In this document: in pieces, positions 1-64,000 of the stretch
Position numbering within the stretch: position 1 is the stretch's first letter
How the letters are laid out: the number at the start of each line of letters is the position of its first letter
Program-made: the position numbers and the translations under genes
NCBI GenBank assembly: GCA_965207455.1
Contig: CBDBMJ010000003.1
Span: 256,001 to 320,000, forward strand
DNA length: 64,000 nucleotides
Direction: 5' to 3'
Origin: Bdellovibrionota bacterium
Lineage (GTDB): Bacteria > Bdellovibrionota > UBA1018 > CAIPTA01 > JAALKR01
The notes under the pieces: model-generated
Database searches by the model: none
What the model was told of the DNA's origin: nothing
The model's input: the letters and a program-made list of their open reading frames with translations, nothing else

Positions 1-440
1 AATACCTATACCTAAGGGCTGAGTTCGACAATTTTCGGAAGCGAATGCAGCGAGAACGGGAGGACACCTTAAAGTACGGCAATGAGGACTTTATTCGTTC
101 CTTGCTTTTGGTTCTGGACAACTTTCAGCGGGCTGCGGATCACGCTCTTTCCCTAAAGCCGGAAAAAGGTTCTCCTGCGGAGCAAATCCTCCAGGGTGTC
201 CAAATGACCCAGGAACAGCTCTTGGAAACATTGAAGGATCAAGGTTTGGAGGAGATCAAAAGTCTAGGTGGGATCTTTGACCCCAACTTCCACGAGGCAG
301 TTACCCAAAAGGAAGGCGACGGGGAAAAGGAAAACACGATTATCAAGGAGCACCAAAAAGGGTATCTCCTGAACAAGCGGCTACTGAGGGCTGCGAAAGT
401 AACAGTCATAAAATTAAACAAAGAAAGCGAAGGAAAATAA
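1..440 (+). CDS. grpE: Nucleotide exchange factor GrpE (5'-truncated by window edge)
   Basis: Frame is open from the window start ([12 protein letters not shown]); FDPNFHEA and [15 protein letters not shown] motifs; directly upstream of dnaK. Confidence 0.95.
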
Positions 441-442
441 GT

Positions 443-2389
443 ATGTCAAAAATAATTGGAATAGATCTGGGAACAACAAACTCATGTGTCTCTGTTTTAG
501 ACGGTGGTAAGCCTAAGGTAATACCGAATGCTGAGGGTAATAATACAACACCGTCAGTGGTGGCTTTTACCGATAGTGGCGAGCAGTTGGTGGGTACCAC
601 TGCAAAACGACAAGCAGTAACGAATCCGAAAAACACCATCTTCGAGTCCAAGCGACTCATGGGTCGCAAGTCCGATTCAAAAGAGGTGAAAGAGTTTATA
701 AAAGTATCTCCATTTTCTGTGGTAGCTGGCAATGAAGGAAGTGCTTATGTGGAGGTAAAGGGAAAGAAATATTCCCCTCAAGAAATAGCTGCTCAGGTTT
801 TAATGAAGATGAAAACGACGGCAGAGGACTATTTGGGAGAGTCGGTTTCTGAAGCGATTGTAACGGTACCTGCGTATTTCGACGATGTTCAAAGACAGGC
901 CACCAAAGATGCGGGAAAAATTGCTGGACTGGATATAAAGCGAATCATTAACGAGCCCACAGCTGCGGCCCTCTCCTACGGTCTGGACAAGAAAAAGGAC
1001 ATGAAGATCGCTGTTTTTGATTTAGGTGGTGGTACTTTTGACGTTTCCATTTTAGAGATTGGAGATGGAGTGTTTGAGGTAAAAGCCACAAACGGAGATA
1101 CGTTCCTTGGTGGTGGAAACTTTGACCAGAAGATTATTAATTTTCTTGCCGAAGAATTCAAGAAGGCTAATGGTATCGATCTTCGTGAGGACACTATGGC
1201 TCTCCAGCGACTCAAAGAGGCAGCGGAAAAAGCCAAGCACGAACTTTCTTCTGCCACTGAGACCAACGTGAGTCTACCTTTTATTACGGCGGATTCTTCT
1301 GGACCCAAGCACCTAAGCGTTGCTATCAGCAGGGGGAAATTGGAATCTTTAGTATCCGATCTTCTCCAAGCATTGGAAAAGCCCTGTGAAGAGGCTTTGA
1401 AAGACTCTGGATTTTCCAAGTCGGAAATCGATGAAATTATCCTCGTGGGTGGAATGACTCGTATGCCGAAAGTTCAGGAAAAGGTGAAGGAAATTTTTGG
1501 AAAGGAACCCAGCAAGGGAGTGAATCCCGATGAGGTGGTTGCCATCGGTGCTGCCATTCAGGGTGGGGTTCTTCGAGGTGATGTGAAGGATGTTTTACTC
1601 TTGGATGTCACCCCTCTTACTTTGGGAATTGAAACGTTAAATAGTATGGCCACGCCTTTGATTGAGAAAAATACCACTATCCCTACGAAAAAATCTCAGG
1701 TGTTTTCCACTGCGGCCGACGGACAAACAGCCGTAACGATCCATGTGATTCAGGGAGAGCGCTCCTTTGCTAAGGACAATAAGTCCTTAGGGAAATTCGA
1801 CTTAGTCGGAATCCCTTCGGCCCCAAGGGGAGTTCCTCAAATTGAGGTTACCTTCGACATCGATGCCAACGGCATAGTAAATGTCTCCGCAAAAGACATG
1901 GGGACGGGGAAAAAGCAAAATATCCAAATCACTGCCAGTGGTGGCCTGTCCAAGGAGGAAGTGGAAAGAATGGTCCAGGATGCGGAAAAAAACAAAGAGC
2001 AGGACGGCAAGCGCAAGGAAGTGGTGGATGCTCGTAATGAGCTAGACACACTGTACTATTCCTGCGAGAAAACTCTTAAGGAGAACAAGGAAAAGCTCTC
2101 GGACGCAACAAAAGGCCCCGCGGACAGTGCCATGGTGACTGCCAAGAAGTTAATCGATGAGAAAAGTGAGGATATCCCCACCATGAAGAAAGCCACGGAA
2201 GAGTTGCAAAAAGCTGCGAGCGCCTTAGCGGAGGAACTGTATAAGAAAAACGCGCCTAATCAGAAAAATGGGAGCGCTGAACAGGGCAAAGATCCTGGAG
2301 GGGCAAACATGGGTGGAGAGGGTGAAGAACCACCCAAGGCAGGAAAAAAGAAGGAAGATATTATAGACGCAGACTTTAAAGAAGTGTAA
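443..2389 (+). CDS. dnaK: Chaperone DnaK (Hsp70)
   Basis: [36 protein letters not shown] motifs; C-terminal IDADFKEV. Confidence 0.99.
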
Positions 2390-2412
2390 AAAATAAAGAA
2401 GACTGTGGAGTT

Positions 2413-2462
2413 AACCCTTAGGAATCTTAGAAAATCAGGACTTCTAGGGGTTAGATTTTTTT
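2413..2462 (+). terminator. Possible stem-loop/terminator between dnaK and dnaJ
   Basis: aacccttag...ctaggggtt imperfect inverted repeat followed by a T run. Confidence 0.4.
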
Positions 2463-3590
2463 ATGGGACAAGCAGATTATTACGACCTTTTAGGAATATC
2501 GAAAAATGCTTCCAGCGCGGAAGTGAAAAAAGCGTTTCGCAAGAAGGCAGTTAAGTACCATCCCGATAAAAACGTGGGCAATCCAGCGGCCGAAGAAAAA
2601 TTTAAAGAGGCGATGCGAGCCTATGAAGTTTTAAGTGACGGTGAAAAACGCCAAGCCTACGATCAGTTTGGTCACGAAGGCGTGGATGGTATGGACGGGG
2701 GCTTTGGAGGTTCTGGCTCCAACAATGTTAATATCAATGATATTTTTGGGGATATTTTCGGAGGAATTTTCGACGGGCACTTTGGAGGTCAGGGTCGTGG
2801 GCGGAGTGCCCAGAGGGGTACACCTGGGGAAAGTCTCCAGAACGAAATAGAAATACCGTTTAAGGCGGCTGCCACAGGCATAACAAAAAAAGTAAAAATT
2901 TGGAGAGAGACGGCCTGTGAGCCATGCCATGCAACTGGTTCACGGTCGAAAAAAGTAAAAACTTGTGGTGCCTGTAATGGTGCGGGACAGGTTCACTATC
3001 AACAGGGTTTTCTCACAATGGCAAGAACGTGCCCAACCTGTAGAGGAGACGGAACGACTATTGGAGACCCCTGCAAGATTTGTAAAGGAAACGGACGGAT
3101 CGAAAAAGAATCAAAGATTGAAATAAAAATCCCAGCTGGTATCGACTCCGGACAACGCTTGAAATTGAATGGCAAAGGAAACTGTGGTTTGAATGGAGGG
3201 CGCAGTGGTGATCTCTATATTGTGGTAAATGTACAGCCCCATCCACTGTTTGAGCGTGAGGGTCATGATATTTTTTGTGAAGTTCCCATTTCCATCACCC
3301 AGGCCATACTCGGCGCTTCCATTAAAGTGCCCAGTCTTAACGGCATGGTAGAGGTAAGCATTCCTGCGGGAACCCAAAGTCACAAAATACTTCGCCTGAA
3401 AAATAAGGGTTTGCCCAAGCTCACAAGCCATGGACGTGGGGATCAGTTGCTCCGTATAATTCTGGAAACTCCCACCAACCTTTCAAAGGAACAAAAAAAT
3501 ATTTTACGAAAGCTCGACGAAACATACGACGATCGTTCCATGCCCATGAAAAAAGATTTCCTAAGTAGAGTGAAGGAACTGTTTGGATGA
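2463..3590 (+). CDS. dnaJ: Chaperone DnaJ
   Basis: J domain with HPD, G/F-rich region, four CxxCxxxG zinc-finger repeats. Confidence 0.98.
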
Positions 3591-5647
3591 ACGTATTTAA
3601 ATCTTTTCTAGTTATTTCCACCGCTATTTTTTTTCTAACGCCTGTGCAGTCACCAACCCTGTCCGCAACCCGAGAATCGCGCACTCCACAGCGACTAGAA
3701 AAATCGGACCGATCCTACCTGCGCGCTGAGCTTCTTTTCTTAGAAAAGAAACCCGACGAATCAATGCTAGTACTGGATACATTTTTTAAAGAAGACAGAA
3801 AATATAGTTCCATTCCCACATTGGTTAAAGCATTGAACCTCCGTGGACTTATTCAGTTCCGACTAAAAAATATTCATCCAGCCATTAAAGACTTCCGCCA
3901 AGCCGTAACCATTGCTACAAAAAATATGTCCGCCTCCAACCCCAGTCTCCATTTACTGCGCTACAACCTGGCAAAGGCTTATTATCAAAATGAGGAGATT
4001 GAAAGATCGAAAGACATTCTTTTAACGATTGAGCCACGACTCCTCCACTCAGACGTAAGGATTCGCCTATATAATTTAATTGGTAACACGTTCTTAAAAC
4101 TAAAAAAATATATCCCTGCCATCACTGCTTTTCTACTCACTGCCAACGAATTAGAGGAGAAGAATCCTGTTACCACTCGAGCGCTCACACGCAAGGCTCT
4201 AGCCATATCTAAGAATATTTTTTTACATAACGAAAAATCGGACTTAAAAAAACTCAATGCATACAAAAGCAAAATGCGCCCCAATAGTACGGGCATTTGG
4301 GCCCTTCGCCTAATCCTCTCCAAGGGTTACGCCAAGATCGGGGAGCGAAAAGAGGCCAAAAATATATTACGTGCATTTTTGGAGCATTCCAGTCTGCGAT
4401 CTCATCCTTTAGAGAAAAATGCTCGTGCCATGCTCTCTCTCCTAGAAAAACTTTCTCTGGTAAAGCCAAACAGAATCGGCATTTTACTTCCCATCTCCGG
4501 TCAGTTTGCAAAGTACGGTCAACTGAGTTTAAGTGCAGCTCTTATGGCCTTAGAGCAATTTAAAACGGTCGACAGCCCACCCAATGAAACGGACATCACT
4601 CTCGTTATTCGGGACTCCGGTCCCTCTCCTGAAAGTGCCCTACAGGCTTTTGAAAAGTTAGTCACTGAAGATCAGGTGATTGCTGTGGTTGGTCCCTTAC
4701 TGAGTAAGCAAGCCATTCCCGTAGCTCAAAAAGCTCAGGAGTACGGCGTGCCTCTTTTCAGTCTCAGCCAAAAGCAGGGTTTGAAAGCACTGGGTTCCTA
4801 TATTTTCCCCATTGCGCTCACACCTCAGCAGCAGGTGAGCATGCTTGCTAACTATACGATGAATGTAAAAAATCAGCGTCGATTTCTTATCTTAGCGCCT
4901 AGAAATAAAATCGGAAAAGAATATGTGCGACTCTTTTGGAGTGCTGTAAAAGAAAATGGTGGAGAAATTAAGGGAGTGGAGTACTACGCTCCTGGAAGTA
5001 CGGATTTCCGGAATGAAATAAAAAAACTTGTGGGGTTATATCACTTGGATGCCAGAACGCTGGAATCGGACCAAATAGGCGACTTAAAAGAACAATATAT
5101 TGCTTCCTTCGATGAGAAAAAACCGTCACGACATTCCTTAAAAAAATTCACTCTTGGTTCCATAGTGGACTTTGATGCTATTTTTGTACCTGACGGACCT
5201 CAGGTGATTGGTCAGGTAGCACCCTCCTTTGCCGTTTATGATGTTAAAAATATACCTTTCCTAGGTTTAAATACTTGGAACACTCCGGACATTATTCGAA
5301 GAGCGGGGAGATTTTTGCAACAAGCTGTTTTTGTGGATACCTTCTACACGGGAACAAAGAATAGGGCCGCCATGGCGTTTGAGAAGGAATTTGGTGAAGA
5401 GTTTGGGAGAGTGCCGGGCACACTGGAAGTACAGGCCAACGATGCCACTCGGATAATCATCCAAACCCTTAAAAAAGGAGGTACGAAAACCCGGGCAGGT
5501 TTGAAAAACCAAATCCTAGACAAATCAAAATATTTAGGTATATCAGGAGACTATATCTTCTTGGAAAACAAGGTTCTGCGCACTGCGTACCTCCTAGGGG
5601 TAACAGGTAAAAAAATTACAAGAATTCAGGCCCCCACTGATTTATAG
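3587..5647 (+). CDS. LpoA/LppC-like penicillin-binding protein activator (TPR region plus periplasmic-binding-protein fold)
   Basis: Signal peptide; TPR-like N-half; [27 protein letters not shown] motifs typical of LppC/YraM-type domains. Confidence 0.75.
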
Positions 5648-5716
5648 CTTCCTTTTCCTTTCATCAAATATATTTTATAATTTATATAGAAAGTAATTTT
5701 CATCATGGAGGGTGAT

Positions 5717-7105
5717 TTGCCGCCGATTTCATTAGGAACAAATATTCCTGGTCTACCCAAAGATATTGTAGAGCAATTGATGGCAGCCAAGCGCCGTCCG
5801 ATCGTGCAGTTAGAAAAACGAAAAGAAAATGAAGAGGCTCGTTTAAAACTTATTAGCACGCTCTCTGAACACTTAAATGGATTTAATAGTAAGTTCAACG
5901 GGCTAAGCACATTTTCTAAATTTCAAGAACTCAAGGGGAGTGTGGGAGAACCTGATCTCCTCGATATTTCTATAAATAAAGAACTGGCTAAGCCTGGGGA
6001 GTACAGGCTTGAGATTTTAGATCTCGCTGAAAACTCCTCCATGATTTCCAATGGCTTTGCAGATCCAAACAAGACAGATATTGGAGTTGGTTATTTTAGC
6101 TACGAGCTTCCCAATGGTGAGGAAAGGGAAGTCTATATTGATGGAAATGAAAATACACTATACGGTATTGCAAAAAAAATAAACGCTCAGAAAGATTTAA
6201 ATTTAGATGCTCTAGTGGTAAATGACGGCACTGGCGAAGAGAACTCTTGGCGTCTTATCGTCAACTATAAAGATACGGGAGAAGTCAACGATGCTGAATT
6301 TCCTAATTTTTATTTTATCGGTGGCGATGAAGATTTCTCTTTAGACCAGGAAAGACCTGCCAGAAATGCCGTACTCAAAGTAAATGGATTTTCTATAGAG
6401 TTTGATAAGAGTAAAATAAATGAATTACTCCCAGGGATTACGTTGGATTTAAAAAGATCTGCTCCAGGAAAAGAGTTCACCTTAAAGATAGAGGCAGATG
6501 AGGTGAAGATTGGTGAAAAAATAAAAAGTTTCGTGGGAAACATGAATAAAATTTTTAGTTTTATACAGGATCAAAATAAATTAGGAGAAGACACGGATAC
6601 CTCAAAAACATTAGGTGGAGACATTACCATACAAAATATAGAAAGTATGCTGAGAAGATTGGTAATTACTCCGCTAAAAACTGGCAAAGGGACTCTTCGG
6701 TTAAACGATATCGGCATAACCTTTCAGCGTGATGGAACTCTGAGTATTAAAGAAGAGAAATTAAATCAAAAATTAGAAACCGACCTCGACTCGGTTAAAG
6801 AATACTTTGCAGGTATAAACAGTAACGGTAATGGTTTTGCAGGAAAAGCCATGAAAATGATACAAAACTATACTAAAATTAATGGAACAGTCCGTGCGAG
6901 AGAAGATGGAATAAAGCGAAGAATTCAGGATATAGAGAAGCAAATTGAATCAAAAGAAAGGGAGTTAGAAGTCACCAAAAAGCACCTTAAACGAAAATTT
7001 TCCAAATTAGAAGCCACCCTAGTCAGATTGAGATCTCAGCAACAGCAAGTTCAGGCTACATTAGGTGGCTCCAGTCTATTGGATCAAATTTCAACAGGGG
7101 GCTAA
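5717..7105 (+). CDS. fliD: Flagellar filament cap protein FliD
   Basis: FliD N-terminus (IVEQLMAAKRRP), LPGITLDLK, IGITFQRDGTL, C-terminal KFSKLE; likely TTG start at 5717 behind GGAGG (ORF track starts 5705). Confidence 0.93.
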   Translation: MPPISLGTNIPGLPKDIVEQLMAAKRRPIVQLEKRKENEEARLKLISTLSEHLNGFNSKFNGLSTFSKFQELKGSVGEPDLLDISINKELAKPGEYRLEILDLAENSSMISNGFADPNKTDIGVGYFSYELPNGEEREVYIDGNENTLYGIAKKINAQKDLNLDALVVNDGTGEENSWRLIVNYKDTGEVNDAEFPNFYFIGGDEDFSLDQERPARNAVLKVNGFSIEFDKSKINELLPGITLDLKRSAPGKEFTLKIEADEVKIGEKIKSFVGNMNKIFSFIQDQNKLGEDTDTSKTLGGDITIQNIESMLRRLVITPLKTGKGTLRLNDIGITFQRDGTLSIKEEKLNQKLETDLDSVKEYFAGINSNGNGFAGKAMKMIQNYTKINGTVRAREDGIKRRIQDIEKQIESKERELEVTKKHLKRKFSKLEATLVRLRSQQQQVQATLGGSSLLDQISTGG

Positions 7106-7129
7106 GAATCAAGGGGCTAAGTAAAAACA

Positions 7130-7555
7130 ATGACAAATCCGTATAAAACACAGGCCTACTATAAAACCCATGTTGAAACTGCCAGCAAGGAAGCTTTGCT
7201 TCTTATGCTCTATGAGGCTTGTATCCGCTTCTTAAAAAAAAGTAAAATAGCTCTAGAAAATAAGGACATCGCAGAAAAGGGAAAGATGCTCGGTAAGGCT
7301 CAAGATATTGTAAACGAACTGAATAGTACTCTAGATATGGAGAATGGCGGAGAAGTGATGGATCAGCTCCAAGCGCTCTATCTCTACGTCTCCACGCAAT
7401 CCACGGAAGCCAATATCCACAACGACCCCAAGAAAATAGATCATTGCATAAAGATAATGACTACTCTCCACGAGGGGTGGCAAGGCGCAGTAGAGCAATT
7501 ACAAGGACATTCGCCCCCCAGTTCCGCCAAAAAATTAGATATTCGGAGTAAGTAA
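7130..7555 (+). CDS. fliS: Flagellar export chaperone FliS
   Basis: VETASKEALLLMLYE, ELNSTLDMENGGE, LHEGW; follows fliD. Confidence 0.95.
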   Translation: MTNPYKTQAYYKTHVETASKEALLLMLYEACIRFLKKSKIALENKDIAEKGKMLGKAQDIVNELNSTLDMENGGEVMDQLQALYLYVSTQSTEANIHNDPKKIDHCIKIMTTLHEGWQGAVEQLQGHSPPSSAKKLDIRSK

Positions 7556-7989
7556 TGAAAGAACTCTTAGACTTAATAGAAAAGGGAAGCCGTTGGCAAA
7601 AAAAACTTTTTGATATTACTCAAAATTTTTTGCTAACCTTAGAGAAAGATTTGGATGCGGGGATGGATGAAATTGATCACTTCGTGAGCAATCGCCAAAG
7701 CCTATTGAATATAATCGATGGCAACACGGCAAAGATAAATCTCCTGCTCCAAGAAAAGAAGATAACAAGTATGGATGAGAAAAATTACAGGAAAGTGGAA
7801 TCATATGTTAGACAAAAAGAATCCATGCTTGAAAAAATTAACAGTACAGATACGAAAATACTAAAAATAGTAGAGTCCGTGAAAAGCGACGGCTTAAAAA
7901 AATTAAGAACGATTAACCATGGAAAGAAAGTAATCACAAATTATAAATTAAGGGGGGTTGATTCTTCGGAAATCGACTTAGAATTATGA
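7555..7989 (+). CDS. FliT/FlgN-like helical flagellar chaperone
   Basis: Small helical protein coupled to fliS (TAATG overlap), at the usual fliT position; sequence similarity weak. Confidence 0.5.
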   Translation: MKELLDLIEKGSRWQKKLFDITQNFLLTLEKDLDAGMDEIDHFVSNRQSLLNIIDGNTAKINLLLQEKKITSMDEKNYRKVESYVRQKESMLEKINSTDTKILKIVESVKSDGLKKLRTINHGKKVITNYKLRGVDSSEIDLEL

Positions 7990-9005
7990 CGATAGATTTA
8001 ATAGAAGATAAATACCTGGACCACAAGTTAAACTTTGAAAAGCTGCCTTCCATATATTCGTTGGTAGAAGAAACATTTACCGACACGGAGCAAAGCCCTT
8101 CCAACAAAGTGTACAAAGAAAATGGTGAACTCAATGCCACTTTTCTTTTAAAAAACACCCAAATACTCTTAGCAGCAAATGATTGGGCTTCTGCAAAGCC
8201 CATATTTGAAAGTTTAATTCAGCATGGGGAATACCTTGGTGCTGCTTACGCTGGCTTAGGTGTTTGCTTAGAATTGGCTGGTAGTTTGGATTCAGCGGTG
8301 CTTGCCTATAAAGAGGCTGTGATATACGAACCATCGTATATACCTCTTATTGCTTTAGCTGATCTGTTGATACGGAAGAAAAATAATAAAGAAGCCATAA
8401 GTGCACTGCTTCGATCCAGTCATTTACCAAAGATTAAAAAGGAAGAGTTGTTTAAGATTCAAAAATTATTGGGGAATTGCTACCTAAGAGAAAATCTCCT
8501 AGATCATGCTGAAAAACATTATAAGCAAGCATACGATTTGTGCCCAAATTCGGACACAATTCATGTAAGCATAGGCTGCCTAGCGATCCAAAAAAAGCAA
8601 GGAAACCTAGCAAACCAGCAATTTAATAATGCCTTGAAAATAAATGAAAACAATATAAGTGCCCATATCGGTCTTGGTCTTACCCACCTTATGCGAGAAG
8701 AAAAAATGATGGCCCACGACTCTTTTGCCCATGCCCTAGAAATAGAAAACACCACACCCATGGCGCTATACTATCTTGTAAAATGCGCCTATGAGCTTTC
8801 CTCCTACGACAAAGCAATTGAAATGCTATCTCAGTTTATTGTAAAAAATCCTGTGAACAGCAACATGCTCTTCAGTTTATCCGGGCTATATTTCCATAAA
8901 AAAGACTTTGTAAATTCCAAAAAACACTGTCTGGAACTACTGAGATTAAAACCAGAACATGAGGGATGCAGGAAATTATTAGAAAAGTTAGAAAGCATGA
9001 ACTAA
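7986..9005 (+). CDS. Tetratricopeptide repeat protein
   Basis: Multiple TPR-like units (AYAGLGVCL..A..AYKEA; LLGNCYL..AEKHYKQA..P). Confidence 0.85.
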   Translation: MTIDLIEDKYLDHKLNFEKLPSIYSLVEETFTDTEQSPSNKVYKENGELNATFLLKNTQILLAANDWASAKPIFESLIQHGEYLGAAYAGLGVCLELAGSLDSAVLAYKEAVIYEPSYIPLIALADLLIRKKNNKEAISALLRSSHLPKIKKEELFKIQKLLGNCYLRENLLDHAEKHYKQAYDLCPNSDTIHVSIGCLAIQKKQGNLANQQFNNALKINENNISAHIGLGLTHLMREEKMMAHDSFAHALEIENTTPMALYYLVKCAYELSSYDKAIEMLSQFIVKNPVNSNMLFSLSGLYFHKKDFVNSKKHCLELLRLKPEHEGCRKLLEKLESMN

Positions 9006-9025
9006 GCAGGAGCCCATCACAGACT

Positions 9026-10630
9026 ATGGACAAGTACCTAAAAAAAATAGCTATTATTCAATTAGGTAAAATAGAAGAACTACTGTTTACACTGCCCACA
9101 ATATCCGCTCTCTACAAAAAGAACGAAAATCCTGAAATAACTCTCATCCTAAGTCAAGCGTCCACCTCACTGGATTACAAAAAAGAAAATATCCACAAAA
9201 TAATTGTGGTGGACCCGGAGATGCCGAAAATTGGAGAAACAGAGGCATACGATCTCTTAGTAAATTTAACATTTACATATCAAGGCGCTCAATTATCAAG
9301 CGCACTAGAATCAAAAGCCAGACTAGGCCCATACCTAAACCATGAAACCCAAGAATATGAGCTCCCCGAATCATGGCTACAGTACTACCTATCCGTAGTA
9401 AACAAAACAAACTTAAACCCTTTCCACCTTGTGGATATATATAAATATATCGCTCAGGTGCCGGAACAAAATACTTCTATTGAAGTATCGCCTCAAGAGA
9501 TTTCTAGTTTTCTTCCTTTAGCTTCTCCCAGTTTAAAAATTGGATATGAAGTGAATAAAAAATGGCCCATAGCCCATGCAATTGAATCTATTCGAGATAT
9601 ATTAAATGCCTATCCTCAGGCCGTAGTTTTTTTATTGAGTGCCGGCACCAGTGCCAGCACCAGTGACGGCAATGAGATAGGAAAAGAAATCACCCATAGC
9701 TTAGGTTCTCGCTGCGTCGACCTATACAAGCAAAGCACACCTTCCGCTCTTATGGCTATTTGTAACCAACTGGATATTGTTGTGGGAAGTTGTTCCCTGC
9801 CCATTCACTTAGCCGCTGCTTGTAACACTCTCACCATAACTCTTGATTTTTTTAACCAGAATTTATACCAAATGGGTCCGTACGGTCATGGTCATCTTCT
9901 CATAACCTATCCTCCCAACAAAACAGGCGAGCTACCCATATCATCGAATTTTCTAGCCTCCACGCTAAAATTTATACTTTCCCATTCCGGCGATCATCCT
10001 TCATTAAATAGTTGGAAAGATTTTTTTAAGACAAACACATCCAATGCTCAAGTATTTCTTTCCCAAAGGATTATTTTTATGCAAAAGAAATCCCAGCGCG
10101 TAGACCTGATCTATGAGCCTTTAACAGAAAATGAGCATAGTTTTCAAGGAGTATTGTTTTCCATATATAGATTAGTCTGGCAATACTGTATACACGACTC
10201 CAACGACACCATATATCCAGTAGCTGTAAAAAAGGAATCCACCCAACATGCTCTCATCAACCTTCTCGACCCTATAAAAAAACTCTATCAAGCTGCCTCC
10301 TTTGGGATAGATTATACAAAAAAAACATCCGTTGCTCTTAAGTATAATGATTTAAAAATGGCTGAGAACTATTCTTCTAAACTCCAAGAGGTGGATGATT
10401 TAATAGAATCCCTATCCCAAAAGTTCCGCCCCTTGCAGCCAATTTGTAATTTCTACCGGACACACCAATTCTACAATAAAAAAGTAGACCTTATGGAACA
10501 AGTTAATGCATCTCTCAATGCTTACGAGACAATTAGAAAGCAAAGCCTAATCATAGAAGACCTCATACAAAATGTAACTAGGAAAAAAGATGAAAAACAC
10601 CAAATACCACAACCAAGTTTTATTAAGTGA
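9026..10630 (+). CDS. Glycosyltransferase family 9 (heptosyltransferase-like) with C-terminal helical extension
   Basis: KIAIIQLGKIEELLFTLP N-terminus and DIVVGSCSLPIHLAAAC resemble GT9 motifs; start moved to ATG 9026 (ORF track 8966). Confidence 0.65.
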   Translation: MDKYLKKIAIIQLGKIEELLFTLPTISALYKKNENPEITLILSQASTSLDYKKENIHKIIVVDPEMPKIGETEAYDLLVNLTFTYQGAQLSSALESKARLGPYLNHETQEYELPESWLQYYLSVVNKTNLNPFHLVDIYKYIAQVPEQNTSIEVSPQEISSFLPLASPSLKIGYEVNKKWPIAHAIESIRDILNAYPQAVVFLLSAGTSASTSDGNEIGKEITHSLGSRCVDLYKQSTPSALMAICNQLDIVVGSCSLPIHLAAACNTLTITLDFFNQNLYQMGPYGHGHLLITYPPNKTGELPISSNFLASTLKFILSHSGDHPSLNSWKDFFKTNTSNAQVFLSQRIIFMQKKSQRVDLIYEPLTENEHSFQGVLFSIYRLVWQYCIHDSNDTIYPVAVKKESTQHALINLLDPIKKLYQAASFGIDYTKKTSVALKYNDLKMAENYSSKLQEVDDLIESLSQKFRPLQPICNFYRTHQFYNKKVDLMEQVNASLNAYETIRKQSLIIEDLIQNVTRKKDEKHQIPQPSFIK

Positions 10631-10633
10631 CTT

Positions 10634-11257
10634 ATGAAAACAACAATCTATATCAATGGAAACGAAAAAAAATTAGATGGAGATATGCTCTTTGGAGAAT
10701 TAATTGAAGAGATCAATAGTGGTCTTGACAATAAATCCTCTATTATTTCCAAAATAAAAATTGGGGATAATTTCATATATGGAGATATAGAAGATAAGTA
10801 CTCCAAAACAAAATTAAAGTTACTGGATAAAATTGATTTGTATATTGCCGATCCACTAGACCTAGCTTTTGAAGCTCTGTCATCGTCCACAGATTATATA
10901 AAAAAAATAATCGCCCAAAGCCAAAAGACAGGTGCGCTGTATGAACACGACGTACCTAAAAGACTGGTGGAGCCTGCGTTTGTGTTGCTAGTAAATGGTT
11001 TAAATAACTTAGCTGAACTGCTGGCTTCTGCACAATATATTGTAAGGACTAGGCTCAACACCTCTGGGGTAGATGAATCTCCCCTTCGAATTGCACAAGC
11101 TCGCCTAACCTCTGCCATACGAGAGCTACTGCCTGCAAAGGAAGAAAATAATAGAGAGCTCTTAGCAGATGTACTCTCCAAGGAAATTCCTGAAGCTCTT
11201 ATGGAGTTAATGGATGAAGGACTCCCAGTGCTTCATAAAATGAAGCCATCTAATTAA
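10634..11257 (+). CDS. Hypothetical protein (flagellar-locus associated)
   Basis: 207-aa ORF, 3 bp after the GT9 gene. Confidence 0.7.
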   Translation: MKTTIYINGNEKKLDGDMLFGELIEEINSGLDNKSSIISKIKIGDNFIYGDIEDKYSKTKLKLLDKIDLYIADPLDLAFEALSSSTDYIKKIIAQSQKTGALYEHDVPKRLVEPAFVLLVNGLNNLAELLASAQYIVRTRLNTSGVDESPLRIAQARLTSAIRELLPAKEENNRELLADVLSKEIPEALMELMDEGLPVLHKMKPSN

Positions 11258-11290
11258 GTCAATAAAAACAATAAGTTATAATTTTTTGAG

Positions 11291-12430
11291 GGTGTTGTTG
11301 CGTAATATTTTGTAAGGATTGATTTTGGGGTATAGGGAGCCTATCCACATATCTTTTAGGTAATAGTAGAGGAATGGGGCATTCCTAAATGAGTCATCCG
11401 ATTGAGAATGAAGACCTTAGTTCTTGCTTCAGTGAGCTGATTTTCAAATTTTCTGCTAGAGAGCGTATTCCCTAGTATTTTTTTGAAGCGATACATGCAA
11501 GTTTCTACATTTGATCGCTTGTGATGATCTGTTTGTTTTTTCCACGCTCGCCTTCCTCCATAACTCCAAATCTCTTCAACTAATTCATCCCTTAAACTAA
11601 GACCTGGGTCTCCTCTGACCTGAGACTTTGATGTACCTGTCCTGAGAGCTATGCTGGCCTTTGCTCCAGTTTCTGCGATAGCAGTAAAGCAATTTCTAGA
11701 GACATAGGCACCATCAGCATATACTCTGCCTATATTTTTTAAACCTTTTAGTAATGGCTTCATCATTTGATCGTCGTGGACAGTGGCTTTTGTCAGTTCC
11801 ATGCTCACGATTTGATGGCTATCGGGGTCTACTGCCAAGTGTAGTTTTCTCCAAGTCCTTCGCTTCCCTTTACCATGAGTTCGCATCTTCCACTCACCCT
11901 CTCCAAAGATTTTTATTCCGGTAGAGTCTACGGCGATATCAGTAATTCCTTGGGTCTTTGCTTTATAGGAAATATTTACTTTTAAATCTTTTGAACGTCG
12001 AGAAAATGAACTATAGTTTGGAATTTTTAATGCTCCTATTTTAATGAGCTTAAACATCGAACACATAAACCCTTGGGTTGCACGCAAGGGTAAATGAAAT
12101 AGGCTACGAAAGATAAGTCCTAGCTCTATACAGCGATCACTATATATGAATGGACGACCTCGCTGGGGGTTGGGATTTCTAGGAGCATACCAATTTTTTA
12201 TCATATCGTCATCGAGCCATAAATTTATATCTCCACGCTTTATCAATGCTCGGTTATATTCTGACCAATTGATGTTTTTCTTCGTTCTTTTACTCATAGT
12301 TGGCCTCCTTGCCTTCTTTCAATTTAAGTATATTTTTGCTGAAGGTATATAGTTAGGCGCGTCAGAAGGCCCCAGAGGGCACTAGAGGTCTCTCACAGAC
12401 TCAATTTGGAGCTATTTATGCAACAACACC
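11291..12430 (-). mobile_element. IS5-family (IS903-type) insertion sequence, copy 1, 1140 bp
   Basis: Terminal IRs ggtgttgttgcgtaa / ttatgcaacaacacc; 9-bp TSD ttttttgag at 11282-11290 and 12431-12439. Confidence 0.95.
11356..12297 (-). CDS. IS5-family DDE transposase
   Basis: NWSEYNRALIKRG, AVDSTG, WRKLHLAVD, ADGAY, RSNVETCMYRFK motifs. Confidence 0.95.
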   Translation of the reverse strand: MSKRTKKNINWSEYNRALIKRGDINLWLDDDMIKNWYAPRNPNPQRGRPFIYSDRCIELGLIFRSLFHLPLRATQGFMCSMFKLIKIGALKIPNYSSFSRRSKDLKVNISYKAKTQGITDIAVDSTGIKIFGEGEWKMRTHGKGKRRTWRKLHLAVDPDSHQIVSMELTKATVHDDQMMKPLLKGLKNIGRVYADGAYVSRNCFTAIAETGAKASIALRTGTSKSQVRGDPGLSLRDELVEEIWSYGGRRAWKKQTDHHKRSNVETCMYRFKKILGNTLSSRKFENQLTEARTKVFILNRMTHLGMPHSSTIT

Positions 12431-12457
12431 TTTTTTGAGAGAAAATCAAAATAATAC

Positions 12458-12486
12458 TTGATGAATCCGCACTGTTATGGTATAGT
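12458..12486 (+). promoter_or_regulatory. Sigma70-type promoter for the tandem gene pair
   Basis: TTGATG-17 bp-TATAGT with extended -10 TG; overlapped by inverted repeat gcactgt/atagtgc. Confidence 0.6.
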
Positions 12487-12545
12487 GCATTAATTGAGCT
12501 TGGCACATGGTGTGCTTTTGGCAATATAAATTAAGGAGAGAAGAA

Positions 12546-13130
12546 ATGAAGAAACAAAATATATTAATAACCCTAGCAATGGTGCTTACTATGGCTTTAC
12601 CGATAACTGGGTATTCGCAAGAGGATGCCTCTCCAACACTCGAGGAAAAAGTAGAAACTATTGCCGAATTTTTTGTTTCCGAGAATTACGATGATGTAAA
12701 GGATAATGTACTAAATGATGTAAAGGATAATGTACCAAATGATGTGAATTCTAACAGTACAGCGTTCTTTTCTACAATAAATCATCTAATCAGGGATGGA
12801 GATGATAAACATAAGAGCGATTTCCGAAAAAGACTGCTAGAGCAAATGTGGACTTTATTCCAAGAACATCTTGGTTACGAGGTTATTCATTGGATGGATT
12901 TAGAGGAGCAGAATTTATTCTATCAGGAAATGGAGAAGAAATTAAATGTTAAGTTCGAGGCTGAAGAAAAGAAAATAAAGGATAAAATAAAAGCTAAAGG
13001 AGAAGCGGCAGGACGGGCAGCAGAGAAAGAAAGAAGAAGAAAAACAATTAATGCTAATAAAGCCCTCCATGAATTGTATGAAGAGGCGAAATCGCCCTCA
13101 GGCTTTTGGGAAGATCTCTTTGGATTTTGA
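12546..13130 (+). CDS. Secreted hypothetical protein, paralog 1
   Basis: RBS aaggag, ATG 12546; signal peptide MKKQNILITLAMVLTMALPITGYS; ends GFWEDLFGF. Confidence 0.8.
   Translation: MKKQNILITLAMVLTMALPITGYSQEDASPTLEEKVETIAEFFVSENYDDVKDNVLNDVKDNVPNDVNSNSTAFFSTINHLIRDGDDKHKSDFRKRLLEQMWTLFQEHLGYEVIHWMDLEEQNLFYQEMEKKLNVKFEAEEKKIKDKIKAKGEAAGRAAEKERRRKTINANKALHELYEEAKSPSGFWEDLFGF
12691..12745 (+). repeat. 24-bp tandem duplication inside paralog 1 (DVKDNVLN/DVKDNVPN)
   Basis: atgatgtaaaggataatgtac(t/c)aa twice, plus a partial third copy. Confidence 0.85.
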
Positions 13131-13749
13131 ATCGACTGAATTGAGATAAATAACATAAACCAAATTAAAAAGGAGAGAAGAAAATGAAAACACAAAAAAA
13201 TATACTAATAACCCTAGCTATGGTGCTTACTATGGCTTTACCGATAACTGGGTATTCGCAAGAGGATGCCTCCCCAACGCTCGAGGAACAAGCAGAAACT
13301 ATTGCCGAATTTTTTGTTTCCGAGAATTACGATGATGTAAGGGATAAATTACTAAATGATACCCACGGAAATTCTACAATAAGTGATGTAATGAGGAGTT
13401 ATATAAGAGGAGAGATAGCATACTTTAAAAGCAGGCTGCCAGGTGAAATGTGGACTCTATTCCAAAAACATTCTGCTTATAAAGCTATTCATCGGATGGG
13501 TTCAAAGGCTCGGGATCTGTTCTATGCGGAAATAAAGGATAAAACAGAGGCTAGGCTCGAGGTTGAAAAAAAGAAAGTATGGGATGAAATGAAGGCTGAA
13601 AAAGAAGCGGCAAGGCAGGTAGAAAGAGAAAAAATAATTAATGCTAATAAAGCCCTCCATGAATTGTATGAAGAGGCGAAATCGCCCTCAGGCTTTTGGG
13701 AAGATCTCTTTGGATTTTGAATCGACTGAATTGAGATAAATAACATAAA
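13047..13749 (+). repeat. Identical ~113-bp direct repeat (13047-13159 and 13637-13749) covering the 3' end and downstream DNA of both paralogs
   Basis: attaatgctaataaagccc...gagataaataacataaa present twice. Confidence 0.9.
13184..13720 (+). CDS. Secreted hypothetical protein, paralog 2
   Basis: Same signal peptide, N-terminus and C-terminus as paralog 1; different core. Confidence 0.8.
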   Translation: MKTQKNILITLAMVLTMALPITGYSQEDASPTLEEQAETIAEFFVSENYDDVRDKLLNDTHGNSTISDVMRSYIRGEIAYFKSRLPGEMWTLFQKHSAYKAIHRMGSKARDLFYAEIKDKTEARLEVEKKKVWDEMKAEKEAARQVEREKIINANKALHELYEEAKSPSGFWEDLFGF

Positions 13750-13798
13750 TAGGAGGACACACCCCCTTGCAAGCTCAATTCATATGGGATTTTTTTAT

Positions 13799-15310
13799 TT
13801 ATTGATTTGTAGAAAAAGGCACTGCTGCTTGACGGCTAATCTCCAAGTAGCGGCTGGGAAATAAGCCAATTTGCAAAGTAAGTAGCACGCAAGCAGTTAT
13901 GGCCAGTGCTGCAAATGTGCAGGACTTTCTTGCCACAATCTGTTCTTCTCCTGGTTCCTTCATATACATAAATATTACTATCCGTAAATAATAATAAACG
14001 GAAACTACGCTGGTAAGTATGGCAGTTAATGCTAAGACAATTTCTCCGGACTGTACTACTGCGCTGAAAAGAAAATATTTTGCCACAAATCCCGCTGTGG
14101 GAGGAAAGCCTGATAGGCTAAATAAAAATATTGTCATGGCAACGCCAAGCCATGGATAACGATAACCCATGCCCTTTAAATACTCAATGTTGCTATCCTT
14201 ATCCATCTCACCAGAAAAAATGGATAGAACAGTAAAGGCTCCTATGGTCATCACTGCGTATGGAATAAAATACATCAGCATCGAAGAGTAGCCCACCTTG
14301 GGACCAACTAAAATGCCCATCATTAAATAGCCGGTGTGGGCAATGGCACTATAGGCAAGTAAGCGCTTTAAATTCTTTTGTGTTAAGGCAACAAAGTTTC
14401 CGATGATCATTGTTGCCAGAGCTAGCCACCAGATAATATGATGAAAAACATTTCCCCAATTTTCCATCCGTGCCAGCCCCTCCACGTTTAGAAATACAAA
14501 GGAAACCCGAATAAAGGTGCCAAAGACGGCTATCTTTAGGGCTGTGGACATAAAGCTCGTAACAATAATGGGCGCACCTTCATAAACGTCGGGGGTCCAG
14601 ATATGAAAGGGAAAGGCAGCAACCTTAAAAAAGAAACCCACAAAAATAAGCACAACCCCTAGAATTAAAATAGGGTTGCTTACATCGCTCCCATCCTGTC
14701 CTAATACCTGAGCTATTGTTAAAAGATTGGTAGTATTTAAGGCTCCGTACACAAGGGCAATTCCATATAGGAGCAAGGCGCTTGCCACACCTCCAAGGAT
14801 AAAGTACTTAATTGCAGCTTCATTGGATCGTATATCCCGTCTTCTCATCCCCACCAAGACATACACTCCAAGACTCATCGTCTCTAGTGCAATAAATAAA
14901 GTGATCAACTCCACCGTGGACACCAAACTCATCATTCCCAAAATAGATACCAATAAAAGAACATAGTATTCAGGAAAATGAAGCTCTTCATCTTGGAGAT
15001 AGCGATACCCACCTAGAATGACCAAAAGACCCGTAGCACTTAGAAGAATATTGAAGAAAGAAGAGAAATCATCCAAATGCAACATATTAAACACAATCAC
15101 AGGACTAGTGCCCCAGTACTCAATATTCCAAAACATGGCAGCTAGTAAGGTGAGTATGGATACAGCATATACTAATTTTTTTCTCATTTTTATTTTCAAT
15201 GTACCAACGAGTAGCGCTACCATGGAACCAATGGCAACAATAACCATGGGCATGAGCGCTTGCCATTGGGCTAGGCTGATAACTAAATTTTTTGGATTGA
15301 TCAATTCCAT
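13799..15310 (-). CDS. nuoN: NADH-quinone oxidoreductase subunit N
   Basis: FIALETMS, EAAIKYF, FKVAAFPFHIWTPDVYEGAP, GFVAKY. Confidence 0.97.
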   Translation of the reverse strand: MELINPKNLVISLAQWQALMPMVIVAIGSMVALLVGTLKIKMRKKLVYAVSILTLLAAMFWNIEYWGTSPVIVFNMLHLDDFSSFFNILLSATGLLVILGGYRYLQDEELHFPEYYVLLLVSILGMMSLVSTVELITLFIALETMSLGVYVLVGMRRRDIRSNEAAIKYFILGGVASALLLYGIALVYGALNTTNLLTIAQVLGQDGSDVSNPILILGVVLIFVGFFFKVAAFPFHIWTPDVYEGAPIIVTSFMSTALKIAVFGTFIRVSFVFLNVEGLARMENWGNVFHHIIWWLALATMIIGNFVALTQKNLKRLLAYSAIAHTGYLMMGILVGPKVGYSSMLMYFIPYAVMTIGAFTVLSIFSGEMDKDSNIEYLKGMGYRYPWLGVAMTIFLFSLSGFPPTAGFVAKYFLFSAVVQSGEIVLALTAILTSVVSVYYYLRIVIFMYMKEPGEEQIVARKSCTFAALAITACVLLTLQIGLFPSRYLEISRQAAVPFSTNQ

Positions 15311-16863
15311 ACAAACCTCTCTCTACGTTGTGAACTGTAGGAAACACTGGGTCTGTACTCAGTTCCATTCGTCAAACTTTCCGATAAATATTTTACAGAA
15401 GGCTCCATCTTAGAAAGAAAGGGCTTGGGATACAAGCCCATAATAAAAATTAAAGCAACCAGTGGTGCTAAATAGCAAAACTCTCTAAGGTTTAAATCTT
15501 CCATTGCTGCGTTTTTCTCATTGGTTACCTTACCGAATAAAAGTTTTTGACAAAGCCAAAGCATATAGACAGCACCTAAAATAATACCCAGTCCACCACC
15601 TAGAGCCATATACGGATTGGATAAAAATGTTCCCTGTAGAATTAAAAATTCCCCTATAAAACCGTTAGTGCCTGGGAGAGCCATTGAACTCATGGTTACA
15701 ATAATAAAGACGGTGGCAAAGAGGGGCACGGGCTTAGCTAGCCCACCGAACTCGGAAATTTCCCTAGTATGCCGCCTTTCGTATAAAATACCTACGAGTA
15801 AGAAAAGTGCGCCTGTGGAAATACCATGAGCCAACATCTGGTAGAGGGATCCCATGATTCCGATTTCGTTCAAAGCAAAAATCCCTAAAACAATATAGCC
15901 CATATGGGAAACGGAGCTATACGCTATAAGTTTTTTAGCGTCTGTCTGCGCCAGAGCCATACAAGCTCCATAAATAATAGCCACAACAGCAATGCCCATC
16001 AATATCGGCGCATATAAAACCGTCGCTTCTGGTGCCAGCGGCATTGCAAATCGTATAAAGCCGTATGTTCCCAGCTTTAATAAAATACCCGCTAAAACCA
16101 CGGACCCTCCCGTGGGTGCTTGCACGTGGGCGTCCGGCAGCCAGGTATGAAAAGGAAACATGGGCACTTTCACCGCAAACGCTAAACAAAAAGCAAGAAA
16201 GACAAGCCCTTGGACACTAAAATACCCTCCACCAGAAAGGTTTAATTTATATAGATTGAGAAGAGTGGCCGAGTAAAAACCAAACTGAGCTTTATGTTCC
16301 AGCACTAAAAAGATAATGGCAATGAGCATGGGCAGGGATCCTGCCACTGTATACAGTATAAACTTAGTGGCTGCGTATATTCTTTCCTTACCTCCCCAGA
16401 TACCCACAATAAAAAACATGGGTATGAGTATGGACTCCCAAAATATATAGAATAAAAACATATCCAGAGATAAAAAAGTTCCAATCATTCCTGTTTCTAA
16501 AATAAAAAGAAGAGCTAAATAACCACGCACGTTCTTTTTTATATATTTCCAACCTGAGAGAATAATAATGGGCATGAGGAAGGTGGTCAGTAATAAAAGA
16601 AAGAGGCTAATGCCGTCCACACCTATAAAATATTCTATGCCAAAATCTGGAATCCAAACTGCACGTTCTGCGAATTGAAAGCCTGACTGGGAGCCGTCGA
16701 ACTGAAGGCATAACTGTATGGACAGGAACAGGGTAATAAGAGAAAATAACAAAGAAAGCACTTTTACCGCTGCACCGTCTTTCGGAAAGAGTACTGTGAC
16801 AAGCGCCCAAATAATAGGACTAAAAATTATGCAGGATAGGATATGCTCATGAATAAACGCCAT
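15301..16863 (-). CDS. nuoM: NADH-quinone oxidoreductase subunit M
   Basis: FWESILIPM, KVPMFPFHTWLPDAH, LLKLG, GFIGEF; start MAFIHE overlaps nuoL stop. Confidence 0.97.
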   Translation of the reverse strand: MAFIHEHILSCIIFSPIIWALVTVLFPKDGAAVKVLSLLFSLITLFLSIQLCLQFDGSQSGFQFAERAVWIPDFGIEYFIGVDGISLFLLLLTTFLMPIIILSGWKYIKKNVRGYLALLFILETGMIGTFLSLDMFLFYIFWESILIPMFFIVGIWGGKERIYAATKFILYTVAGSLPMLIAIIFLVLEHKAQFGFYSATLLNLYKLNLSGGGYFSVQGLVFLAFCLAFAVKVPMFPFHTWLPDAHVQAPTGGSVVLAGILLKLGTYGFIRFAMPLAPEATVLYAPILMGIAVVAIIYGACMALAQTDAKKLIAYSSVSHMGYIVLGIFALNEIGIMGSLYQMLAHGISTGALFLLVGILYERRHTREISEFGGLAKPVPLFATVFIIVTMSSMALPGTNGFIGEFLILQGTFLSNPYMALGGGLGIILGAVYMLWLCQKLLFGKVTNEKNAAMEDLNLREFCYLAPLVALIFIMGLYPKPFLSKMEPSVKYLSESLTNGTEYRPSVSYSSQRRERFVWN

Positions 16864-18815
16864 TACTGCCCTCCCGCCAAAGTCCATAGAACAATTGAGG
16901 CTAAACTAACAAACCCCAGAATAACGATAAATAAATAATTTTCTAATAGCCCAGTGTGAATTCTTTTTAAAAAACCACCCGAAGATCGCGCTGCCCTAGC
17001 CGAATATAGCACAAAGCCATCAATGATCATTGTATCCACTACCCTCCAAAGGATTGTGGAGGCTTGGTGAACAGGACGGGTAATGACCATGGCGTATAGC
17101 TCATTTAAGTAGTACGCTCTTTGGAAAAAAGAAACCACCGACGGCGAAAAGTGGAACAAAGGTGCTTTTTTCTGTTCACCCATATAGATAATAAAATACC
17201 AATAAGAGGCATATAGACACAAACAAGCCAATACTGCGGACAATAATAATAAAAGGGATTCTACAAGGGCAGAACCATGGGCAAGGCTGTCAGGAACAAT
17301 CGGTACAAGCAGGTGATGCAAATAATTTGGAAATAATCCGATAAAATGGGGGAAGCCTAAAAACCCACCAAGAGTAGCAAAAACTGCCAGCACTATGAGA
17401 GGAATGGTCATCACCCGAGGCGACTCCTGTAAATGAGATTGGACCTCTTTAGAGGAACGGTTTTCTCCTAAAAAAGTCAGGCAATATAGGCGACCCATAT
17501 ATAGGGCTGTCAGTGCTGCTGTAAGAAGACCAAACACATAGAGAACCCAGCCTCCCAGTGGACTACCGAACGCTTGCCATAGAATTTCATCTTTAGAAAA
17601 GAATCCGGAGAAAAGGGGAACACCTGCTATGGCAAGCGTTCCTATGGCAAAGGTAACGGATGTGATCGGCATATGCTTATGGAGCCCGCCCATTTTCCTC
17701 ATGTCTTGCTCTCCTCCCATGGCGTGAATAACAGAGCCGGAACCTAAAAATAATAGGGCCTTAAAAAAAGCATGGGTCATTAAATGAAAAACGGCCACCC
17801 AGTACGCTCCCACCCCAACAGCCACAAACATATATCCCAATTGACTGACGGTGGAATAGGCTAAAACTTTCTTAATATCACTTTGAGCAATAGCCATCGT
17901 GGCTGCCATAAATGCGGTAAGTGCACCCACCACCACAATTACATAACCTGTAATGGGAGTAAGGGAATATAAAAATCCAAGTCTACAGGTTAAATATACC
18001 CCAGCCGTTACCATGGTGGCTGCATGGATAAGAGCAGAAACAGGCGTGGGACCAGCCATGGCATCCGGCAACCATACAAATAATGGAACTTGGGCTGATT
18101 TTCCCACAGCTCCCACAAACAGCAATAATGTAACGGCAGTTAGTAACCCTAGGGTGGGTTCTATGGGAATTTCCGCAGTCATACTTTTTAAGGTGAGAAA
18201 ATCCACAGTATGGAAAATAGAGAAAATAAGAAAAACGCCTAGAAGAAAACCCAGATCGCCAATACGATTAATAATAAATGCTTTTTTCCCGGCTTTAGCC
18301 TTTTCCACGTCCTCATACCAAAAGCCTATCAAGAGAAAGGAACACAGGCCCACGCCTTCCCAGCCAATAAATAAAATGGGCAAATTTCCACCCAGCACAA
18401 GAACTAACATCGCTGCCGTAAATAGGTTTAAATAAGAAAAATAGCGCTGGGGGTTTGAGTCGCCATGCATATACCCGATGGAATACACATGAATTAAAAA
18501 TCCCACTCCCGTTATGATTAAACATAGAAGACCAGAGAGTTGGTCGAAGCGAAACAGCATGGGAACCACTAATTCTCCTATGGAAATCCATGGGAACAGA
18601 AAGTGCTCATAAATTTTACCTTCAGGAAGTGTAAAGAATAAAACGCAGCTAATAATAAAGGCAACAAAGACACAGGCGCTTGCCAATATGCCAGCCACAC
18701 TTCCGGGTAAGCGGGGGAATTTTTTCCAGGGAACGGCTCCTAAAAATCCATTGAGTATGGCTCCCAGCAAGGGCAGTCCAATAATCCATCCTATTACGTT
18801 TGTGTCTTCTATCAT
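16863..18815 (-). CDS. nuoL: NADH-quinone oxidoreductase subunit L
   Basis: GWEGVGLCS, NRIGD, GKSAQVPLFVWLPDAMAGPTPVSALIHAATMV, HAFFKA, GFFSKD. Confidence 0.98.
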   Translation of the reverse strand: MIEDTNVIGWIIGLPLLGAILNGFLGAVPWKKFPRLPGSVAGILASACVFVAFIISCVLFFTLPEGKIYEHFLFPWISIGELVVPMLFRFDQLSGLLCLIITGVGFLIHVYSIGYMHGDSNPQRYFSYLNLFTAAMLVLVLGGNLPILFIGWEGVGLCSFLLIGFWYEDVEKAKAGKKAFIINRIGDLGFLLGVFLIFSIFHTVDFLTLKSMTAEIPIEPTLGLLTAVTLLLFVGAVGKSAQVPLFVWLPDAMAGPTPVSALIHAATMVTAGVYLTCRLGFLYSLTPITGYVIVVVGALTAFMAATMAIAQSDIKKVLAYSTVSQLGYMFVAVGVGAYWVAVFHLMTHAFFKALLFLGSGSVIHAMGGEQDMRKMGGLHKHMPITSVTFAIGTLAIAGVPLFSGFFSKDEILWQAFGSPLGGWVLYVFGLLTAALTALYMGRLYCLTFLGENRSSKEVQSHLQESPRVMTIPLIVLAVFATLGGFLGFPHFIGLFPNYLHHLLVPIVPDSLAHGSALVESLLLLLSAVLACLCLYASYWYFIIYMGEQKKAPLFHFSPSVVSFFQRAYYLNELYAMVITRPVHQASTILWRVVDTMIIDGFVLYSARAARSSGGFLKRIHTGLLENYLFIVILGFVSLASIVLWTLAGGQ

Positions 18816-18816
18816 A

Positions 18817-19134
18817 TCAATCTCGCATTGTGTTTAGTTTTCCCGTTCCCGTCTCTTTACTATTACGGAACAACGAGATCAAAAGGCCCAGACCAATGGC
18901 TCCTTCAGCAGCAGCAACGGTAACAATAAAAAATATGGCTAGCTGTCCGTCTAGACTATCATTGGCTCGTGCAAAAGCCACGAAAGTAATATTTACGGCA
19001 GAAAGCATGAGCTCTATGCACATCAAAATAATTACTAAATTTTTTCGAATCAATACACCAAAAAAACCAATAGCAAACAGAGCTGCTCCCAGCGCCAAGG
19101 ATTGAATTAAAATGGGGTCTTCTATTGGAACCAT
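18817..19134 (-). CDS. nuoK: NADH-quinone oxidoreductase subunit K
   Basis: MCIELML, VAAAEGAIGL. Confidence 0.96.
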   Translation of the reverse strand: MVPIEDPILIQSLALGAALFAIGFFGVLIRKNLVIILMCIELMLSAVNITFVAFARANDSLDGQLAIFFIVTVAAAEGAIGLGLLISLFRNSKETGTGKLNTMRD

Positions 19135-19138
19135 AACC

Positions 19139-19675
19139 CTATCCTAACTTTCTCTTCGCTAAGACAATGGCACCCACAACGGCCAATAACAACAACATGG
19201 CAACTAATTCAAAAGAAAAAACATAATAAGAAAACAGATACTTGGAAAGAACCATAATATTTCCCCCCTCCTCCACAATCCTCTCAACAGTAAATTCTCC
19301 TTTGTTCTGACTTGTTCCTCCCGTTATGATTGCATACAAGAGAACAAGGAAAAAAGATAATACACCACCACCGGCGAACAAATAATTCTTAATCGCTGGG
19401 GGAAAATCCAATTCAGCCACATCCAAATTTAAGAGCATCACCACAAACACAAACAACACCATGATCGCTCCTGCGTAGACTAAAACCACAATAGCGGCAG
19501 GAAAGTGGGCCGACTGTACAGCAAAAAGAGCAGCTATATTGAATAAAACAACCACCATGGAAAAAACACTACTCACGGGATTTTTAGCCAGTACTACAAA
19601 AAAAGCAAATACAAGGGCAAGGCAAGAAAATATCGCTGAAAAAATAACGGGAAAGGGAAGGGAAAAAATAGACAT
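19139..19675 (-). CDS. nuoJ: NADH-quinone oxidoreductase subunit J
   Basis: VYAGAIMVLFVFVVMLL, FELVAMLLL. Confidence 0.95.
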   Translation of the reverse strand: MSIFSLPFPVIFSAIFSCLALVFAFFVVLAKNPVSSVFSMVVVLFNIAALFAVQSAHFPAAIVVLVYAGAIMVLFVFVVMLLNLDVAELDFPPAIKNYLFAGGGVLSFFLVLLYAIITGGTSQNKGEFTVERIVEEGGNIMVLSKYLFSYYVFSFELVAMLLLLAVVGAIVLAKRKLG

Positions 19676-19678
19676 AAA

Positions 19679-20122
19679 CTACTTATCCCCTCGCTGCATT
19701 AAAAGAAAGTTTTTATCATACACCCTACGTTCAAAATCTGCCATTTCATATATGGTGGAAAGTTTAATCGCATCCTTAGGACAAGCCTCTTCACAATATC
19801 CACAAAAACAACAACGTAGTATATCAATTTCGAATTTAATAGGGTACTTCTCCTTATTGGGTCGCTCACCAGCCTCAATATGAATACAATCTGCTGGACA
19901 GACCGTAGGACAAAGCATACAGGCCGTGCAATTCTCCACACCATTTGTAGTTTTAATATAGTGTTGGCCTCGAAAGATAGCGGAATAGGGCCTGCGTTGT
20001 TCAGGATATTGGGTAGTGATATTTTTTCCAAAAAACCAGTTCTTTATTGTGATAAAAAGCCCTTGGGCTAGCTCCACTAGATAAAATTTTTGTAATGTAG
20101 TGTCCTTTCGTTTAATTAACAT
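19679..20122 (-). CDS. nuoI: NADH-quinone oxidoreductase subunit I
   Basis: CTACMLCPTVCP and CCFCGYCEEACP. Confidence 0.96.
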   Translation of the reverse strand: MLIKRKDTTLQKFYLVELAQGLFITIKNWFFGKNITTQYPEQRRPYSAIFRGQHYIKTTNGVENCTACMLCPTVCPADCIHIEAGERPNKEKYPIKFEIDILRCCFCGYCEEACPKDAIKLSTIYEMADFERRVYDKNFLLMQRGDK

Positions 20123-20141
20123 AATTTAAAATCTCCTTCCT

Positions 20142-21239
20142 TTAGGTGGCACTGTATGCCATAAAAAATGCGGTGGCTACTATATTTAATAAAGCAATAG
20201 GAACTAAAATTTTCCATCCCAAGTGCATCAACTGGTCGAAACGAAACCTGGGAAGTGTGAAACGGACGAGGATGAAAAATAACATGAATAGTATTATTTT
20301 GAACACAAAAGAAAATACCTGCGTCCCCACCGTAACCCAATAAAGAACTTCTCCTTCTAAAGAAAATAAACTAATAATAAATTCCATTCCGGGAAACATC
20401 TGCCAGCCCCCAAAATACAGTGCTGCCATTAAACCACTGGCTGTAACCATGTGGAGGTACTCGGCCATAAAAAATAAACTAAACTTCATTCCTCCGTACT
20501 CTAAATGGTAGCCAGCCACAATTTCCGTTTCCCCCTCGGGCAGGTCAAAAGGTAGGCGGTTGGTTTCAGCAAAAATTGCGGTGAGAAAAATAATAAACCC
20601 CACAGGCTGTAGAAAAATTCCCCAATTGGGTAGGAACGATATTTCTTGGCCCATAATGGAAAGAGGCTCGCCTTGGACTGCCACAATCTCCTGCAAAGAC
20701 ACACTTCCATAAATCATAATCATAGCGACTAAACTAAGACCAAGAGGCAACTCATAGCTAATCATTTGGGCAGAAGCACGCAGCCCTCCCAACATAGCGT
20801 ACTTGCTGTTAGAGGCCCAAGAAGCCATGATTATGCCATAAACAGAAAGTGAGGAAATGGCTAGGATGAAAATAAGTCCCACGTTTAAATCTGCAACCTG
20901 CAACACCACCTGTCGACCTAAAATTTCCACCGTCGGGCCGAAGGGAATCACTGCGAATGTTAAAAAGGCAGGAATTACGGCAACCGCAGGAGCCAGTAAG
21001 TAATAGCCTTTCCGAACATGACCAGGGACTAAATCTTCTTTAAAGATAAACTTCACCACGTCGGCTAAAGGCTGCAAGAGACCAAAGGGACCCACCCGGT
21101 TAGGACCCGTTCTATTTTGCATCCATGCGGAAACACGCCTCTCTGCCCAAACCATAACAGGGGCAACATGAATGAGTCCCACCAAAACAATGGCTACCTT
21201 AACGGTCATGGCAATAATCTCAAACGAATCCACTTCCAT
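20142..21239 (-). CDS. nuoH: NADH-quinone oxidoreductase subunit H
   Basis: ERRVSAWMQNRTGPNRVGPFGLLQPLAD, AETNRLPFDLPEGETE, PRFRFDQ. Confidence 0.98.
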   Translation of the reverse strand: MEVDSFEIIAMTVKVAIVLVGLIHVAPVMVWAERRVSAWMQNRTGPNRVGPFGLLQPLADVVKFIFKEDLVPGHVRKGYYLLAPAVAVIPAFLTFAVIPFGPTVEILGRQVVLQVADLNVGLIFILAISSLSVYGIIMASWASNSKYAMLGGLRASAQMISYELPLGLSLVAMIMIYGSVSLQEIVAVQGEPLSIMGQEISFLPNWGIFLQPVGFIIFLTAIFAETNRLPFDLPEGETEIVAGYHLEYGGMKFSLFFMAEYLHMVTASGLMAALYFGGWQMFPGMEFIISLFSLEGEVLYWVTVGTQVFSFVFKIILFMLFFILVRFTLPRFRFDQLMHLGWKILVPIALLNIVATAFFMAYSAT

Positions 21240-21243
21240 TGAC

Positions 21244-22641
21244 CTAACTTAACCCTTCCGTAGTTTCCAAAATATAATCCAAGGGCCTGGCAAAGCCCAG
21301 CGACGGTATGGCTGCCTTGAATTCCTGTTCTATACTGTCATGATTGATATACGTTCCCGATTTTTCCAGAGAGGAAAGACCCGGCAAAACAAGTGTGTAG
21401 CCCAGCAACTCTTCTTTCATTAGCACGCCAACTCCAATTGCTTTTTTTGCCAACTCTGCCAACCCGTACGGTGGACGAACCTTCCCGCCGGTGATAAAAA
21501 TACATAGATCGTAGTCCTTGGGTTGAAATTTTGCAAAGGACTCCAGCCCCAGCTTTTCCATTCCTTTTATATTCGGAGACTTATCCTTTCGACGCAATAA
21601 ATGATCAAGAGCCTCATCCTGTCCACTCCCATCCACTGTTGGGCTATAGGAGAAAAAGCTAGCCTTGGGCAAAGCCTTTTGAGCGATTTGCACTTCCTCT
21701 AGGGTAGCATCTGCACAAATCAATACACCCACCTCGGAGGAGGTGCGAACATGTTGCTGAAACTGAGTAAGGGCATCTTCCCAAGTAATATTCTCAGAAG
21801 AGGACACAACGGTGGGATAGAGAACACGGGACGGGGAATGTATAAAATGGAAGCCGTATCTTCCTTCGTCGCACATCCACCATTTATTTACTTTGGGATT
21901 TTCTTTCGGTTCTAGTCGAAACACAATTCCCTTCTCACTGGAAACCGTAATATTACAACCTTTAGCGCAGCCATCGCAAATGGATTCATTTCTTTTTAAA
22001 TACCAAACCCGCTTAGAAAAACGAAAATCTTTTGTGGTAAGCGATCCAACAGGACAAATATCGGCCAACCCTCCCGCATACGCAGTTTGCAGTGGATTGC
22101 CGTCCATGGTTACAATTTCTGTAACTGCTCCTCTTTCCATTGCCACCATTTCGTATATATCTCCAATCTCGTCGCAATAACGAATACAACGGGTGCAATG
22201 GATACAACGATTCATATTCTTTTTAATGGAGGGTCCCATGTCCACATCCAGATAGGTTCGTCTATGGAAATCGTTGCGGGTGTCTGCGGCTCCGTGCTTT
22301 AGACTATACTCTTGTAGACTGCACTCACCCGACTGATCACAGATGGGGCAATCTAGGGGATGATTGATTAATAAAAATTCCTGTACACCTGCCACCCCTT
22401 TTTTCACGTTCTCAGATTTAGTGGAGACAACCATCCCTTCCTTACAAATTGTGGAGCAAGCAGTATTAAGTTTTCTTTGACCCTCTATCTCCACAAGACA
22501 CATCCTACACTGAGCCACTATCGTCATTCCCGGATGGTAACAATAATGGGGAATTTCATGCCCCACCCGCTTTGCGGCCTCTATCAGGTTCTCTCCTTCA
22601 ACAAAGGATATTTTTTTCCCATTAAACTGAAGCTCTGGCAT
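21244..22641 (-). CDS. nuoG: NADH-quinone oxidoreductase subunit G (short form)
   Basis: CYHP..CRMC, HPLDCPICDQSGEC, CIHCTRC..CP, CDGCAKGC..CDEGR. Confidence 0.93.
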   Translation of the reverse strand: MPELQFNGKKISFVEGENLIEAAKRVGHEIPHYCYHPGMTIVAQCRMCLVEIEGQRKLNTACSTICKEGMVVSTKSENVKKGVAGVQEFLLINHPLDCPICDQSGECSLQEYSLKHGAADTRNDFHRRTYLDVDMGPSIKKNMNRCIHCTRCIRYCDEIGDIYEMVAMERGAVTEIVTMDGNPLQTAYAGGLADICPVGSLTTKDFRFSKRVWYLKRNESICDGCAKGCNITVSSEKGIVFRLEPKENPKVNKWWMCDEGRYGFHFIHSPSRVLYPTVVSSSENITWEDALTQFQQHVRTSSEVGVLICADATLEEVQIAQKALPKASFFSYSPTVDGSGQDEALDHLLRRKDKSPNIKGMEKLGLESFAKFQPKDYDLCIFITGGKVRPPYGLAELAKKAIGVGVLMKEELLGYTLVLPGLSSLEKSGTYINHDSIEQEFKAAIPSLGFARPLDYILETTEGLS

Positions 22642-23924
22642 TAGTGGCTTCTCCCCTTAAACGGACATTGTTTTTCTATAATATGCTGTTCATATTCCAA
22701 GCGAAACTTTTGCACAATACTTTTTAAAGGCCATGCGGTAGCTTCACCAAAGGCACAAATAGTTTTCCCATCAATCTTATCGCAAATGTCGGCAATTAAA
22801 TCTAAATCTTTCATCTCACCCTTGCCTGCCTCTAAACGAGTATTTAAATCCAATAACCATTTCGTTCCCTCCCTACAGGGAGTGCATTGACCGCAACTTT
22901 CCACCATATAAAAGAAAGCTGTTCGTATCGCCACTTGAACCATGCAGGTGTGATCGTCGATCACCATAATGCCCGCAGAACCCAACATGGAACCCCTTGC
23001 TACTAATGAATCAAAATCTAAGTTCAAGTCTTCTATCTCCTCAGCAGTAAGTACTGGGGAAGAGGATCCACCTGGAAAAAGAGCTTTTAATTTTCTGCCC
23101 TTCCATATTCCTCCACAATCCTCGTAAATCATTTTTTTCATGGGATACCCCAAGGGGTGCTCATACAAACCAGGACGATCCACATGACCTGAGACGCAAA
23201 AGAGCTTCATGCCTGTGTTCTTCGTCAATCCAAATTCCTTAAACCACGCCGGACCTTTAAGGATAATTCCCGGAACAGCGGCCAAGGTTTCCACATTATT
23301 TACAATCGTGGGACAACCAAAAGCTCCATGAACCGCAGGGAAGTACGGTGGCTTTATGCGAGGCTCGCCCCGCTTTCCTTCCAAGGAATTTAAAAGTGCG
23401 GTTTCCTCTCCGCAAATATAGGCACCCGCTCCCCGGTGCACAATCATATCTACAGAATAATTCTTTCCCGCAATATTTTTTCCTAAATAGCCAGCCTTAT
23501 AGGCCTCATCAATGGCTTCCTCTACAATACGAGTTTCTTCAACAAACTCCCCGCGAATGTATACATAAATCATGCGGGCTCCAATAGCATAAGCCGCAAT
23601 AATAGAACCCTCTATCATCATATGAGGTGTGTAGGTCATAATCGCCCGGTCTTTAAATGTTCCCGGCTCTGATTCGTCTGCGTTCACAACCAGGTATTTG
23701 GGTTTATCTGTCTCAGGAATAAAACCCCACTTTATGCCTGCGGGAAAACCCGCACCGCCTCTTCCACGAATTTCACTCTTCTTTACTTCTTCTGTAATTT
23801 TACTGGGCGGCATGGAAAGAGCCCTGTCCAGTGCCTTGTAACCACTATCGTTTTTTTTATAGAAATCTAAGCCCTCAGCGCCCGACTGACCATAGTATTT
23901 TGAAAAAACAATTTCTTGGTGCAC
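22641..23924 (-). CDS. nuoF: NADH-quinone oxidoreductase subunit F
   Basis: RGRGGAGFPAG, NADESEPGTFKD, GAGAYICGEETAL, ESCGQCTPCREG. Confidence 0.98.
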   Translation of the reverse strand: MHQEIVFSKYYGQSGAEGLDFYKKNDSGYKALDRALSMPPSKITEEVKKSEIRGRGGAGFPAGIKWGFIPETDKPKYLVVNADESEPGTFKDRAIMTYTPHMMIEGSIIAAYAIGARMIYVYIRGEFVEETRIVEEAIDEAYKAGYLGKNIAGKNYSVDMIVHRGAGAYICGEETALLNSLEGKRGEPRIKPPYFPAVHGAFGCPTIVNNVETLAAVPGIILKGPAWFKEFGLTKNTGMKLFCVSGHVDRPGLYEHPLGYPMKKMIYEDCGGIWKGRKLKALFPGGSSSPVLTAEEIEDLNLDFDSLVARGSMLGSAGIMVIDDHTCMVQVAIRTAFFYMVESCGQCTPCREGTKWLLDLNTRLEAGKGEMKDLDLIADICDKIDGKTICAFGEATAWPLKSIVQKFRLEYEQHIIEKQCPFKGRSH

Positions 23925-24392
23925 TTACTGTAACTCCTGTAATAGTTGTTTTACCTTTTCCGTATCTAAATTTTCTCTATACTCATCATTGACCTGACAA
24001 ACAGGAGCTGTGCCACAAGAACCCAAACACTCCACTTCACAAAGTGTGAACCTGCCATCCTTTGTAGTTTCATTGAGCTCAATACCCAGCGCGCCCTCCA
24101 CAAAATGGATAAGCTCTTCGGAACCTCGCAACCAGCAAGCAATATTATTGCAAAACTGCAAATGGTATTTGCCCGTGGGTTTCTTTTTGAGCATGGTATA
24201 GAAGGAAGCAACGGCCTTTACCTTGGGCTTGGGCAACTCCAGGGCCTCAGCAATTTCTCCCATTGTGCTGTCCGAGAGCCAACCCTCCTCTTTCTGTGCC
24301 GCATGGAAAACGGGCAAGAGAAGCGCTCCCTTGGTGGGATAAAACTTTTTCAGCCGATCTATTTCTTTATCAATGGCCTTTCTCACACTCAT
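23925..24392 (-). CDS. nuoE: NADH-quinone oxidoreductase subunit E
   Basis: CNNIAC and ECLGSCGTAP 2Fe-2S motifs. Confidence 0.96.
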   Translation of the reverse strand: MSVRKAIDKEIDRLKKFYPTKGALLLPVFHAAQKEEGWLSDSTMGEIAEALELPKPKVKAVASFYTMLKKKPTGKYHLQFCNNIACWLRGSEELIHFVEGALGIELNETTKDGRFTLCEVECLGSCGTAPVCQVNDEYRENLDTEKVKQLLQELQ

Positions 24393-25636
24393 CTATCCAA
24401 TTCTCCTGCAATAACATTTAAAGACCCCACAATGGCCACTAAGTCAGAAATTTTATAGCCCTGGCTAAGCTCAGGAACGGTTTGGAACATAAAAAAAGAA
24501 GGCGCCCGGATGCGAGTACGATAAGCCTTCGGACCTCCTTTACTGACAATATAAAATCCAACTTCTCCGTTGGGTCCCTCCATGGGACAGTATGCTTCAC
24601 CTTCAGGCACATCAAAGCCTTCCATAAAAAATTTAAAATGGTGGATCATGGCTTCCATGGAATTATATACCCGCTCTTTTTCGGGTATGACCACACGAGT
24701 ATCGTCGGACCAGATGGGCCCACCGGGCATTTTCTGCACAATCTGTTTTAACATTCGCACCGATTCCCGCATCTCCTCCATACGAACGAGGTAACGATCC
24801 AACACATCTCCACCCTGAGCAATGGGAACATCAAATTCCAACTCCTTGTATGCCAAGTAGGGTTCATCCCTGCGTAAATCAAAATTAATATTCGAAGCCC
24901 TAAGGCACGGACCAGTGACTCCATAACTCAAAGCCTGCTCCGGACTCATGCAACCAATCCCTCTCGTGCGATCTTTCCAAATACGATTATTGGTGAGAAG
25001 CTTATCCATTTCTGCTAGTGCTTCGGAAAATTCGTCCAACCATGTATCCAGCTCTGTTAGAAAACCGTCGGGAAGATCCTGCATCAGACCACCCACACGA
25101 GTGTAGGTGGTGGTAAGGCGAGAGCCACACATAGCTTCTATTAAATCATAGCAACGCTCCCTTTGGTGAAACCCGTATAGAAAGAAAGTCATCGCTCCCA
25201 AATCAAAGGCATTAATACCAACACAAATAAGATGATCAATGATTCGAGCCATCTCACAACTCATGGTTCGGATCCATTTATTTCGAGGAGTGAGTTCTAT
25301 ACCCAATAATTTTTCCACCGACGCCACGTAAGCCACATTGTTTTGAAGAGCGGAACAGTAATTTAATCTATCCGTAAAAGGAATAAATTGGTGGTACGTC
25401 CTCACCTCGGCAATTTTTTCAATTCCTCTGTGCAAAAATCCCAATTCACAGACAGACTTCTCCACCGTCTCTCCCCGCAGTTGAGTCATCACCCTAAGAG
25501 TGCCATGCATGGCTGGGTGCTGAGGACCGATGTTAATATTTATCTTAGAATTCTCGAAGACTTCATTGCCATCTTCAAAATCGTCACCATGAAACTGATT
25601 GGTCGTTTTTGGAAAATTTCTTTTATCGAAAACCAT
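24389..25636 (-). CDS. nuoD: NADH-quinone oxidoreductase subunit D
   Basis: IGPQHPAMHGTLR, GFLHRGIEK, DRLNY, FDLGA, GELDR. Confidence 0.98.
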   Translation of the reverse strand: MVFDKRNFPKTTNQFHGDDFEDGNEVFENSKININIGPQHPAMHGTLRVMTQLRGETVEKSVCELGFLHRGIEKIAEVRTYHQFIPFTDRLNYCSALQNNVAYVASVEKLLGIELTPRNKWIRTMSCEMARIIDHLICVGINAFDLGAMTFFLYGFHQRERCYDLIEAMCGSRLTTTYTRVGGLMQDLPDGFLTELDTWLDEFSEALAEMDKLLTNNRIWKDRTRGIGCMSPEQALSYGVTGPCLRASNINFDLRRDEPYLAYKELEFDVPIAQGGDVLDRYLVRMEEMRESVRMLKQIVQKMPGGPIWSDDTRVVIPEKERVYNSMEAMIHHFKFFMEGFDVPEGEAYCPMEGPNGEVGFYIVSKGGPKAYRTRIRAPSFFMFQTVPELSQGYKISDLVAIVGSLNVIAGELDR

Positions 25637-25654
25637 TTTTAATCCCCATGCCCT

Positions 25655-26233
25655 TTAGTCTTCCAGACCCGTTGCACTTATCTCCATGCCGTCGCTAAAA
25701 AACTGGTATCGCTTAATGGGATAATCTTTCCTAAGAGGATGATCCTCCCAACGATCGTCTAGCATAATTCGTCGCAAGTACGGATGACCAGAAAATCGTA
25801 TTCCGTATAAATCCCACACCTCTCGCTCCAACCAATTGGCACCCTTCCACAAACCACAAACCGACGGAACCTCTTCTCCATCGTCAACAGGAACCTTCAC
25901 ACGAATCCTATCTTTATTTTGAAGGGAGAGAAGATGATAAACCACGAAGAAGCGGGCACTGTCTCCCTCAGACTTAACCACACCTAAATTATAGTCGGGA
26001 ATAGTTACATGCTTGGGATTATGATCGTAGGCCGTTATGTCCGAAAGAAAGTTATACTCCAAGACTTCGTCCAGACGAATAAAATCAAGAAATTCAAATA
26101 TGTTTTCCTTTGCAATCAATACTATGGGACAATCTGTTTTCTCCAAACTCACCCCTTCAATAATTTTTGCATACTTGGAATGTAGTAGCTCTATCCTCGC
26201 CTTAGAAAAGTCGGACCCCAAAGAAACTGTCAT
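25655..26233 (-). CDS. nuoC: NADH-quinone oxidoreductase subunit C
   Basis: [28 protein letters not shown]. Confidence 0.97.
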
Positions 26234-26697
26234 AACTCCGCCTTACCCGTTCGTACTTTCTCCTGCAATCTCATCAAACCATGGAGAACACCCTCAGGGG
26301 TAGGCGGACAGCCCGGAATATACACGTCTACGGGAATAATTTCGTCCACTCCCTGCATAACACTATAGGTATCAAAAATTCCTCCCGAGGCAGAACAAGC
26401 TCCCATGGCCAATACCCACTTGGGATCGGCTATTTGATCGTAAATACTTTTTAGTACAGGCCCCATTTTATTTGTAATCGTTCCTGCAATGATCATCATG
26501 TCGCTTTGTCGGGGAGAAAAACGAACAACCTCGGCACCAAAGCGAGCCATATCATAATCGGCAGAAAGTACTGCCATCATCTCAATACCACAACAACTCG
26601 TACCAAATGGGTAGGGCCACATGGAATTGGAACGGGCCCAGTTGACAAGCTGATCTAATTTCGTGGTAACAATTTCTGGTGCGCCATCTTTTCCCAT
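26230..26697 (-). CDS. nuoB: NADH-quinone oxidoreductase subunit B
   Basis: [24 protein letters not shown]; likely start MGKDG at 26697. Confidence 0.97.
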
Positions 26698-26698
26698 A

Positions 26699-27061
26699 CT
26701 ACTCCCACTCCAATCCACCACTGCGCCACTCATAGACGAAAGCAACCGTGAGAATGGTTAAAAAGGCCAACATCGTATACAGGGAAAAAGTGTTGACTGC
26801 CAAGAACTGCTTATACACAAGAGCCCAGGGAAAGAGTAAAACCACCTCCACATCGAACAGCAGGAAAGAAATGGCAACGAGGTAGAAGCGAATGGAGAAG
26901 CGCTTATTTTCCTTGCGACTAGGGGGGACTCCGCACTCAAAAAAGGTATTTTTCATATCATTGGGGCGCTTGGGTCCCAGGAGACCTACAAGCAATATCG
27001 TGGAGGCTGCTATTACTACAGCGACTAAAAATAAAATAAGAATGGGTACATATGGAGACAT
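26699..27061 (-). CDS. nuoA: NADH-quinone oxidoreductase subunit A
   Basis: [22 protein letters not shown]. Confidence 0.97.
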
Positions 27062-27110
27062 TTTTTAACCCTAATAAAATTATGGTGACGGGAGATAGAT
27101 TACAACATTT

Positions 27111-28568
27111 TCAAAAAATTAAAAAGAGGCGAGCCTGTTTCAACAGTAATAATAGGAATTCTCCTCCCCAAAATCCCCATAATAACAGCGGAAGTAGGGC
27201 CAGAACCAAGGCTAGACGAGTAAGCGTGCCCTGTATGACTGGATCTGCCCGGGGAGTGCTTGCTGGGGGATCTTCAAAGAAGAGAACTGCCACCAAACGT
27301 GCAAAAATCATAACCTGAACCAGCAAATATAGTAGAAACAAGGAGAAAACCACGGGTTGACTCTGAGCAAAAATCGTTCCCAGCGCCTGGAGTGTGGAGA
27401 AAAAGCCCATCATGGGCGGCAACCCTGCCAAAGAAATCAATACCAAGAGTAAAAGAAAGCAGAAATAGCTTCGACCCATGCCGCATAATTCCTCCATTTT
27501 TTCTTTCTTTTGTGACAAGCAAAGGCCCCCAAGTATCCAGAAATACAGCACTAAACCCATACTGATGCTAATAAATTGAATTACGATGGTGGAAAGAACC
27601 TGGGCATTAATGCTGCTCATCACAACCAAAAGGGAAGACCACTGCATCAGGACTATATGGGCAGAAAAGCAGCGAATATTTTTTTGGGCCAGCGCACCAA
27701 AAGCCCCATAAAATAAACCACAAAAGCCACAAACCGTAAATCCCATTAAAATACTAAGCCCCATGGTGGATGCCTGAGTCTCCGTTTTCATAAAAAACAA
27801 AAAAATAACAATTTTGATCAGGGCCAAAACACCTGCCCCCTGGATCAATAACGACTGGATGGCCTGATCGAGCCAAGTGGAGTTCTGCCCCCTATTAATC
27901 CCAATAAAATGGAAGGGAAATAGGGCGCTCACACAGAAAAAGGGTAGGAACAGCATAAAGATAAGGGGAACCCCATACAGGCCGTTTAAGCCATGAATAT
28001 AGTTTTTGATTTCCGTGTATGTCAAAGAGTCCAGTTGCGTGGATAGAATCACTAAGACAGCAAAGCTTAAGCAAAAGCAAACACTGGATTGAAGGTAGGA
28101 CTGTGCGGATATTTTTCTCCCCTCCCTCCCAGACATGGCAGAAAGAAGAATAGAGAAAAGCATTAGGCCGGATAGGCAAATAAAAGAGACGAGTGCATGC
28201 TCAGATAGGAGTAATACAGAGGAGAAAAAAGCTATGTTGACAATAAAAAATGAAAATTCCGCTCCCTTGTTAAAGGAAAATTTTTCCGAATAGTGGGTGA
28301 AGAGCAATAATAATAAGGAAACCACAAAGAGTGTGAAGCGAACAAAGACAAATACGGGATTCAAGCCAATGGCAGAAGAAAATAAAGAGATATTTTCTGT
28401 CGGTTGATAATATAAGGTGCTGAAGGCTGCAAAAGACATTCCCAACAAAGATAGACCTCGAATGAAAGAACGAGACTTGCTCCCATCTCCAAATGCTAAA
28501 AAAAACAGGATCAGAAAGGATGAACCAAGGAGTGTTATCTCAGGCAATATGGGCAGATAAAAAGACAC
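27111..28568 (-). CDS. Divergent NuoN-like antiporter-fold subunit (second cluster)
   Basis: LPEITL N-terminus, LFPFH, GALAQKNIR, SLAGLPPMMGF; conserved Glu/Lys positions replaced. Confidence 0.8.
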   Translation of the reverse strand: MSFYLPILPEITLLGSSFLILFFLAFGDGSKSRSFIRGLSLLGMSFAAFSTLYYQPTENISLFSSAIGLNPVFVFVRFTLFVVSLLLLLFTHYSEKFSFNKGAEFSFFIVNIAFFSSVLLLSEHALVSFICLSGLMLFSILLSAMSGREGRKISAQSYLQSSVCFCLSFAVLVILSTQLDSLTYTEIKNYIHGLNGLYGVPLIFMLFLPFFCVSALFPFHFIGINRGQNSTWLDQAIQSLLIQGAGVLALIKIVIFLFFMKTETQASTMGLSILMGFTVCGFCGLFYGAFGALAQKNIRCFSAHIVLMQWSSLLVVMSSINAQVLSTIVIQFISISMGLVLYFWILGGLCLSQKKEKMEELCGMGRSYFCFLLLLVLISLAGLPPMMGFFSTLQALGTIFAQSQPVVFSLFLLYLLVQVMIFARLVAVLFFEDPPASTPRADPVIQGTLTRLALVLALLPLLLWGFWGGEFLLLLLKQARLFLIF

Positions 28569-29984
28569 CTATCCCCCTCCTAAAAGATTTAATGCTTCAC
28601 TCACAGCATAGGAAAAATAACGGGATAATAATCGAGGATAGATTGTGAGTAGAACTAGGCACCCACCCATGAAAAAACAACAAAGGGCATCCCAGGAGTG
28701 CAGGCGTAGTAAGGGCGCTCTCTCTTTTGCGTATTCTTCATGAAAAACCGGAGACAGGGAGCGGTAGCAAGAAACCACTAGGAGTAGTGCAAGGAACAAA
28801 ACGATGGGGAAAACAAAGATCGTCTCCTTAGCTGTGAGCCCGTAAAAAATCAAGAGCGTGCTGTGGAATCCAAAGGAAACGGGAAGACAGAACGCAGCCA
28901 GCATAGTATAGACGGAAAACAATAATAATTTTGGATTATTGGGCGCATTCCCTAAGTACCCATCCTTACTCCCTCGCTCACTGATATCTATTATGGTAAA
29001 TATGGCGGCAAGGATAAGAAATAAAAATATTCCCATCATCAAGGCTCCAACGAAGCCTTCTTTGTTTCCGGAGCTTATACCTAAAAATATAAGCCCACTG
29101 AAAATTTGTTGAAACAATACTATTTGATCTCTTAGAGAAGTGCACCGTAAAAGCAATAGCGCAGGCAGGAGCATGGACACTAAGCCCACTATAAAAAATA
29201 AAAATTGAAATTCCATAAACTCGTTGGAAAAATCAGGAAACAAAAAACGAAGAAATGCGTAGAGCCCGAAATTGTAAACAGTCATCACAGGCAATAGAAG
29301 AATTAAATTCTTTGCACTGGACAATCGTCTCAAAAGCCAGTGGAAAGGAATCATTTTTATAAAAAATACTCCAGAGAGGAGTGCAAAGATCAAATATTTC
29401 TTAGAGCCTACCTCAACAGCGGAGTAAAACTCTGGGTATAGAATAAAAAAGCAGACAAGCAATAAAAAAATACTAATTGTACTTATGAGCATAAATGGTT
29501 TACTGAGGCGTTTTAACTCTGTAGATCCATCCGTACCAATTAAAAAAGTAGCGGGGACGATGCACAGGGCAGAAAAGAAAAGAAAGGAAAACAGGGTTGA
29601 TGAGGCGTACATTCCTAAGACACCAAACTCCAGTAACATTAAAGAGATAATTTTACCTCCATTGAGTCTTTCTCGACCCACCAGCACCACCACCATAAAT
29701 ACAAGGCTAGTTACCCATAAAAAGGGTGAATTAAGAGCATCTGTCGCAAAGTTTGTATTAATATTCCAAAAACCGGACCAAGGGTACGCACCAACACCAG
29801 GTACTATTTTTTGTGTTACGGCAAGTGCCTCTAAAAACATCCATGTATGAGTTAGAAATATAAATATTGTAGATAGTGCCACAGAAGACCACAGCCAGGA
29901 GTTCGCTTTATTCCAAAATAAAAAGCCAATAGCGGCAAGCGCTAGGGGTAAAAAGATAGTAATTTGTAAAAAAAACTCTGGCAT
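28569..29984 (-). CDS. Divergent NuoM-like subunit, copy 2 (second cluster)
   Basis: FATDALN, LLEFGVLGMY, IPFH, FGLYAFLRF, LPVSFGF, TIYP; likely start MPEFF at 29984 (ORF track 30050). Confidence 0.75.
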   Translation of the reverse strand: MPEFFLQITIFLPLALAAIGFLFWNKANSWLWSSVALSTIFIFLTHTWMFLEALAVTQKIVPGVGAYPWSGFWNINTNFATDALNSPFLWVTSLVFMVVVLVGRERLNGGKIISLMLLEFGVLGMYASSTLFSFLFFSALCIVPATFLIGTDGSTELKRLSKPFMLISTISIFLLLVCFFILYPEFYSAVEVGSKKYLIFALLSGVFFIKMIPFHWLLRRLSSAKNLILLLPVMTVYNFGLYAFLRFLFPDFSNEFMEFQFLFFIVGLVSMLLPALLLLRCTSLRDQIVLFQQIFSGLIFLGISSGNKEGFVGALMMGIFLFLILAAIFTIIDISERGSKDGYLGNAPNNPKLLLFSVYTMLAAFCLPVSFGFHSTLLIFYGLTAKETIFVFPIVLFLALLLVVSCYRSLSPVFHEEYAKERAPLLRLHSWDALCCFFMGGCLVLLTIYPRLLSRYFSYAVSEALNLLGGG

Positions 29985-29986
29985 AA

Positions 29987-31453
29987 TCAGTAAACAAAAC
30001 CCAAGAGTCCCACACTCCCAAGCCAGGAAATCAAACAAAAGAAAAGGCAAAGTGTGGCTAGTTTATAGTTAGCCTGCCAAGCCTCTCCCTTACTGTTAGA
30101 TTTACCCTGAACATCAATGTCCTTTCCAAATCCATGATCGAAAAAAAATATTCTGTAACCGCAATAAGTGAGTATGGTAGAATACAATGTCCATAATAGG
30201 ACTAGCAAAATAGAATGCTGAAGACTGGAATCAAAAATTACAGCGCCGGGCAAGGCAAAAATATAATACACAGGAGTCCCGGGAATACTCACTAAAAAAA
30301 CAAAGATGAGGAGAAATGTGGCTTTGTTGAGCGACCCTAGAAAATCATTATCGCATAAAAATCGAATGAAAACGGATAATACGGGAATGGTAATGCTGAT
30401 TAAGTATACAGATTGAAAATTTTCCGGCGAAAAGAAGCCTATAGAATAAAAGGCCATCCCCAGAAAAAAAACAATAATGCTCCCCAAAGCTCTTTCTTTA
30501 TATCCAGCTGCGCACAATAAATAACCGGAGAAAATTGCCATAAAAAATCCAAATATAGATATATTTCTCAAAAAAATCTGGCTCTCTTTGGGCAGGATAG
30601 AAACTATTTCATTAAAAATAAATAGAATGGCGCCCATAAAGATACAAAATGGAATGGAAATGATAGAGGAAATTTTTTTCTCTTCTCTTTCTGAATTGAA
30701 AATACCCATAAACCACGCAGACCAAAAACACAGGGGAAGAGAGAGGGCAAATGCGCTCACTAGAAAAAGGATGGTCCACAAATCTCCATCGAACGTTGCA
30801 CCAGAAAGCGGAGCAGAAAACACAGCTGCAAAAGAACTAAAATTCAAGGAGCTCATTTCAAAAACAAAGGATAGGGACACCAAAGATAAGAGCATTACAA
30901 TACCTCCAGAGATCTGAAGCAAAGCTGCCAACTCTCCATGCATTTCCTTTTTTGCCTTGCCAGCATCCACCTTAATATCCTGACAATAAAACAAGCGCAA
31001 CAGGAGAAACAAAACAATGCTAATAACTATGTGAAGTATGGAAATTAAAAGTAAATTTTCACAAACCACGTAAAAACTAATCAGCCCTTTAAAAAAAATA
31101 AGTAGAGATATGGCTCCCACAGACACTTTTTGCTTTTTGTAATAGTCTTGGAACAAGAGGAATAATACCAGAAAACATGCGTCAAAAATAAGAAGTAAGA
31201 AGGCATTCCTTGAGGTCAATGCCACCTCCCAAGCTATTCCCATCATGGGTAAAAATGGGGCAGAGTCTCTCAAAGGGGCACCTCCCTGTAATAAATGAGA
31301 AAGAAAGAAAATCAAAATAAGGCAAGAGAAGAAACTGGTAAATACACCGCACAGAGCATTCCACCGGTGCCCATAAAAAAATATATACTGAGCACTCCCA
31401 ACGATTAAGGGTGCTAGCAAAAATATCCAAAAAAGCGGTATATATAATTCCAT
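29987..31453 (-). CDS. Divergent NuoM-like subunit, copy 1 (second cluster)
   Basis: 488-aa polytopic protein; AFALSLPL..W and SIPGT align with NuoM TM7 and TM12; lies between the L-like and M-like genes. Confidence 0.62.
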   Translation of the reverse strand: MELYIPLFWIFLLAPLIVGSAQYIFFYGHRWNALCGVFTSFFSCLILIFFLSHLLQGGAPLRDSAPFLPMMGIAWEVALTSRNAFLLLIFDACFLVLFLLFQDYYKKQKVSVGAISLLIFFKGLISFYVVCENLLLISILHIVISIVLFLLLRLFYCQDIKVDAGKAKKEMHGELAALLQISGGIVMLLSLVSLSFVFEMSSLNFSSFAAVFSAPLSGATFDGDLWTILFLVSAFALSLPLCFWSAWFMGIFNSEREEKKISSIISIPFCIFMGAILFIFNEIVSILPKESQIFLRNISIFGFFMAIFSGYLLCAAGYKERALGSIIVFFLGMAFYSIGFFSPENFQSVYLISITIPVLSVFIRFLCDNDFLGSLNKATFLLIFVFLVSIPGTPVYYIFALPGAVIFDSSLQHSILLVLLWTLYSTILTYCGYRIFFFDHGFGKDIDVQGKSNSKGEAWQANYKLATLCLFFCLISWLGSVGLLGFVY

Positions 31454-31457
31454 TTCT

Positions 31458-33239
31458 CTATCCCGTTAGTATCAGTAGTACAACCATAGTCAAAATAAAA
31501 AAAACAGAGAAAAATAAATATGCTCTAGCAGCGCTATTTTGCACGCGTTGGACAAAATGAGATAAAGAGTGAGCAAGAACGGCGCTGCCATTCAAGAGAA
31601 CATTCATAATAACTGTTCCATCCAGACAGTTTATTTTTTTAGATACAAAATCCAAAAAAACCAATATTTTTTTTTGAGAAGCGGTCAAAATACTGGATTG
31701 TATATGGAAAACAAAAATATTGACTTTATCTAAAATATTATACATATAGGGTACTCCCTCCGATTCAAGGATCTCCCTTTTTCTTGAAAGATAAAGAGAA
31801 AACTTTTGACTTTTAGCTAGCCCTCCCCCTAGGAAAAAACCAATCACGGTCAGGAACACTATGGATGCAGCGGTATATAACATAATACTGGACGACTCTC
31901 CTGTCATAGTGGGCAAAATTCCATTCGTTCCCGAATAGACCCACTCCAATAAAGTTCCTCTCATCAAAGGCTCATTGCCCACTAAGAGAATGAAAATACC
32001 CAAATATACGCTAATGTCCTTAGATGGTATCTGCCTATCTATCTTCCAAAACTCCTCGTCATCTCCAGTCGTGAGCAAGAGCCTAGAGAATACACCTGTA
32101 AGCAATAACGATTGGAGGCACAGGAGAATAAACAGAGCCAAGTCCACTGACCCTATCCTATTGAAAAACAAAAATAATGCTGAACCCGGAAATCCTACAA
32201 TAATTAAATGGGCAATGCTGGCCACAAGTAGTGGGATTTTCCTCTGAGCACCTCGCAGCTTCACATTAGATAAAGTTAAACAGATACATTGCAGGGATAG
32301 TAAAACAAGACAAATAGCGAAAGCTATATTAATGGCATTATCAGGTGAAAAATGGATTAAAAAAATAAGATTTAAGGACAGGACGGACAGAATATAATTT
32401 TTAATGGAATGGGTTCCTTTACTAGCTAGGAGCGCACGCACAGCACAGAAGATAGAAAATATAGCTAGTAGATAACTATACACACCCAGATAAATATCAT
32501 CCAGACCTGTGCCAATGGCTTTCCTCTGTAAAGCAAAACAAGCTAAAAACAGGAGAACTTGGGGAAGATGATCAAACCAAGAAATATATTTCGAGCGAAA
32601 GGAAATTACTGTAATAATGTATAGTAATAATCCTCCGTTCATAAAATTCCAGATGGAAAATATCTCTTCAAAGGAAAGTATAAAAACTAAAAAAATAACT
32701 AAAAAAACAAATATTTTTTGCTTGAAGAAATCAAGCATCTCCACCCCATGAGACATTTTTCCCTCAGCTCTCATACCAAGAAAATAAGCTAGAAATATTA
32801 GCAACTCCACGAATACTAAAACAGGCACCATCGTTGTGATAAGAATGGATAGGTTACTAAAAATAAATAAACATAATAATACGGGAAACCGAGATACTCT
32901 GTTTTTCTCTTTATAAAAATCAGGGAATGCCAATGTGCCAAAAAATAAAAGGAGAGAACTTCCTAAAATCCAACACACACTTTCCTCATTCAGTAAAAAC
33001 TGGAGTTCAAATTGCGAAGGAATTTTCAAAAAATTCAAGGAAAGGGCGAGGGGAGAAAAAAAAGAATCCACCCCCATCAAGGCAATGGCACTGACTAGAA
33101 TAGGTATAAGAAAAACCATCAAGGAAAGGTAGTAAGAACTAAGCCATGACGCTCTGTTGGGAAAGAAAACCATAGTAATTCCATAGATCGCCGGTACGAT
33201 AATGGACGCGCCAAAGATAAAATAATGAATTAGACTCAT
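31458..33239 (-). CDS. Divergent NuoL-like subunit (second cluster)
   Basis: 593-aa polytopic protein; VFVELL (TM5 Glu), GFPG, and NuoL-type C-terminus (DGTVI...QRVQNS..AYL plus last TM). Confidence 0.65.
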   Translation of the reverse strand: MSLIHYFIFGASIIVPAIYGITMVFFPNRASWLSSYYLSLMVFLIPILVSAIALMGVDSFFSPLALSLNFLKIPSQFELQFLLNEESVCWILGSSLLLFFGTLAFPDFYKEKNRVSRFPVLLCLFIFSNLSILITTMVPVLVFVELLIFLAYFLGMRAEGKMSHGVEMLDFFKQKIFVFLVIFLVFILSFEEIFSIWNFMNGGLLLYIITVISFRSKYISWFDHLPQVLLFLACFALQRKAIGTGLDDIYLGVYSYLLAIFSIFCAVRALLASKGTHSIKNYILSVLSLNLIFLIHFSPDNAINIAFAICLVLLSLQCICLTLSNVKLRGAQRKIPLLVASIAHLIIVGFPGSALFLFFNRIGSVDLALFILLCLQSLLLTGVFSRLLLTTGDDEEFWKIDRQIPSKDISVYLGIFILLVGNEPLMRGTLLEWVYSGTNGILPTMTGESSSIMLYTAASIVFLTVIGFFLGGGLAKSQKFSLYLSRKREILESEGVPYMYNILDKVNIFVFHIQSSILTASQKKILVFLDFVSKKINCLDGTVIMNVLLNGSAVLAHSLSHFVQRVQNSAARAYLFFSVFFILTMVVLLILTG

Positions 33240-33256
33240 ACTCCTAGCACCTCAGA

Positions 33257-33547
33257 CTATCCCTCTTTTCCATGATCTGTTTCTCTATCTCTTGTCATCA
33301 AAGACAGACTTGCTATAAAAAATAAAATACAGAAAAAGATACCCACAAAAACTAAAATGGAAAGCATTTTAATTTTTTCTGGAAACATGGTTAACCATAT
33401 GATAGCTGCGTATGCGCAGGCTTTGAGAGAAATAATTTGACCCAGAACGATAGAAATAAATGCCTGCCTTGCCATCATCATTCCCAGACCAATGCAAAAA
33501 ATTCCCGCTGCAATGATAAGATGAATTTTCAAAAATAATAGATCCAT
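33257..33547 (-). CDS. Divergent NuoK-like subunit (second cluster)
   Basis: ~100 aa, 3 TMs, IFCIGLGMMMAR matches NuoK TM1; syntenic; likely start MDLLF. Confidence 0.7.
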   Translation of the reverse strand: MDLLFLKIHLIIAAGIFCIGLGMMMARQAFISIVLGQIISLKACAYAAIIWLTMFPEKIKMLSILVFVGIFFCILFFIASLSLMTRDRETDHGKEG

Positions 33548-33555
33548 ACCACCTA

Positions 33556-34047
33556 TCAATCTTTAGAGCCAACAGTGGCAAGCGCGCCTATGGAAGCCGG
33601 TGCAACAATGAACATACAGAGAAGAATAAATTTCCAGTTTTCTCCCAAAAAAGAATTTTCCGAATATGCCAAAACACTTCCAGATGCCGTATCTATTTCA
33701 GGAATACTCATTCCATTCCAAGCACCCCATACCACTAAACACCCGATAAAAGAAACAAAGCACATCATGACTACTAGATAGAATCGCTCCCAACCTTCGA
33801 TTTTTATCTTATTTTCTGGCAGCAAATTTGTGGAGAATATAAAGAATAATAAAATCAAATCTAAGATTAAAAAAATTGGTGTTACCCAGAGCAGGATACT
33901 TACTTTTAATAAAAAATAAGCTAGCAATGATATATTGCATGTTAGGATAGCAGAAGAGATAAGTACTGCAGATTTAGATGGTGAAAATGCCATTGCTAGA
34001 GCAACCACAATCGCCACAACACCAAATAGTATGAGAATAACCTGCAT
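33556..34047 (-). CDS. Divergent NuoJ-like subunit (second cluster)
   Basis: 163 aa, 5 hydrophobic segments, FFIFSTNL and ASIGAL echo NuoJ; syntenic. Confidence 0.65.
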   Translation of the reverse strand: MQVILILFGVVAIVVALAMAFSPSKSAVLISSAILTCNISLLAYFLLKVSILLWVTPIFLILDLILLFFIFSTNLLPENKIKIEGWERFYLVVMMCFVSFIGCLVVWGAWNGMSIPEIDTASGSVLAYSENSFLGENWKFILLCMFIVAPASIGALATVGSKD

Positions 34048-34052
34048 TTTCC

Positions 34053-34544
34053 CTATCTCCTTATCTCGTAATAACGAATCAATTGTTTTTTCTTCTTTTG
34101 ATAGGACTTATCTGTAACCATTCCTGAAAAATTAAAAACAAGACCAGAGCGATAAAAAGCGCCTATTTCATAATCATTAGTATGAACGATACTTTTCACA
34201 GGGCATATATCCACGCAAATGGAGCAAAAAACGCATTTTCCAAAATCTATCCAAAAATCATTTACTTTCATAGAGCCGTCCATCTTAATTCCAGAATCCA
34301 TGCCAATGGCTTGCGACGGACATGCCTGTACGCATTCATTGCAACCAGTACATACCTGAAGATCATTTTGTAATAGCCCCCTTGCCCTAGAGTTCGGGCC
34401 CTTAAACATTTGCAAGGAGGAAACTTCTGGGTAGGCTTCTGTGAAGCGCTGGAATTTTGCCTTCCTAGAAAAAGTGTATGGCAATAATGACAAAACAGCA
34501 GTCCATATTTCTCTTATCTTATAGATTATATTAGATTTCTCCAT
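34053..34544 (-). CDS. NuoI-like 2x[4Fe-4S] ferredoxin subunit (second cluster)
   Basis: TEAYPE, CTGCNECVQACP, IDFGKCVFCSICVDICP; start MEKSN behind GAGGAGG. Confidence 0.9.
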   Translation of the reverse strand: MEKSNIIYKIREIWTAVLSLLPYTFSRKAKFQRFTEAYPEVSSLQMFKGPNSRARGLLQNDLQVCTGCNECVQACPSQAIGMDSGIKMDGSMKVNDFWIDFGKCVFCSICVDICPVKSIVHTNDYEIGAFYRSGLVFNFSGMVTDKSYQKKKKQLIRYYEIRR

Positions 34545-34551
34545 ATCCTCC

Positions 34552-35439
34552 TCAAGCACCCAAGTAAAAAACAAGCCAAAAAAGTTCTCCCACAAAAGCT
34601 AAAAAAATAGCTGGCAAAATTTTCTTAAATCCAAACTCCCATGCATCTTTTGTTCTCATAAAGGGAAAGGAATTTTGTATCCACAGGAACGCAAACAATG
34701 TACTCACTAAAACCAGGAAGAAAACGGAAAGTCCCTTTATGGTATATATGGGGAAAATAATATTAATATGTAAAATGACAAGCAGGGCAGCAAGATTAAT
34801 TATCCACAGGATAGTGGATAGATGATAAATCCCATCCCACATCCCATTAAATTTCCTTCCGCTGCCATCGATGAACGGGGAAGAGGGAACAATAAAAAAT
34901 AAAGAAAGAAACCCACATAGAAAAGACAAAACGCTAAACGGACTAAAAATTACTTCATTGCTTTTATTATTCAAGTACAGCAAGGCCGGAAGCGTGGAAG
35001 GAATATACAAAGCTATACCAAATACACGAGATAAACCCAATCGTTGTGAGAAAATAAAAACATCTTTATTTTTAAAATAAAACAAAAACAAACTATCTAT
35101 CATAATTGCAAAAAGTAAAATAGAATACAAAGATAGGACTTTCTCATAGAGCAGGCGAGCTTCCTGCGTAAAGGAAAATAAGATAAAGCAGAATAAATAG
35201 GGCAGTGCAAGCCCCAGGAAAATGGCAAAAATAAAGAAAATACTTTCTTTTCCTCTCGTCTCTGCTCGTCTTTTGCTCATTTGTTTTATAAAATCTAGCA
35301 ATACTTGATAAGTGCCTCCAAAACCCGATCTACTAATTCCAATTCTCTGCTGCGTTTTTGCTGCCAGACCTCGCTCCATGGATAAATACAAATAGGCTGC
35401 CATATTGAGTGCTAAAAATAAAAAGAAAATAAAACTCAT
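34552..35439 (-). CDS. Divergent NuoH-like subunit (second cluster)
   Basis: MERGLAAKTQQRIG...GTYQVLLDFIK and FPFMR...KILP; only 295 aa. Confidence 0.8.
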   Translation of the reverse strand: MSFIFFLFLALNMAAYLYLSMERGLAAKTQQRIGISRSGFGGTYQVLLDFIKQMSKRRAETRGKESIFFIFAIFLGLALPYLFCFILFSFTQEARLLYEKVLSLYSILLFAIMIDSLFLFYFKNKDVFIFSQRLGLSRVFGIALYIPSTLPALLYLNNKSNEVIFSPFSVLSFLCGFLSLFFIVPSSPFIDGSGRKFNGMWDGIYHLSTILWIINLAALLVILHINIIFPIYTIKGLSVFFLVLVSTLFAFLWIQNSFPFMRTKDAWEFGFKKILPAIFLAFVGELFWLVFYLGA

Positions 35440-35441
35440 TA

Positions 35442-36536
35442 CTACCGCTCCACCTCAGACATGGAAATATCAAAATTATGAATAATTAGAGGAGCATCTT
35501 CCAGCGCTTCCTTTAATAACACTTGAGGCAAAAACTTCAGCATAAAAAAAGAAGGTGTAGAAAATTTCACACGAGCTGGCTTACTGGACCCATCACTAGA
35601 AACAAATACACCCAAAGCTCCTCTGGCACTCTCCACCTCTGCATAAGCACCCCCACGAGGAGGGCAAAAATCCATGCCAATGGAAACGAAAAAATTCCCT
35701 GGCGGTATTCGACTAGCCCCTTGCCGGATGATGGCTATGCTCTGCTGGATTTCCCGAAACCTATAGAGAAAGCGATCAAAACAATCCCCATCCTGTTTCT
35801 TAGTCCAGTGGATGGGCACAAAAAGATCGGAGTACGCTGCGTAGGTTTTTGCCTTTCTAATGTCTAACTCTCCTCCTGAGCATCGAGCGTTTGCGCCGGT
35901 AATACCATGTTCTTTTACTTTCTCTGGAGACAAAATAGCTAAACCGGTTAATCTCTCATAAAAAATAGGATTTTTTACTAAAATATTATCTAATTCTAAT
36001 AGAAAAGACTCCGTATCACACAAGGTCTTTTCTATTCTATGTAAAAGACCTTCACTCATATTATTCCTAACTCCACCAATACAAATGGAGCCAAATGGAA
36101 TTCTAGAACCACAATACATCTCAAATATATCTAAATACTTCTCTCTTTCTCTTAAGCTAAAATGATGTATGTTTTTTGAACCAACACAGAGAGAGACCTG
36201 AGAAATATAGTTCAAGTGACTAACAATCCTGCTCAATTCCAATAATATAACTCGAATAAAATCTGCCTTCAACGGCACTCGTATGCCTCCCAGCTTCTCC
36301 ACAGCTAGAGCAAAAGCAAGATTGCAGGCTGGAGCAGATAAATAATCCACTTTATCAGAATAAACAAGGCCCACCATATAGGGCACTTTTTCAAAGCACT
36401 GTTCGATTCCTCGATGACAATACCCCAGATCAATCTCGGCACTTTGGATCAACTGCCCATTCACCTGTGTTTTTAGCACAAATGGTCCAACTGTACTGGA
36501 ACTCTGTTTTATTCCTGGTATGATATTTATTTCCAC
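35442..36536 (-). CDS. Divergent NuoD-like subunit (second cluster)
   Basis: GYCHRGIE, DKVDY, ELSRIVSHL, ESARGALG, DISMSEVER; no NiFe CxxC motifs. Confidence 0.9.
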   Translation of the reverse strand: MEINIIPGIKQSSSTVGPFVLKTQVNGQLIQSAEIDLGYCHRGIEQCFEKVPYMVGLVYSDKVDYLSAPACNLAFALAVEKLGGIRVPLKADFIRVILLELSRIVSHLNYISQVSLCVGSKNIHHFSLREREKYLDIFEMYCGSRIPFGSICIGGVRNNMSEGLLHRIEKTLCDTESFLLELDNILVKNPIFYERLTGLAILSPEKVKEHGITGANARCSGGELDIRKAKTYAAYSDLFVPIHWTKKQDGDCFDRFLYRFREIQQSIAIIRQGASRIPPGNFFVSIGMDFCPPRGGAYAEVESARGALGVFVSSDGSSKPARVKFSTPSFFMLKFLPQVLLKEALEDAPLIIHNFDISMSEVER

Positions 36537-36538
36537 AA

Positions 36539-36943
36539 CTAAGGCAAGTCCTCTCTCAATAAAAACGGCTGAGGATGGAGCATATCTTTAAATTTCACCT
36601 TAAACATTTCCCGTATCTCCCGTTCAAACCAATTTGCAATCGGCCACACTTTCTCCACGCTGGAAATAGATTTTGTGTTTGGAACACTAGTACATACACT
36701 TAAATAATTATCCCAAAGGGAGGAACTCAACCCTGTAATTATTAAAGTTTTGGAGTCACTTTCCTTCATCGCTGTCAAAAAACACAAACGATGAAATAGA
36801 AGCTTTTCTTCTTTATATAAGAGCTCCAATGATTGCACCCAATCCTTATCATCCACATCTATGATTATATGCTGATTCTCTTCACGAATATTCCAAGCAC
36901 TGTTTGCTTGCTGGAGTTCTTTAATTAGATCTGCTTGCTTCAT
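36539..36943 (-). CDS. NuoC-like subunit, short (second cluster)
   Basis: VWPIANWFEREIREMFKVKF. Confidence 0.85.
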   Translation of the reverse strand: MKQADLIKELQQANSAWNIREENQHIIIDVDDKDWVQSLELLYKEEKLLFHRLCFLTAMKESDSKTLIITGLSSSLWDNYLSVCTSVPNTKSISSVEKVWPIANWFEREIREMFKVKFKDMLHPQPFLLREDLP

Positions 36944-37397
36944 CTAGCTTACGCCCCATAAAAATTTTCTTTTGTAATGCGTGTATCCCGTGGATTAGGG
37001 CTTCTGGCTTCGGTGGACACCCAGGAATATAAACATCCACGGGCAAAATAAGATCCACCCCGTTTATTACTGTGTCGCTATGAACAGAAAAAATTCCTCC
37101 TGTATTAGCACAGCTTCCCATGGAAATTACATATTTAGGTTCCAACATTCCATGGTATAGTTCTTGGACTTTTCTCGAAATAGCTTTAGTAATAGGGCCA
37201 GCCACAATTAAAAGATCCGCGTTTCTATAATCATCTTGTGGCAAAAGGCCAAATCGCTCCAAATCATAACGAGGTCCTGTGCTTGCTGTAAACTCCAAGG
37301 CGCAACAAGATAAACTGAGAGGAAAGGCCCAGAGAGACCGGCCATGCACTTTTGAAAAAATCTTTGATGTATTAGAAAGAAAAAGATCCGTTTTCAT
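36921..37397 (-). CDS. NuoB-like [4Fe-4S] subunit (second cluster)
   Basis: [36 protein letters not shown] overlap with the upstream gene. Confidence 0.92.
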   Translation of the reverse strand: MKTDLFLSNTSKIFSKVHGRSLWAFPLSLSCCALEFTASTGPRYDLERFGLLPQDDYRNADLLIVAGPITKAISRKVQELYHGMLEPKYVISMGSCANTGGIFSVHSDTVINGVDLILPVDVYIPGCPPKPEALIHGIHALQKKIFMGRKLDEASRSN

Positions 37398-37771
37398 TTT
37401 TGCAACCAATGAATACTCATGATCCAGTTCAAAAATTTTCTCCTAGATCCATAAGCAAAAATCAAACCCAAGAGAACTGGCCCCAATACTATTTTTATTA
37501 ATGTCAAAGTGGAATCTTCAACTCTTAGTGATAAATAATTCTGAAAGCTTAGGGCCATGGGAACGATAAAAATAAGACATGCCCAGGTGATTAAAACATA
37601 GATAAGAAAATAAATATCCTGCGGAGCTTCTCCATGGTTTCGAGCCTTCTGGAAGCGAGGTGAACGATAAAAATAGCCTAAGGGGCTGGAAAGGGAATAG
37701 GTGGCAACGGCTACGATCAAAAGAACGAATAACGCAAATAGTAAAAAACCAGAATCTATGAAAACTTGCAT
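37394..37771 (-). CDS. Divergent NuoA-like subunit (second cluster)
   Basis: 125 aa from MQVFID, 3 TMs, FIVPMA and YGSRRKFLNW echo NuoA; first gene of the cluster. Confidence 0.65.
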   Translation of the reverse strand: MQVFIDSGFLLFALFVLLIVAVATYSLSSPLGYFYRSPRFQKARNHGEAPQDIYFLIYVLITWACLIFIVPMALSFQNYLSLRVEDSTLTLIKIVLGPVLLGLIFAYGSRRKFLNWIMSIHWLQK

Positions 37772-37777
37772 ACTTAC

Positions 37778-37806
37778 AGCGTATGCAGGTTGTGCTATAG
37801 AGTCAA
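37778..37806 (-). promoter_or_regulatory. Sigma70-type promoter of the divergent nuo-like cluster, probably leaderless
   Basis: TTGACT (37806-37801), 17 bp, TACGCT (37783-37778), 6 bp, ATG 37771. Confidence 0.5.
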
Positions 37807-37901
37807 CCGCCAGCAAGAGCTCACCTTGTTTCTTTCCCACAAATATCCTATATGTGAAAGAGGAAGAACAAAGCATAGCTTGAGATTACGCGGAGCATTG
37901 A

Positions 37902-40900
37902 ATGGACTTTTTTTTACCCAGTTTTACTAACAGCCATCAATGGATCAAAAGCAAGCAAACAATTATTATTTCTGGCCTATATGGATCTAGCCAAGCCCTC
38001 GTTTTAGCCCAACTTTTAGCAAAGGAAAAAAGGAATTATTTAATTGTTTGCGATAAATCTAGTACTGCCCATACTTTGGTTCAAGAACTCCACACCTGTT
38101 TAACTTTTTTTCCAAACACTGTCCAAGTTTTATTATTTCCTAGCTGGGAAATTTCTCCCTATAGCAAACTTGCACCCAATCCCACCAATCGCTTGCAACG
38201 TTTGCGTTGCTTAAATGCTTTACACTCTTCCAGCAAAAAGTCCGTAGCTGTGATTGCTCCCATTCAAGCCATTACTCAACCCACACTTAGTCCTACGAGT
38301 TATAAGAAAAGAATTATTCCCTTACAGCCGGGAAGCGTGTACGAAATTCCATCTCTTGAGGAAAAACTTCAAGCCCTAGGCTATACCCAAGCGGATCTAG
38401 TAGAGGATCCGGGCACCTATGCAATACGAGGTGGAATTATGGACATCTATTCCTGCGTGGAACCCTACCCCATTCGACTAGATTTTATGGACAATGAAAT
38501 AGAGAGTATTCGCCTCTTTAATCCCATAAGCCAACGAAGTCAGGAAAAATCTTTCTTGAACATTGCTCATATTGGACCCACCAGAGAAATAGAATTATTC
38601 CCAGAAGAAGTGGAAACAGCAAGATCAAAAATACGAGCTTGGTGCGATCAAAACCATATATCCAGAGCCAATCGGGAACGACTCAATAATCAACTTAAAG
38701 AAAATATTATAACCCCAGAAATGGATTTCCTCATCCCGTTCTTTAGTAAAACTCCGGGCTATCTATGGGAATACTTTTCCAGCGACTCTTTGTGGACCTG
38801 GGTATCTGCCGACGATGTAAGAGTGCGCTTGCTGGAAAGACAGGAGAAATTAAAACTGGAATATGAGATGGCACTTACAGAACAGTCAATTATAGCGCCC
38901 AATGAAGAAATTTCCCTAGATTATGCTTCTCTTGTGGAAGCCAGTAAAAAATTTCAAAATCTCCGCCTAGAACCTCTAGACATACGAAGTAAAGAAGAAG
39001 CACAAAGAATCCATTTGAAAATCACACCTAATAATAAGGTACGTGGAATAACAAAAAGAAATAAAACGGAGAGTGCAGATTTCGACAAAGTAACAGAATA
39101 TATAGAGGAGTTGCTAGAGCTAAACTATAGCATCTTTTTTATGGCAAACTCAAAATCCCAATTGGATAGACTTTCCTTCCTTTTAGCGCAAAAGGGCATA
39201 CCAAACAAACAACTAAGCCCCAAAGAAATGCCTCAGAAAAAAATGCTAACCATGGTTTTGGGTACCTTAGAATCTGGATTCCAAATGGATGTAGACAGGG
39301 TGGTGTGCCTCACTGAGGATGAAATTTTTGGAGCAAAAAAACATTCGGAAAAACAGCGCACTCGCCCGAAAGATTTCTTCTCCAAGCACCTTGCCAAAAC
39401 GAGCTTAGATAATTTATTTAAAGATGACTTTCTAGTTCACATAGAACACGGCATCGGCAAATACAAAGGACTCATTAAATTAATTACTAGCGGCATTCCA
39501 GGAGACTATGTCCATATAGAATATGCCGGAAAAGACAGGCTCTATCTCCCCATATATAGATTAGAACAAATACAAAAATATATCGGGCCTGCGGATTCTC
39601 GCCCACCAGTAAATAAATTAGGCTCCCAGCATTTTGTGAAAGCAAAAAGTAAAGCAAAGGCAGCAGTAAAAGATATTGCAGCCTCTTTATTAAAACTCTA
39701 TGCCCAACGAGCTTCCGTATCCGGATATGCCTTCCCTGAACCGGACGATGAATACAAAAAATTTGAAGCCTGTTTCCCCTACGATGAAACCCCAGATCAA
39801 CTGCAAGCAATTGAAGAAACAATTAAAGATATGTGCACACCTAAACCCATGGATCGATTAATCTGTGGAGACGTGGGCTATGGGAAGACAGAAGTGGCAA
39901 TGCGAGCTGCTTTTTTAGCTGCCTATTCAGGAAAACAAGTGGTCATTCTAGTTCCAACCACTATTTTAGCTGAGCAACACCTGTATAATTTCAAAATAAG
40001 ATTCCAATCAATCCCCTTTGTTATAGAATCTCTTTCTCGATTTAAAAAACAAAAGGAACAAAAAGTAATTCTAGAGCAACTAAAAAATAAAAAAATAGAT
40101 ATTATAATTGGCACCCATCGCCTACTTTCAAAAGATGTTGCCTTCAAAGATTTAGGTCTACTGGTTATTGATGAAGAACAACGTTTTGGTGTGGAAAATA
40201 AAGAAAGACTCAAAAAATTTCGCCTCTCTGCTGATGTGCTAACTCTCACAGCAACACCCATACCCAGAACCCTACACCTTTCACTGGTTGGTATGCGAGA
40301 TATTAGTATTATCCACACCCCACCCGCAGAACGTCAATCCATCCGAACTTACCTTGCTGAGTTTGATAAAGAAATAATTAAAAAAGCCATTATTTTCGAG
40401 TTGAGCCGAGGAGGGCAAGTTTTCTTTATTCACAACAGAATACAATCCATGCCCATCATTCTAAATGCATTAAAAGAAATATTGCCAAAAATTAAGATAG
40501 CTGTAGCTAACGGAACTTTGCCTGAAACTCAACTAGAAAAAATAATGACCGGCTTTTATAAAAAAGAATTCGACGTACTCCTATCCACCGCTATTGTCGA
40601 AAATGGACTCGATATACCCAATGCTAATACCATTATTGTGAATCGAGCTGATGCTTTTGGCTTGTCACAGCTCTACCAAATCCGAGGACGAGTGGGTCGG
40701 TCGAAAAATCGAGCCTATGCCTACCTATTAACCCCTAAAGATATTACTCCTAGTGCAAGAAATAGGTTGCAAACTCTCCAACAACATACTGCTTTAGGTA
40801 GCAGCTTTTCCATTTCCTCCCGAGATTTAGAGCTTCGAGGTTCTGGGGATATTGTTGGCGGGGCTCAGTCGGGCCATGTAACCTCTATCGGTTACGATAT

Positions 40901-41405
40901 GTATATTGAACTTTTAAACGACGAAATTAGCTCTCTCAAGGGAGAGGAAAAGGAGTCCAAAGAAAACATTGAGATCAACTCATCTTTTCCTGCTTATTTT
41001 CCTGAAGAATACATCTCAAGCCCATCTTTACGACTCTCCACTTATAAACAACTCTCCAGCCTGAACCGATTAGAGGAAATAGAAGAAGGTAAGAAAGAAC
41101 TGGAAGATCGCTACGGAACTCTTCCCCAAACGGCACTGGGCTTGCTATGGTTATTAAAAACAAAAATAATATTGCAAAACGCTGGATTTCAAGGTCTGAA
41201 TATCGGCAAAGAGGTACTTACACTGAAAGCAGGTAAAGAACCCAAGATAGATACCCATAAGCTATTAGATCTCATCGCAAGGAGGCCCAAGGAGTTTAAT
41301 CTACAGTCCGAATCTAAATTGATCATTCGAAAAAAGACAGAAGATTTGGAATCTGGCTTCAACACAGTGCAGCACCTCTTGCATACCATCGCCATAAACC
41401 CTTGA
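37902..41405 (+). CDS. mfd: Transcription-repair coupling factor Mfd
   Basis: UvrB-like N-terminus, VHIEHGIG, MDRLICGDVGYGKTEVA, DEEQRFG, QIRGRVGRS, TRCF C-terminus. Confidence 0.98.
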   Translation: MDFFLPSFTNSHQWIKSKQTIIISGLYGSSQALVLAQLLAKEKRNYLIVCDKSSTAHTLVQELHTCLTFFPNTVQVLLFPSWEISPYSKLAPNPTNRLQRLRCLNALHSSSKKSVAVIAPIQAITQPTLSPTSYKKRIIPLQPGSVYEIPSLEEKLQALGYTQADLVEDPGTYAIRGGIMDIYSCVEPYPIRLDFMDNEIESIRLFNPISQRSQEKSFLNIAHIGPTREIELFPEEVETARSKIRAWCDQNHISRANRERLNNQLKENIITPEMDFLIPFFSKTPGYLWEYFSSDSLWTWVSADDVRVRLLERQEKLKLEYEMALTEQSIIAPNEEISLDYASLVEASKKFQNLRLEPLDIRSKEEAQRIHLKITPNNKVRGITKRNKTESADFDKVTEYIEELLELNYSIFFMANSKSQLDRLSFLLAQKGIPNKQLSPKEMPQKKMLTMVLGTLESGFQMDVDRVVCLTEDEIFGAKKHSEKQRTRPKDFFSKHLAKTSLDNLFKDDFLVHIEHGIGKYKGLIKLITSGIPGDYVHIEYAGKDRLYLPIYRLEQIQKYIGPADSRPPVNKLGSQHFVKAKSKAKAAVKDIAASLLKLYAQRASVSGYAFPEPDDEYKKFEACFPYDETPDQLQAIEETIKDMCTPKPMDRLICGDVGYGKTEVAMRAAFLAAYSGKQVVILVPTTILAEQHLYNFKIRFQSIPFVIESLSRFKKQKEQKVILEQLKNKKIDIIIGTHRLLSKDVAFKDLGLLVIDEEQRFGVENKERLKKFRLSADVLTLTATPIPRTLHLSLVGMRDISIIHTPPAERQSIRTYLAEFDKEIIKKAIIFELSRGGQVFFIHNRIQSMPIILNALKEILPKIKIAVANGTLPETQLEKIMTGFYKKEFDVLLSTAIVENGLDIPNANTIIVNRADAFGLSQLYQIRGRVGRSKNRAYAYLLTPKDITPSARNRLQTLQQHTALGSSFSISSRDLELRGSGDIVGGAQSGHVTSIGYDMYIELLNDEISSLKGEEKESKENIEINSSFPAYFPEEYISSPSLRLSTYKQLSSLNRLEEIEEGKKELEDRYGTLPQTALGLLWLLKTKIILQNAGFQGLNIGKEVLTLKAGKEPKIDTHKLLDLIARRPKEFNLQSESKLIIRKKTEDLESGFNTVQHLLHTIAINP

Positions 41406-41473
41406 CCTCAACACATTATCCAGCGACAATTAAATCAGTAGAAAACGCTATTTATTGCAAGCTAGGAGGACTC

Positions 41474-42304
41474 ATGAACTATTCACTTATTATACTATTT
41501 ATTTCCACACTCGCCATTCTCTCTCCTGTACAAGTCCAGGCAAGGATGAGTCGAAACACAGTGGCCATTATCGATGGTGCTCCCCTAAGTAAAAAGGAAT
41601 TTGATCGTCGGTATCTTGAAAATATTAAAAATTTCAAATTCGTCACACCAACGAAATCCGTTATTTTAAACGACATTGTAAATTTCGAGCTAGGCCTAAA
41701 GGAAGCCAAACGACTGGGGCTCCATAAAAGAGCTTCTGTGCAAGAGAGAATGAATTATGTGTTATACGAGTCTTTAATCAAAGAAGTGCTGGGCAAGCGA
41801 ATCAATAATATTCAAGTCTCAGACAAGGAAGTGCTCTCCTTTTGTAAAAGATTTCCAGAACTGCGCACCAGCCACATCTATATTCCCCTGACAATAACCC
41901 CTTTAAGTGTAGAAAAAAGGGAAGCCCGAAAAAAAGCCTCCCAAGCCTTACGCAATATCAAAAGCGGCATGTCTTTTAAAGACGCTGTTTCCAAATACTC
42001 CACTGGATACGCGGTTCCCGTTGGCGGAGATATCGGCTACCAAATGAAGGACAGACTGGATCCGGCTTATTATGCTGCCGCTCGAAAACTGAAGGTGGGA
42101 CAATACACGAAAAAAGCAATACGAAGCCAATTTGGTCTCCATATCATAAAACTAATAGAGAAAAAGCCTTGTAAAAGGGTAAATATGGCCGAGTGGAAGC
42201 GCATGATTTATGACGAAAAACGCTCTAAAATTCAGAGACGCTACCTAGCTAAGCTACGATCCAAGGCTAAGGTAGAAATAAATCATCAATTAGTGAAAAA
42301 ATAG
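41474..42304 (+). CDS. Parvulin-type peptidyl-prolyl isomerase, exported
   Basis: RBS aggagga, ATG 41474; signal peptide; RTSHI, GGDIG, SQFGLHIIK. Confidence 0.88.
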   Translation: MNYSLIILFISTLAILSPVQVQARMSRNTVAIIDGAPLSKKEFDRRYLENIKNFKFVTPTKSVILNDIVNFELGLKEAKRLGLHKRASVQERMNYVLYESLIKEVLGKRINNIQVSDKEVLSFCKRFPELRTSHIYIPLTITPLSVEKREARKKASQALRNIKSGMSFKDAVSKYSTGYAVPVGGDIGYQMKDRLDPAYYAAARKLKVGQYTKKAIRSQFGLHIIKLIEKKPCKRVNMAEWKRMIYDEKRSKIQRRYLAKLRSKAKVEINHQLVKK

Positions 42305-42333
42305 ATGACTTTTCCCTCCATAAAACATAATTT

Positions 42334-43287
42334 ATGGGGGCAATGAAAATACAAAAAACATGCCTCCTGGTTGCCCTTTGCTGTACCTTTTTCTCCACAC
42401 AGCTAAAAACAACTGCTCAAGCTAAAGTCATAGATCGCACCGCAGCCACTGTGGGGAATACCATCATCACCCTGTCCGATATTAATCGTTTTAAAAGAAA
42501 TCTAAAATCTCGCAAGAATTTGGACCCTTTCTTCTCACTTGGCATAACTCCAGGTAGTAGCAAACAAACTATTAAGTTTCTTATTCAAGAAGTTCTTATT
42601 ACAAAAAAATTTCCAGCCTCAGACAATGAAATAAAAGCAAGCATCAACGATATTCTTCAAAAAAATAATATCAACCGTACTACCTTGAAAAAATTTCTTA
42701 AGAAACAGGGTATTCGCTATGCAGATTATCGTCGGCTCGTAGGCGTAAACATCTCCAAGCGAAATTTCATCGAAAAAGAAATCAAACCACAAGCAAGGGT
42801 AACAGAGGATGAAGTAAGAAATTATTATTATACGGAACCCAAGTATGCAAAACATAGAAAGAAGCGCACTCTCCTGTTAAGCTATAAAATTTCCCAATTA
42901 AAAATCCCCAATAAGCGGTTAGTGAGAAAAGTGACTGCCAGACTCAAACGAGGCCAGAGCTTTCGTTCTGTGGCCACTGCTCTCAAAAACAAAGGCGTGG
43001 AGTTCGTCTCCTTAGGAACTCTGCGAGAGGACACATTATCAAAAACTATAAAGAAAGCCCTGCTTGGGCTACGAGTGGGAGAATCAACAAGGCCCATATC
43101 CATGGGTATTCGAGGTGCACGACAAATCCTGAAAATTGATAAGATCAATGCTCCCACAGATCCCGTGTTCGAGAGGTTAAAGAACCAAATTTATAAATTA
43201 TTTTACCAAAAAGCTATTGTAAGGCAGATTAAATCATGGACGGAGGTTGAAATGAGTCAAGCCTTTGTATATATTCCCAGACGCTAG
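42334..43287 (+). CDS. SurA N-terminal-domain chaperone-like protein
   Basis: Signal peptide; VIDRTAATVGNTIITLSDI; degenerate rotamase region. Confidence 0.78.
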   Translation: MGAMKIQKTCLLVALCCTFFSTQLKTTAQAKVIDRTAATVGNTIITLSDINRFKRNLKSRKNLDPFFSLGITPGSSKQTIKFLIQEVLITKKFPASDNEIKASINDILQKNNINRTTLKKFLKKQGIRYADYRRLVGVNISKRNFIEKEIKPQARVTEDEVRNYYYTEPKYAKHRKKRTLLLSYKISQLKIPNKRLVRKVTARLKRGQSFRSVATALKNKGVEFVSLGTLREDTLSKTIKKALLGLRVGESTRPISMGIRGARQILKIDKINAPTDPVFERLKNQIYKLFYQKAIVRQIKSWTEVEMSQAFVYIPRR

Positions 43288-43365
43288 CTTCCCGTACTCT
43301 ATACTCCATGAAAATTCAATATTTTAATACTATGGGTGCACCTCTTCGTGTTAAATTAAGATTAG

Positions 43366-46356
43366 ATGGGAGCGGGAAAAAAATATAAGATTAGACTAAA
43401 GTCTGGAAAAATTCTCCGGCACCTTAGCGAAAGTAAAATAAAACTCCTTTTATCCAAGAATGAACTTTTAGGCTCTGAGCCAACTTGCTTAGAGTCAGGA
43501 GGAGAATGGGCTCCTTTCTCTTCCTTTCTTAACCTGGCAGACCTTGCTCTAAACGTACTGGACCAAGGCACAAAAACCACAGAAGATGTCATAAACCAAG
43601 GAGAAGCACAAAAAACAAAAAGTCTTGTTAAAGATCCACTTAAGCAAAAGCCTGATCAAAAGCCCGATCAAAAACGATCCACTCCAAAGGAAAGTATAGA
43701 AAAAGGAAAGCAAGAATTTATAGAAAAAGATATCTTTAAAGACGTACCTACGTTAGTAGATATAGTTCGTCCCTCTGATCCAGACTTAGAGGTAACAAAA
43801 ATCACAACCGCCAATGCCTCAGGCACAACAGCAGATTTCTTAGACAGCCGAACAAAAATAATGACGACCAATCAAAACCTGCCTCTATATCAATCAAAAG
43901 GTCAAAGAAAACCTGTTGCTGAAGCTATTGGTTTAACGGCAAAGAGGATGATATCTAAAACTACTTTCCTAGTACTTGCAGTCTCCCTCATGATAATTCT
44001 TTTGCTTGACGAAGGAGAGGAAAAAACTTTTTTAGAGGAATTAGAACCCAAAATATATTCATTTAAAGAAATTCCAATAAACACCCTCCCAAAAGTAAAA
44101 AAAATAAACAAGGCAATGAGTGGGAACTATCTGGAGAAAGGTATTATTCACTATGATAAGGAAACTCCCAGAAATTATATAAAGGCAGCCGTACTCCTAT
44201 CAAAAGCAGTAAACTTAAACCCAAAAAATATTATAGCTCGATCTTTACTTGCCAGAACCTATATTCAACTTCTTGAGATTCTACCAAGGAACGAAAAATT
44301 ACATACCAGCCTAGTAAACCTATTGGGGATGAAGCGAAAAACTCCATTGCCACGAATACCAGAATACCTCGCTGCCAAAGCAGAATTTCTCAGCATACTA
44401 AATCGAACCGATGAAGCCATAGAAGTAATAGAACCCACTGTAAAAAGATCCCCTAACCCGGAACTCCTATATGTACTCGCCAAACTATATAAGAAAAAAG
44501 GAGAAAAGAACCGAGCCATAAGCCTTATAACCAGAGCTATTAGATTAACACCCGAAGGAGAAAAAAGAGCAAGTTATGGCTTATTATACGCACAACTACT
44601 ATCCGGAAAAAACAGACTGCAATCTGCTATCAGGATTTTAAAAAACAATATAAAGAAAAATAATGAACACGGAGATTCCATATATGAGTTAGCTAAAACT
44701 TATTATAGGATTGGAAAAACAAGTGCTTCCTTAAAAGCTCTTTCCTTTATTATCAAAAATCCTCAATTTGTAGACGAACTAAAGTTAGCAAAAACATTTC
44801 TTCTGGCTGCAACAATACTAAGAGGGGAAAAAAAATATAAAAAATCCATGCAATTTGCTCTCGCCTCCAAGCATTTGCTTCCAGAAAATCAAGATGCCGA
44901 GGATATTATATTTGATATTCTTGCAAGGCGCTCCGGTTCTAAAAAACTATATAAATACATGAAATCTGCTAAAGAGAAAGAAAAGGCAAAAGAGTATCAA
45001 GAGGCTCTCAACCTATATACCCGAGCAAGGGAAATGCAATCTAGTAATCCTACTCCTTTATACTATCTGACAAAAATGTATGAAAAAACAGGTCGACGGA
45101 GCCAAGCCATAGAGTTTTATAAAAAATTAATCAAACTCCCTAAAAAAAAGAAAGAAGCTTTTTTTGACCTAGCTAAATTATATATAAATATTTTTGAATT
45201 AAACAAGGCAAAATCTTTGATGAGAGCTGTCCGGCATATACCGAGAACTGAACAAAGAGCTGCATACACACTCGGGAAAATAGCTCTACGGCGAAAGAGA
45301 ATACAAAAAGCGAGAAGCTTTTTCATACGAACATTGAATCTCAATAGCAGAATTCCTGAGCTGTATGTGGAAATGGGAAATCTTGAGTTGAAGAAAAAGT
45401 CTTATGGACTAGCTGAGTTTTATTACTCCATTGCTGTTCGTTACAGCTCCTTCCATCCAGAGGCAACTCTGGGTTTAGCTCTCAGCAGATTTTATCTGAG
45501 CTCTCCCACAGATGCTATACAGTTCTTGAAAAACAAACTATATACCAATCCTGACTCGCCAGAAATTTTAACAAATTTAGCAATTATTTATCTAAAATCT
45601 GGTGATAAGGTATCAGGAAAAATGTTCCTGCATCAAGCAATTAAAAATAGTCCCAGTTATGGTCGAGCTTATCGGCTCATGGGAGATTTTGTAAAAGAGG
45701 AGGGCGATGAAAGCTCAAACTTCGACAAAAAACAAAAAAGCTACCGCTTCGCCATGGCCAGTTACGAGGCCTACGTAAAACTAAACCCAAGAGAACCTGA
45801 TGGATTTATGGCCATCGCAGAACTATATTTCTTCATCCGTGATCTGGGAACTGCTGCAAAAAATTATCATAAGGTATTAGATATTGCTCCCAATTATCCA
45901 AATGTGCGAATACAGCTCGCGAAAATCGCCTTAAATGGAGGGAATACAAAAAAATCACTTAAATTCACAAAAGAAGAAATAAAACGAAATCCTAATAATT
46001 GGAGAGCCTACTTGGAACTTGGCAAAATTCATATAGTGAAAAAAGAATATCACCTTGCTCTAAAAAAACTTACGGTAGCTTTAAAGATAAAACCGAAAGA
46101 ACCGGAAATTATTATTTATCTTGGATATATTAACTACCTAGATAATAATTTTCCTATAGCTATTGCTTTGTTTGAGCGAGCTCGTACCATAGATCCAACC
46201 AGAGCGGACATTTACTGGAAGCTGGGGCTAGCTTATGAAAGAAATAAGAATCTTACAAAGGCAAGAACAGCTTATAAAAACTATCGTGGGTTAGCCAGTA
46301 CAGAAGAAGACGCCCAGCGAGCCGAGGCGAAGCTCAGGAGAATTGGTGGCAATTAA
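43366..46356 (+). CDS. Bitopic membrane protein with GYF-like N-domain and long TPR array
   Basis: N-terminal KYKIRLKSGK...GGEW domain, single TM near aa 200, many TPR units. Confidence 0.75.
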   Translation: MGAGKKYKIRLKSGKILRHLSESKIKLLLSKNELLGSEPTCLESGGEWAPFSSFLNLADLALNVLDQGTKTTEDVINQGEAQKTKSLVKDPLKQKPDQKPDQKRSTPKESIEKGKQEFIEKDIFKDVPTLVDIVRPSDPDLEVTKITTANASGTTADFLDSRTKIMTTNQNLPLYQSKGQRKPVAEAIGLTAKRMISKTTFLVLAVSLMIILLLDEGEEKTFLEELEPKIYSFKEIPINTLPKVKKINKAMSGNYLEKGIIHYDKETPRNYIKAAVLLSKAVNLNPKNIIARSLLARTYIQLLEILPRNEKLHTSLVNLLGMKRKTPLPRIPEYLAAKAEFLSILNRTDEAIEVIEPTVKRSPNPELLYVLAKLYKKKGEKNRAISLITRAIRLTPEGEKRASYGLLYAQLLSGKNRLQSAIRILKNNIKKNNEHGDSIYELAKTYYRIGKTSASLKALSFIIKNPQFVDELKLAKTFLLAATILRGEKKYKKSMQFALASKHLLPENQDAEDIIFDILARRSGSKKLYKYMKSAKEKEKAKEYQEALNLYTRAREMQSSNPTPLYYLTKMYEKTGRRSQAIEFYKKLIKLPKKKKEAFFDLAKLYINIFELNKAKSLMRAVRHIPRTEQRAAYTLGKIALRRKRIQKARSFFIRTLNLNSRIPELYVEMGNLELKKKSYGLAEFYYSIAVRYSSFHPEATLGLALSRFYLSSPTDAIQFLKNKLYTNPDSPEILTNLAIIYLKSGDKVSGKMFLHQAIKNSPSYGRAYRLMGDFVKEEGDESSNFDKKQKSYRFAMASYEAYVKLNPREPDGFMAIAELYFFIRDLGTAAKNYHKVLDIAPNYPNVRIQLAKIALNGGNTKKSLKFTKEEIKRNPNNWRAYLELGKIHIVKKEYHLALKKLTVALKIKPKEPEIIIYLGYINYLDNNFPIAIALFERARTIDPTRADIYWKLGLAYERNKNLTKARTAYKNYRGLASTEEDAQRAEAKLRRIGGN

Positions 46357-46368
46357 GCCGGGGTGCAT

Positions 46369-47643
46369 ATGCTAGATCTACGATGGATTATAGATAATGA
46401 AGATTTTGTAAAAAAGTGTCTAACTATGCGAAACCATAATTCAAAAGTAATAGACCTTGTTGTCGAAAAAGATAGGGAACGCAGAGTTTTTATTATCGAA
46501 AAAGAAACTCTGTCTGCTAGAAGAAATTCCATTGCAAAAGAGATAGCAACAAAGAAAAAAAATAAAGAAAACTCAGAATCTCTCTCAAAAGAATCTAAAG
46601 AGAATAAGGAAAAAATTTCCAGCATAGAGAGCCAACTGGAAATAGTAGAAAATATTATTTATGACCACCTATTAAGAATACCCAATATTTTAGACAAATC
46701 CGTGCCCTTGGGCAAAGATGAATCGGACAATGTGGAAATAAGTCAAAATGGAATACCTAAAAAATTTCAGTTTGAGGCAAAAAGTCACCATGAACTGGGG
46801 GAAAATCTTGGCATTATAGATTTTAAGCGTTCTAGTCGAATCGTTGGATCCAGGTTTTCCACGCTCATAGGCAAGGGTGCACGTTTAAACCGTGCTATCC
46901 GGGAGTTTATGCTGGACTTGCAAACTACAACACATGGCTATACTGAGATGCTTCCGCCGTTCATTGCTAATTCAAGCTCTCTTGTGGGAACAAGTCAATT
47001 GCCTAAATTTCATGAAGATCAGTTCAAGCTAGAGGATACGGATTACTATCTTATTCCAACGGGCGAAGTGCCTGTAACGAACTTCCACCGGGAAGAAATA
47101 CTACCAGAAACAGATCTTCCTATTCGATATGTGGCCTATACACCCTGCTTCCGTAAAGAGGCAGGCAGTTACGGTAAGGACACTCGAGGTATGATGCGAC
47201 AACACCAATTTGAAAAAGTAGAGCTAGTTATGTTTAGTCACCCAAGCACGTCGGAAGAAATGCACGAGATGCTAGTGGGGCATGCGGAAGAAGTTCTTAT
47301 CCAACTGGAGCTTCCCTACAGAAAGGTTCGTATCTGCTCTGGCGATATCGGATTTGGTGGAGCAAAACAATACGACCTGGAAGTCTGGCTACCAGAACAA
47401 AAACAATATAGAGAAATATCTTCCTGCTCCAATTTTTTTGATTACCAAGCTAGGCGAGCAAAGATACGTTTTCGACCACAGGAGGGGGGCAAACCAAAAT
47501 TTGTTCACACTTTAAATGGTTCAGGTGGTGCCATAGGAAGAACCTTTCTAGCTATTTTAGAAAACTACCAGCAGGAGGACGGAAGCATACTAGTTCCCAA
47601 AATTCTGCAAAAATATACGAACTTTAGCTCAATTGATAGATAG
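46369..47643 (+). CDS. serS: Serine--tRNA ligase
   Basis: MLDL start, YLIPTGEVP, CFRKEAG, RQHQFEKVE, EISSCSN, HTLNGSG. Confidence 0.98.
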   Translation: MLDLRWIIDNEDFVKKCLTMRNHNSKVIDLVVEKDRERRVFIIEKETLSARRNSIAKEIATKKKNKENSESLSKESKENKEKISSIESQLEIVENIIYDHLLRIPNILDKSVPLGKDESDNVEISQNGIPKKFQFEAKSHHELGENLGIIDFKRSSRIVGSRFSTLIGKGARLNRAIREFMLDLQTTTHGYTEMLPPFIANSSSLVGTSQLPKFHEDQFKLEDTDYYLIPTGEVPVTNFHREEILPETDLPIRYVAYTPCFRKEAGSYGKDTRGMMRQHQFEKVELVMFSHPSTSEEMHEMLVGHAEEVLIQLELPYRKVRICSGDIGFGGAKQYDLEVWLPEQKQYREISSCSNFFDYQARRAKIRFRPQEGGKPKFVHTLNGSGGAIGRTFLAILENYQQEDGSILVPKILQKYTNFSSIDR

Positions 47644-47773
47644 GGGACTTTCCTTATTATTAATTAACTACATATGACGCGGCTTATCAAGACTAAATTA
47701 TAACCGTCTTACTCGGTATTTTTTTGTTAAAAAAAATTAAAAAATAGCTTTTATTTGAGCGCAGTGCGGTGTA

Positions 47774-47787
47774 ACATTGCGCAATGT
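47774..47787. promoter_or_regulatory. Perfect 14-bp palindrome upstream of the large lipoprotein gene (operator candidate)
   Basis: acattgcgcaatgt; related half-site gcgcagtg just upstream. Confidence 0.35.
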
Positions 47788-50700
47788 ATTATTCAGATGA
47801 GCATAGGCGAATGAAAATAAATCCGACAAAATTAATTCTTTATAGTGCTCTACTGTCCTTATTGTCCCTCACCTCCTGTAAAAGCGACACCCCCGACCCC
47901 CCTCTAAAACTTATGACACAAAATCTGTATTTAGGGGCAAGCCTGCATCCCCTATTAAGCGACCCAGCCGGCCCAGCCGACCCAACAGCAGTAGCAAAGA
48001 TACTAAAAGCAATGGAGAAAACAAATTTTCCAGCAAGAGCACGGGCACTTGCAAAGATAATCCATAGCACTCGCCCAAATGTATTGGCTCTTCAGGAAGT
48101 CAGTCACCTTCGTATTGTAGATGCTGCTGGCAAAACCACAATGAATGTGGATTTCCTCAGTATTTTACTTAATGAACTTAAAAACCTTGGCATGGAATAT
48201 ACAGTTGCAGCCAATGCCTTAGGCCCCGACATTATGGTTCCTCTATTTATAAGTGGTGCCTTTACTGCTTCAGTTCATTACAAAGGCTACAATACTATTT
48301 TGATTGATTCTAGTCTAACGGCAAGCGGAAGCAAAATAAAGAACTACGACAAACAACAGAGCACTCCCATTGGATTAACATTTACTAGAAACTACGTGAA
48401 AGTTACTCTATCAAAAATTCCAAACCCATGGGAGTTGGAAGAGATAAATGATATTGTTATTGTAAACACACATTTAGAGGCTGGATCCAAAGAAGTACAA
48501 GAAGCACAAGCTAGTGAACTTGTGAATATGCTTGGTACTATTGATGAGCCTATCTTTCTTCTAGGAGATATCAATAGCGCCGCAAACAATGTAGTAAAGA
48601 AAAATCAAACAAACAGTTACCCTCTTTTGATCAGTTCTTCTTTTAAAGACCCATACCTCGAACTTAACCCCACTGCCCCCCCTATTAGCACTTGTTGTTA
48701 TGACGAGCATTTATCTTCCAACAAATTTGTGGGAGAAGGACGCATTGACCACATTCTATATAAAAACAATTCTTTTTCACAAGCAAGACCTACTCGTTTT
48801 TCCCTAACTGGAAACAAACTGGGAGACAAGACAATAGTCAGCGATGAAGCGAAAGAACTCAGCCTGTGGCCATCGGATCATCTCGGCGTTGTGGTTGAAT
48901 TTACGAACGTTTTTTCAACTCTTATACAAGAAAAAACAGACCTCAGTCCACCCCCTCCTCCACCATCAGCGCCTAATACCGATCCAGAACCAACTACCAG
49001 TCCAGAGCCGATGATCGATACACCTCCAACCATACAAGTTCCTAAATTAGAGTTAACCACCACAGTAACGACAGATTCCCTTCCCCATTTTCGTACAACA
49101 ACAAGCCGTAATAATCCAGGAACAGTTTTTCTTTATACATCAGAAGACTGTACGGGCAATATCGCTTCTAAAAAATTTTTTATAGGCGATGCGGGAACAG
49201 TTGTCTCTTTCACATCCTTCGTATACAACCCAGGCACATACGATTTTTCAGCAAGAATTTGGCGAGGATTTGAAGAAGACCCCTACACACCTTGTTCCAA
49301 CAGTGTTCGCTATACCTATGACCCACCTCCTGTACCCTTGAATGCTCCAAAATTAACTGGATTTGACCTTAGCAGCACACCATCACAGTACCCTAGTCCT
49401 AGATTTCTTGTAACCACAACAAATGACAGGAAAGGTGAGGCTCTTCTGTATCAGTCAGAGGATTGTACAGGTGAGAGCATTTCCAGTAAAACTTTTGACG
49501 GGCCTAAGAATACATTTCTAACGTTCACATCGTTAATCCTTGAACCGGGTATATATAATTTTTCAACGGAAGTTCAGCGAGGTAGTGCAAAAACACCTTG
49601 CTCCAACAGTGTTCATTACCTCTACCATTCCATTACTGCCCCTAAATTAATACTAGCCCCCGGCTCTTCATCATCGAAAACCATACCCAGATTTCTTATG
49701 ACAACAACAAATGATGGTAAAGGTGAAGCTCTTCTTTATCAGTCAGAGGATTGTACGGGTGAGAGCATTTCTCAATCCTTCACAGGTGATGCAGGCACTG
49801 TGGTAACTCTTCAATCCCTTGCACTGGATCCAGGGACTCATACTTTTTCAGTGCAAGTACAACGAAGCAGCGATCAAACACCCTGTTCTAATAATGCTAA
49901 TTACAGCTACTCCCCTTTAAATGCTCCATTACTTGCACTGGATGCCGACCCAATATCATTGAACCCCAATCCTAGCTTTCAGGTAACCACAACAAATGAT
50001 GGAGAAGGAAGAGCCTTCCTTTACAAATCAGAAAATTGCACAGGTGAGAGCATTTCTAATAAAGTTTTCACTGACAATAGTGGTACCATTGTCACTCTTA
50101 TATCTCCGGCGCTTGAGTACGGAGAACATATTTTTTCAGTACAAGTCCAGCGAGGTGATGACAAAACACCCTGTTCTAATAATGTTAATTACATGCGCCC
50201 ACTCCTAAATGCCCCCACATTGTCATTACTTTACAACGGGAATCCATCGGATTCTCCAATAGATAGTACTTTTAACTTTCTTGTGACCACAACAAATGAT
50301 GGTAGAGGCGAAGCCTTTCTTTATCAGTCAGCAAATTGTAGTGGTAAGAGCATCCACTCCTTCACAACTAATAGTGAAACAGATATAAACTTCAAAATTC
50401 CAGAACCCGATCCAGGACGCCATACTTTTTCAATGCGAATCCAGCAAGATGGTAATTGGACATCTTGTTCTAATAATGTCAGCCAGTACGTCAACGGCGA
50501 TATAAACACTCCAGATTTGTATCTTCATCTTGGATACAGAAAATCTTCATATAGCCTAAATTATCCTTTATTTCTTATTCAATTAAATAATATCTCCAAT
50601 GGAAATATCTTTCTTTATAAATCAGAAAACTGTGAAGGTGAGATTGTCGCAACAAGAACCATTATCCCTGGTTTCGATAGTACAATGAATATTAAATCTC

Positions 50701-52784
50701 CAGCACTTGAGCCTGGTACCCATACTTTTTCGGTAAACATTCAACAAGGTAGTGCTGGAAATTACACATACACACCGTGCTCTAATAAAAAAAATTATGT
50801 TTTCCTTTTCTTAAATGCTCCCGAGTTTACATTGGACGCTGTTAGTAGTTCGCCATCAGCAAATTCCAAACCTAGCTTTCTTATAACTACAACAAACATC
50901 GATAACGGAAGAGCCTTTCTTTATCAATCAGCAGATTGTAGTGGAGAAGGAATTTCCAAAAACTTTACTGGTGGTTGGGGGAAAGATATAAGTTTCAAAT
51001 CCTTAGAACTCAATCCAGGTACTCATATTTTCTCCGCACGAGTCCAGCGAGCCCGTGGTTGGACTTTTTGTTCTGATCCACTTACCTATACTTACCAACC
51101 CCTAACTCCCCCAGTGCTCGCACTGCCTCCTGACTCCAACCCCTCATCGTTGGAAACCACACCCAGCTTTCTTGTAACCACAACAAATGATGGCATAGGA
51201 GAGGCATTTCTTTACAAGTCAGCAAATTGTAAAGGGGAGAGTATTTCCAGTAAAATTTTTGCTGGCAATACGAATACGGATATAACCCTTAGATCCTCAG
51301 AGCTTACCCCAGGCACCCATACCTTTTCTGTCAAAATTCAGCGAGGAAATTCTTGGACAGCTTGTTCCAATTCTTTCACTTATACCCGTGTTGTTCCTGT
51401 TGCCACTCCACCGACGTTAGCACTGGTTTCTGGATCCACATCAATGTCACTGGACGCTACTCCTAGTTTTCTCCTTACAACAACAAATGATGGGCAAGGA
51501 AGGGCTTTTTTATACAAGTCGGCAGATTGTAGCGGCGATACTGTTTCCAGCCGAACTTTTTTCGGTAATACGAATACCGTTCTTACTCTTCGATCCTCAG
51601 AACTTACTCGTGGTGACTATAAATTCTCAGTGCAAGTGCAACGAGCTAGCGTGAAAACACCTTGCTCTAATAGTGTTCCCTATACCTATACGCCCTCCCC
51701 CTTTAAAGCTCCAAACCTAAACCTGACCAATAGTTCACCATCCAGCACAAAGAATACCCCTAAGTTTATTATTACAGCAAAATACAACAAAGAATGGGAT
51801 GGAGAAGTCTTTCTTTATCAATCACCAGACTGCTCCGGTGAGAGTGTTTCTAACCGAACTTTTACAGGCGGTGGCGTGGACACCGATGTGAGTCTCAGAT
51901 CCCCCAAACTTACCCTTGGTGCCTATGCTTTCTCAACAAGGGTACAATGGCGTGGCATTCAGACATCTTGCTCCAATAGTGTAGGCTATACCCATAGTAT
52001 TCCCAGACGATGGTGGCAAAGCAATATCTTAGGTCTCAATATGAAAATTAGTGACTACTTTAGCGACAACTTGGAATCCACAAAAGGCAACAGACCATAC
52101 AATCTCTTTGAACAGATGATGATAGCTTGGAATGAATCAAGCCCTAAATATACTTTCTTTAATATCCCCGATTTTCCAAGTAATGCTAATGATCATGCCA
52201 CTCCCAACCTTCAATACAGTAATGTGAAAAATTATAAAGATAATGTAATGGGGATTTATGCCCATGAAACTTGGTTTAACTATGTGGGTAGTGAGTCAAC
52301 CATCGCTGTAACCCTGTTCTTTTTTAATAGAAAAAATATTGGCACTACTAATGAATATAAAGAGTACACACATGCGGATATTCTTTTTAACTACCGAGAC
52401 CATAAATTTACTTTTAACAAATCCGGTCCAGCTTACTTGAATATTACATCTGTCCTACTCCATGAGCTAGGACATGTTATTGGACTCGATCATCCACCAA
52501 AAGGAAATATTGAAGAAACAATTATGAGTGAAGACTTCCAAAAATTCCTTTCCACATCTCCAAAACAAACGCTTAGCCCTTACGATATTAATTCTGTTCT
52601 CCAGCACTACGATGATAATCCATTACAAATCACCACATCCTCCCAACAACAACGCTCATTTATACAAAAAAAGGAAGGATTTGGAATCATTCAACTCCAA
52701 AACAACGGAGATTGCCTCTACTATGAAAATGGAAAATTAATGCATAAGCATTCTGTTGATCTAAATCCTCATAAGAAAAAGTAG
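47784..52784 (+). CDS. Large lipoprotein: EEP nuclease/phosphatase, Pro-rich linker, 10 Cys-paired Ig-like repeats, metzincin (matrixin-like) protease
   Basis: Lipobox LTSC (likely start MKINP at 47811); EEP motifs MTQNL, LQEV, NTHL, GDIN, IDHI, PSDH; HELGHVIGLDH with Met-turn TIM. Confidence 0.85.
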   Translation: MYYSDEHRRMKINPTKLILYSALLSLLSLTSCKSDTPDPPLKLMTQNLYLGASLHPLLSDPAGPADPTAVAKILKAMEKTNFPARARALAKIIHSTRPNVLALQEVSHLRIVDAAGKTTMNVDFLSILLNELKNLGMEYTVAANALGPDIMVPLFISGAFTASVHYKGYNTILIDSSLTASGSKIKNYDKQQSTPIGLTFTRNYVKVTLSKIPNPWELEEINDIVIVNTHLEAGSKEVQEAQASELVNMLGTIDEPIFLLGDINSAANNVVKKNQTNSYPLLISSSFKDPYLELNPTAPPISTCCYDEHLSSNKFVGEGRIDHILYKNNSFSQARPTRFSLTGNKLGDKTIVSDEAKELSLWPSDHLGVVVEFTNVFSTLIQEKTDLSPPPPPPSAPNTDPEPTTSPEPMIDTPPTIQVPKLELTTTVTTDSLPHFRTTTSRNNPGTVFLYTSEDCTGNIASKKFFIGDAGTVVSFTSFVYNPGTYDFSARIWRGFEEDPYTPCSNSVRYTYDPPPVPLNAPKLTGFDLSSTPSQYPSPRFLVTTTNDRKGEALLYQSEDCTGESISSKTFDGPKNTFLTFTSLILEPGIYNFSTEVQRGSAKTPCSNSVHYLYHSITAPKLILAPGSSSSKTIPRFLMTTTNDGKGEALLYQSEDCTGESISQSFTGDAGTVVTLQSLALDPGTHTFSVQVQRSSDQTPCSNNANYSYSPLNAPLLALDADPISLNPNPSFQVTTTNDGEGRAFLYKSENCTGESISNKVFTDNSGTIVTLISPALEYGEHIFSVQVQRGDDKTPCSNNVNYMRPLLNAPTLSLLYNGNPSDSPIDSTFNFLVTTTNDGRGEAFLYQSANCSGKSIHSFTTNSETDINFKIPEPDPGRHTFSMRIQQDGNWTSCSNNVSQYVNGDINTPDLYLHLGYRKSSYSLNYPLFLIQLNNISNGNIFLYKSENCEGEIVATRTIIPGFDSTMNIKSPALEPGTHTFSVNIQQGSAGNYTYTPCSNKKNYVFLFLNAPEFTLDAVSSSPSANSKPSFLITTTNIDNGRAFLYQSADCSGEGISKNFTGGWGKDISFKSLELNPGTHIFSARVQRARGWTFCSDPLTYTYQPLTPPVLALPPDSNPSSLETTPSFLVTTTNDGIGEAFLYKSANCKGESISSKIFAGNTNTDITLRSSELTPGTHTFSVKIQRGNSWTACSNSFTYTRVVPVATPPTLALVSGSTSMSLDATPSFLLTTTNDGQGRAFLYKSADCSGDTVSSRTFFGNTNTVLTLRSSELTRGDYKFSVQVQRASVKTPCSNSVPYTYTPSPFKAPNLNLTNSSPSSTKNTPKFIITAKYNKEWDGEVFLYQSPDCSGESVSNRTFTGGGVDTDVSLRSPKLTLGAYAFSTRVQWRGIQTSCSNSVGYTHSIPRRWWQSNILGLNMKISDYFSDNLESTKGNRPYNLFEQMMIAWNESSPKYTFFNIPDFPSNANDHATPNLQYSNVKNYKDNVMGIYAHETWFNYVGSESTIAVTLFFFNRKNIGTTNEYKEYTHADILFNYRDHKFTFNKSGPAYLNITSVLLHELGHVIGLDHPPKGNIEETIMSEDFQKFLSTSPKQTLSPYDINSVLQHYDDNPLQITTSSQQQRSFIQKKEGFGIIQLQNNGDCLYYENGKLMHKHSVDLNPHKKK
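49038..52000 (+). repeat. Ten tandem ~97-aa repeats (P.L...P.F..TTTNDG.G.AFLY.S..C.G...PG.H.FS..Q....T.CSN)
   Basis: Counted in the translation; two conserved Cys per unit. Confidence 0.9.
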
Positions 52785-52807
52785 AGAAAAGAAATCAGAG
52801 CCACAAT

Positions 52808-53266
52808 TTAACCAAAATTCTCAATAAAGCTTCTTATATTTTTCAAGTGCTTCTTTATACTTCTTGTCGATCTTGGAGCAATAAAAATTGTATCGTCCCC
52901 TGCCACTGTTCCAACAATCTCAGCGTTACAATAGTGGTCTATGAACCCGGCTAAAAACATAGCAGAGCCGGGCTTCGTCTTAATTACAATTTGACTTTCA
53001 TTGCACTCCATACCTATCATCAAATCAACTAAGGATCTAGAATAACTAGGTCTTACCTCCTGAAGTCGTATCTCATAGCGAACCTTACTTTTCCCCATCA
53101 CCTTGCTTGCACCTATATTTTTTAGTGCTCTTGAAACCGTGGACTGGGTCACCTCAAATCCCTTTTTATTGAGGTATATGCATATATCTTTTTGATTGCC
53201 ATCAAAGCCGCTTCCCACAAGCCCTCGCAACACTTCTAACATCTTTCTTTTCTTTCTAATATCCAC
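52808..53266 (-). CDS. argR: Arginine repressor
   Basis: VTQSTVSRAL, VIKTKPGSA, IVGTVAGDDTIF; likely GTG start at 53266 behind AGGAG. Confidence 0.95.
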   Translation of the reverse strand: MDIRKKRKMLEVLRGLVGSGFDGNQKDICIYLNKKGFEVTQSTVSRALKNIGASKVMGKSKVRYEIRLQEVRPSYSRSLVDLMIGMECNESQIVIKTKPGSAMFLAGFIDHYCNAEIVGTVAGDDTIFIAPRSTRSIKKHLKNIRSFIENFG

Positions 53267-53280
53267 GCTCACTCCTGCAT

Positions 53281-53317
53281 TATGCATATTTATGCATAAT
53301 AATGAATATTATGCAAG
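53281..53317. promoter_or_regulatory. Tandem ARG boxes between divergent argR and argG
   Basis: tatgcatatttatgcata (18-bp box) and aatgaatattatgcaag match the ArgR operator consensus TG(A/C)AT-w4-AT(T/G)CA; second box is 1 bp short. Confidence 0.75.
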
Positions 53318-53373
53318 ATAATAATTGCCAGACCCCTAGATTTTTGAGATACCAAGAAAAAGCGAGGTGACCA

Positions 53374-54558
53374 ATGAAATCAAAAATAATTTTAGCATAT
53401 TCAGGAGGCCTGGACACATCTGCAATTATTCCTTGGCTCAAAAAGGAATACCATGCAGAGGTTATCGCCTACTGCTGTGATGTAGGCAATCTACCCAATG
53501 AAAAATGGTTGGAAGACAGAGCACTTAGCCTAGGAGCCAGTCAATTTATTTTTGAAAACCTAAAGGAAGAATTTGTGACAGATTTCGTATACCCAATGCT
53601 TCGAACGGGAGCCACGTATCAAGAAGACTATTTACTTGGAACTGCCATAGCACGCCCCCTGATAGCTCAAAAAATTGCCATCAAAGCAAAAGAGCTAAAT
53701 GCGGAAGCCATTGCCCATGGAGCCACAGGCAAAGGCAACGACCAATTAAGATTTGAAAAGGCTTGGGCATACCTCGTGCCCAATATAAAAGTCATTGCCC
53801 CTTGGCGCTCTTGGGAATTCACAGGCAGGAATGATCTGCAATCATTTCTCAATGAACAAGGGGAATCCAACGTTAAATCGGCTTATAGCATCGACAGTAA
53901 CTTGCTCCACACATCAACAGAGGGCTCAGTGCTGGAAGATATTGAAAGAAACTATAACATAGAAGAAATTCAAGCATTGTCCATACCATCTAAATCCCTA
54001 ACAACATCTCTCGAAATCGAATTTAAAAATGGAATACCCATTGCATTAAACGGCAATACTTGTGGAGCAGAGAAAATGCTGACCCTATTAAATGAAATTG
54101 GACAAAAACATGGGCTTGGCATTGTTGACCTTGTTGAAGAACGAGTCAATGGTATCAAAAGCAGAGGAATATACGTTACACCCGGCGGAACACTTCTTCA
54201 ATTTGCATTAAAGCAAATAAAACAAATTTGTTGGGAGAGATCCCTTTATAGATTGGCACAGAATCTTGGCCAAGAGTATGGACAACTTATCTACGACGGA
54301 GATTGGTTTTCTGAGTCCCGACTTGCACTAGAAGAATTCTTCAAAAAAGCTTGTTGTTCTTTAACAGGAGCAGTTGGAATAAAGATTGTGGATAATCAAA
54401 TATTTGTCACAAAACGACATAGCAAATTCAGTCTCTACAATAAGAACCATGTGAGCTTTGAAGAAGATGAAATTGGTTTCAATAAAGCTGCCTCAGGTTA
54501 TAGTGTCTTTGCCACGTATTCCAGCAAGATGGCTGGTCTCGTGAGGAGATATACATGA
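53374..54558 (+). CDS. argG: Argininosuccinate synthase
   Basis: LAYSGGLDTS, LLGTAIARP, HGATGKGNDQLRFE, GIKSRGIY. Confidence 0.97.
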   Translation: MKSKIILAYSGGLDTSAIIPWLKKEYHAEVIAYCCDVGNLPNEKWLEDRALSLGASQFIFENLKEEFVTDFVYPMLRTGATYQEDYLLGTAIARPLIAQKIAIKAKELNAEAIAHGATGKGNDQLRFEKAWAYLVPNIKVIAPWRSWEFTGRNDLQSFLNEQGESNVKSAYSIDSNLLHTSTEGSVLEDIERNYNIEEIQALSIPSKSLTTSLEIEFKNGIPIALNGNTCGAEKMLTLLNEIGQKHGLGIVDLVEERVNGIKSRGIYVTPGGTLLQFALKQIKQICWERSLYRLAQNLGQEYGQLIYDGDWFSESRLALEEFFKKACCSLTGAVGIKIVDNQIFVTKRHSKFSLYNKNHVSFEEDEIGFNKAASGYSVFATYSSKMAGLVRRYT

Positions 54559-55895
54559 AGGTATTAAACTCAAATGTTTCAAACCCGTCGAAGAATGAAT
54601 TATTCAATTTCACCAATGGATTGGATATGGATATATTACTCTACAAACAGGAAATTAAAGTTCAGAAGGCTTGGCTTGCTCAACTAGTAAAGACCAGAAT
54701 TATACAAACCAAAGAGGGAGAACTAATTCGTTTAGCACTCTGCGAAGCCAAAGAACTAATGGCATCGGGGGATTTCAACTGGAAGGTTGAAGATGAAGAT
54801 ATTCACATGAACATCGAGAGGTTTATTATTGAGAAATGTGGTGAGGTGGGTAAAAAAATTCATTTAGGTAGATCAAGAAACGACCTAATCGCAACCACAT
54901 TAAGACTTTACGTTTATGAGTGCATAAACAAAATTCAACAACTTATCTCAAACGTAGGACTAGAGATAAAAAATCAATCATTGGAATGGATAAATGTACT
55001 TGTACCAGGAATGACTCATCTCCAATTCGGTCAACCCATTAGGCTAGGCCATGCATTTTCTTCCCATGGATACGCCCTAATGAGAGATCAAAAACGATTA
55101 CATGACGTAACAACAGAATGTTTATCCTATTGCCCTTTGGGAGCAGCAGCTTTTGCCGGCACACATTTATCTATTGATCTTAAATCTCTCGCAAACGAAC
55201 TAGGATTCTCAAACCCACTACTACATTCTTACGATGCCGTAGGAGATCGTGATTTTATCTTAGATGCCTTGAATAGCTTTTCTCTTCTATCTGTTCACCT
55301 CGCAAGGCTATCCGAGGAAATAATGTATTGGTCATCCACTCCAATGGGAGTATTGGACTTACCAAATCAATACTCAACTGGCAGTTCAATTATGCCAAAT
55401 AAACGAAACCCAGATGTGCCAGAACTGGTGCGAGCAAAAATGGCAAGGGTGATGTCTTGCGCCCAAGAGGGCTCCATTATTGTAAAGGCCGTTGTTCCAA
55501 GTTACGGAACAGATCTACATGAATTGAAAAGAACTTTTGTATTATCCTTTAAAGAATTAAGCGCATCACTTAAAATTTTATCTCCATTCGTAAATGGATT
55601 AAAATGCAATACAGGCGCAGCTAAAGAAAAATTAATGTCGGGCCATATTCTCGCAACAGATGTGGCTAATAAGCTTTGCCAGGAAGGCGTCCCTTTCAGA
55701 GATGCCTACCTAAAGACAGCAGCCTTTGTTCATGAAGCCAATAAAAATAATAAGCAAGTCCATGAAATTGCTACTACGAAAATGGGATTCGATTTTTCTG
55801 CTGAAACCGCTGTTGAAGATAGAAAAAACCTCGGCGGAACCGCCCATAACCAAGCCCTTTCTGCTGTAATGAACCTCTCTTTTGGCTCCAGTTAG
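54555..55895 (+). CDS. argH: Argininosuccinate lyase
   Basis: EDIHMNIE, GRSRNDL, PGMTHLQ, TGSSIMPNKRNPD. Confidence 0.97.
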   Translation: MKVLNSNVSNPSKNELFNFTNGLDMDILLYKQEIKVQKAWLAQLVKTRIIQTKEGELIRLALCEAKELMASGDFNWKVEDEDIHMNIERFIIEKCGEVGKKIHLGRSRNDLIATTLRLYVYECINKIQQLISNVGLEIKNQSLEWINVLVPGMTHLQFGQPIRLGHAFSSHGYALMRDQKRLHDVTTECLSYCPLGAAAFAGTHLSIDLKSLANELGFSNPLLHSYDAVGDRDFILDALNSFSLLSVHLARLSEEIMYWSSTPMGVLDLPNQYSTGSSIMPNKRNPDVPELVRAKMARVMSCAQEGSIIVKAVVPSYGTDLHELKRTFVLSFKELSASLKILSPFVNGLKCNTGAAKEKLMSGHILATDVANKLCQEGVPFRDAYLKTAAFVHEANKNNKQVHEIATTKMGFDFSAETAVEDRKNLGGTAHNQALSAVMNLSFGSS

Positions 55896-56221
55896 ATTTC
55901 GGAGTCTAGCTGATTTTTAGAAAACAAGATTTTGCTATAACGATCAATATGATCCTTCAGCGGTGGATAGGTGATTAAATGGTAAGCATTGACGTCGACC
56001 TTGTAAGGAAGGCTGCTTTCATGAAATTGCGTCCACAGACTGCGAATATCCTTATCAGTTATATCACCGTAGACAACTAAATCTATATCTGAATAATTTT
56101 TATAAGAACCAGTGGCCCTTGATCCAAACAAGGATATTTTATCAATACGACTAACAAAATCTTTACAAATATTTTTGATGAGTTCTAGTTGCTGTTTTTG
56201 TAGCCCATGATTGGCACTCAT
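55892..56221 (-). CDS. Minimal nucleotidyltransferase (MNT) antitoxin
   Basis: LFGSRATG...SDIDL (GS-x10-DxD). Confidence 0.9.
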   Translation of the reverse strand: MSANHGLQKQQLELIKNICKDFVSRIDKISLFGSRATGSYKNYSDIDLVVYGDITDKDIRSLWTQFHESSLPYKVDVNAYHLITYPPLKDHIDRYSKILFSKNQLDSEI

Positions 56222-56643
56222 GTTTTTTCCATATATTTTTCTGCTAACGTTTCATAAAGCTCACTAAAGCAATTAAGATACTTCTTTCTTATTTCTTCTA
56301 TTGCTCGCTCAAACGCTTTAAAGTCATAGGTGTGGCTCATGGCATTGCGCAGGTCTAGTGCCTCCATCCAACCCTGTTCGTGAGATATTAACTTACTAGC
56401 AATAGCCTCTTTCAGTACGGCTCTAGGTGTAATCTGAGCAAATACCACCCCCTGACCCTCTAAATAATCTTTAATAGTTTTCCACGCCAACTTACTACAA
56501 TACTTAAACCTTCTTATAGTTCCCTCTTTTTCCAGTTGATTTAAGTGCCCACTCTCAATCTGGTCTATCGCCTCTGCCAGTAAAATATAGGCTCTCTTGT
56601 AATTATCAAATCTATATTGCCAACGCTCCTTGCTTTTTTTCAT
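56218..56643 (-). CDS. HEPN / nucleotidyltransferase substrate-binding protein (HI0074-like)
   Basis: RW..RF.NY..A, LAWK..KDYL, RNAMSHTY (Rx4H); overlaps the MNT gene. Confidence 0.88.
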   Translation of the reverse strand: MKKSKERWQYRFDNYKRAYILLAEAIDQIESGHLNQLEKEGTIRRFKYCSKLAWKTIKDYLEGQGVVFAQITPRAVLKEAIASKLISHEQGWMEALDLRNAMSHTYDFKAFERAIEEIRKKYLNCFSELYETLAEKYMEKT

Positions 56644-56813
56644 AACTTCCTCTCAAGCCTTTCTTTTCTATTCTATCGCACAGTCCCTACTGTAACCGCT
56701 AATTCCCCCAATTTAACCATTTGATCACGTTTAGATCACGCAGAAATAGATTCAGCCTTCCGTAGACTTTGTTAATATTTTACTATAATACAGTCAGAAA
56801 TTATCAAGTTTCG

Positions 56814-57824
56814 TCAGGGACTAGCGGGAGACTTTTTATTGCTGCTCGTAAGAGATTCCATAGCTTTTCCAAAACCACCATCAGAGCTATCTAGATCCAT
56901 TACACCTTGGGCAACAGGTTCTTTACTAGTATCTGCTAAAAAGGTCTTAGGCTTACCTTCGAGGTATTTTATGTAGTCCTCCATAGAAGCCCCATGGTTA
57001 TCCTTGACATATTCTCTATAGTCGGCTTCTTTTGAGCTTTCTATTCTGACTAAAGTAGCTTCACCTATTATTGGATGGGTTCTCCTCCTTGAGAGAGATT
57101 CAAATTTATATATAATATCCTCAACGTCACCTAGTAAATCAGCTTTTCTCTGAGAACTTTTTCCTATTTCTATCGCCATCAAGCCACCAGCTATCTTAAT
57201 TCCACCCATTAAATAGGCTTTTCCCATTGCCTTTTGGATTTTTCCTTGTGCATTAGCTTTTTGAGTCAAACAGTTAGAATTTGTGGGAGCACATTGAATG
57301 CTGTCGATTCTTTTCTTTTCAGACAACAATGCTTTTAAGGCCAAACTTATATCGACTGCTCCGGCTACGTTAAGGGCAGTACCAGCTGCTTTATGGAGTT
57401 TCGCTGATGATTCTAAAGATTTTCTGTCATTGCCTTTTTTAATAAGGTGTTTAGACACGCTTGCTCCTACTGCCACAAACCCAGCACGTTGTGACCATTT
57501 ATGAATTTGCGAAGAATTTTTCAGTCCCTCACTCGCCTCTTTAGCTTTTCTTAGACAGTCCGCTTGGGCTGCAGGGTTAGTAGAGGTGCAACCAGTCGTT
57601 ACCAGGGTAGTATCTATCTCTTCTGCTGCTTCCTGAAAATCATTACACTCATCTGGCCAGACTCCATCTAAGAAACCAGATGACATTGAACATTTAGACG
57701 CTGCTATAGCTCCATTTGGAAATACCACTAGTACGAGACCGAAAATTAAAGCAGTGCCTAGTGTTTGCTTTGAGCGGAATAATACAGCGGACTGTGGTGA
57801 TAAGTGTTTCTCTCTAGACTGCAT
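56814..57824 (-). CDS. Exported hypothetical protein with paired cysteines
   Basis: Signal/TM segment, six Cys, Gly/Ala-rich helices; likely ATG 57824 behind GGGAGG. Confidence 0.65.
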   Translation of the reverse strand: MQSREKHLSPQSAVLFRSKQTLGTALIFGLVLVVFPNGAIAASKCSMSSGFLDGVWPDECNDFQEAAEEIDTTLVTTGCTSTNPAAQADCLRKAKEASEGLKNSSQIHKWSQRAGFVAVGASVSKHLIKKGNDRKSLESSAKLHKAAGTALNVAGAVDISLALKALLSEKKRIDSIQCAPTNSNCLTQKANAQGKIQKAMGKAYLMGGIKIAGGLMAIEIGKSSQRKADLLGDVEDIIYKFESLSRRRTHPIIGEATLVRIESSKEADYREYVKDNHGASMEDYIKYLEGKPKTFLADTSKEPVAQGVMDLDSSDGGFGKAMESLTSSNKKSPASP

Positions 57825-58093
57825 AAATAACCTCCCCAAGGTGTTATGGTTAAAAAAACCTATATAGTACTATTTTAATACGGTATTGGGGTTTTGGCAA
57901 GAGGTATTCATCAGAGAAAATCCTTAAAAATCAATAAAGATGAAATGTGACTAAATACTTTGCACCTTAATTTTCGAGGTTGTTGCATAAATACCCTGTA
58001 CTGCTCATATTTTTGAGTTGAGAGATTTTAGCCTCCCTCAAGTTATATCTATAATGCGTATCATAAAAGTGTCCGTTTTTTCGGGAAAGATCA

Positions 58094-58223
58094 GTCTCAC
58101 CAATGCTCGTATTGAAGGATTCAATCGAAAGTGTAAGCTCCTTCAGCGGCAGGCATACGGTTTTCAAAACTTTGAGAACTATAAGGCTGCGAGCACTCTA
58201 CAAATGTAGTTAGGGCCAACTAG
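58094..58223 (+). pseudogene. ISL3 transposase 3' fragment (copy of 60526-60656 with a frameshift)
   Basis: Near-identical DNA; extra A in ctataaggctg. Confidence 0.9.
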
Positions 58224-58309
58224 GGGTCTCCTAACTTGATGGTGTACGCGCCGCTTCCTGACCATTTTACTTAGATGAGACATAGGTACCAACTTTCAGT
58301 AAGATTAAA

Positions 58310-59449
58310 GGTGTTGTTGCATAAATAGCTCCAAATTGAGTCTGTGAGAGACCTCTAGTGCCCTCTGGGGCCTTCTGACGCGCCTAACTATATACCTTCA
58401 GCAAAAATATACTTAAATTGAAAGAAGGCAAGGAGGCCGACTATGAGTAAAAGAACGAAGAAAAACATCAATTGGTCAGAATATAACCGAGCATTGATAA
58501 AGCGTGGAGATATAAATTTATGGCTCGATGACGATATGATAAAAAATTGGTATGCTCCTAGAAATCCCAACCCCCAGCGAGGTCGTCCATTCATATATAG
58601 TGATCGCTGTATAGAGCTAGGACTTATCTTTCGTAGCCTATTTCATTTACCCTTGCGTGCAACCCAAGGGTTTATGTGTTCGATGTTTAAGCTCATTAAA
58701 ATAGGAGCATTAAAAATTCCAAACTATAGTTCATTTTCTCGACGTTCAAAAGATTTAAAAGTAAATATTTCCTATAAAGCAAAGACCCAAGGAATTACTG
58801 ATATCGCCGTAGACTCTACCGGAATAAAAATCTTTGGAGAGGGTGAGTGGAAGATGCGAACTCATGGTAAAGGGAAGCGAAGGACTTGGAGAAAACTACA
58901 CTTGGCAGTAGACCCCGATAGCCATCAAATCGTGAGCATGGAACTGACAAAAGCCACTGTCCACGACGATCAAATGATGAAGCCATTACTAAAAGGTTTA
59001 AAAAATATAGGCAGAGTATATGCTGATGGCGCCTATGTCTCTAGAAATTGCTTTACTGCTATCGCAGAAACTGGAGCAAAGGCCAGCATAGCTCTCAGGA
59101 CAGGTACATCAAAGTCTCAGGTCAGAGGAGACCCAGGTCTTAGTTTAAGGGATAAATTAGTTGAAGAGATTTGGAGTTATGGAGGAAGGCGAGCGTGGAA
59201 AAAACAAACAGATCATCACAAGCGATCAAATGTAGAAACTTGCATGTATCGCTTCAAAAAAATACTAGGGAATACGCTCTCTAGCAGAAAATTTGAAAAT
59301 CAGCTCACTGAAGCAAGAACTAAGGTCTTCATTCTCAATCGGATGACTCATTTAGGAATGCCCCATTCCTCTACTATTACCTAAAAGATATGTGGATAGG
59401 CTCCCTATACCTCAAAATCAATCCTTACAAAATATTACGCAACAACCCC
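58310..59449 (+). mobile_element. IS5-family (IS903-type) insertion sequence, copy 2, 1140 bp
   Basis: IRs ggtgttgttgcataa / ttacgcaacaacccc; 9-bp TSD aagattaaa at 58301-58309 and 59450-59458. Confidence 0.95.
58443..59384 (+). CDS. IS5-family DDE transposase
   Basis: Identical to 11356-12297 except one E/K change. Confidence 0.95.
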   Translation: MSKRTKKNINWSEYNRALIKRGDINLWLDDDMIKNWYAPRNPNPQRGRPFIYSDRCIELGLIFRSLFHLPLRATQGFMCSMFKLIKIGALKIPNYSSFSRRSKDLKVNISYKAKTQGITDIAVDSTGIKIFGEGEWKMRTHGKGKRRTWRKLHLAVDPDSHQIVSMELTKATVHDDQMMKPLLKGLKNIGRVYADGAYVSRNCFTAIAETGAKASIALRTGTSKSQVRGDPGLSLRDKLVEEIWSYGGRRAWKKQTDHHKRSNVETCMYRFKKILGNTLSSRKFENQLTEARTKVFILNRMTHLGMPHSSTIT

Positions 59450-59495
59450 AAGATTAAATTGTAAAAGCTTAATTTTATTAAAAGAAAGGACACCT

Positions 59496-60644
59496 ATGTC
59501 TCCAGAAAATCATCTCGTAAATCGCTTCATTTTGCCAGACTTGAAGTTCAAAAAATTCATAAAACAATCTAACAAGACGTTTCTCTTCTTCTGCGTTAAG
59601 AAGAGCCAATGGGAAGTATGCCGGAAGTGCCCCACAAAATCCTTCTCCGTTCATGACAAGAGAATGGTAACCATCAGAGATGCTCGGCTTCAAAACAAGC
59701 ATGTGAAGCTCATTATTGAGAAACGGCGGTTCCGCTGTCCAAGGTGCAAATCTGTATTCACTGAATCTATTGATGGTATTAAGGTTGGATTTAGAACCAC
59801 AGAGAAGTATCGTAATGAACTCCTTTATGACTTCAGGCAATCGTCTTGCGCAACAACTGTTGCTAAAAAGCTAAGATGCTCCACCTCTTTTGTGACTTAC
59901 ACTGTGAATGAAAGGCTTGAGCTTGAACTTAGAAAGTCAAGGAACGCTCCTTGGTCTAAAACAGTCTTAATTGATGAGCATGCTTTTGGTCGCAATAAGA
60001 AATTCAGGATAAAAGATTTTGTTACTTGCTTTGTCGATAATCCTCGTCGATGCCTAAGAGAAATGGCATCTGGTCGTAATCATACTGATCTTTATGAAGC
60101 TATTAAACACATCCCTGGGAAAGAAAATGTATCTCATGTTGTTATTGATATGAGTGCAAACTATAAAAATTTTGCAGAAAGTTATTTCACAAATGCTCGT
60201 ATTGTTGTTGATAAGTTTCATGTTTTAAGACTTCTCCAGCCAGCAATAAGGAAATATAGGAAAGAGGTTACCGGTGATGACAGGAAGAATCCCATAAGGA
60301 GGCTTCTCTTAAGGAACGGGAGAGATTTAAAAACCTATCAAAAAAGGGCGATTGGAAGATTTTGTAGAGAAAACCCTACCCTTGGTGAGGTCTATAATTT
60401 CAAAGAGCGAATAAATAACTTTTATAGAATAAAAGGCTTCAATCAAGCATCAAGAATTTTAACAAAGATCACTGATGATATGGCCTTATCCAAAATAAAA
60501 GAGATTAGAACGATGCGTAGAACAGGTCTCACCAATGCTCGTATTGAAGGATTCAATCGAAAGTGTAAGCTCCTTCAGCGGCAGGCATACGGTTTTCAAA
60601 ACTTTGAGAACTATAGGCTGCGAGCACTCTACAAATGTAGTTAG
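59496..60644 (+). CDS. ISL3-family transposase, probably with an internal in-frame deletion
   Basis: Zn-finger CRKC...RFRCPRC, IDEH, VIDM, DKFHV, TNARIEGFN. Confidence 0.88.
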   Translation: MSPENHLVNRFILPDLKFKKFIKQSNKTFLFFCVKKSQWEVCRKCPTKSFSVHDKRMVTIRDARLQNKHVKLIIEKRRFRCPRCKSVFTESIDGIKVGFRTTEKYRNELLYDFRQSSCATTVAKKLRCSTSFVTYTVNERLELELRKSRNAPWSKTVLIDEHAFGRNKKFRIKDFVTCFVDNPRRCLREMASGRNHTDLYEAIKHIPGKENVSHVVIDMSANYKNFAESYFTNARIVVDKFHVLRLLQPAIRKYRKEVTGDDRKNPIRRLLLRNGRDLKTYQKRAIGRFCRENPTLGEVYNFKERINNFYRIKGFNQASRILTKITDDMALSKIKEIRTMRRTGLTNARIEGFNRKCKLLQRQAYGFQNFENYRLRALYKCS

Positions 60645-60884
60645 GGCCAGAACTAGATGCCTTTGAAGGGCCTAAGGTTCGTTTTGGAGTATAGGAAGCA
60701 CTGATTTTAAAAAATCAGCTGGATAGCTTTATCTTAAATCCTATAAATATGTTGAAAATGACTATAAATCATGCGATATCCATGAACAGAAACTGAAAGT
60801 TGTTACTCGTGTGAGCCTCTAGGACTGTGTTTTGGAATGACTTCCACCATTAACTTTAGAGACCCGATATAACGCATTAATTTT

Positions 60885-61273
60885 TGGCGGAGAGAGAGGG
60901 CTCGACCCACTACAGGAAATCCCTTCCAGAGGATTTCCCTGCGTAGGCTCTCCTACGCAATTTAAAAAATCTTCCACGATTTTTTTCCCCTCACTAGTCC
61001 CTCGCTAGCTCGGAACCAGCGCGGGTCATTGCTCCGTGTTCGAATCCCTCTGCTTATTTTCCTATGTGTGGATGCAAGGGTTTGAAAGGTTTTTATTCCA
61101 CTTTGTATGTGGCGGAGAGAGAGGGCTCGACCCACTACAGGAAACCCCCTCCAGGGATTTCCCTGCGTAGGCTCTCCTACGCAATTTAAAAAATCTTCCA
61201 CGATTTTTTTCCCCTCACTAGTCCCTCGCTAGCTCGGAACCAGCGCGGGTCATTGCTCCGTGTTCGAATCCCT
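60885..61273 (-). repeat. Two ~165-bp structured repeat units (60885-61050, 61110-61273), each ending in the tRNA-Ser 3' end
   Basis: Near-identical units with several internal hairpins, separated by unrelated 59-bp and 57-bp spacers. Confidence 0.9.
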
Positions 61274-61330
61274 GCTTGTTATCGCATTTTGTTGGAGCAT
61301 ACTCACCTTTAGATACAACGCATTAATTTT

Positions 61331-61418
61331 TGGCGGAGAGAGAGGGATTCGAACCCCCGGTGCCTTGCGGCACACCGGTTTTCAAAACCGGAGCATTCGG
61401 CCACTCTGCCATCTCTCC
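61331..61418 (-). tRNA. tRNA-Ser(UGA)
   Basis: GGAGAGA acceptor stem, anticodon arm CCGGT-TTTGAAA-ACCGG, long variable arm, GGTTCGAATCC, G discriminator plus CCA. Confidence 0.96.
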
Positions 61419-61431
61419 TGCTTTCAGTCCT

Positions 61432-61460
61432 AGAATACCGTATAGCACTGAAATCATCAA
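61432..61460 (-). promoter_or_regulatory. Sigma70-type promoter of tRNA-Ser
   Basis: TTGATG-17 bp-TATTCT, 13 nt upstream of the tRNA. Confidence 0.6.
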
Positions 61461-61621
61461 ATGAATGTGTGCTCCCCATCCATTCACTGAACAAAAATTC
61501 GTATGTTTTTGCAAAACTTTAAAAACCACCCCACTTGTCAACGTCCTTTTTCAATATTATAGTGGAATTTGGTCTTGTGCCGAAAAAATAACTAGAAGCA
61601 ACAAAAAAGGACTTTAAAATC

Positions 61622-61882
61622 ATGAAAAAAATAAGCATACACACAACAGACTACTGCTCGTTTTGTACGCGCACTAAAGGCTTGCTCGATAGTCTTGGTC
61701 TTGCCTTTGAAGAATATAAGGTGGACCGGGAGGACATACAGGCGTGGCAGGATTTAGAGAAAAGATCTGGACTGAAAACAATGCCACAAATTTTTATAGA
61801 TGAGCTATGTATTGGTGGCTTCCAAGAATTACATGCCATGAACGAAAGTGGCGAATTAAAAAAAATATTAGCAAAGGAATAA
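61622..61882 (+). CDS. Glutaredoxin (Grx3-like)
   Basis: YCSFC, TMPQIFI, IGGF. Confidence 0.92.
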   Translation: MKKISIHTTDYCSFCTRTKGLLDSLGLAFEEYKVDREDIQAWQDLEKRSGLKTMPQIFIDELCIGGFQELHAMNESGELKKILAKE

Positions 61883-61884
61883 AA

Positions 61885-62424
61885 ATGAATGCATTAGACA
61901 ACCTTGTTGAAAAACTCTGCAACTCTTCTCCCACCATGGAGAACCATGTAAAAATCTTAAACTCAAGCCCCATGCCTTCCGTTGAGGAAGTGGAAAAATA
62001 CACTTTCTGGCAACCAGGCGTTTATGTCCGGAACTTGATCAAGCGCACAGAAGACTTTGAATTAATTCTTTTCTGTTGGGATACAAACAGCGTTGCTCCG
62101 ATACATAACCACAGCGCTCAGTGGTGTTGGATGTCCATTCTACAGGGTGAATTGAAAGAAGTTTATTATTCTACCCAATCTATCGAGGAAAGAAATCCCA
62201 AAGTTATCAAAACAATAAATCATACTCCAAGTGCACGCACCTTCATCGATGATACTATTGGCTGGCATTCAGTCCAAAACGTAAGCCAAGGAAGATCGAT
62301 TAGCCTAAACATATACAATAGACCTATTGATACTTGTAAATTCTACTGCCAAGAGACAAATGCTTCTCAAAATACTGATCTGTCCTATCACTCCATGGAT
62401 GGAAAAGTGCTCAGTGGTACTTGA
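61885..62424 (+). CDS. Cysteine dioxygenase family cupin
   Basis: YVRNLI, LFCW, PIHNH...C, GWHSV, SLNIY; start ATG 61885. Confidence 0.85.
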   Translation: MNALDNLVEKLCNSSPTMENHVKILNSSPMPSVEEVEKYTFWQPGVYVRNLIKRTEDFELILFCWDTNSVAPIHNHSAQWCWMSILQGELKEVYYSTQSIEERNPKVIKTINHTPSARTFIDDTIGWHSVQNVSQGRSISLNIYNRPIDTCKFYCQETNASQNTDLSYHSMDGKVLSGT

Positions 62425-63095
62425 ATAAAGCATTTATGATTTCTTCCCAAATCCCATATTTAAAAACTCTTTTTTTACCTCCATTCAGCACGTCGACTCC
62501 AAAAGAAAAAGAACAAAAATCGCCTCTCATTATTGTGCTTCATGGACTGGGAGATTCCATAGAGGGTTATCGCTTCTTACCCCAGTTTTTAGACATTCCC
62601 AACGTCGCCTATCTCTTAGTAAATGCTCCTGATACATACGTTGTTGGCTATTCCTGGTTTGATTTAGATTGGGGGAACGGTCCAGAACCGGGGATTGCGC
62701 GCTCCCGTGATCTTTTGTTCCGACTATTGGGAGACTTAAATAAAATGGGCTGGGATCGTTTGGCCGTATTTGGTTTTTCCCAAGGTGCTCTGCTTGCTTT
62801 GGATGTTGCCACACACTATCCCTCTCCGCTACATGCCATCGTGGCCGTTAGTGGTTATGCCCATAGTTTAGAAACACTGAAATTAGTCCCTGCTGCTAAG
62901 GAGCAGAAAATTTTTGCTAGTCATGGAAGGCAAGACCCCATGCTTCCCATACAAAACACTCGTCAACAAATAGAAACCCTGCAACGTATGGGATTGAATA
63001 TATCGTGGAAAGAATACGACAAAGACCATACGATAGACCCCGTTCAAGAGGCAAAAGACATCAAACTCTTCCTCCAATCCAATCTACTTGCCTAA
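62421..63095 (+). CDS. Phospholipase/carboxylesterase (alpha/beta hydrolase)
   Basis: LHGLGD, GFSQG, HGRQDP, DH catalytic motifs. Confidence 0.9.
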   Translation: MNKAFMISSQIPYLKTLFLPPFSTSTPKEKEQKSPLIIVLHGLGDSIEGYRFLPQFLDIPNVAYLLVNAPDTYVVGYSWFDLDWGNGPEPGIARSRDLLFRLLGDLNKMGWDRLAVFGFSQGALLALDVATHYPSPLHAIVAVSGYAHSLETLKLVPAAKEQKIFASHGRQDPMLPIQNTRQQIETLQRMGLNISWKEYDKDHTIDPVQEAKDIKLFLQSNLLA

Positions 63096-63124
63096 ACGCT
63101 ACTTTTATGGGATAAAAATAGATC

Positions 63125-64000
63125 ATGGAAATAAAAAATATACTTTCTAAAATACAATGCCCTGACGCGGACTGGATCGGTCTTCGTGAGGTACGCGAAA
63201 ATGCCCGTTGGCGCATGGCCCGAAATGGAAAAATCTCTACCTGTAGTGGAGATACTAGCCACGGTATAATGGTGGAAGTTCTAAAGAATGGCCATATAGC
63301 CTACAGTGCCACTGCCGACAGGAGTGCAGCTTCTGTGGAGTTGGCTGTACAAAAAGCTCTTTCCCTTATTCAAAGGGAGTCGAAGTACAAGGTTCATCAC
63401 TTCACCACAAAACACCGCCCACACACCACGGGAAGGTACCATTCACCTTCGGCTAGTGACGCAATCTCCTCCAGCGATTTAAATACTCTCTTGATAGATG
63501 CTTGTAGCACATTGCGAGTGTCTCCAAAAATTCAAGAAGCTCAGGCCGCTACTTACCTTATAAACAGCAAGCACCGGATGGTTTCCACCGACGGCATGGA
63601 TATTGAACAAGATTTTTCCCATGTGTCTTTCGGCTACGGTGCCACTGCGGTGGACGGTTCCTTGGTGCAAGAGCGTTCCTCTGGAGGATTCCTATCCAAT
63701 AGCTTTCAAGGAAATTTTTCACTCCCTGAACAGGCGTCGTGGAAGGAGAACTTAACTAGGACTGGGCAAGAGGCCTTAGAGTTACTCCAAGCCGACGAGT
63801 GCCCCACAGGCAAAATGGATCTCGTGCTCATGCCCGATCAAATGATGCTACAAATTCATGAGAGCATCGGGCATCCATTGGAAATTGATCGCATACTGGG
63901 CGACGAGAGAAATTACGCTGGTTCCAGTTTTGTTGCATTAAACGATTTTGGAACCCTTACCTACGGTTCTCCCTTGATGAATATAAGTTTCGACCCGACG
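63125..64000 (+). CDS. tldD: TldD/PmbA family metalloprotease (3'-truncated by window edge)
   Basis: ATG 63125, ADWIGLR; in-frame PDQMMLQIHESIGHPLEIDRILGDERNYAG. Confidence 0.88.
   Translation, partial: MEIKNILSKIQCPDADWIGLREVRENARWRMARNGKISTCSGDTSHGIMVEVLKNGHIAYSATADRSAASVELAVQKALSLIQRESKYKVHHFTTKHRPHTTGRYHSPSASDAISSSDLNTLLIDACSTLRVSPKIQEAQAATYLINSKHRMVSTDGMDIEQDFSHVSFGYGATAVDGSLVQERSSGGFLSNSFQGNFSLPEQASWKENLTRTGQEALELLQADECPTGKMDLVLMPDQMMLQIHESIGHPLEIDRILGDERNYAGSSFVALNDFGTLTYGSPLMNISFDPT

Follow-up and report, generated by a model that had tools for sequence, protein, structure and literature searches.

Why would a bacterium maintain, beside a working complex I operon, a complete-looking copy of the same enzyme without the residues for pumping or quinone reduction? 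The question is raised by the window studied here (the whole stretch of 64,000 nucleotides that was analysed), in which an earlier note had described twelve full-length genes, A-B-C-D-H-I-J-K-L-M-M-N, beside a normal complex I. It had proposed that this "ghost" enzyme keeps its Fe-S wire, has its pumping axis erased and is kept under selection for a new role, such as electron valve, redox sensor, scaffold or decoy. We compared the ghost cluster with the canonical paralogs and eight orthologous ghost clusters in MAFFT alignments (nine ghost genomes, window included); the residue equivalences given below are those of sequence alignments of very divergent proteins.

Organization of the locus

The list of open reading frames agrees with the twelve-gene description. 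Twelve intact frames, tightly packed or overlapping, occupy the minus strand from 27111 to 37771 (37876 with the longest A' frame) in the order A'-B'-C'-D'-H'-I'-J'-K'-L'-M1'-M2'-N' (Table 1), and none of them is an E, F or G gene. The A' start is most likely the one that gives 125 aa, matching the orthologs, rather than the first possible start at 37876. Seven of the twelve products pass the Pfam cut-offs (B', C', D', H', I', M2' and N'); the identities of L', M1', J' and A' are those of position, size and predicted fold, sequence statistics giving them no support. Shine-Dalgarno-like motifs lie upstream of D', H', J', L', M1' and N'.

Table 1. Features of the ghost locus and its neighbours (positions in the window)
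Feature	Position	Strand	Support
A' (NuoA position)	37394..37771	-	position and size; 125 aa from ATG 37771
B' (NuoB/PSST-like)	36921..37409	-	Pfam Oxidored_q6 1.1e-26; NCBIfam NuoB above cut-off
C' (NuoC-like)	36539..36943	-	Pfam Complex1_30kDa 4e-17
D' (NuoD/49-kDa-like)	35442..36536	-	Pfam Complex1_49kDa 1.7e-60
H' (NuoH-like)	34552..35439	-	Pfam NADHdh 2.2e-13
I' (NuoI/TYKY-like, 2x[4Fe-4S])	34053..34595	-	Fer4 5e-12; TIGR01971 1.4e-22, under cut-off
J' (NuoJ position)	33556..34047	-	no Pfam match
K' (NuoK-like)	33257..33559	-	Pfam Oxidored_q2 E 0.0017, under cut-off
L' (NuoL position, 593 aa)	31458..33239	-	no Pfam match
M1' (first antiporter-like copy, NuoM position)	29987..31453	-	no Pfam match; predicted fold
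M2' (second NuoM-like copy)	28569..30050	-	Proton_antipo_M 2e-6; TIGR01972 4.8e-23, under cut-off
N' (NuoN-like)	27111..28568	-	Pfam Proton_antipo_M 7.7e-7
Gap, N' stop to canonical nuoA start	27062..27110	-	49 bp
Canonical nuoA-N operon, 14 genes	13799..27061	-	all axis residues present
mfd (TRCF)	37902..41405	+	Pfam DEAD, Helicase_C, TRCF, UvrB_inter, CarD_TRCF_RID

The canonical operon of the window is normal, its NuoM matching that of Paracoccus at 2e-133. The ghost cluster lies 49 bp upstream of it, and a scan of this gap detected neither a terminator-like nor a promoter-like site; in 10 other loci read, the distance from the second cluster to nuoA is 17–162 bp. Ghost and canonical genes would be co-transcribed. 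The divergent neighbour mfd is outside the ghost system and serves as a conserved synteny anchor, found likewise in G001, G003, G008, G016 and G022. We found no partner gene accompanying the cluster at the locus, and no obvious candidate for an electron donor is encoded within or beside it. Enzymes of the POR_N family (2-oxoacid:ferredoxin oxidoreductases) are the usual source of reduced ferredoxin; none was found in the source genome (94.7% complete), which weakens the earlier idea of a ferredoxin-linked valve and leaves the donor not evident, a point that counts against our best explanation.

Distribution and rate of evolution

The tandem of ghost and canonical clusters, free of stops, is present in 10 of the 11 genomes of the order, and the N' profile gave strong, stop-free matches in 10 of the 11. 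All 107 frames read in nine genomes are open and conserved in length, and independent MAGs from different records share the same synteny. Other families of the Bdellovibrionota class carry at the same locus, in the order mfd, second cluster, canonical nuo, an 11-gene cluster that is already degenerate. In f4 and f8 it retains Lys or Arg in a patchwork of TM7, TM8 and TM12 positions, and the axis residues retained vary from family to family. In f5 the cluster is reduced to B, D, an H-like gene, I, a J-like gene and an N-like gene; C, K, L and M are missing from this remnant, and B, D, H and I retain all their cysteines. B-D-H-I thus appears as the persistent core, the sole part present in every lineage, and the ghost cluster as the extreme form of an older, class-wide, already degenerate second cluster.

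In the closest pair (G010-G005), dN was 0.10–0.45 for the ghost genes (0.72 for C'), compared with 0.03–0.08 for canonical A, B and D (0.26 for canonical C); ghost dS exceeded 1.3 or was undefined, so that the omega values, about 0.06–0.20 for most ghost genes and 0.37 for C', are based on saturated dS. Ghost genes evolve 3–6 times faster than canonical ones. Between families their identity is 20–55% versus 60–85%, and for the membrane subunits 20–30% versus 56–69%; among the ghost genes, conservation is highest in B', D' and I'. Terminal branches of the NuoD tree measure 0.12–0.83 for the ghost set (outlier G004, 2.98) and 0.08–0.16 for canonical sequences of the order. Frames intact in the relatives and dN far below saturated dS indicate that the cluster is maintained by purifying selection, as the earlier note had supposed, rather than decaying with frameshifts and a dN/dS near 1.

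The membrane-arm subunits

We then looked at the residues of the canonical proton axis. In N' the four axis residues are substituted (E>S, K>V, K>Q, K>T) in all nine genomes, with no conserved charge at these positions, and the TM7 PFH motif is present. All four positions are likewise replaced in M1', which carries Asp or Glu at position 91 in 8/9. M2' has lost the TM5 Glu, the TM8 Lys and the TM12 Glu; at or near the TM7 Lys, three of nine genomes have Lys or Arg; the window is one of them, its register there being uncertain owing to a 2-residue gap. Across the nine genomes, M2' shows no conserved charged residue in hydrophobic surroundings. K' is without both Glu and J' without its VYAGA motif; invariant in hydrophobic surroundings (9/9) are Lys46 in TM2 of K', Asp63 of J' and a TM5-like Glu of L' (E145). 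By alignment, the ghost membrane arm thus lacks the canonical proton-translocation residues, and the invariant charges of J', K' and L' may have some ion-handling role.

None of the nine ghost sequences of J', L' or M1' has a Pfam match, and neither has A' in the window or in its eight orthologs. In the f4 and f8 second clusters, J matched Oxidored_q3 in 3/3 (above cut-off in two), and the A of f4 scored just below the Oxidored_q4 cut-off. M1' aligned to canonical M with an hhalign probability of only 0.7%; its AF2 model (pLDDT 69.6, pTM 0.75) found NdhF, NuoL, NuoM and MrpD by Foldseek (TMq 0.58–0.68, 130 matches at E<=1e-3), and an antiporter-like fold is predicted to be retained. The core of L' is unalignable to NuoL (hhalign 0.3%), and from 1.84 billion representatives the L' profile retrieved no more than 37 proteins. 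With a poor model (pLDDT 51), the best Foldseek matches were NuoL, ND5 and Mrp chains at low TM-scores (0.31–0.37); Atlas features gave 0.93 to Proton_antipo_M clusters.

The axis losses that the earlier note had read by eye were therefore reproduced for N', M1', K' and J', and for three of the four M2' positions, the TM7 site being the exception. For L', the TM5 Glu said to be kept is indeed invariant, and the motifs said to be gone are better described as showing no detectable similarity. The axis was called erased; its canonical residues are replaced, but invariant charges persist in J', K' and L', as does an acidic residue at H' 115.

The Fe-S and quinone-site subunits

The earlier count of 12 cluster cysteines holds, four in B' and eight in I'. 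The eight of I' are present in 14/14 ghost or second-cluster sequences and the four N2 ligands of B' in 13/14, the window among them, so that the N2, N6a and N6b cysteines are conserved throughout except for N2 in G002. There B' has lost three of four, though every ghost gene is intact and B' still has a dN much lower than its dS; in that genome the passage of electrons through N2 cannot therefore be essential. The C-terminal IRTYEVRR-type tail of I' is also conserved in the ghost set.

D' tells another story. The beta1-beta2 loop His and the quinone-site Asp are missing in 9/9 ghost genomes, and the quinone-site Tyr is present in seven and Phe in two. The loss of His and Asp extends to the second clusters of every lineage compared. 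With these two residues lost and Tyr not invariant, the pocket appears remodelled and normal quinone reduction is unlikely. This loss was absent from the earlier note and was added by the alignment. The Fe-S wire described there is thus kept as regards its cysteines, G002 excepted, but it leads to a pocket without catalytic His and Asp. NiFe cysteine motifs are absent from D', which is damaged in G004. Identity to the same-genome canonical paralog is 43% for B' and about 30% for D'.

C' is short (134 aa versus 192 in canonical NuoC), is the least constrained ghost gene (dN/dS 0.24–0.37) and is degenerate in G003 and G004. H' has lost its acidic TM5-6 loop and keeps the ER..Q.R.GP motif near its N terminus and PR.R..D near its C terminus; position 115 is Asp or Glu in every ghost genome and Glu285 is found in 8/9. 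The FECG and FDVE acidic residues of A' are missing, as noted before.

Discussion

A ghost copy preserved by selection across a whole bacterial class must have some other job. Judging from its genes, the cluster would be an 11-subunit-type complex I paralog, devoid of the NADH module, that is no longer a pump or a canonical quinone reductase; a literature search found no paper describing such a second cluster. We favour, with a probability of about 0.5, a real, selected, non-pumping, Fe-S-centred complex-I-like assembly with a redox or structural role. The proteins would assemble into an L-shaped particle whose constrained, working part is the B'-D'-H'-I' core; this core would link a soluble partner to the remodelled D'/H' pocket by electron transfer or redox sensing, and no proton pumping would be driven by it. 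L'-M1'-M2'-N' would form a passive membrane scaffold kept in place by the C-terminal helix and anchor of L', and the invariant Asp of J' is probably joined to the Lys of K' in a structural ion pair. Retaining four large subunits, one added by duplication, is costly for a passive scaffold.

The cluster could instead be a redox-inert partner of the true complex I (assembly platform, membrane organiser or supercomplex partner) co-expressed from one 26-gene transcription unit, its Fe-S clusters being only folding elements. We regard this as possible though unlikely. Its constant place directly upstream of nuoA (17–162 bp), the terminator-free gap of the window, the whole cluster retained in G002 despite the N2 loss, the catalytic quinone-site residues lost in every lineage and the want of an obvious donor all agree with it. 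However, the cysteines of I' (14/14) and B' (13/14) persist over very deep divergence in the slowest-evolving ghost genes, a constraint exceeding what a scaffold needs, and f5 retains the B-D-H-I core yet drops K, L and M. That the complex is still an energy-converting ion pump, with rewired residues replacing the canonical Glu/Lys chain, seems to us distinctly unlikely. The conserved charges in hydrophobic surroundings (the invariant Asp63 of J', Lys46 of K' and Glu145 of L', together with the acidic residues at H' 115, H' 285 and M1' 91), the M2' TM7 Lys or Arg (3/9) and the f4/f8 mosaic could belong to such a chain. Against this, M2' offers no conserved charge of that sort, N' has none on the axis, and the charges cannot be joined into a continuous path spanning the four subunits. 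Moreover, the retained residues differ by family, the membrane subunits diverge far more than canonical ones, and the redox site meant to drive pumping is itself disabled.

In other bacteria NDH-2 tunes the H+/e- ratio, and an uncoupled, non-pumping NADH dehydrogenase borrowing the canonical NuoEFG might do the same. The tandem with the genome's only nuoEFG genes, the retained N6a/N6b/N2 chain that would take electrons from NuoG and the failure to find a POR_N enzyme speak for it, but we hold it very unlikely given the lost quinone-site His and Asp, the non-invariant Tyr and a truncated, poorly conserved C', NuoC contributing in known structures to the region where the N-module docks. The D' EMYCG motif, common to EFG-less enzymes, also argues against it, though the tree sets D' apart. 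Slow decay of a pseudogene cluster, or an assembly artefact, is hardly credible: very fast divergence, four of twelve products without a family match, and the damage to C' (some lineages), D' (G004) and N2 (G002) are set against 107/107 open frames of conserved length, strong N' matches in 10/11 genomes, dN far below dS, conserved cysteine ligands and the synteny shared by independent MAGs. The intact frames contradict the decay reading.

Comparison with known systems

With the canonical 14-subunit enzyme of the same genome the ghost shares the common gene order, the NuoB and NuoI Fe-S ligands and, overall, the core folds. Unlike it, the ghost is without E, F and G, has lost axis and quinone-site residues and evolves 3–6 times faster, and sequence alone does not identify its L', M1', J' and A'. 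Its subunits (A B C D H I J K L M N) are those of the 11-subunit enzymes without NuoEFG, such as those of Desulfitobacterium hafniense and cyanobacterial NDH-1; PMC11238625 describes these enzymes as rotenone-sensitive, ferredoxin-fed electron entry points. The D' motifs EMYCG and FG.IC.GG are common to 11-subunit NuoD of Clostridia, Chloroflexia, Thermoanaerobaculia and Marinifilum (34–37% identity). In these groups and Acidobacteriota, GPQHPSTHG, DY and Asp are present; such enzymes thus have the NuoD His, Tyr and Asp, whereas the ghost lacks His, Asp and the canonical pumping residues and has an extra M gene. In the NuoD tree, ghost and second clusters form a group of their own, apart from the 11-subunit enzymes (100/99).

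Chadwick et al. in 2018 reportedly described a "2M" complex I, which has two NuoM subunits and a longer NuoL. According to PMC6606698, this type pumps more protons. As far as that description goes, it and the ghost both have two consecutive M-position genes between L and N and no N-module. Unlike the 2M type, the ghost M copies are without pumping residues (M2' TM7 excepted in 3/9), and L' has 593 aa against 650 in canonical L, the 2M NuoL being lengthened; no lengthened lateral helix could be demonstrated in the poor L' model (pLDDT 51). In cyanobacterial NDH-1MS/NDH-1MS' (NdhD3/NdhF3/CupA) and in DAB complexes, proton or redox energy is reported to be coupled still to CO2 hydration with a dedicated catalytic partner, whereas the ghost cluster has no accompanying partner gene. 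These complexes offer a precedent for antiporter-like subunits in jobs beyond respiration-linked pumping.

The ghost cluster, a second nuo gene set without E, F and G genes

The ghost cluster is composed of twelve open frames that abut or overlap one another, and Pfam together with NCBIfam gave the order A'-B'-C'-D'-H'-I'-J'-K'-L'-M1'-M2'-N'. The set thus corresponds to A, B, C, D, H, I, J, K, L, M and N in one operon, plus one extra M-position gene. Genes for E, F and G are absent among the twelve, and the sole NuoE, NuoF and NuoG copies in the window belong to the canonical operon. Clear Pfam matches were obtained for B', C', D', H' and I' (E-values from 1e-26 to 5e-12, and 2e-60 for D'); N' and M2' were barely over the Proton_antipo_M cut-off (about 1e-6, a weak match), K' was under the Pfam cut-off, and M1', L', J' and A' had no family match at all in Pfam or NCBIfam. 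Shine-Dalgarno-like motifs are found ahead of at least six of the ghost genes.

Only 49 bp separate N' from the start of the normal nuoA-N operon downstream, whose NuoM matches that of Paracoccus at 2e-133. The divergent upstream neighbour of the ghost cluster is mfd, followed by housekeeping genes; neither mfd nor the two PPIase/SurA-like genes, the TPR protein and the seryl-tRNA synthetase nearby gave a functional clue. When promoters and terminators were scanned for, hits were no more numerous than in shuffled sequences and none fell in the N'-nuoA gap, a result that is neutral as to co-transcription. The G+C content of the ghost region (positions 28001 to 36000) is 0.36-0.40, like the flanking genome, and that of the canonical region (14001 to 26000) is higher, 0.41-0.46. 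The canonical NuoG has only 465 aa, compared with 783-908 aa in Thermus and E. coli, and appears to be without most of the C-terminal molybdopterin-like domain.

Location of the features discussed, in the window and in loci of relative genomes
Feature	Sequence	Position	Strand	Remark
Ghost cluster A'-N'	window	37876/37771 to 27111	minus	twelve genes
I'	window	34053-34595	minus	ghost NuoI
Canonical nuoA-N operon	window	27061-13799	minus	downstream of N'
Canonical nuoG	window	21244-22641	minus
DDE transposase gene	window	11356-12297	minus	DDE_Tnp_1_5, DDE_Tnp_1; about 1.5 kb past the canonical operon end
1666-aa protein	window	47784-52784	plus	endonuclease/exonuclease/phosphatase domain, MtxA-type Ig-like repeats, matrixin-type metalloprotease domain
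B'	genome G002, locus L008	13564-13998	minus	three N2 ligands replaced
C'-D' region	genome G004, locus L021	4984-6283		atypical C' and D'
Reduced second cluster	genome G016 (family f5), locus L047	8118-14669		between mfd and canonical nuoA

Fe-S ligands and quinone site

The alignments brought together, for each ghost subunit, eight orthologous ghost clusters and the canonical paralogs from two genomes. B', C', D' and I', each with a Pfam match, are the Q-module subunits. The earlier note had claimed that the Fe-S cysteines were kept, and this was borne out: B' of the window contains the four N2 cysteines and I' all eight ligands of N6a and N6b, and across the family the ligands are present in 13/14 B and 14/14 I proteins. 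The quinone site was examined in D' through the residues that we take to be the equivalents of T. thermophilus Nqo4 H38, Y87 and D139. The His and the Asp, the former in the beta1-beta2 loop, are replaced in all nine ghost D' and in the D of all three second clusters, the counterparts at the same locus in other families of the class; the Tyr is kept in seven of the nine ghost D' (Phe in the other two) and in one of the three second-cluster D. The quinone pocket of D' is thus also disabled, which the earlier note does not list.

Two relatives depart from this pattern. In G002, Phe, Ser and Asn replace three of the four N2-cluster cysteines of B', which is still constrained despite this loss; the remaining 11 genes of that cluster are intact, I' with its full set of 8 cysteines. 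In G004, all 12 frames are open, yet no likeness to NuoC could be detected in the 90-aa C', and D' has suffered a deletion and sits on a very long branch of the tree (2.98).

I' and its ghost orthologs have in common a basic C-terminal tail of the IRTYEVRR type (IRYYEIRR in the window), which is absent from canonical NuoI and from the second-cluster I of families f4 and f8.

Residues of the membrane arm

For the axis, the chain of Glu and Lys residues of the canonical antiporter-like subunits, we used the sites presumed to correspond to E. coli NuoM E144/K234/K265/E407 and NuoN E133/K217/K247/K395. None of the four positions is retained in N' (TM5 Glu, TM7 Lys, TM8 Lys, TM12 Lys) or in M1', in any of the nine genomes. 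In M2' the TM5, TM8 and TM12 residues are gone, and only a Lys/Arg at or near the TM7 position is retained, in 3/9 genomes including the window, where its register is uncertain. The two membrane Glu of K', the VYAGA motif of J' (with the TM3 Tyr) and the FECG and FDVE acids of A' are replaced in all nine ghost clusters (A' being read in eight) and in the three second clusters. The acidic TM5-6 loop of H' is also lost.

The substitutions listed in the earlier note for N', M1', K', J' and A' were therefore reproduced by alignment, and for M2' its reading holds at three positions and is qualified at TM7 by the Lys/Arg of three genomes. The broader statement that the axis is erased stands for the canonical residues; the arm is however not blank, since invariant residues in a hydrophobic context are found in J' (Asp63), K' (Lys46) and L' (Glu145). 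In addition, an acidic residue (Asp or Glu) occupies H' position 115 in every case and M1' position 91 in 8/9. No such conserved charge in hydrophobic context was seen in M2'.

Identity of L' and M1'

Profile-profile comparison (hhalign) gave a probability of 0.3% for L' against canonical L and of 0.7% for M1' against canonical M, the canonical profile being made in both cases of only two sequences. Pfam matched none of the nine L' sequences, and when a profile built from these nine was run against 1.84 billion representatives, it retrieved only 37 proteins, each either about 570-600 aa long or a fragment. The NuoL motifs that had been described as gone from L' are gone in the sense that its core has no detectable similarity to NuoL; L' is not alignable to NuoL by any statistic. 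L' is therefore assigned as a NuoL on four lesser grounds: on position and length, on a weak C-terminal likeness, on language-model features (0.93 to Proton_antipo_M clusters) and on the Foldseek list of a poor AF2 model (pLDDT 50.9), headed by NuoL/ND5/Mrp with TM-scores of only 0.31-0.37, which is a weak hint. M1' is better placed, with a predicted antiporter-like fold (AF2 pLDDT 69.6, pTM 0.75) that matches NdhF, NuoL, NuoM and MrpD at TMq 0.58-0.68.

Among the Atlas clusters nearest to L' in feature space are unnamed ones annotated 'hypothetical protein', similar to it in length and most frequent in Dormiibacterota and Chloroflexota. These look-alikes hint that other phyla may have degenerate NuoL-like proteins of a comparable kind, and loss of the pumping residues may be recurrent in retained antiporter-like paralogs.

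The ghost cluster is maintained by selection

A search for orthologous clusters and a dN/dS analysis, two of the checks proposed in the earlier note, both spoke against decay. The N' profile had a strong, stop-free match in 10/11 genomes of the order, always about 13.3 kb from canonical nuoN; in the eleventh, G006 (430 contigs), canonical nuoN only was found. In the nine genomes where the locus was read, 107/107 frames are open with conserved length, one A' being cut by a contig end. Across families, identity is 51-85% for the canonical proteins and 20-55% for the ghost proteins, J' and K' being undetectable by BLAST. For the closest pair (G010-G005), dN was 0.10-0.45 for the ghost genes (0.72 for C'), compared with 0.03-0.08 for canonical A, B and D and 0.26 for C. 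The corresponding omega values, about 0.06-0.20 for the ghost (C' 0.37) and about 0.03 for the canonical genes, are rough upper-level estimates because dS is saturated or undefined even in this pair. With dN several-fold over that of the canonical genes and a low omega, the ghost genes evolve faster, yet under clear purifying selection.

The second cluster in other families of the class

The layout mfd, second cluster, canonical nuoA is common to other families of the class, and the second cluster is older and wider than the ghost cluster of the window. Families f4 (G109, G074) and f8 (G022) have an 11-gene version with a single M, in which J and K are recognisable by Pfam, A nearly so and L not. 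Judged by its residues, this version is already degenerate: the His and Asp of D, both Glu of K, the TM5 Glu of M and N and the acids of A are lost, and what is retained is a mosaic of TM7, TM8 and TM12 Lys/Arg that differs from family to family. The f5 remnant comprises a short A-like gene, B, D, H-like, I and J-like genes, two plus-strand genes and a gene for an N-like 477-aa protein; its Fe-S cysteines are complete, and it has lost K, L and M. In the canonical operon of the same locus, two plus-strand ORFs stand between nuoC and nuoF in the place of the missing nuoD and nuoE.

The f4-type L profile was found in 61/127 genomes of the class, and a second-cluster-type NuoI, at E 4e-34 or better, in 95 of the 102 sampled; of 299 genomes of the phylum sampled outside the class, 18 had such a NuoI, and only at E 1e-21 to 1e-27. 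In the NuoD tree, long branches lead to the ghost and second-cluster proteins, and a split supported at 100/99 separates these from canonical and external ones. The relatives are MAGs from uncultured bacteria, with titles that read Oligoflexia, Bdellovibrionales, Bacteriovoracia or Bdellovibrionota bacterium.

Discussion

These data show a selected, complex-I-shaped gene set that is devoid of the NADH module, of canonical quinone chemistry and of the canonical proton path. In the reading that we favour, with a probability of about one half, the ghost proteins would assemble, the constrained part would be the Fe-S core B'-D'-H'-I', which is the most conserved and the sole part kept in every lineage, this core would move electrons or sense redox state without pumping, and the long membrane arm would be a passive scaffold.

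A POR_N enzyme able to supply ferredoxin was not found in the genome of the window, and this, together with the loss of N2 ligands in G002, weighs against a purely redox role and feeds the rival explanations. The ghost could be co-transcribed with the true complex I and be its redox-inert partner; we regard this as a minority possibility, although a serious one. That the ghost is a rewired pump seems unlikely to us, and slightly more so the proposal that the ghost borrows NuoEFG, encoded in the window by the canonical operon only, and works as an uncoupled NADH dehydrogenase. Decay is highly improbable, since every frame read is open and dN is far under saturated dS.

A bolder reading, which we put forward tentatively and believe less likely than not, is that the whole is a 'pseudo-enzyme': an L-shaped, Fe-S-bearing twin, catalytically and energetically dead, class-wide for perhaps hundreds of millions of years, that would be co-expressed with the working enzyme and, instead of serving as an oxidoreductase, would act with it, for example as its partner in a supercomplex or in assembly or as a redox-sensing brake. 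The partly degenerate 11-gene form, the fully degenerate 12-gene form and the B-D-H-I remnant would then trace its evolution.

Complex I is among the most conserved machines in biology, and the residues lost in the ghost are those that underpin all current models of its coupling. Lying beside the working enzyme, intact in nearly every sampled genome of the class, the ghost is a natural experiment on the capacity of the complex I scaffold without this chemistry; the families supply graded intermediates for structure-function work. The ghost also prompts one to ask what other uses an L-shaped Fe-S membrane complex may have. Metabolic reconstructions that count 'two complex I' in these Bdellovibrionota overestimate proton-pumping capacity. 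Our literature search turned up no account of a degenerate second complex I in Bdellovibrionota: in the portions available, one report has two nuo clusters in Peredibacter with no mention of residue loss or of the mfd-nuo locus (PMC13147790), and another merely terms the Bdellovibrio nuo operon 'split' (PMC4758237).

Among known systems, a hydrogenase ancestry of D' (group 4 membrane-bound [NiFe] or MBX-MBS) was rejected, as the NiFe Cys pairs are absent: there is no CxxC near the N-terminus, the C-terminus (...DISMSEVER) has no Cys, and the genes are ordered as in complex I. Like 2M-type complex I, the ghost has two M-position genes; with regard to the lengthened NuoL lateral helix of that type, L' has 593 aa compared with 650 for canonical L, and its model (pLDDT 51) is too poor to measure the helix. 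With the 11-subunit type, the complex I-like enzymes without NuoEFG, the ghost has in common the gene set lacking E, F and G, plus one M, and the f4 and f8 relatives have exactly 11 genes. A functional quinone site and the pumping residues, hallmarks of this type as of the 14-subunit complex I, are lacking in the ghost. The NuoD of this type, from Clostridia, Chloroflexia, Thermoanaerobaculia, Acidobacteriota and Marinifilum, share D'-specific motifs with D' (34-37% identity) but keep His, Tyr and Asp, whereas ghost D' has lost His and Asp; on the tree they sit with canonical D, apart from the ghost and second clusters, a placement in which long-branch effects are possible. Finally, the ghost shares with the 14-subunit complex I (Nuo/Nqo) the Q-module subunits B, C, D and I and the N2, N6a and N6b ligands, and differs from it by the missing N-module and by the NuoD His and Asp, the axis Glu and Lys and the K, J and A residues.
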